A stretch of 32,638 nt of DNA, taken from NCBI GenBank assembly GCA_000442015.1, contig KE560857.1, positions 1-32,638 on the forward strand, in the 5' to 3' direction. A program made the translations under genes and the position numbers. Under the pieces are notes generated by a model, which searched no databases, had not been told where the DNA came from, and saw only the letters and a list, made by a program, of their open reading frames with translations. The first letter of the stretch is position 1; every line of letters begins with the position of its first letter. The DNA comes from Rozella allomycis CSF55. Its lineage: Eukaryota. This document shows, in pieces, positions 1 through 32,638 of the stretch.

Positions 1-725
1 CACGCATCGACAAATGCGTCAGGTATCGACAGTTCTCCAAGCACTTAATCAATTTGATTTTATTAACTATATTCTCAATATTTAATATTGTTACAATCAA
101 GATTCAGATGCCTCAAGTATTTATATTCAGTAAAATCTATTTCAGTTATCTTGTTATATGAAAAATCTGAATGTAATAAGTTTCTATATCCTTTAAACTT
201 TTGTAGACCATCAGAGTCTATTGAATTCTGACTGACATCCAAATAAACAAGNACACTTAATCAATTTAATTTTATTAACTTTATCCTGAATATTTGATAT
301 TTTTACAATCAAGATTCAGATGCTTCAAGTATTTATATTCAGTAAAATCTATATCAGTTAGCTTGTTATATGAAAAATCTGAATGTAGTAGGTTTCTACA
401 TCCTTTAAACTTCTGTAGACCATCAGAGTCTATTGAATTCTGACTGACATCCAAATAAACAAGTTGATCTAGTTGGTTGAGTGGGGTCAAGTCATGTATC
501 ATTCGCTTTCCATTTCTTACCGTTAATGCAATTTCTTTGCAGTTCCACTTTTTGCAAGTATTCGGATGTTATTATCAAGCTGAGATCTCCAATCCCTTTA
601 TTCTATCCTTGAATCCCAAAGTTTAACAATACCGTTGCTGTCAAGCAGGTGTATATTAATTTGTTCTCTACGGGACAAAATTTTAAAGTGTGTAGATAGT
701 TGAATTGCTCATTACATTCAGGCAT
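1..725 (-). CDS. Leucine-rich-repeat protein, LRGUK/LRRC23-like (5' part; runs off the window start and crosses an assembly N at 252)
   Basis: Spliced translation MPECNEQFNYLHTLKFCPVENKLIYTCLTAT|NKGIGDLSLIITSEYLQKVELQRNCIN|DLTPLNQLDQLVYLDVSQNSI...HSDFSYNKLTDIDF...LKHLNLD|FNKIKLIKCLENCRYLTHLSMR gives 22-aa SDS22-type LRRs. The resemblance to the flagellar LRGUK N-terminus is from memory. Confidence 0.7.
42..463. repeat. 210-bp direct duplication (42-251 and 254-463) flanking an N at 252
   Basis: Manual alignment shows 13 substitutions and no indels; 5 of them fall in the 28-nt intron (67-94 vs 279-306). Confidence 0.95.
493..520 (-). other. Predicted non-canonical GT-TG intron (28 nt) in the LRR gene
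   Basis: gtaagaaatggaaagcgaatgatacatg. Removal gives AAC G|AC TTG (N-D-L-T-P-L) and an exact 22-aa LRR period. Confidence 0.7.
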
Positions 726-827
726 TAGATACGTAAACAAATATGAATTTGAATTTTTTGTACCAATTATTTACAATAAAATTTTCAAGATCTTCGAGAT
801 AAGTACCCCTGTATTCTGTAAGGTTTG

Positions 828-3060
828 ATGAAGTTTGCTGCATGTACATTAAATCAATGGGCTCTAGATTTCGAAGGAAATTATCAAAGGATTTATGAGA
901 GCATTGCAATTTCTAAACAGCAAGGGGCGCATTATCGTCTGGGGCCTGAGCTTGAAATTTGCGGATACTCATGTCAAGATCATTTTTACGAACCAGGTAA
1001 GTACTTTGTTTGAATTATACTAACTGATACATGGATACATAGCTGGGAAATTATGTCTAGACTCTTAGAAGATCGATCTTTAGATGGGATCATAATCGAT
1101 GTAGGAATGTAAATAATTCGTTTGATTCAAATAGGCCCGTGCAATGGAAATCACAATTGTATAATTGCAGGGTCATAATATTTAATGGAATAGTATATCT
1201 TATTCGGCCCAAAATACTTTTAGCAAATAAGGGAAATTATAGAGAAGAAAGATGGTTTACACCCTGGCCGGCAAAGGAAATTGAAGAATTTTGTTTGCCA
1301 GCAATAATTAAGCAAAAAAGATGCGTGTTTGGAGATGCAGTACTCGAAACAGAAGATGGAATAGTCATTGGATCTGAAATTTGTGAAGAACTTTTTCAAC
1401 CTAATAGTAGTCACATTGACATGGGTATTGGCGGGGTTGATATTTTTACAAATGCCAGTTCAAGTCATCACGAGTTGAGAAAGTTGCAAACAAGAATAAA
1501 CTTGATCACCAATGCTACAGAAAAAATGGGAGGAGCCTATGTTTATGCGAATCAAAGAGGTTGTGACGGGGACAGACTTTACTTTGATGGTTGCTCGATG
1601 ATCGCGTTGAATGGTCTAGTTGTGGCCCAAGGCAAACAATTTTCTTTGGATGAAATTGAAGGTTTGATTTTTTTATGGTTTTTATCAGTTATTGTGGCTT
1701 CTATCAATGTTAATGACGTCAGGGCATTCAGGGTATCAAAAGGACTTAAAACTGGGGCAACAAAAATTCCTCGTGTGCATATTCCCTTTTTTCCAAATGA
1801 AGATGAAGATTTTTCTTCAAAGCCTATCTCTGTTACGTATTTTTCCATGGAAGAGGAAATAATGCTTGGCCCCGCGTGTTGGCTATGGGATTTTCTAAGG
1901 AGAAGTCCTTGCAGTGGTTATTTTCTCCCCTTAAGTGGTGGTCTTGATAGTACTGCAGTAGCATTGATTGTTCATTCCATGTGCTGTTTAGTCTACGAAT
2001 CATGTGCCAGGGGCAATAATGCTACCTTACAGGACTATTTTCGATTGATAGGAGAAGTGGCAATTCCAACTTCCGCAAATAATATTTCAAAGTATTTTAT
2101 TATGTATAAATTGTTAGAATGCTTTTGGCGACTGCCTACATGGGCACTTGCAACTCCACTGCAGCCACTAAACAACGGGCCGGGTTATTGGCAAAGGAAA
2201 TTAATAGCTACCATTTTTCATTTACATTTGATCCAATAATAACTGCTGTGCTTCAATTGTTTCATTCAATAACGGGATTCACGCCAAGCTTTACTTCGTC
2301 TCATTTGGAAGATTTGGCGCTACAAAATTTACAAGTAAAACTGATCTCGGCGTATATATATATGGCTCGATGTCGATTGATTTTATCATACTTCTTTGCT
2401 CTCCTAATGCCAATCATTAGCTATCAAACAGCTAGGCGCCCCTTTCTTGTCCTTGGGACTTCTAATGTTGACGAAGCGTAAACAAATATGCTTTGGCTAT
2501 TATAGTATACGCGGTTATTTTACAAAGTATGACTGCTCCAGTGCAGATATTAATCCCATAGGAAGTATTAGTAAAAATGATCTCAAAAAGTTCGTCGAAT
2601 ATTATAGTAATAAAAATAATACGATATCATTAAACGAGTAAGCCCATTTTTTGCACCATATAGAATTCTTTCTTCTCCGCCAAGCGCGGAACTAAGACCA
2701 GGGGGTGAACAAATTGATGAAGTAAAAAAACTACTTGAATGGAGAAAGGATGATATGGGATTTACATATAACGAGTTATCTGAAATGGGTTATCTGCGTA
2801 AGGTCGGAAAATGTGGACCTGTCACCATGTTCCAAAAATTGAAGGCCCAATGGGGAAATATCATGAGCCAAAATCAAATTGGAAACAAAGTGATGTCTTT
2901 TTTCCGTTTCTTCGGTTTGAATCGTCATAAGATGACGACTTTGACACCCTCATATCATTGCGAAGCATACAATGTGGATGACAATCGCTTTGACTTGAGG
3001 CCTTTTCTTTATCCAAGCTTTAAATTACAATTTGATACAATTAAGAAGAAAATAAATTAG
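828..3060 (+). CDS. QNS1: Glutamine-dependent NAD+ synthetase (nitrilase-type glutaminase + synthetase), 8 introns
   Basis: Motifs [77 protein letters not shown]. Introns at 997-1026, 1109-1134, 1662-1688, 2092-2117, 2335-2364, 2478-2505, 2638-2663, 2722-2748. Confidence 0.96.
997..1026 (+). other. Predicted non-canonical GT-TG intron (30 nt) in QNS1
   Basis: gtaagtactttgtttgaattatactaactg contains an in-frame stop and a TACTAAC. Removal restores [14 protein letters not shown]. The next AG (1042) is out of frame. Confidence 0.85.
2335..2364 (+). other. Predicted non-canonical GT-TG intron (30 nt, in frame, no stop) in QNS1
   Basis: gtaaaactgatctcggcgtatatatatatg. Removal restores the conserved LALQNLQ|ARCR; there is no AG nearby. 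Confidence 0.8.
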
Positions 3061-3102
3061 TTTTAATGATATTTTTTATTTAATTTATACATGCTATATA
3101 AA

Positions 3103-3783
3103 TTACTGCCTTCCACGAAAGCCACCTCTTCCACCGCGAAATCCACCTCGGCTATTACGATCACCACCACGCGATTGAAAGTTTCCACGACCACCACGGC
3201 TATTGCCTCTTCCACCTCTTCCACCGCGGCCTCTTGGCGCGCCACCAGACGCTTTCTTCACCTTTTGTTTGGGCTTCTCTTCTTTTGGCAAAAATCTCTC
3301 TAAAGGCAAAAGCTTTTCGGTTCCTATATATACCGGTGCATCCTGCTGAAATGATGTTGCGACGATGCCTTCCGAGACTTTAATGGTAAAATACTACAAA
3401 AAATACGGTAAAAGTTTTTACCACTTCATTAATTGGCCCGAGTATTTCATTAATGTGTCCGATTTTGGTTTTGTTTTCAAGATATATTCCAGCATTAAAA
3501 TGGGGAATTTTTTCGTTTGTAGATTTGCAAACCATTTCATTTTCACTTGCATGCATAAAGGTACCAAGCACTATATTTGATCGAAGAATAAAAATTTTAC
3601 CAGTCAATTCTTGAGGAATTTCATCACGCCCACCATAACTTGGGCGTCCGCCTCTGTTTCCACCTCTTCCACCTCTGGATCCACCGCGATTACCTACTGT
3701 TAGTATTTTCTTTTAAAAGATAAAAAATGACAATAAATAAAATCTCAAATAACAAACAAGCGCGTACCAAAATTTCCTCGCAT
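3103..3783 (-). CDS. GAR1: H/ACA snoRNP subunit Gar1, 3 introns
   Basis: RGG-rich ends around the core [51 protein letters not shown]...[10 protein letters not shown]. First intron 3694-3767 (74 nt). Confidence 0.95.
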
Positions 3784-4043
3784 TTTTTTGATTTACCAGG
3801 GTTCCAATTCTCATTAGCTATTCGAGTTTAAAGGGATGGTTTATTGATCAAATTAATCACAAAACCTATATAATTGGTATGTCTCAAATAAATCCTATAT
3901 TATTATGATGCTTGTGATACAAGCACTGAAGACGACACATTATTGTTTTAATTTCATAATTTGTTGCCTTTTTTATAAATTTTATGTTTTTTATTTTCAT
4001 GTGTAATATATTTCGGCTAAACCTTGTTTAACTACGCCATAAA

Positions 4044-5917
4044 ATGTACAACAACTTTCGTCCGCCTATGCCAGTAACGCCTAATTTTCCATGTAAAAAA
4101 TTTATAAAAGATAAATAGATACACCTACAGCAACACCTTTAACTAATATACCTACATTTTCCAATACAGAGGGAATAGAAGAAGAAACTATTCTTGGTGA
4201 ACGTTTTACCACTATTTTTGTAGGCTCTTTACATGAGTCAGTTCCAGATGATGTCATATTTCGAGTGTTACAAGTAGGGAAATCTATTTATACAATACAG
4301 GCGTGTGGTCCAGTAAAAAAATGGAATAGGGTAAAAGATCCAACAGGGACCCCCAAAGCATTCGGATTTTGTGAATATTTATCTGCTGACGGTGTTTTGA
4401 GATGTCTTAGATTACTAGAAACATTAAAATTCTATGACAAACAAATCATGGTAATACGAGGTTGTATACATGTGACTAGTTGAGAGTTGATGAGAAGAGT
4501 AAAAACTACTTGGAGAGGTACAAGGAATGGAAGACTAGACAAGGAGAGCCGATCCAGGATGAAGAAAAGGATAATGACTCTCTTAAGAGTATACGTAACA
4601 TTCTAAAGAATCATTCATTATCGTTTTCTTTTACACTAAAAGAAGACAAAGCGCAAGCTCTGCTGAATGAAATTTCAGAAGCTGCCGCACAGTCTGATTC
4701 ACCAAAAGAACCGTTAAACGAGTAAGGTTTACTTAATCCTTTCATTAGTCACGTAAAGGAGGAAGATCAAAAGGAAGGTCATGATGATCAACACAGAAAA
4801 AAACGAGAAAGAGACTTCATTGATGTAAATACGAAATTTCCTAATTGATTTTAGAGGCTTAGACGCTGGGAATCTAAGGAATCTGGCATCTTAAGAGGTA
4901 TTGAAAGGGATGAAGAACGTGAAATGCAAAGAAAAGATCGCTTAATAAAAAAGAGGGAAGAAGATTTAAAATATTTTTCTTATTTCGATGACGACAAGGA
5001 TGACGCCGAATTTTACCGGGACCGTAGTCGCTGGGTCTCTAAAAGAAAACGTGATCTTGTTAGAGAGAGCGAATACGACATGGAGGATCGTCGCCTGGAA
5101 CAGGAAGAACTTAGGCGCCAAAGTCAGGTCCCAGAGCAATCAAATGAGTTGAATTCTGCTGAAATTTCCCCAATGGAAACTGATGAAGTTTCAAATATCC
5201 CACAAGAAGAGCCTGAGCCTTTAAATGAACTAAATGAACCAAACCCTGAAATTTCAAACCCCGTAATAGGTGCAATCAAAGTAGGTTTTGGTTTGACGTC
5301 AAAGCAATCTTCTTCAGAGTCGATGGCATCTAAAAAAAGGTCTCGACCAACTGCAGTTGAAGCTTTTGGGGATGTTGAGTCTGATGAAGAAATTGAACAA
5401 AAGGTTGTCGAAACGTTTATCCCAATTCATAAACGGTTAAGATTGATGCCTATTGAATATTCCGTCGATGAATTAATGGCCGATGGTTATTCAAAGTCTG
5501 AGGCTGAAAAAAAGGTACTAGAAAATGAAAAACACAGGGCGCAACGATTAGTGCAGGAAATTCCGGTCGACAAGATTGATTTATTTAAATATCAAATATC
5601 ATGGGATGTTTTGGACAAGGTTTGATTTTTTTTGTTTGTTTTATCTTTTAGAATTTAATTTCATTGAAAGTTAAACCCTGGCTTAACAAAAAAATTAATG
5701 AATTGTTTGGCTCTTCAAACGAGCAATTTGAGAGCATCATAATTAAGTCTCTTTTAAATAAAGAAAATCCAGACATTCTCATAAAAGAAATTTCAAATGT
5801 AATTATTTGTTATTTGAAATATAGGAAATTGAATTCTCCAATGCAGAGCTCTTTGTAGTTCGATTATGGAGATTCATAATTTTTGAAACTGAATATAAAT
5901 TACTTGGCAAAAAATAA
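4044..5917 (+). CDS. RBM25/Snu71-like U1-associated splicing factor (RRM + charged region + PWI), 7 introns
   Basis: RRM CGPVKKWNRVKDPTGTPKAFGFCEY; RE-rich middle; PWI domain VKPWLNKKINELFG...AELFVVRLWRFIIFETE. Confidence 0.88.
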
Positions 5918-6022
5918 AAATAAATCATTTAATTGTAATTCTTGATCTGCTTTTTTGATCATCACAGCGTGAAAAATCTCAAATTTCCGACACGTGAATT
6001 CAAATCACAACAACAATTAGAA

Positions 6023-6769
6023 ATGCCAGTAGTTCGCACTAAACCTGTATCACCAATTCGTAATCCTCCCACAAATATACCATTAATACTTTTACAATCA
6101 GTCTTTAATGTGTATCGAATATTCTCCTCAAAATTTAAGACCTTGAAGACACACACCAAGATTCTAGCGTTGTTTGTAGCATTTTTAAATACTTGGTGGA
6201 TAACGCTTTTGCTAATTCCAATGACTCTTTCGCTAGCAACATTAATTCTCGTGTTCACAGGCTTTATTAGTGGATGGACAATTTTGGTTAATCAAATCGC
6301 CATTTCTTTGGAACAAGTTTTCGGCCTTTCATTTAATGTATGGTATTCTAAGGTTTTGTAATTAGAATGGTTATTTACAAAGACTGTACGAAGGAACGCT
6401 TCAAACCGCAATTAAGATTGACGCATTAATCAATCTCTATACAAATATGTTTTTTAAGGTATTAAATTAAAGTAATTTATATCTAGAATATTTATCTTCC
6501 ATGGATCAAGCCAATATTGATGTTGGCTATTCGCAACAAGGCATTATTAGCGCCAGTATATACGCTATCCAAGATCGCCATCAATTTTACCTGTTATCTT
6601 GGTTCCTATTTAGAATCTGCAGGGAATATAATTTCTCCAACATGGACAATATACATTAAACGGGTAAATTAATTTTCATGGGGTTAGATAGATTTTCGAT
6701 CAAATTCTATACAAGTTTCAAGTTTATTATGAAAAATGTGAAAACAGCTTTGATTTGCTATTAAAATAA
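6023..6769 (+). CDS. Hypothetical membrane protein with a long hydrophobic stretch, 3 predicted introns
   Basis: The ORF from ATG 6023 is extended in frame by three 27-28 nt GT-AG introns to TAA 6769. About 40 hydrophobic residues, ILALFVAFLNTWWITLLLIPMTLSLATLILVFTGFISGWTILV. Confidence 0.6.
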
Positions 6770-6800
6770 TAAAAACATAATGTTAAAGTACCAAATACAT

Positions 6801-9127
6801 TTATTCCTCTCCAGTATCCATTTCCAAATCGACAGTTTCATTTCCGGAGCTTTCAGGGGCTTCGAAAGCTTCATTTAGTAAATTTTCGGATGAATGGGAA
6901 TAAGGACCTTGTAAAACTTCATCAGGGAATGGGGTGTCTAACCAACCTTTTCCATTCATCTTGAATTCTCCAACTTTTTCATAGTATTTATCAAATTTTG
7001 TAAGGCCATTGTCCAAAAGTCTTTTTCCTGCTCTGTAGTATTTAGTTTCCGGTTTATTATAAACCATTGCGTTATTGCACATTAATACAAAGTCATCCTA
7101 TATTAACAACAAACTAAAGATACCTTAAATTCATTCAATGATCGGTAAAATAGAATTTTATGCTTCATTGTATCCAAGTCCATTGGATTTTTTATGATCA
7201 AATGGTAATCAGGAGCAATGTCGGGTGTAACGGGCTCTGCAAATATCCCTTTCGCGTCAAGTCTCAAAAACTTAGAGAAACAAAGTTACTTTTTAAGCTC
7301 ATTCCATAAATCCTCCATTAATATATTCAAAGGAGAAAAGAAATGTTTATATAAATTGTAAAGACAAATTACAGACTGTAATTTTGCTTTTTCCCGTTTT
7401 TTCACTAATTCAACCAACATTCTAGCTTTCTCCAAGTCAGTTCTCAATGACCGCAAAATCTTAAAATCTTTCTTGTACTGTTCAATGTCCATAGCAGTGG
7501 CTTTTGGCGCCTTGACAGAAGTAGGCTAACGTCTCATACTAACATATTAGTTACTTCAAGTTGAAGTCGTCTTAACAATGGTACTCCTTTACGAGATTCA
7601 CGCTTTAGCGTCCAGTAACGGCATATGCTTTTAATCACATGCAATTTCTGTGAAACATTACAATCTTTTGTATGAGAATTAAACAAATTGTGAAGAATAC
7701 AGTTTGGAATAACAGGAAAAATACCTCCAGAGGATTTCAATATAACATTTGCTATAGTTGAATTTACAAACCACTCATTGCTTTCGAAAACAGACTGAAA
7801 TGGTACACCCCGGTCAGCTAATCGATGGCTGTCCTTATAGATGACCATTTGCTTTTTTAATATGGGAACCTTTTCATCAAGTAGTCCCTCTTCCCAATCT
7901 TTTTCATCAATATTCAAATCGTCCAAATACTCTTCCTTTTCTTATAAATTTACAATCGACATTACAGGGGTGTGTTTAAAACAAAAAGATTGCTTAGATT
8001 CCCAATCCATGCATAAGCCTGCCAGTTTCGCACATGTAGGATGATATGAAATTCGACAATTACGCTGGGAACATTGAATCGGCGCACCCCATTTCTTTTT
8101 ACATAGTACACATATCAACTTGTATCGAGCCTTTGGTATAGCAGAATTATCAATGGGCTCCTGGAAAACGGCATTTCCTACACAACATTCCTCAATCCAA
8201 TATGAACAAAAGAGGTGAGCCCATCTGTAATCAACCGTTTGTTTAAATGCTCCACCTTCGTTAGGGCATAATATGCAAGACTTTCTATATTTATTTTAAA
8301 TGTTACAACTGGGATTGATGGGTTAACCATACATTTTCTACACAGCCACGACCCCTCTGGAATATGTGGAACGCCATAGCATTCCTGATGCACTGCTACA
8401 TTGCAACCATCACAGTAAACTATAGCGTCACTATTAGAACTTTCACTGCTCCCACAAATTTCACATGGTTTATCCTCATGGATTCCATCCTCAAGCTTTG
8501 CTGTTCGTTTAACTAATTTAGTCTTTCTGTGTAAGAATAAGTAATTACTAATTCAAACCACTCCTTCTCTATACGATCCATAACAAGCTCGAAAAATTCG
8601 GGACTCACCTCCTCTAGCATTTCCTTTTGCCTGTCTTCGTTTATTAACTTCAGCCATTGATTATCTTGATCATCCATGTCATATTCAATTAAAGTCGCTG
8701 CACTCTCTTCTAAATCAGCTTTTAATAGAAAAACCTTTTGGTTACGTTGATATTGAATGTAGGATTCTGGTCTTTGATAATTTCGTTGGTGGCAATCAAC
8801 TTTGACGTTACCGACATGTTTGTAACGCAAAGTAGGCAGCTTTGACAAAATTTCTTGGGCTTTGCTTTGCCTTTCCCGGTCCTTCTCCAGAGACTCTAAA
8901 CTCTTCTTTTTAAAAACTATTTTTAATTTTGTGTTCACATCTAGGACATTTTTTCCATAAACCTCGTCTATTGTCTTTTCTTCCCTAGGCCGAGGGTCAG
9001 CATCTGTCGTTCCGTGTGGTTTGGACACGGAATTCAAGGAAGGATATTTCCTAGGTCGTCCTCTACCCCGTTTTAAAGGGATTTGATTAGTGGAAGTGCT
9101 GGACTCTGTTTTCATATCGTCGTCCAT
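6801..9127 (-). CDS. BRPF/Nto1-like HAT-complex scaffold (AT-hook, EPC/EPL1, PHD-zinc knuckle-PHD, bromodomain), 7 introns
   Basis: [72 protein letters not shown]; bromodomain IFAEPV..APDY...[15 protein letters not shown]. The start codon is uncertain. Confidence 0.9.
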
Positions 9128-9277
9128 TACTACCTATAAATTACGAAATTTTGGCATGACATTGTTTCCTGATCGGTTAATAAAATAGATATAAATTTAA
9201 ATCTTAAAATGATCATCTTAATCATTGGCTTGTATTTTATTATGTGAAAGAAGTGAGTGAATGAACCTAGCCACATT

Positions 9278-11701
9278 ATGGAAGAAAATTTCGTGAAGCA
9301 TACGATATCTCTAGTTAAGCAGAGCAACCAGCTTTACACTAAACATGTTGATTTACCGTTTCATTTAGCTACTTCACCTGCAATAGGAGAACGTTTGGAG
9401 AAATCTGCTCAAAAAATACTTTCCATTGGCCGAAAATTAATAGCCTTAGAGTCTCAATTTTTGGACCTACCAGAATATTTAAATGTTGAGAATGTTGAAC
9501 ACGTTGTTGATTCCTATGACAGAGTTATTGAAGTTACCGACCATATTCTTGAGAGAATTGTAAATGTAGTATATTTTAGTCACATAGGATGCCACGATTG
9601 AAGTTGAGAAAATTAAAGCTAGTGGGAAGGACATGACGCCTGTAAATGCCAAGCAATCATCTGCTGTGTCTATAAGTGTTCAAAATGGAAACAAATCCAC
9701 AAAGTTTATTCACGCACAAAATATTTCAAGGCCACAATTGCGTTTCAAAGATCAAATCGACAACTCTATGACTCCATTCATACCAAAGTTAAAGAACAAA
9801 CCGCACGCTCTCGTTCCTCTTCCAAACTGTAATGCTACTGTTTTATTTATTATATAGATTCTAACAATGAAAACGTTTCGGCCGAAATACCTGACCATTT
9901 ACAATCTCACATTCAATCCCTAGGGGTGGGAAACGGTTTTGTCAAACAACATGGCCATCCTTACGAGTATGAAATAAGAAATTTAAATTTACCTGAACAC
10001 GCGATCCAAGAGTGTGTTCCAGAAATATACAAATCTCTGGAAGAGACGCCACTTCTAATGGTCAATACTGAAGAGCAGTTGTTAGCGTTAATTAAGGATT
10101 TGGAGGGAGAAAGCGTTATTGCAATAGATTTAGAGAATCATAGCTATAGATCTTACCAGGGATTCGTTTGTCTGATGCAAATTTCTTCGCGCCAAAAGGA
10201 TTTTATCGTTGACACCCTTGAGCTACGCCACTTTCTTCATCAATTGAATGTTGTTTTTGCTAATCCAAACATAGTTAAAGTATTACACGGTGCTGATTCT
10301 GATATTATTTGGCTTCAAAGAGATTTTGGACTTTATATAGTTAACATGTTTGACACGTACTTTGCATCCAAGGAATTGAGTTGTCCATCGCATTCCTTGG
10401 CGTATCTTTTGAGCCATTATGCTGGTATTAAGGTGGATAAAAAGTACCAACTAGCAGACTGGCGTATTCGCCCACTACCTGAGGAAATGGTAAAATACGC
10501 CCGCGAAGACACTCACTACCTTTTATACATTTATGATAATATGAAAAATGAGTTGATTGAAAAGCGAAAGTCTGAGACTGAATACGATCCACTCCACAAG
10601 GTTCTATCTAAAAGCAATGATTTGACTCTGAAGCGATATGAAAAAGAAATTTATTCAGATGTTTCTTGGTTCAATTTATATAAAAAATACAATAGAAATC
10701 TAGAGCCACGCCTACTGAAAGTGTTCCAGGCTCTGCATCGTTGGCGTGACCAACTTGCTAGAGAGCAAGATGAAAGCACCCATTATGTTTTACCTAATCA
10801 TATGCTATTTAGAATAGCAGAAAGAGCTCCTAAAAACGTACCACAAATTCTTGGCTGTTGTAATCCAGTTCCACCATTGGTGCGCCTGCACGCAAATGAT
10901 TTATCACTATTAATTTCGCGTGTATTAGATGAATATGAAACTAAGAAAAATGATCAAATCGAGCAATTTCAAAACCTTGAAACAATGGCAGAAAGCAATC
11001 ACACCATTTTTGAGTCGAACTCCGAAATTTCTGAAACAGAAGTGGCTGAGCAGGTCATTGACGAGGAAAATCTGAAAGAGAGAATTGAAGATGTCGCTAA
11101 TGTACAACAAGTTGTTAAAAATGAAGCTGGCGGAGATTCTAATTCTAAAGTTAAAATGTTGAATTCATCAGTGAAATCCCAGTTCCTTGCAGTCCTGGAG
11201 AAGATTGAAGTACCAATTTCATTACCTAACGAAATAATGGATTCATTTAAGAATGTTTTAGAACCTTGGAACGAATTTATGGATGAGATTGCTGATGACG
11301 ATAACAATTTTACAGCGCAGCCACCCAAAGAAGAGGCGGTTCCCGTAAAGGAAGAAATTCCCGTTGATTCTGTGGTGACTTTGAATGATTTAAAAAAGGG
11401 CACTTCCTCAAAGTCTTTGGATTCTATTCTAAGCGAATTTGCAAAGAAACAAGCCGCTGTTGTGGACCAAGACATCGAGGAGGAATCACCTGCTCAAGAA
11501 GATAAAGTCGACTATTCAATTCTTAAACAAAATTTGGACACTGGAAATAAATCAAAAAAGAGAAAAAGTAAAAAATATTTCTATTTTTAATTAGTTTTTA
11601 ATCCATTCAAGGAAAAGTCCGAAGTTGCATTCAAACAAAAGAAACGCCTTTCCACCAAGCCAAACTCTGGGAACAAAAGTTTCACTTTCAAAAATAAATA
11701 A
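9278..11701 (+). CDS. RRP6: Nuclear exosome exonuclease Rrp6/EXOSC10 (PMC2NT, DEDD exonuclease, HRDC), 3 introns
   Basis: IAIDLENHSYRSYQGFVCLMQISSR, HGADSDIIWLQRDFG, YQLADWRIRPLPEEM..YAREDTHYLLYIYD, WRDQLAREQDES..YVLPN. Confidence 0.96.
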
Positions 11702-11728
11702 TCAATGTTATGATATTTCATTGTTTAC

Positions 11729-12310
11729 ATGTCTATTATACGTTCAATATTAACTTTTTGTGCATTTTTATGTCTAGTTGCTTGCAATTCTAATGGTGCT
11801 CCTGTATGTTCAGTAAATCAAGCCACCATGAGCTCTGGAATGGGCGGGTCAAATACAGCCCTTGGATTCGTATTATCAGCGGACAACTCGACTTACAAAG
11901 CATCTGGAACGATCACATTGACTTTGGATGGGCCATCAACATACATTGGGATATTACTTTGGTCATCTTCAAGTTTTGGCAACATTGGAACTTTTACAAT
12001 CCCGGATCAAGAGCACAAGAATCCCACTTGCGATAAGTCGAGCGGGGTCTTAACACACACCTCAAATGATCCAAAAACAGTTCCAATCAGTTTCTCATGG
12101 AAAGCGCCAAATGGAAATGCAGGGGATATTACATTTAAAGCAGCCGTCGTTGGACAAACAAGAACTTCTTGGCAATTATTGGATGATGTGGTTGTTAAAG
12201 GTACTGCAAGCGACCCCAAGTATGGTCAATCTTCAAGCACAAGTCTTTTGTGCAACTTGCATTTGATTATGGTATTATCCTTGTTAATTACGCTGTACAT
12301 TAGTCTGTAA
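11729..12310 (+). CDS. Secreted Reeler-domain protein, probably GPI-anchored, intronless
   Basis: N-terminal signal peptide; NGAP-C, GTF, LTHTS..PK, SWKAP..GDITFKAAVV Reeler pattern; Ser-rich linker followed by a hydrophobic C-terminus. Confidence 0.8.
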   Translation: MSIIRSILTFCAFLCLVACNSNGAPVCSVNQATMSSGMGGSNTALGFVLSADNSTYKASGTITLTLDGPSTYIGILLWSSSSFGNIGTFTIPDQEHKNPTCDKSSGVLTHTSNDPKTVPISFSWKAPNGNAGDITFKAAVVGQTRTSWQLLDDVVVKGTASDPKYGQSSSTSLLCNLHLIMVLSLLITLYISL

Positions 12311-12451
12311 AACTAGAACGCAAAAATTATAAATAAAAATAGTGCTTTACAGACAGTAGGTTTTATCATAAGAAACAAGAGTGAATGATTAAATCACATT
12401 TTCAATCGCCTTAAAGATGCTATCGTGGCTGAGTCATCCAAACAAAGCTAA

Positions 12452-13489
12452 ATGGAAAATATGGGTTTTACAACTTCTCCCTCCCTTTTCACACCTGCAG
12501 CAACCCAGAACGATGGATTTGTTCCTATTACAGATCCGAAAACAGTACCCGCTTTTCTTAACAAACTGTACAAGTAAGTGAAAATTATTTGCTGTATTTT
12601 AGCATGGTCAGTGATTCTTCATCAAGTCATCTAATAAGATGGAGCGACAGCGGAAATTCTTTTATTGGTATTTAATTTTTCTCTCTTAATATTAGTTACC
12701 AAGCCAGATGACTTTTCAAGAGAGGTTTTGCCCCGATTTTTTAAACATGGAAATTTTACCAGTTTTGTCCGACAATTAAATATGTACGGCTTTCACAAAG
12801 TCCCTCATTTGCAACAAGGGGTTTTGATAGCTGGAGACAACACTCCTGATTATTGGGAGTTTGCCAATGATCTATTTAAAAAGAACAAGCCAGAATTGCT
12901 TTGTTTCTTGAAGCGGAAAACTGGAAAAGAAAGCTCCGACGAAAAAGAAAGCATGGATGTTAAAATGCTATTGAATGAATTGTCAACTATAAAGCAACAA
13001 CAGCTGAATATTACCGAAGAATTAAAGAATCTGCAAAGAGACAATCAACTTTTATGGTCAGAATCAATTGCTGCAAGGGAAAGACATATGAAGCAAGAAG
13101 AAATGATCAATAAAATTGTTAGATTTCTTGGGCAAATGTTTGCCAACGACAGGTCGTCTTCTATTCTTCCAAAGAGCAAGAAGAGACACTTAATGATCCA
13201 AGCTAATGATTTATTAAACACAAATAAAAATATTCCTCAGTCGTCATCCGATAAAGTGATGGAATTGCCAGAGGATAAAATTTCTAATATGGATTTCAAA
13301 ATTTCTCAAACTAAAAATGACATTCAGGGAATCAATGAAGATATTGACATTTTGGAAACTAATTTGCAAGATTTGACTGATTCTCTTGGTCTTAATGAGG
13401 ACTGCAAGTTTGATGAGAACTTTCTCGATGGGTATAATAACTCTGTCTCTGACGACTTTGACATAACCAAATTCATTAACATTAATTAA
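12452..13489 (+). CDS. HSF1: Heat shock transcription factor, 2 introns
   Basis: VPAFLNKLY|NMVSD..LIRWSDSGNSFI|V...VLPRFFKHGNFTSFVRQLNMYGFHKV, followed by an HR-A/B coiled coil. Confidence 0.9.
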
Positions 13490-13533
13490 TAAATAAATTC
13501 CCTTTTCTTTTCAAAATGTTTTAGAGGTTTTCT

Positions 13534-13541
13534 AACCCTTG
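13534..13541 (+). promoter_or_regulatory. Start-proximal AACCCTTG motif (RPN5)
   Basis: The exact 8-mer also precedes the Nup and NOP1 ATGs; 23 nt before ATG 13565. Confidence 0.55.
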
Positions 13542-13564
13542 TTAGGACATCCAATTTACAGAGT

Positions 13565-15119
13565 ATGGGAGACGTTAAAATGGAGCGTGATTTTTCAGTA
13601 GAAACAGATGCTACTATATCTCTTTGTGATAAAAAACTCCTGGTAACATTTTAAAAGCTTGAATATTAGGCTGGAAACCCATCTGAAGCCTTGGAGTCTC
13701 TATTTTCACTTGAAAAGCAAACCAGATTGGTATGATATTTTAAAGTGTATAAAAAATAGGCTGGCGATGCGTTCTCTACAGGAAAATTGCTAGTAAAGAT
13801 AATAACTGTGAACCAGCAACTATCTGATTGGAAAGCTGTTAATGATAATCTTTTACTTCTCTCAAAGAAGCGAGGCCAGTTAAAGCAAGTATTAAGAAAT
13901 GTTAAGCTTAATAGGCTATTACTGTCATGGTTCAAAAAGCTGTTTCAATGGTTGACCAAACCCCAAACATGTCTATCAAATTAGACTTGATCAACACTCT
14001 TCGTTCTGTTACTGAAGGAAAGATTTTCGTAGAGGTTGAGAGAGCTAGATTAACTAAAATGCTTTCTGGACTTAAAGAGCAAGAAGGGAATCTTAAAGAA
14101 GCAACCGAAATTCTTCATGAATTACAAATTGAAACTTTTGGATCAATGGATAAGCGCGAGAAAGTTGATTTTATTCTTGAGCAAATGAGGCTTGGACTCG
14201 CCATTAAAGACTTTGTGAAAACGCAAGTCATTAGCAAGAAAATAAGTTCTAAATTTCTTCAAGAAGATGAAAATGAAGTAACTTTATAATAAATGCGTGA
14301 CTCGAGGATCTCAAGCTTAGATTTTACCACTTGATGATCCAAATTGGTTTGCATGACAATTCATACTTGGATATATGCAAGTATTATCAACAGATTTATC
14401 AATGCAAATCGATCAAGGAAGATTCTATGAAGTATACAGACGTAATGACTAATTTTCAAAATTATAGACACTACGTCATGTGGCGATGTTTGTTGCCTTG
14501 GCGCCATTTTCAAATGAGCAAGTGGATCTTTTGCATCACATTTACCTTGATAAAAATTTAAATAATCTTCCTATTTACAAGTAAAATTGTTATTTTCTAT
14601 TTAATAAAACAGGGAATTGTTGAAATGTTTGTCGACCACAGAGCTACTTCGCTGGGTTGTTGTCCAGGACGCCTTTGCACAAGAAAAGCAAACGCTCGCA
14701 GCATTTTCAGGAGTTGAAGGCCAAAAGAGATGGAATGATTTAAAGGATCGAATTGTAGAGCATGTAAATAAAACTAGTAAGCCCGAGTTAGAATATTCGC
14801 GTGATAAACTCGCATTATGAGTGTATCTCTTTTAAGCGTTTTGTTCAACTTTTAGAGTTGAATGCCGATGTAAGTTTTTAGATTTAATAAAATTCAGGAA
14901 GCTGAAGAAGCTTTCTCCAAAATGGTGGTTGCAAAGACCATCCAGGCTAAAATGGATAGGCCTTTGGGAATAATAAACTTTCGTCTTGCGAGGAAAAAGG
15001 AGGAAGTTTTGAATGAATGGTCCACAAAGGTCAATGACATTTTAACTCTTTTAGTTAAAACTAACCACTTGATTAATAAGGAAGAAATGGTTAACAAAAT
15101 TGTTAAAGCAAATAAATAA
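13565..15119 (+). CDS. RPN5: 26S proteasome lid subunit Rpn5/PSMD12, 8 introns
   Basis: [86 protein letters not shown]. Confidence 0.96.
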
Positions 15120-15134
15120 AATTTGAGCTTTATT

Positions 15135-16362
15135 TCAAAATATCCTTCGTGTTCTTTTTCTGAGCATGTAAGCAACAAAGATGACCGTAAAAAAGAGGAG
15201 GATTCTCTTAATTGTTTTCTGATTGATAAATGACTTTTTCGGATTAGAATTTTTATTAGAAATTGATGATTCTATTGACGAAAGTTTTTTCTGTACACTA
15301 TTCAGGTCTTCACAAACAGCAGATTCAACTTTCACGCGAGAAACTTCTGGACAAAATGGTTCATGTACTTCATTCGTCTCCTTATCGTCATTGGGCCCTT
15401 CATCTGAAATATTGGACATGGCATCAAAATAGAGACTATCTCTTGAACTCGACTCAATCTCTTCATTAATACTTGTATCGCCCAAAGTATAAGGTTCAAT
15501 AAAGCATTCACATGTGTCAAATGAAAATATAAAAGAATCTAAACCACCAAAGCCTGTAGTAAAATATTTGCAAACTAAATTACTAGATAGAATATTTTCT
15601 TTTTCTATGTACAATTCTAATTCATTCTTTTTCACAAAAATAATCTTCTTTTGAAAATTGTCTGGAAGCATTTTCTTCACTAGATTCCAAACGCCATTTA
15701 ATATCCATGGCATGTCAATTATAAAGACTATAAATATACATTTAATAATTAGTCTCACCTTGATTTACATATCCTGGATAGTATTTAAAAGCTATGTCAA
15801 GTAAGATCGGTGCCAAACTAAAGTCCTGTTTAAGACACAAACAGTTATTACCACTTGACTTAAACTAAACCCCTCCAGATTTACTACAACTGTAAAATCC
15901 ATCATCGGTTTGATTGCCACCCGTCCACTTTCCAGAATAAAGTAGAGGTATTTCTTAAACTCATCAAAATTATTTAGATATGATTTTTTAAAGTACTTTA
16001 GATTTACCCATCTTTCTAATTTTATGCATTTACGTACCCTATTGTGCGACCTGTCTTATCCCTGTTTCTATAAAATATCAATGGGTCAGATTTAAATTGA
16101 GCAGGGACATTTTCATTGTTCAGATATGAATCAATTTTATTTTGAATCCGCCATTCTACAATTTCAATTAAAGCCTTTAACGATAGATCAGAGTCATGGG
16201 AGTAAACTTCGAGTATTCTTTTAATATTGTCTCAATTTGAAGGGTTTGGTGTAACTTACTCGAGTCCTTAATATAATCAATTATTGATTTCTCGATATAT
16301 GAATCTAATCTTTTTCCTCCGATGTGTTCTAAAAGTGTTTCTGCTATTCTCTCTTGCAACAT
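15135..16362 (-). CDS. CRAL-TRIO/Sec14-family lipid-binding protein with C-terminal TM anchor, 5 introns
   Basis: EWRIQNKI, RDKTGRTI|GWVNL, VVVNLEGFSLSQV|DF, YYPG, FIIDMPWILNGVWNLVKKML, FGGL; tail RILLFFTVIFVAYMLRKRTRR. Confidence 0.85.
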
Positions 16363-16863
16363 TCCAGAAAAGGTATCCAAGCAAGGCTCTATAAGAAATT
16401 AAGTGCTTGTTTGGAACAAGACGAGCTAAACGAATAAATCAAAATGTCAAATAATTTGAATGTGAAAATTGACACTTAATAGTATTTAACTTAAATCTAA
16501 CATTAATTTGCCAATTGTACTATTTTTTTCTCGCAGTTTTCATGTGTGTTGAATACAAACCAGGTTTTTAAATTGACTTACAGATCTAACAATTAGACTT
16601 TTTGATTTAGAAAATCTCAAGTACTACATGGTATCCAAGGAATTGCTAAAAAAGAGTAAAAAGGAATATGAAACTTTACAAAAGGCATTTCAAGCAGAGA
16701 TAAAAGTATTCAATTTATCTTTTCATTAATTGGATTACTAACCGCATGTAGGCATTTACATTTTAACTAACAAGACTACTTGAAACCTCTAAATTTCGAT
16801 CTTCTGCATCTTATATTGTCTCAAATTTTAGCCTTCTTCTACATATTCAAAAATTACAATTCA

Positions 16864-17809
16864 ATGACTAGCATATCGCCCCAAACCTCAATAACTGCAA
16901 CTGCCGAGAAAGTTGCACTTACTGCCGATTCGGATTCGCAAAACAATATTTTTAAAAATGATATTAAAGACATGGTAGAAGGGATTCTTAAAGTATTTGA
17001 TTCTCCTTTAGATCCAAATGAATGGGAAAGCACTGTTGATAATGATGATATTCAAATTTATCAGAATAAGAGGTCGCAATGCTGCTTCAGAATACACGCT
17101 TCACTCCAAAATTGTGCCGAATCATGTTTTGACCTCCTTTCAGATCCCATGGAAAGGCCTAAATGGGACGAATTGTGTGAATTCGCGCGTGTAGTTGAGG
17201 AGGTAGACAAATTCACCAGAATAGTTTATGTTAGAATGAAACCTGTTTGGCCTACCAGTGCGAGAGACGTAGTTCTTCTTTCTCATGTTACAAAGCTCCC
17301 TGATGGCAGATTACTGAATGTTACAAAGAGCATTACTCACCCAGATTGTCCTGATCTATCGTCTGAAGGAATTGTTAGAATGGAAGCTGGCATAGCCGGT
17401 CAAATATGTATTAAAAGCACTTCTAATAGATGTAAACTAATTCAAATCGCAGACGGTGACTTGGGTGGATGGATCCCTAAAAGTGTGATCAAATTTGGTA
17501 AGCCCAATTTTTGCAAACAAATAAGTCGCTACAAAAGCTCTTCCTAATTCATTCAAGGCTGTTAATAAAATATTATGCAAGATCGAACAAAAGGAAAAAT
17601 CGCACCTTGCTGAAGGAGAAAGCACTGAAGAAGTAGATTTATTGAAAGAGCTTGCCGTCTTAAAATCACGAGTTAATAAATTGGAAGAAATGGTAGAAAG
17701 CCTCACACCATCGGGTATACAACTCTTCATTGGTCATGCTACTCCTATAGTGGCTGGAATTACGGCAATAGCCACTGCGATTAGCATATTCAGGTCTAGG
17801 CGTCAATAA
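16864..17809 (+). CDS. START-domain lipid transfer protein with coiled coil and C-terminal TM anchor, 1 intron
   Basis: RPKWDELC, KPVWPTSARDVV, GIVRMEAG, DLGGWIPKSVIKF|V. The final exon ends TPIVAGITAIATAISIFRSRRQ. Confidence 0.88.
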
Positions 17810-18115
17810 AAGGCGTAAATAAAGAGGTTAATTTACAGCTAAAGCTTTTTTCGCATGCCTTGTTGGCGCCTTTTAATTGTACATTGGTCTACGTTATGAA
17901 AACAAGTCCAAAAAGACGATATGTGTCGGTTAAGTATAAATTATTCAATTTCAATTTAATCAATCATCTATAGAGCCGGATTCACAATGACAATAAATAT
18001 AAAGAACCCAAATTTTCAAATCGTTTGTCCTATTTTATTTCAAAAACCTAACCAATTAATCATACAATAGCTATTTCATTCACACAAGAGAGCATCTAAT
18101 TCAAGAACTACCTGA

Positions 18116-18419
18116 TCATGAATTCATGTCAAGCCATTGAGTATAAGCAAAGCAATCGTTTCTCTCTACAGGATCTTCAATAACAAATTGTATTTCCTTT
18201 TCTGTCGTATTAAAAATGCTAAAACAAATAAGCAATTAAGTAATACAATGAAACAAACGCCAAAATCTTGTACTGGCCAGGCAAACCAGGAAAATAGAAA
18301 ATAACCTTCTGACTCTTGATCCGATTAACAAAATAATACAAAAAATGTGCCAGCCTATTTGGATTAATAACACTAAGTACTTTGTACTTTAAAAAGTTAC
18401 TGTATGTCGAAGCGCTCAT
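18116..18419 (-). CDS. Possible small hypothetical protein; exon structure unresolved
   Basis: ATG 18419 ORF plus a 28-nt GT-AG candidate intron gives an extension IFNTTEKEIQFVIEDPVERNDCFAYTQWLDMNS. No recognised homology. Confidence 0.3.
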
Positions 18420-18539
18420 TTAGACTATGATCAGGAACACAGTGTATTGTAGGAATTATTAAAGTGGCATTATCTTTACTTACTGAATGTATATTTGACC
18501 GTATTTCAACTTTCATCGTTTTCTTAGGGAAATTTCATC

Positions 18540-18915
18540 ATGTCACTCTCAAAAATCGTATACATGTTGTTTGTTCCACTGTGGATATACATTGGTTACC
18601 GCCTTAAAGAAAGTGAAGACTACCTCTTTAATTTTCCAAGTTTGTTTAACCAAGTCCTCTTTAGTCTAAAGCCGGCAAATGCTATCGAGGGATCGTTTTT
18701 CGTAATGATTCATAAGGTGTAGCTTGATAAAGGGTGTATTAGCAGCAACTTTGCTAACCATGGTCTTTAGCTTCGTTGTGCTATCGATTCCGTTCTTCGT
18801 ATTGGCTAAGCAGGAGTCTCAAAGAGTAATTACATACTGAGTAATAAAAAAGCCGTATAGATACACATATAGAACTTCAGCTAGATCCAACCTAGCCAGA
18901 AGAGGAAGCTTTTAA
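18540..18915 (+). CDS. Small hypothetical 2-TM membrane protein, 2 predicted introns
   Basis: The ORF from 18540 joins through 27-28 nt GT-AG introns to LIKGVLAATLLTMVFSFVVLSIPFFVLAK and a final exon ending at TAA 18915. Confidence 0.55.
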
Positions 18916-18926
18916 CAGACAGATGA

Positions 18927-19877
18927 TTATTTTATTAATAAACCAGTTATCATTGTTAAAACAAAAAGATAAATTTGGCTTTGGAATGTAAATAATTGGA
19001 TCAAGGCTGGGCCGGGGCAAATACCGCAAAGTCCCCATCCAAAGCCAAAAATAGAGGAGCCTATGATCAAGTCGGTATCCACGCTGCATTTAGATGGAGT
19101 GGCAAATTCATCTTCCAGTACAGGTTTCTTCATTTTCCTGATTTCTCGTCTGTATGCTACCAAATTAGGAGCAATGGCGCCCAGGATAATCATTAATAGG
19201 TTTGGGTTGAAGAGAGATGGTTCAGAAAATATAGATAGGAAACCTAATACAGATGAAGACTTAACCATTCCCGTAAGACCTAAACCAGTCCCAAATAACA
19301 GACCGGCATAAAACGCAGCAAAGTTTAAGCTTGTAGACATTATCTTTTTAGCCCAAATGACAGAAAATATTAAAAATATGAGTGAAAGGAACAAAGTGGA
19401 ATATTTGAATTGAAAATTGTCGGACCACACGGAATTATTTGGGAATAGATACACGGCAATCATTGCATTTGTAAAGAACATTAGTGTAGCAAATATTGAT
19501 CTAATTGATAGCCTTGAAAGCCCACAAAGCATATGCCCAGAAGTACAACCGCATGCTTTTCTGGCTCCATAACCTACTAAAAATCCACCTAATGCAAATC
19601 TAGGCAAGTTTGCTTGCCCATAGTCATACCTGATAAGTGAACCAAAATAAATATTTTACCACCCTAATAGCGCTGGTGTGAATAGACGTAATAATAAGCC
19701 AGCGGATAATAGCCCTGAAAGAAAGAACAATTTCCATTTTGAATCTCTGGGTTCTAGGATGCATGATTTAATGATTCCAGAAATACCGACAACTTTTCCG
19801 TAGTATTTAAGTAGTAAATAAACCGGCAAACCGAGATAAAAGGCGCCTATTAAAGCAAGAGTAAGGTCATTGATCAT
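18927..19877 (-). CDS. YeeE/YedE-family (TsuA-like) thiosulfate/sulfur-compound transporter, 1 intron
   Basis: GKVVGISGI, GGFLVGYGA..ACGCTSGHMLCGLSRLSIRS, GLLFGTGLGLTGM, GSSIFGFGWGLCGICPGPAL. Confidence 0.9.
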
Positions 19878-19911
19878 TTTGAATTTTGAATTCTGAAATT
19901 CGATTATTTGA

Positions 19912-20151
19912 ATGGAAGGTAGTAGTCCTCAAAAGCAGCATATATTGCTTGCGTTGGAACATATAGCCATGGAAGTGGAGAGTGAGAAATTCGGCTGTGG
20001 TGAAGGGACTGTTGATGATCAAATAAATGAAGAATTTTTGAAATCAACTATTGATTATGAGAGACAAAAGGAGAATACAATGGTGTGGTATGGAAAGGTG
20101 AAGAAATTCCATGAAAATCTGAAAGTTGAGAGTGATCGAGGAGATAGTTGA
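19912..20151 (+). CDS. Hypothetical 79-aa acidic protein
   Basis: Intact ORF filling the gap divergent from YeeE, with AATAAA at the stop codon like neighbouring genes. No recognised family. Confidence 0.45.
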   Translation: MEGSSPQKQHILLALEHIAMEVESEKFGCGEGTVDDQINEEFLKSTIDYERQKENTMVWYGKVKKFHENLKVESDRGDS

Positions 20152-20249
20152 ATAAAATGAATGATTTTTGATTTTAAATTTTTAACTTTGAATATTGATG
20201 TGAATCGTTAGGATTATTGTTTATTTTGAACGAGTTTCGCGCCAAATTA

Positions 20250-20257
20250 AACCCTTG
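20250..20257 (+). promoter_or_regulatory. Start-proximal AACCCTTG motif (nucleoporin)
   Basis: 17 nt before ATG 20275. Confidence 0.55.
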
Positions 20258-20274
20258 TCTTTAGAAAATAGAAT

Positions 20275-23243
20275 ATGAAAGATATACAAAAGAGGAGAAG
20301 AATAGTTCATTCCAAGCCATATTTGAGAAAACCCAAAGTAAAAAAAATTATTTTTGTAGAAAGATAAATGCAGTAGAAAGAAAACCATTTTTTAGTAGAA
20401 TAAAGGAGGTATTTTTTGGGTTTTTAAATCCATTTCAAGGAAGAGAAAGGGAAGAGTTATTTGGGTCAGTAGAAGAAGAAAAGATGGCTGTAGAACAAGA
20501 AGAAAATAGCGAAAAAGAGCAAGTTGAGATTATTTTAGAGAAAAATGTGAAGAATATAGCACCGCCAGAGATTACAGAGGAAACCAAAAAGACGAATGAA
20601 TTTTTGTTTCAATTTTTCCGACAAAAAGGAAATGAGGCGTTGACTGAAAGAGAGCAAGAATTTTTAGTGTCGTTGATCAAGGGAGGTGTGTTGGATAAGA
20701 AAGAAGAAAAAGAAACGAGTGAATTTCTAAGAGTTGAGAAAATTGTAGATGAAGAAACTAAAAATATCAAAAAGATTGTAAAGAACATTGAGACAGTACC
20801 CGAAAAGCCGGAGAGAAGGAAAAGAAAAAATAAAGTGAAAAAACAAGTGCCATATGAAAGAAAAAGTAAAAATAGATTTTCAGCGAAAGAAATTTGTGAT
20901 GAATATGAAATTATAACGTTGGAAGCCCCGGCAGTTGAGAAAAAGGAGATTAGCATTCAAACTAATGAAATTTCGTTAATTCCCAAACTAGATGAGATTA
21001 TATTTGAAACCAGTCCAAAGGAAGGAAAGAAGATTTTAGATGAAAAGAAGATTTTAGAAGAAAAGAATGAAAAGAGAATGTTGAAAGATGAAAAGAATTT
21101 AATAAATGAAAAAATATTAATAAATGAAAAAGAAAATTTTTCTTTCATGCAAAATAAAGAAGAGAGTTCGAAATTTCAAAACATTAAATTTGAGTTTGGA
21201 AAAGAAAATCAATCGAGTGACAAAAAGGAAGAAAAGATTCAATCTTTCCAGTTTGGTGGAAAAGAAGAGAAATCTTTCCAATTTGGCGGTAAAGAAGAGA
21301 AATCTTTCCAATTTGGCGGTAAAGAAGAGAAATCTTTCCAATTTGGCGGTAAAGAAGAGAAATCTTTCCAATTTGGCGGTAAAGAAGAGAAATCTTTCCA
21401 ATTTGGCGGTAAAGAAGAGAAATCTTTCCAATTTGGCGGTAAAGAAGAGAAATCTTTCCAATTTGGCGGTAAAGAAGAGAAATCTTTCCAATTTGGCGGT
21501 AAAGAAGAGAAATCTTTCCAATTTGGCGGTAAAGAAGAGAAATCTTTCCAATTTGGCGGTAAAGAAGAGAAATCTTTCCAATTTGGCGGTAAAGAAGAGA
21601 AATCTTTCCAATTTGGCGGTAAAGAAGAGAAATCTTTCCAATTTGGCGGTAAAGAAGAGAAATCTTTCCAATTTGGCGGTAAAGAAGAGAAATCTTTCCA
21701 ATTTGGCGGTAAAGAAGAGAAATCTTTCCAATTTGGCGGTAAAGAAGAGAAATCTTTCCAATTTGGCGGTAAAGAAGAGAAATCTTTCCAATTTGGCGGT
21801 AAAGAAGAGAAATCTTTCCAATTTGGCGGTAAAGAAGAGAAATCTTACCAGTTTGGTGGAAAGGAAAAATCTTTCCAGTTTGGCGGCGATCTACCTAAAT
21901 TTCAATTTGGAAATCTAGAAAAACAAAAAGATTCAAAAATAGAAATGGATACCAAGCCACAACTAGATCTTAGATTTGAAAATGAAAATGTCTCCAAGAA
22001 AATTAAAGAACCAGAATCTTCTCTTGCTAAAGAAGCTTTGCCACTGATAGATCTATCAAAGAATGCAGAAGAAAAAAGTAAAGAAAAAAAGGTGCCTACT
22101 TTTTCATTTGGAGATTCAAAATTAAAATCCGAAGGTTTGGAACCATTTAAATTTGGCACTTCAAATACGAAAGAAGAATCCAACATTTCAAGTGAAAAGC
22201 CTTTTGACATTAAGAATTCAACCGTTTCTTCTGGCTTTACTTTTAACAGTGGAAGCAGCAACGTCAACAACGTTTCATCCTTTACATTCTCATCAACGCC
22301 AGCGACGAGTGGTTTCACGAGTGCAGCCAACTTTACAACGAGTACAGCGGGTACAACTAATGGACTTTCTACAGCGACTACAGCGGGTACATCTAATGGT
22401 CTTTCTTCAAATGATTTAACAAGTGGCCTTTCTACAGCCTCTACAGCGAATACTTTTACAAGTGGTCTGCCTACATCGACTTCAGTTGCTCCAACGAGTA
22501 CAACAACATCAATTTCTACAGCGATGCCTACTACAACGTCAACGTCTTCATTTCCTACAACAACATCAATGTCTACAACGATGCCTACTACAACTTCAAC
22601 GTCATCATTTCCTACAACAGCACCAACGTCTACAATTCCTACAACAACACCAATGTCTACAACGATGCCTACTCCAACGTCAACGTCAACGTCAACGTCA
22701 ATGGCAGCACCAACTTTCACGAATAATACCTTTACTTCCTTCAATACAAACAACAATTCTCTTCCTGCCAACAATTTTTATTCATTCTCTAATACTAATT
22801 CAACTGTCGATTCAAAACCTTCTTTTACTTTTGGCGCCACAAACACCACCAATACCGCGCCACCACAATTCGGCTTTTCATCTTCTTTCAACTCGGCACC
22901 TGCATCTACATTAAACTCTACATCAACCACTTTTAATTCTGCTCCTGCTTTTACTACAAACGATAATCCTCAAATATCTAATGCTTTTACAAGTCAGCCA
23001 CCGCAATTTACTTTTGGTGCTGCTCCAGCCATTAATTCTTTACAAAATAATTCAAACAGCTTTACAAATTCGCCAGTTTCAACTTCGATGCCTTTTGGAT
23101 CTTTAAACAATACAAATTCACCTGCCATGTCTAATGCGCCATTCCAGTTTGGTCAGAGCGGTAACAACACTCCAACAGGTTTTACAATGGGCGTAAAAAG
23201 TGAAAGGAAAATTTCTAAACCTATAAGCAAGAGAAGAAGATAA
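20275..23243 (+). CDS. Nuclear-basket FG nucleoporin, Nup1/Nup124/Nup153-like, 1 intron (20338-20363)
   Basis: N-terminal basic/PY segment KRRRIVHSKPY and amphipathic FFSRIKEVFFGFL; many FxFG motifs; C-terminal RKISKPISKRRR, typical of Nup1/Nup153 tails. Confidence 0.85.
21241..21887 (+). repeat. 30-bp coding tandem array (KSFQFGGKEE)
   Basis: 19 identical units of aatctttccaatttggcggtaaagaagaga at 21271-21840, plus about 3 degenerate flanking units. Confidence 0.98.
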
Positions 23244-23246
23244 ATA

Positions 23247-23356
23247 AATTGTATTTCTAGTTTTTTAAATTGTATTTTTAGTTTTTTAAACTGTAGTTCT
23301 AGTTTTTTAACCTACTTTTTTAAATTGTAGTTTCTCAAATTGTACATCTAGTTTTT
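23247..23356. repeat. Degenerate ~21-bp AT-rich tandem repeat in the convergent intergenic region
   Basis: About 4-5 variants of aaattgtatttctagtttttt. Confidence 0.7.
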
Positions 23357-23406
23357 ACTCACTTTAAAAATTAAATGCAAAGAATTCTTTATTTAAACAT
23401 TATTTT

Positions 23407-24911
<1,505 letters not shown>

Positions 24912-25152
24912 TTTTGAAAATTCCAAAAATATAACAGCTTCAATCAGATGTGCCTTTTGGTAATATATAATGACAGAGGAATGAGGATTGAAATTTAAAC
25001 AGTTTTAATGGTAGAACTGTAACTAACAATGACAATTTGGCTGGGAAAATCTTAAATTTTCATATTTAATATTTAAAATAGACAAATTATTTTGGACCTA
25101 TTTTTATTGTGTTTGTTTTTATTCGCGGTTATTGTTTATGTGGCTGATATCG

Positions 25153-25160
25153 AACCCTTG
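25153..25160 (+). promoter_or_regulatory. Start-proximal AACCCTTG motif (NOP1)
   Basis: 10 nt before ATG 25171. Confidence 0.55.
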
Positions 25161-25170
25161 CAAAGAAAAA

Positions 25171-26199
25171 ATGGGTCGCGGATTCGGTAAAATATGTTTA
25201 ATTTTGATATTTTACGTTTAATTATTTATGTGATTTTTGAAAGAATTGTTCTAATTTTTAGGTGATCGTGGAGGAGGAATGACACGCGGAGGACGTGGCG
25301 GATTTTCAGATCGTGGAGGACGTGGAGGTTCTAGAGGAGGAGGCCGAGGAGGAAGTCGAGGTGGATTTTCTGGTCGCGGTGGAGACAGAGGAGGTCGTGG
25401 TGGAAGTCGCGGTGGCAGTCGTGGAGGAGATAGAGGCGGCCGTGGTCGTGGAGCTCCAAGAGGAAGAGGAAAGGCTGGTTTAGGATCCAAAGTTATTGTT
25501 GAGCCACATAGACATGAAGGAGTGTATGTTGCCCGCGGAAAAGAAGATTTGCTTGTTACAAAGAACTTGGTGCCAGGCGAAAGTGTTTATGGAGAGAAGA
25601 GAATTTCGGTTGACAATGCCGACGGAACTAAAACAGAATATCGCGTGTGGAATCCATTCAGATCTAAATTAGCTGCTGGTATTTTAGGAGGCATTGAAAA
25701 CATCCACATAGCGCCAGGAAAGAAAGTCCTTTACTTGGGTGCTGCTAACGGTACGACAGTTTCACACGTTGCGGATATCGTTGGACCAACTGGTCTTGTG
25801 TACGCAGTAGAATTCTCCCATCGCTCTGGCAGAGATTTAGTCAACATGGCCAAGAAAAGAACAAACGTCATTCCAATTGTCGAAGACGCTCGTCACCCAC
25901 ACAAATATCGAATGCTCATTGGAATGGTTGACGTCATTTTTGCTGATGTGGCTCAACCTGATCAAGGGCGTATCGTCGCCTTGAACGCCCACAACTTTTT
26001 AAAGAACGAAGGGCACGTCGTCATTTCTATTAAAGCTAACTGTATTGATTCAACCGTTGATGCTGCGACTGTTTTCGCCAGCGAAGTTAATAAATTGAAA
26101 GAAGAGAAAATAAAACCAAGAGAACAACTCACCTTGGAGCCTTATGAGCGTGATCATGCTTTGGTTGTCGGTGTCTATCGTGCTGCCCCAAAGAAATAA
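25171..26199 (+). CDS. NOP1: Fibrillarin (C/D snoRNP rRNA 2'-O-methyltransferase), 1 intron 25187-25261
   Basis: GAR domain, then [57 protein letters not shown]. Confidence 0.98.
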
Positions 26200-26319
26200 A
26201 GCATTTAATTTATAGCCATTTTAACATTCAATTTATTTGAATTTGTGTTAATCATTAACACTAATGGAAACATTGTCTAATTTTGTTTCGTCCAAATCCC
26301 CTGGCGATAATACTTTTTC

Positions 26320-27639
26320 ATGTCTTTAACGAATAAAGAGATAACGAGATATAGTAGACAAATTCTTATCCCAACAATAAGGAAAAAAGGTATATTTTTC
26401 TCTAGCTTTGAAAAGGACAACAGGCGTTAAAAGATTCCACCGTTGGAATAATTGGAATGGGTGGTTTAGGCTCCCCATGTGCTTTTTATTTAGCTGCTGC
26501 TGGAATAGGTATATTATTTCTTAATATTCCAATCCAGGGAAATTAGTTCTTGTTGATTATGATGTTGTTGAAGAAACAAATTTGCATCGACAAATTATTC
26601 ATTCTCACTCCAGCTTAGGCGTCAGCAAGGTTGAGTCTGCAGCCCAAAAAATTAAAGATCTAAATCCTCATTGTTCTGTAATAGTCCATAATGTCTTATT
26701 GGGGCGATCCAATTGTCTGGATATTTTGCAATGTTGCGATGTTGTTGTTGATTGCACGGATAACGTACTAAGTAGGTATTTGGTAAATGATGCATGCGTT
26801 CTCTTACACAAACCCTTGGTGTCAGGAAGTGCATTGAAAATGGAAGGTCAACTCACTGTCTATCACTATGAGAATGGGCCTTGCTATAGATGCCTTTTTC
26901 CAGTACCTCCCCCCAAAGAAACAGTCACAAATTGTTCTGATGGGGGTGTAATAGGTCCCGGTAATTATTTCTTTTAGATTTTTCTAGTTTGCGGAGTCAT
27001 CGGTAGCATGCAGGCCATGGAAGTGATTAAAATAATATCTCAAGGGTCATGCAGTAAGTCTTTAAATATTAAATAAAAGGTTATAGCGGGCACATGTTTC
27101 TCTTCAATGGGCAAGATGGGACAACAAGAAAGGTGACTCTACGGTCGCGAAACAAAGACTGTGATGTATGCGGCGATCAACCTAAAATTAAAGAGCTAAT
27201 TGATTTCGAAGTTTTTTGCAATATGAAAGCTAATGATAAAGTAATTACAACCCTGTCACATCCTTAGACCCCTGCTTTAAGCCTAATTGATTCCTCATAC
27301 AGGTTAAGTCCCGAGGATTACAAAAACATCATGTCTGAAAAGCATTTCCTTATTGATGTGAGAAGTGCTCTTCAATTTGAAATATGCGCCCTCCCCGGTA
27401 GCATAAATTTGTCTCTGACAGAAATCGATTCCGAAATTCAAAGCGTATGCCCAAGCAAAGATGAAACAAGTATATTTTTTGTCAAAAATAAACTAGTAAT
27501 CTGTATTTGTCGTCGTGGAAATAATTCGCAAAGAGCGGTCAAGAAATTGCTAGACTTGGGCTACAAAAATGTAAAGGATATAATTGGAGGCATCGAAGGC
27601 TGGGCCACAAAAGTAGATCCAAGCTTTCCCAAATACTAA
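26320..27639 (+). CDS. UBA4: Adenylyltransferase/sulfurtransferase Uba4/MOCS3 (ThiF + rhodanese), 6 introns
   Basis: [57 protein letters not shown], rhodanese [15 protein letters not shown]. Confidence 0.95.
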
Positions 27640-27651
27640 AATCAATTTTAT

Positions 27652-29065
27652 TTAATCTAATGCTTCATAAAATAAAATGTACACATTTCTATCCTGCTTC
27701 TCCTTTAAGACATTGTCTATATCTGTGGGTAAAATTGTTTCATCATCGAAATGCAACCAACGATTAAATTCTTTCCATAGCACATCGCAGGTGTAATGGC
27801 CACCATTAGTTGACCAGCCGTGATGATATACCACTATTTCAACATCGACAAGTCATCAATTACCAGAAGTTAACTTATATTTTGGTAAGTTTAATTGATT
27901 CAAAGATAAATGTTCTAGGATTACAAATTTGTTGTTTTACTTGCATCAAACTGCAATGTTTCAGGATAAGCCACAAAATCAAAATTTTTTGTTACGCCCA
28001 GTGTTGGATGATATATAAATCTTTTTAAATGAATTATGAGTATTTTGGGCAGTTGCTCTAAGCGCATTTGTTTAATGAATGACTTGTTCCCGCTAGTTAT
28101 CACTTCGGGTCGAACCAATTCATCTAATGCATCCTTCAATGATCGTGCCTTTTGAATGTCTAACTGTAGAAACTGAAATGGCTCAACTGTGATAGTTTTC
28201 TTGTTACTTTTCTTGTCTGTAATGTCCGATCGATATTTTCCACAAAACAATTGAGTGACGAGAGATTTATTTATTTCCGTCTTTGATATGATAAAATATT
28301 TAAATTGTTACATGTCTAGCTTTGACCACTTTATTTCGTTTCCCAACTACGTTCCACATGTCACCTGACGTTTCTTCTTCTTCTCTGTTATTTCTTTGAG
28401 ATGAACGATGGATCTCTTCATTTAGCTCATCAAGAAGGAATCCTAAAAATTCTTGGGCATCTTCTTGCTCACTCTAATTCAAAAGACTGATACTTAATCC
28501 TTACAATCAAAGAATTCAACCTCTTAACGGTTCTCAGTGCGTCGTATACATATTCAGGAAGAAATGGATTGCCAAATTCTGAATCATCATTTCTGGTATC
28601 ATCAATGCGAAACTCGTTCAAAAAGGACAATCTGAATGCCGCTATATCAATCATCTTACATGGCATCAAATAGAATTGTAATAGAGGAAGATGAGATTTG
28701 TAATGACAGAGTTTTAATCATTTCAAAAAAAGCTTCATTAAAAACAAGGGGTTGTAAAATCTATTTGTGACGTTTGGAATAAAGGGTACCGAATTCATGT
28801 AGCATAAATTGCCACCGTTTATTAATCCTCTGGGTAAAATTCTCTGCTTTCTTCTAATGCTCTCTTTCTCTTGTAGAATAACAACTTTATCAGTTTTATC
28901 GGCATTAAACAAATTCGCCCAAGATTTGATTTTTGGGGCTGAAATCTCTGGTTTTTCATCTGTTGTCAAAGATTTTGTATTACAAATACCTGAAAATGTA
29001 AGACTGCTACTCCTTTCCATCTGTGAGAGTTCTTCAAGTGGTATACTTCCAAAAGTAATTTCCAT
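27652..29065 (-). CDS. UBP3: Ubiquitin-specific protease, USP10/Ubp3-like, 6 introns
   Basis: Cys box PRGLINGGNLCYMNS|ILQPL, QEDAQEFLGFLL, EPFQFLQLDIQ, ILIIHLKRFIY, His box YHHG..TNGGHYT, WLHFDDE, YILFY. Confidence 0.9.
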
Positions 29066-29127
29066 ACCCTGAAACCCAGCCTCTGTAGTAAGTTTAAATT
29101 TAAGCTTTATGACCGTCAACTTTAAAA

Positions 29128-29700
29128 ATGTCTTCTTCGAATTGTAAACGAAGAGTGATTATCACGTCAACAGAGGAAAATCAATTTGAACGTGTAGGAA
29201 ATTGAATATTTTCGAATAGGCATTCCAGTATGCTTTGGAGAATATATTAAAGCCTAATTACGATTTGGTAGAGCTAGTGCGCGTAATTCAATCCACCTCT
29301 GCGGTTAAACAAATGACAATGTTGTCGGTCCTTTCATCTTCAAAGTGGACCGAGGCACAGAATAAGGTATAATATAATTCATTGTAATATAAGATTGAAT
29401 CAAATGCCTTTCAAACACTGAAAAACTATGCAATGGTGCTCAATGATTACAACGTAAAGATTAATGGACATTGTAATCAAGATTGCAAATGAGATCAAAG
29501 TATTAAAAGGTGACACAGAAGAAGCTTTAATCGAAAATATTAACAAATTTGGAGCAGACCTACTTATCGTTGCTTCAGATGTTCAAAAATCATTTTTTGA
29601 AAGGTACTTCTAACGAACATTTCTTAATAGAATAATGAATGACAGTATTTCAGAGTACTTATTTCATCAGTCTCCTTGTTCTGTTATTATTGTGAAATAG
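29128..29700 (+). CDS. Universal stress protein (UspA domain), 4 introns; absent from the ORF track
   Basis: Spliced KRRVIIT..ER|AFQYALENILKPNYDLVELVRVI...KGDTEEALIENINKFGADLLIVAS..SFFER|IMNDSISEYLFHQSPCSVIIVK*. Confidence 0.85.
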
Positions 29701-29765
29701 GAAAATAAAGAACGCTTAAGTTGTGACAAGTTAGTCAATATTTAGTCTACATTTTTGGAATCCAA

Positions 29766-29838
29766 GCCCTGATAGCTCAATCGGTAGAGCGTGCGGCTTT
29801 TAACCGCAAGGTTCGGGGTTCGATCCCCCGTTGGGGCG
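29766..29838 (+). tRNA. tRNA-Lys (anticodon UUU), intronless
   Basis: Acceptor stem GCCCTGA/TTGGGGC, D arm GCTC..GAGC, anticodon arm TGCGG-CTTTTAA-CCGCA, T arm CGGGG-TTCGATC-CCCCG, and a downstream T-run. Confidence 0.97.
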
Positions 29839-30287
29839 TTTCTTTTTCAAATGCCGTTATCAATAGTGCCAAAATCAAATAGCTTATTGTGTAAGAAAGA
29901 TAACTTGGACAATTCATCGACCTCGTTCGGAAAATGCCCAACAATAGAAGCTTTTATAACGATTCTTCTTCTTTTACGAATGAAAGCTTGATATTGAGCT
30001 GGTTATGTTCCAGATATTTGATGTTGAACCGTTTGTTTTTCAGATGTTTGTTTTTGAATTGGCCAGTTAATTACAGTTTGTAACAACTAATCTGACACTC
30101 TTGTCAGTCAATTATCTTTGCATTTATAAACTTCTCATCGGGCTTGGGTAATTTACTGTTGTAAGCGAAAGAAGAAGAACGCAAATACAAGAACAATGGT
30201 TCCGAGGATTAAGTTTAATCCGTCAGGACTTAATAAGAGAAATGCAAGACTACACAGACGGTTAGATTCCAAATCTTAATTCGGTTA

Positions 30288-30702
30288 CAGTACTGGTGCC
30301 AGTACGGCAGAAACGATTTTCCCAGGCTGGCGGAAATTGCAAGACGCCTTTACGAAGCATTTATCAGTTTATTCATTCAAAGAGAAGAAATCGTTTAAGT
30401 ATCGAAAAAGTAGAAAAACTTGCATTTATTTATATTAATCAATGCCTTTTGGACAGTATGGACTCACGAGACTACATTGGAAATAATGATTCATTGAGCA
30501 AAGAAAAGTAGCGACCACTATATTAATAAATTACCTACTCACGCCAAAAGACTTGAAGTTCACAGTGTAAAGCTGGCTACTAGCGGAAACAGCAAGACCG
30601 TGCAAACCTGCAAGGACCAAAGAGCCAGTACACGCATAGGCAATGTTTACCGGCACTTACGGTGACTTACCGTATAGTAAATTTTTCTTACCGCAAACAA
30701 CC
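30288..30702 (+). mobile_element. Decayed hAT DNA transposon 3' end (dimerisation-domain fragment + candidate subterminal repeats)
   Basis: QYWCQYGRNDFPRLAEIARRLY, then in another frame SIYQFIHSKRRNRLSIEKVEKLAFIYIN (stop 30511); TTACCG/TTACGG repeats at 30647-30693. Confidence 0.8.
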
Positions 30703-31347
30703 CGCCAGATATCAACCAGATTATCAGATTCAAGTATGTATCAGGTTAAGCCGAGTTCGTTCAATGGTAATGGTCAATTTCCGTAACAGGCACTCTTCGT
30801 ACTCATAGTATCGTTCAACACTCAAAGAGCAGATTACAGAAAATTTCAATCACCGTGAATTACTATTCAATGATAGAAAACTTGATGTTCCTTTATTCAA
30901 GAGTGATAGTCCTGAAGAAGAATGGGAAATGGTCCTTTTGTGGTCAGAAAGAAAGGTTCTATGGAAGTGGTAGTAAAATAAAATAATTTTTGCTACTAAG
31001 AAAGAGTTAATGTATATTGTCCTAAGTTTTCATCAATGGCAGGTATAAAATCATGAATTTACTCTTTTTTCAGCCATGGTGCCTACAGACATGGGTTCCA
31101 AGAAAGTTATTGTATTTTTCGATTAATTTAAGTTGTGCTGTAAATCTTTCGTTGCGAAGTTTGTTTGAATTGTTTTCCCACGGTCTTCGCTGTCCTGAAT
31201 TGTTTCTATTTCGCCTTTGTTCATTCCTTTCTTATGGTAAATTTGGGCGGTATAATCAAAATGGGATAGAATCATAGATTTATCGGGGTGGATAGAATTT
31301 ATAGTCAAACTAAATTAAGATCGCCTATCTACAAGGGTAAGTTAAAG

Positions 31348-31695
31348 ATGGAACACAGAATGAGTTTACAAAGAACATACTTTAACAAAGTCGCTTCTGG
31401 CCAAAAGAAGAAAGAAGGAAGAACAAACTACGGAAAGGCGCTAAAAGTGACTGTAGGCGACAGGATTATTTTCAGTCCAAACGAGGATAAGAATGAGACT
31501 TTGTCCGCAGTCGTTACTGGCGTTACGAACTACCATTCATTCGAATCGATGCTAATAAAGGAGGGTATTGAGTCTCTATTGCCGTCTATGAACCTCACCC
31601 TGACAGAAGCTATTCAGTTATATCAAAGCTTTCCGACTTATCTGGAAAAAGAGAAAGAGTTTGGCGTCAGATGCATCCAGTTTGAATTAGTATAA
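31348..31695 (+). CDS. Stand-alone ASCH (PUA-like) domain protein, intronless
   Basis: HRMSLQRTYFNKVASGQKKKEGR (GxKxxExR), VGDRIIF, YHSFESML..EG, EKEKEFGVRCIQF; resembles the PF0470/ProFAR-isomerase-associated ASCH subtype. Confidence 0.88.
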   Translation: MEHRMSLQRTYFNKVASGQKKKEGRTNYGKALKVTVGDRIIFSPNEDKNETLSAVVTGVTNYHSFESMLIKEGIESLLPSMNLTLTEAIQLYQSFPTYLEKEKEFGVRCIQFELV

Positions 31696-31754
31696 AGTAC
31701 AAATACAGATTACTTGAAGAATAAAGTATATATATCACTTGCCCCATCAGTTAA

Positions 31755-32000
31755 TCATACATCCCCTTTAAAAATTCTATCTGTAGCTAGAAATATGGAC
31801 TTGTTTGCATTATTTAGATACCCAATTTCACAGTTTGCGCAGATTAAAAATCGAATATCACCACCAAAAGAATACATTTGTGTGCGTTTGGTAATTTCAA
31901 TGATATCTATATTTGACAAATCCATCCACTTAAAGAGACTTTCTCAGACATGGACCCATTTCCGGCAACTTTTCTCGATTATAATGACTCGTTACCGTCA
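31755..32000 (-). pseudogene. Possible Mss4/Dss4 (RABIF)-like fragment
   Basis: GDIRFLICANCEIGYLNNANKSIFLATDRI resembles the Mss4 C-terminal CxxC region. The upstream frame is interrupted by stops and no first CxxC was found. Confidence 0.35.
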
Positions 32001-32638
32001 AATTTTGTTTTTAATTGGAATAAAATTGATCATATCTGAATTTATCAACGGAATAGAAACCGGATATTAAGTTATTGGGACCATCAGAATGCAAAACCTT
32101 TACTATATCTCCTACGAACTCTTAATCTTTTCCAGCCTTCCAGTCAATAGACTTTACTTTTCGTCTATTCATTTTGTAACATATATTGCATCTTTGAGCC
32201 AAAAACAGCCAACCTAGTGCCCAGTTGTTGGTGCAAGAACCTAATTTTGCTGATGTAAGCCTTGATTTGACCTGGCACAAATAGTCCATTTGAATTGCTG
32301 TAAAAAGTTAATGCAAGTAAAATTTGTTAAATCATTTAGCGCAAATGGCTCAAAAATACCCACGCGCTTTACGGCTACCCTGTACCCAAGGATGAAGGAT
32401 AAAGGAAATTGTTCCTTTAAAATCATTGTTCACTAGTGTACACTTCACATTATTAAGTAATTTTTTATTGATACTCTTCCCATTCTAGATTGACGTATTC
32501 TATGGCGGTATCAAATTACCGACTCAATTGAATATCCATAATAAAACAACAGAATACATATATATTTAGATAGAAATTGGAAAAAGTAAAACGACTATGC
32601 AAATTTTATTAATTAGATAGATTTAATTGAACAACACC

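Follow-up and report, generated by a model that had tools for sequence, protein, structure and literature searches.

Two genes of the analysed DNA (a 32,638-nt stretch, hereafter the window), a small LRR gene and a glutamine-dependent NAD(+) synthetase gene, hold three candidate introns of the smallest size class that end in TG, although the AG at intron ends is near-universal and among the most invariant signals of eukaryotic genes. On sequence grounds, we infer that the TG may still be ligated as the acceptor in all three, probably inefficiently, a reading to which we assign a rough probability of 0.45, slightly below even odds.

Candidate intron #1 (positions 493–520 of the minus strand, read from 520 to 493) is 28 nt long, runs GTAAGA...CATG and interrupts the LRR gene in phase 1. 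The other two lie on the plus strand in the NAD synthetase gene: #2 (997–1026; 30 nt, GTAAGT...TACTAACTG, phase 1) contains an in-frame TGA, and #3 (2335–2364; 30 nt, GTAAAA...TATATG) is in phase 0. The three GT...TG segments are thus present in the sequence just as the first-pass annotation had described them. Their lengths fall inside the 26–32 nt range of the tiny introns of the window, and their donors match the local consensus, GTA and A-rich at +4 (in the position weights derived from 64 modelled introns, A is preferred at both +3 and +4). It is only the 3′ end that deviates from the class, and the lesion is identical in all three cases: A-to-T at position −2. The annotation's statement that no AG lies 26–32 nt from the three donors proved correct over a wider range, as no AG ends 20–45 nt from any of them; the first AG-ended lengths are 52 nt (#1), 46 nt (#2) and 86 nt (#3).

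The window contains 64 GT-AG introns, 62 in gene models plus two found by eye outside that set (603–632 and 26390–26415), which together with the three GT-TG segments gives 67 and bears out the earlier ‘3 of about 70’. Sixty of the 62 modelled introns are tiny, the remaining two measuring 74 and 75 nt, and the length spread of the tiny ones is far tighter than chance AG spacing would give. All 62 tiny introns that were checked, 60 of them by script and the other two by hand, follow one rule: of the AGs with a G located 26 nt or more from the donor, the first is the acceptor, and AGs that end earlier, at 22, 24 and 25 nt, are passed over. Since this rule holds without exception among the 62, position dominates the choice of the 3′ site. 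The proposal of a spliceosome that relies on distance and has relaxed its recognition of the terminal dinucleotide is therefore supported in its first half only, as the other 64 introns in the window all end in AG; the 26-nt rule supports placement by distance over loose dinucleotide recognition. AG also appears to outcompete TG, given that intron 16231–16259 (minus strand) is modelled with an AG at 29 nt despite a TG at 27 nt. As for avoidance of TG, we counted a single one in the interval from position 26 to the AG that is used. Earlier intron positions would predict 6.3, but the prediction falls to 2.1 when distance from the 3′ end is matched; there is no signal either way, and 62 introns are too few to give such a test power.

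The window was further surveyed for other departures from GT-AG. When each of the other 15 acceptor or 15 donor dinucleotides was allowed in the gene models, the trial yielded, apart from the site at 997, nothing but joins with low scores, which either fell in a low-complexity gene or ran across stop codons. At 997, any in-frame length fits once non-AG acceptors are allowed. No further non-AG acceptor or non-GT donor is required in the window. As regards a possible reading of TAG as a sense codon, every gene model here reaches a proper end with the standard code. A scan for in-frame, stop-free intron-like segments within exons gave scores without discrimination, among which #3 did not stand out.

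Other classes of intervening sequence fit poorly. U12-type introns have a rigid donor, (A/G)TATCCTT, and a branch site resembling TCCTTAAC; the donors GTAAGA, GTAAGT and GTAAAA are of another kind, and no such branch motif occurs in #1–#3. Ciliate internal eliminated sequences carry a TA repeat at both ends, one copy of which is kept. The junctions here (cag|gta...ctg|ata, caa|gta...atg|gct and acg|gta...atg|act) share no TA that would permit such an excision, and the genome is fungus-like. A nested (twin) intron was rejected as well: within 997–1042, taking out an internal GT...AG segment never generates a site that could be used.

The gene around #2 and #3 (828–3060, plus strand) is of the NADSYN1/QNS1 type and comprises eight exons encoding 679 residues under the TG model, with a TAG stop. 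Its canonical GT-AG introns are 1109–1134 (26 nt), 1662–1688 (27 nt), 2092–2117 (26 nt), 2478–2505 (28 nt) and 2638–2663 (26 nt), all on the plus strand. The identification rests on the CN-hydrolase domain (PF00795, matched on exon 3 with E 1.1e-20), full-length collinearity with homologs and a score of 952.5 bits on a 22-homolog profile; the best homologs are about 60% identical and carry PF00795 and PF02540. The three exon pieces scanned from the C-terminal half (1691–2089, 2110–2478 and 2665–3057) matched no Pfam family at E 0.01. Precise excision of #2 and #3 had been claimed to restore the conserved motifs, and indeed the resulting protein aligns with the 22 homologs without gaps at either junction, the second of which reads LALQNLQ|ARCRL. 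Retaining #3, which is possible because its length is a multiple of three and it contains no stop, inserts 10 residues between LALQNLQ and ARCRL and lowers the profile score to 936.5 bits. The claim that an intact enzyme needs a TG acceptor holds for donor 997 only: the AG at 1041–1042 gives a 46-nt intron from this donor, which is out of frame, and an in-frame GT-AG alternative exists at 1001–1042 (plus strand; 42 nt, weak donor GTACTT), which replaces DTWIHS with GN and scores 931.3 bits.

The LRR gene (281–725, minus strand) starts with the ATG at 725, contains the canonical 30-nt intron 603–632 followed by #1 and ends with TAA at 281–283, encoding 128 residues under the TG model. Excision of #1 joins RNCIN|DLTPLNQLDQ into a regular LRR unit; the regularity that had been reported is thus there, with a unit of 23 residues and not the 22 claimed. 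The exon behind #1 (287–490, minus strand) matches Pfam LRR_8 with E 5.4e-07. In this gene, too, a GT-AG solution is available: from the same donor to the AG at 469 (469–520, minus strand; 52 nt), in frame, with loss of the eight residues LTPLNQLD. The gene sits at the end of the contig. The in-frame AG for #1, the 1001–1042 intron for #2, the absence of stops from #3 and a nonsense codon behind #2 (described below) had all been missed earlier.

Could the actual products simply be these canonical or unspliced isoforms, with #1 spliced to the AG at 469, #2 replaced by 1001–1042 and #3 retained? All three solutions keep the frame, and the AGs lie 24 nt (#1) and 16 nt (#2) past the TG, as in the human TG/AG tandems described in PMC2374985. 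Furthermore, #2 contains a perfect TACTAAC 3 nt before its TG. The two long introns of the window have a TACTAAC-like motif 6–7 nt before their AG, and the AG at 1042, 19 nt past TACTAAC, has a more usual spacing; if TACTAAC is the branch site of #2, a TG at +3 would be very close, which counts against its use. Nevertheless, we hold this explanation to be quite improbable. Introns of 42 and 52 nt are outside the 26–32 nt range of the 60 modelled tiny introns, and the perfect GTAAGT four nucleotides upstream competes with the GTACTT at 1001. The price in protein is also considerable: either the nearly invariant D-T-x-L-H-S is lost or the QNxQ|AR block is split, the NAD synthetase products score 16–21 bits lower on the homolog profile, and the LRR is cut to 15 residues under the 469 acceptor.

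To return to the TG acceptors themselves, the DNA-level support comes from three read sets of three studies (X1, X2 and X4), the contigs of which span the sites at word depths of about 230–660. The first-pass annotation had pointed to an A at −2 in reads over 494, 1025 and 2363 as the sign of an assembly error or a dead haplotype; contigs of the three runs keep TG. The TGs of #2 and #3 (1025 and 2363) are kept in X1, X2 and X4, and that of #1 (494) is kept in X4 by record-level count; for X1 and X2, no change at 494 is among the differences listed, with 137 further differences beyond these. In the records that span 1025 and 2363 (three runs) and 494 (X4), each deviating letter is explained by one of the listed differences, none of which is at 494, 1025 or 2363. 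An RNA run, the metatranscriptome X9, which shares almost no sequence words, placed nothing on 470–20469; this has no bearing on expression. Since contigs from read sets of three studies retain the TG, it is not an assembly error, and since the alleles are common to haplotypes that differ at 13 of 2,465 bases here, they are not private errors. Some grounds for suspicion are found next to #1, where the 3′ part of the LRR gene is tandemly duplicated (a 212-nt repeat with 2.0 copies at 38–463, which looks collapsed) and there is an N at 252. With the sites spanned by contigs of three runs and studies and all record differences placed elsewhere, we consider it extremely unlikely that the three −2 positions reflect a mistake in sequencing or assembly or a dead haplotype of low frequency.

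The same read sets uncovered a polymorphism directly behind #2. Codons 59–60 (1032–1037, plus strand) exist in two versions: TGG ATA (W I), common to the window and X2, and TAG TTA (stop L), carried by X1 and X4, where the depth of the changed letters (1033 G>A and 1035 A>T) equals the full depth, i.e. the nonsense variant is the only allele seen. As the TAG at 1032–1034 follows two codons after junction #2, X1 and X4 lack the enzyme under the TG model; the gene is therefore dispensable at least in these two, which weakens the argument that selection keeps NAD synthetase working. With the 1001–1042 intron the polymorphism is harmless because it lies within the intron. However, the X1/X4 allele also creates a new AG at 1033–1034, which is the first at least 26 nt from 1001 and would yield a 34-nt, out-of-frame intron, an argument against the canonical isoform.

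Constraint on NAD synthetase appears weak. The protein departs from 30 of 252 near-invariant columns, a figure that does not exceed 13 (of 242) in any of the 22 homologs, although a large share of these substitutions is conservative and the CN-hydrolase domain can still be recognised. Its mean identity, 0.527, compares with 0.57–0.65 for the homologs; fibrillarin from the same window is ordinary (0.81 versus 0.76–0.84). At least 14 differences between strains fall in the coding sequence (8 replacements, 1 nonsense and 5 silent), a distribution not distinguishable from neutrality. Both this gene and the LRR gene, the hosts of all three TG introns, look weakly constrained. Searches with the two proteins returned no near-identical protein, and a metagenome scan with exon 3 found 25 loci, with the best segment of each no more than 63% close; nearly all of these align in one or two blocks, and two loci (L022 and L023) break elsewhere, so that none offered an orthologous intron for comparison.

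Weak constraint is what one would expect if AG>TG abolished correct splicing and both genes were non-functional or nearing loss, for example because NAD synthesis is turning dispensable in a parasite, the damage being too recent for further decay. We regard this as possible, with odds well short of even. A nonsense TAG as the only allele seen in two of the three read sets, the altered near-invariant columns, the low mean identity and the pattern of coding differences all agree with it, as does the concentration of the lesions: one gene accounts for two TG sites, and the third is in a tandemly duplicated gene at a contig end. Applied to the sequence as it stands, the first-AG rule would splice #2 out of frame, and likewise #3, whose next AG is 56 nt beyond the TG; moreover, human AG>TG mutants, in the cases covered by PMC2374985, do not splice at the TG. 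The situation resembles splice-acceptor mutations in decaying or hypomorphic genes in that a single base of the AG is changed while the rest of the intron is normal, here in a gene for which a nonsense allele segregates and conserved sites have undergone additional substitutions. Unlike such genes, these have received three independent identical A>T hits and no other type of lesion: the window alleles of NAD synthetase and the LRR gene are free of frameshifts, donor lesions and nonsense codons. In the spectrum of strain differences in X4, 21 of the 149 changes are A<->T; on this basis, roughly one in ten random hits on an acceptor dinucleotide would turn AG into TG, so three out of three is improbable for random damage unless TG is a tolerated variant. 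Finally, the conserved-site substitutions suggest that constraint has been relaxed for long, yet the window allele has kept its frame over 679 codons, and its six further introns are all in correct phase, in a genome with a GC content of 35%. This argues that NAD synthetase was still translated throughout the relaxed period.

Under the reading that we favour, in which the TG is still used, #1–#3 would be ancestral spliceosomal introns of this organism's standard tiny class in which the terminal A of the AG is now T. If the 3′ end of a tiny intron is set mainly by position, with splicing taking the earliest site that can be used from 26 nt onwards, then a TG in this slot (at 28, 30 and 30 nt), with no AG near, may still be ligated, probably at lower efficiency. 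Such weakened acceptors would be expected to persist only where reduced gene output is tolerated, and the fast-evolving NAD synthetase with its segregating null allele and the small, duplicated LRR gene are plausible examples. The distribution of the three cases is confined accordingly: all are within 10 of the 67 introns, in these two genes, and no housekeeping gene in the window has one. A stronger version, in which the second splicing step takes TG constitutively whenever it is in the slot set by the 26-nt ruler, strikes us as unlikely. If it were true, a few per cent of introns genome-wide should be GT-TG, some of them in essential genes, constitutive TG acceptors would be on record for the first time in any lineage, and natural variants of the proofreading machinery (the Prp8 α-finger, Prp22, Prp18, Slu7) would be implied.

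The closest known parallel is found in human genes, 36 of which use TG as an experimentally verified non-AG 3′ splice site of U2 introns (Szafranski et al. 2007, PMC2374985). The GT donor, the terminal TG and the ordinary U2-type context are shared. However, the human TG acceptors described in that study are only alternatives at most 28 nt from an AG and never constitutive, and AG>TG mutants activated neighbouring AGs (PMC2374985). The distance limit accommodates #1 and #2 and is exceeded by #3. Here, in addition, the TG would be the productive site and the candidate introns are only 28–30 nt long. In yeast, a UUG 3′ site serves as a splicing-limiting reporter that is not rescued by Prp8 Q1594A (PMC12707134). 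Fidelity mutants (Prp8 α-finger and second-step alleles, Prp22, Prp18 and Fyv6) establish that the spliceosome can accept non-YAG sites, the kind of change proposed in the first-pass annotation, although these are laboratory alleles (PMC12707134). None of the Prp8, Prp22, Prp18 and Fyv6 genes is located within the window.

Ultra-short introns are known in ciliates, microsporidia, dicyemids and myxozoans (PMC13644364). The window shares with the systems described there dense introns below about 30 nt, a sharp minimum length and strong GT...AG ends, as well as branch-site and pyrimidine-tract signals that are weak or absent. We found no non-AG acceptors reported for the ultra-short-intron lineages covered by PMC13644364. 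By protein similarity the window groups with early-diverging fungi, whereas microsporidia are the only fungal example named in that source.

Should TG serve alone, position can replace the −2 base in exon ligation, and it would do so in introns too short for the normal layout of branch site and acceptor. Gene finders that allow only AG would truncate or split genes with TG introns: exon 1 of NAD synthetase can be joined to the remainder only with a non-AG end at #2 and is dropped from the AG-only gene model because of its GT-TG end. Should the TG sites be dead, the locus would instead capture NAD synthesis at an early point on its way to being lost. Whichever outcome applies, the ‘26-nt, first AG’ rule holds independently as a compact splice-site description for an ultra-short-intron genome outside the usually listed lineages.

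The three candidate GT-TG introns lie where the first-pass annotation had placed them: #1 on the minus strand (520 to 493; 28 nt, GTAAGA...CATG) in a small LRR gene, and #2 (997-1026, plus strand; 30 nt, GTAAGT...ACTG, with an in-frame TGA) and #3 (2335-2364, plus strand; 30 nt, GTAAAA...TATG) in a gene for NAD synthetase. No AG ends 20-45 nt from any of the three donors, bearing out the claim that none lies 26-32 nt away, and the shortest AG-ended lengths are 52 nt (#1), 46 nt (#2) and 86 nt (#3). With #2, #3 and five canonical introns removed, the gene at 828-3060 (plus strand) encodes 679 residues and aligns gap-free at both junctions with 22 homologs. On the minus strand, removing #1 and a canonical GT-AG intron found by eye (603-632) from the gene at 281-725 leaves a 128-residue LRR protein with regular units of 21-24 residues, as the annotation had led us to expect, and a Pfam LRR_8 match (E 5.4e-07) in the last exon. 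The estimate of three such introns in about 70 becomes three in 67. The GT-TG observation is correct and not an artefact.

We aligned contigs of X1, X2 and X4, read sets from three studies of which one may be the assembly's own source, to positions 470-20469; one RNA run aligned to the same stretch gave no placement and no information on expression. At 1025 and 2363, the first acceptor bases of #2 and #3, TG is kept in the contigs of all three sets, and all differences fall elsewhere: the ‘other letters’ in contig records over 1025 (2, 0 and 7 in records 1, 9 and 17) and over 2363 (1, 2 and 13 in records 2, 10 and 18) are all explained by listed differences at other positions. X4 record 17 also spans 494, the corresponding base of #1, so TG is kept there too; in X1 and X2 position 494 is covered, with no difference among those listed. 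As far as the contigs show, TG is real DNA, and sequence error at these sites is extremely improbable.

The normal introns of the window were modelled with a dynamic-programming script combining codon log-odds with an intron model and its prior, trained on the window itself. The modelled set holds 62 GT-AG introns; it excludes three from an antisense low-complexity model, includes 1662-1688 from homology, and does not contain the two introns found by eye, 603-632 (minus strand) and 26390-26415. Sixty of the 62 measure 26-32 nt, 18 of them exactly 26 nt and none less. The remaining pair (74 and 75 nt) each occupy the first intron position, one in the GAR1-like gene (3694-3767, minus strand) and one in the fibrillarin gene (25187-25261, plus strand); both genes encode snoRNP proteins rich in RGG. 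With TACTAAC and TTCTAAT, respectively, 6-7 nt from the AG, these introns look like a second class with a conventional branch site, a motif not recognisable in most tiny introns. In all 60 tiny introns, examined by script, the AG used is the first to place its G 26 nt or more from the G of the donor, a rule that both by-eye introns also obey; skipped internal AGs end at 22 nt (five cases), 24 nt (two) and 25 nt (one). While the 26-nt lower bound is partly built into the trained length model, the absence of AGs skipped beyond 26 nt is not. Since composition predicts an AG about once per 18 positions, having all 60 ends within 26-32 nt requires selection. The same first-AG rule that favours position also shows that AG is strictly recognised in these introns, and when any other dinucleotide was allowed, the gene models of the window needed no further non-AG acceptor or non-GT donor. 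The suggestion of a relaxed spliceosome relying on distance is supported as regards position (60/60) but not as regards indifference to the -2 base, the other 64 introns all ending in AG. Only one tiny intron, 16231-16259 (minus strand), has TG at 27 nt, and the AG used in the model lies at 29 nt (…AAATTGAG). Inside modelled exons, four GT...AG segments of 27-30 nt that are in frame and free of stops, at 27470-27496 and 4274-4300 (plus strand) and 15554-15583 and 8719-8745 (minus strand), may be further real introns read through by the model; they are left out of the 67. As for short introns elsewhere, the excerpted sources give per-species median lengths of 29-197 bp for eight early-diverging fungi, one species standing at 29 bp (PMC8042348), and mention putative introns of ~30 nt in a Rozella allomycis S23 gene (PMC6349667); in the excerpts of a 2026 ultra-short-intron paper, microsporidia are the sole fungi cited as an example.

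Could the genes be expressed without TG splicing? For #1, the AG at 52 nt is in frame, and its use would remove eight residues and cut one repeat to 15. That the next AG after #2 is out of frame is true of donor 997 but not of the GT at 1001, which with AG 1041-1042 forms a 42-nt in-frame intron replacing DTWIHS with GN. #3 is divisible by three and stop-free; retaining it would interrupt the conserved QNxQ|AR block with ten extra residues. Against the 22-homolog profile the TG model scores 952.5 bits, compared with 936.5 when #3 is retained and 931.3 with the 1001-1042 intron, and we regard it as improbable that the products come from the 52-nt or 42-nt alternatives or from retention.

We favour, tentatively and with a probability of about 0.45, the reading that TG is still used, probably inefficiently. 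A ruler would put the 3' end at the TG slot; with no AG competing, TG would stay in use; and such acceptors would be tolerated in low-stakes genes only. The reading that the acceptors are dead and the genes are being lost is somewhat unlikely, yet has evidence on its side. In X1 and X4 contigs, which can hide minor alleles, the only allele carries 1033 G>A and 1035 A>T, turning codons 59-60 from TGG ATA into TAG TTA, a stop two codons past junction #2. The AG so created lies 38 nt from donor 997 and 34 nt from GT 1001, out of frame both ways, so this allele looks null under all rule-obeying intron models. X1 has two alleles ~700 nt downstream and is hence not simply monomorphic. Decay, or at least dispensability, is also favoured by excess substitutions at conserved positions and by the confinement of TG to two genes (3/3 within 10/67 introns, a post hoc grouping). 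What decay accounts for poorly is that the three lesions are identical, all A>T at -2. By our rough estimate, a random substitution in the acceptor dinucleotide has about a 1-in-10 chance of producing TG (based on the X4 difference spectrum, with A<->T at 21/149 and per-base change ~1.6-fold higher at G/C than at A/T), and nonsense, frameshift and donor lesions, far larger targets, number zero in the window allele of either gene. A pattern of this kind would be expected from selection if, among acceptor variants, TG did the least harm.

Both host genes show signs of weak constraint. Of 252 alignment columns with (almost) no variation among the other sequences, the NAD synthetase departs from consensus at 30, compared with at most 13 of 242 for the homologs, and its mean identity to the alignment set is 0.527 versus 0.57-0.65 for the others. 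Fibrillarin, in the same test, is ordinary (0.81 versus 0.76-0.84, outside the six most deviant sequences), so the lineage as a whole is not fast-evolving. Selection on NAD synthesis may be relaxed in R. allomycis. The enzyme is the most divergent alignment member and has G>S in the GYGC motif beside the catalytic Glu region. The 14 listed between-strain coding differences (eight replacement, one nonsense, five silent) are too few to tell moderate from no constraint. The LRR gene lies at the window edge, with its last 212 nt in a tandem duplicate (38-463; 212-nt unit x 2.0, 93% match) comprising the last LRR units and ~30 nt of spacer, and an N (252) within the copy junction. Neither copy has a GT donor after ...NIKY, so the second may be incomplete or may reflect collapse in the assembly.

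Published evidence points both ways. In human U2 introns TG is the documented non-AG 3' site, verified in 36 genes, but the cases described always have a neighbouring AG, no more than 28 nt away, and are never constitutive, and AG>TG mutants use neighbouring AGs (PMC2374985). In yeast, where UUG acts as a limiting 3' site, second-step alleles of Prp8 improve it, and Prp22 mutants allow nonconsensus 3' sites in general to be used (PMC12707134). The curated annotation of one basidiomycete lists GT-TG for 22 of about 92,000 introns (0.024%; PMC11590231), a frequency that the window's 3/67, counting its candidate TG introns, would exceed roughly 190-fold.

The window has 35% GC and tightly packed genes on both strands. 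In protein searches, fungal fibrillarins (chytrid, zoopagalean, entomophthoralean and mucoralean) match the window's fibrillarin at 85-90% identity and animal ones at 78-80%, and exon 3 of its NAD synthetase shares ~60% identity with enzymes from fungi and animals; neither query retrieved a near-identical protein. The only Rfam or ARAGORN match in the window is a tRNA-Lys(UUU) gene (29766-29838, plus strand). The gene at 20275-23243 (plus strand) encodes a repetitive low-complexity protein; its 981-codon open frame contains a 30-nt unit x 21.6 (21241-21886, plus strand; 98% match), additional repeats of 27-84 nt occupy 22334-22701, and GC skew is strong (+0.36, then -0.31). Strain differences frequently sit close together, with 2-5 changes spanning only a few bases (575-594, 1033-1035, 1810-1812, where TTT becomes AGA, and 15831-15845), which suggests multi-nucleotide mutation events or allele-to-allele conversion.
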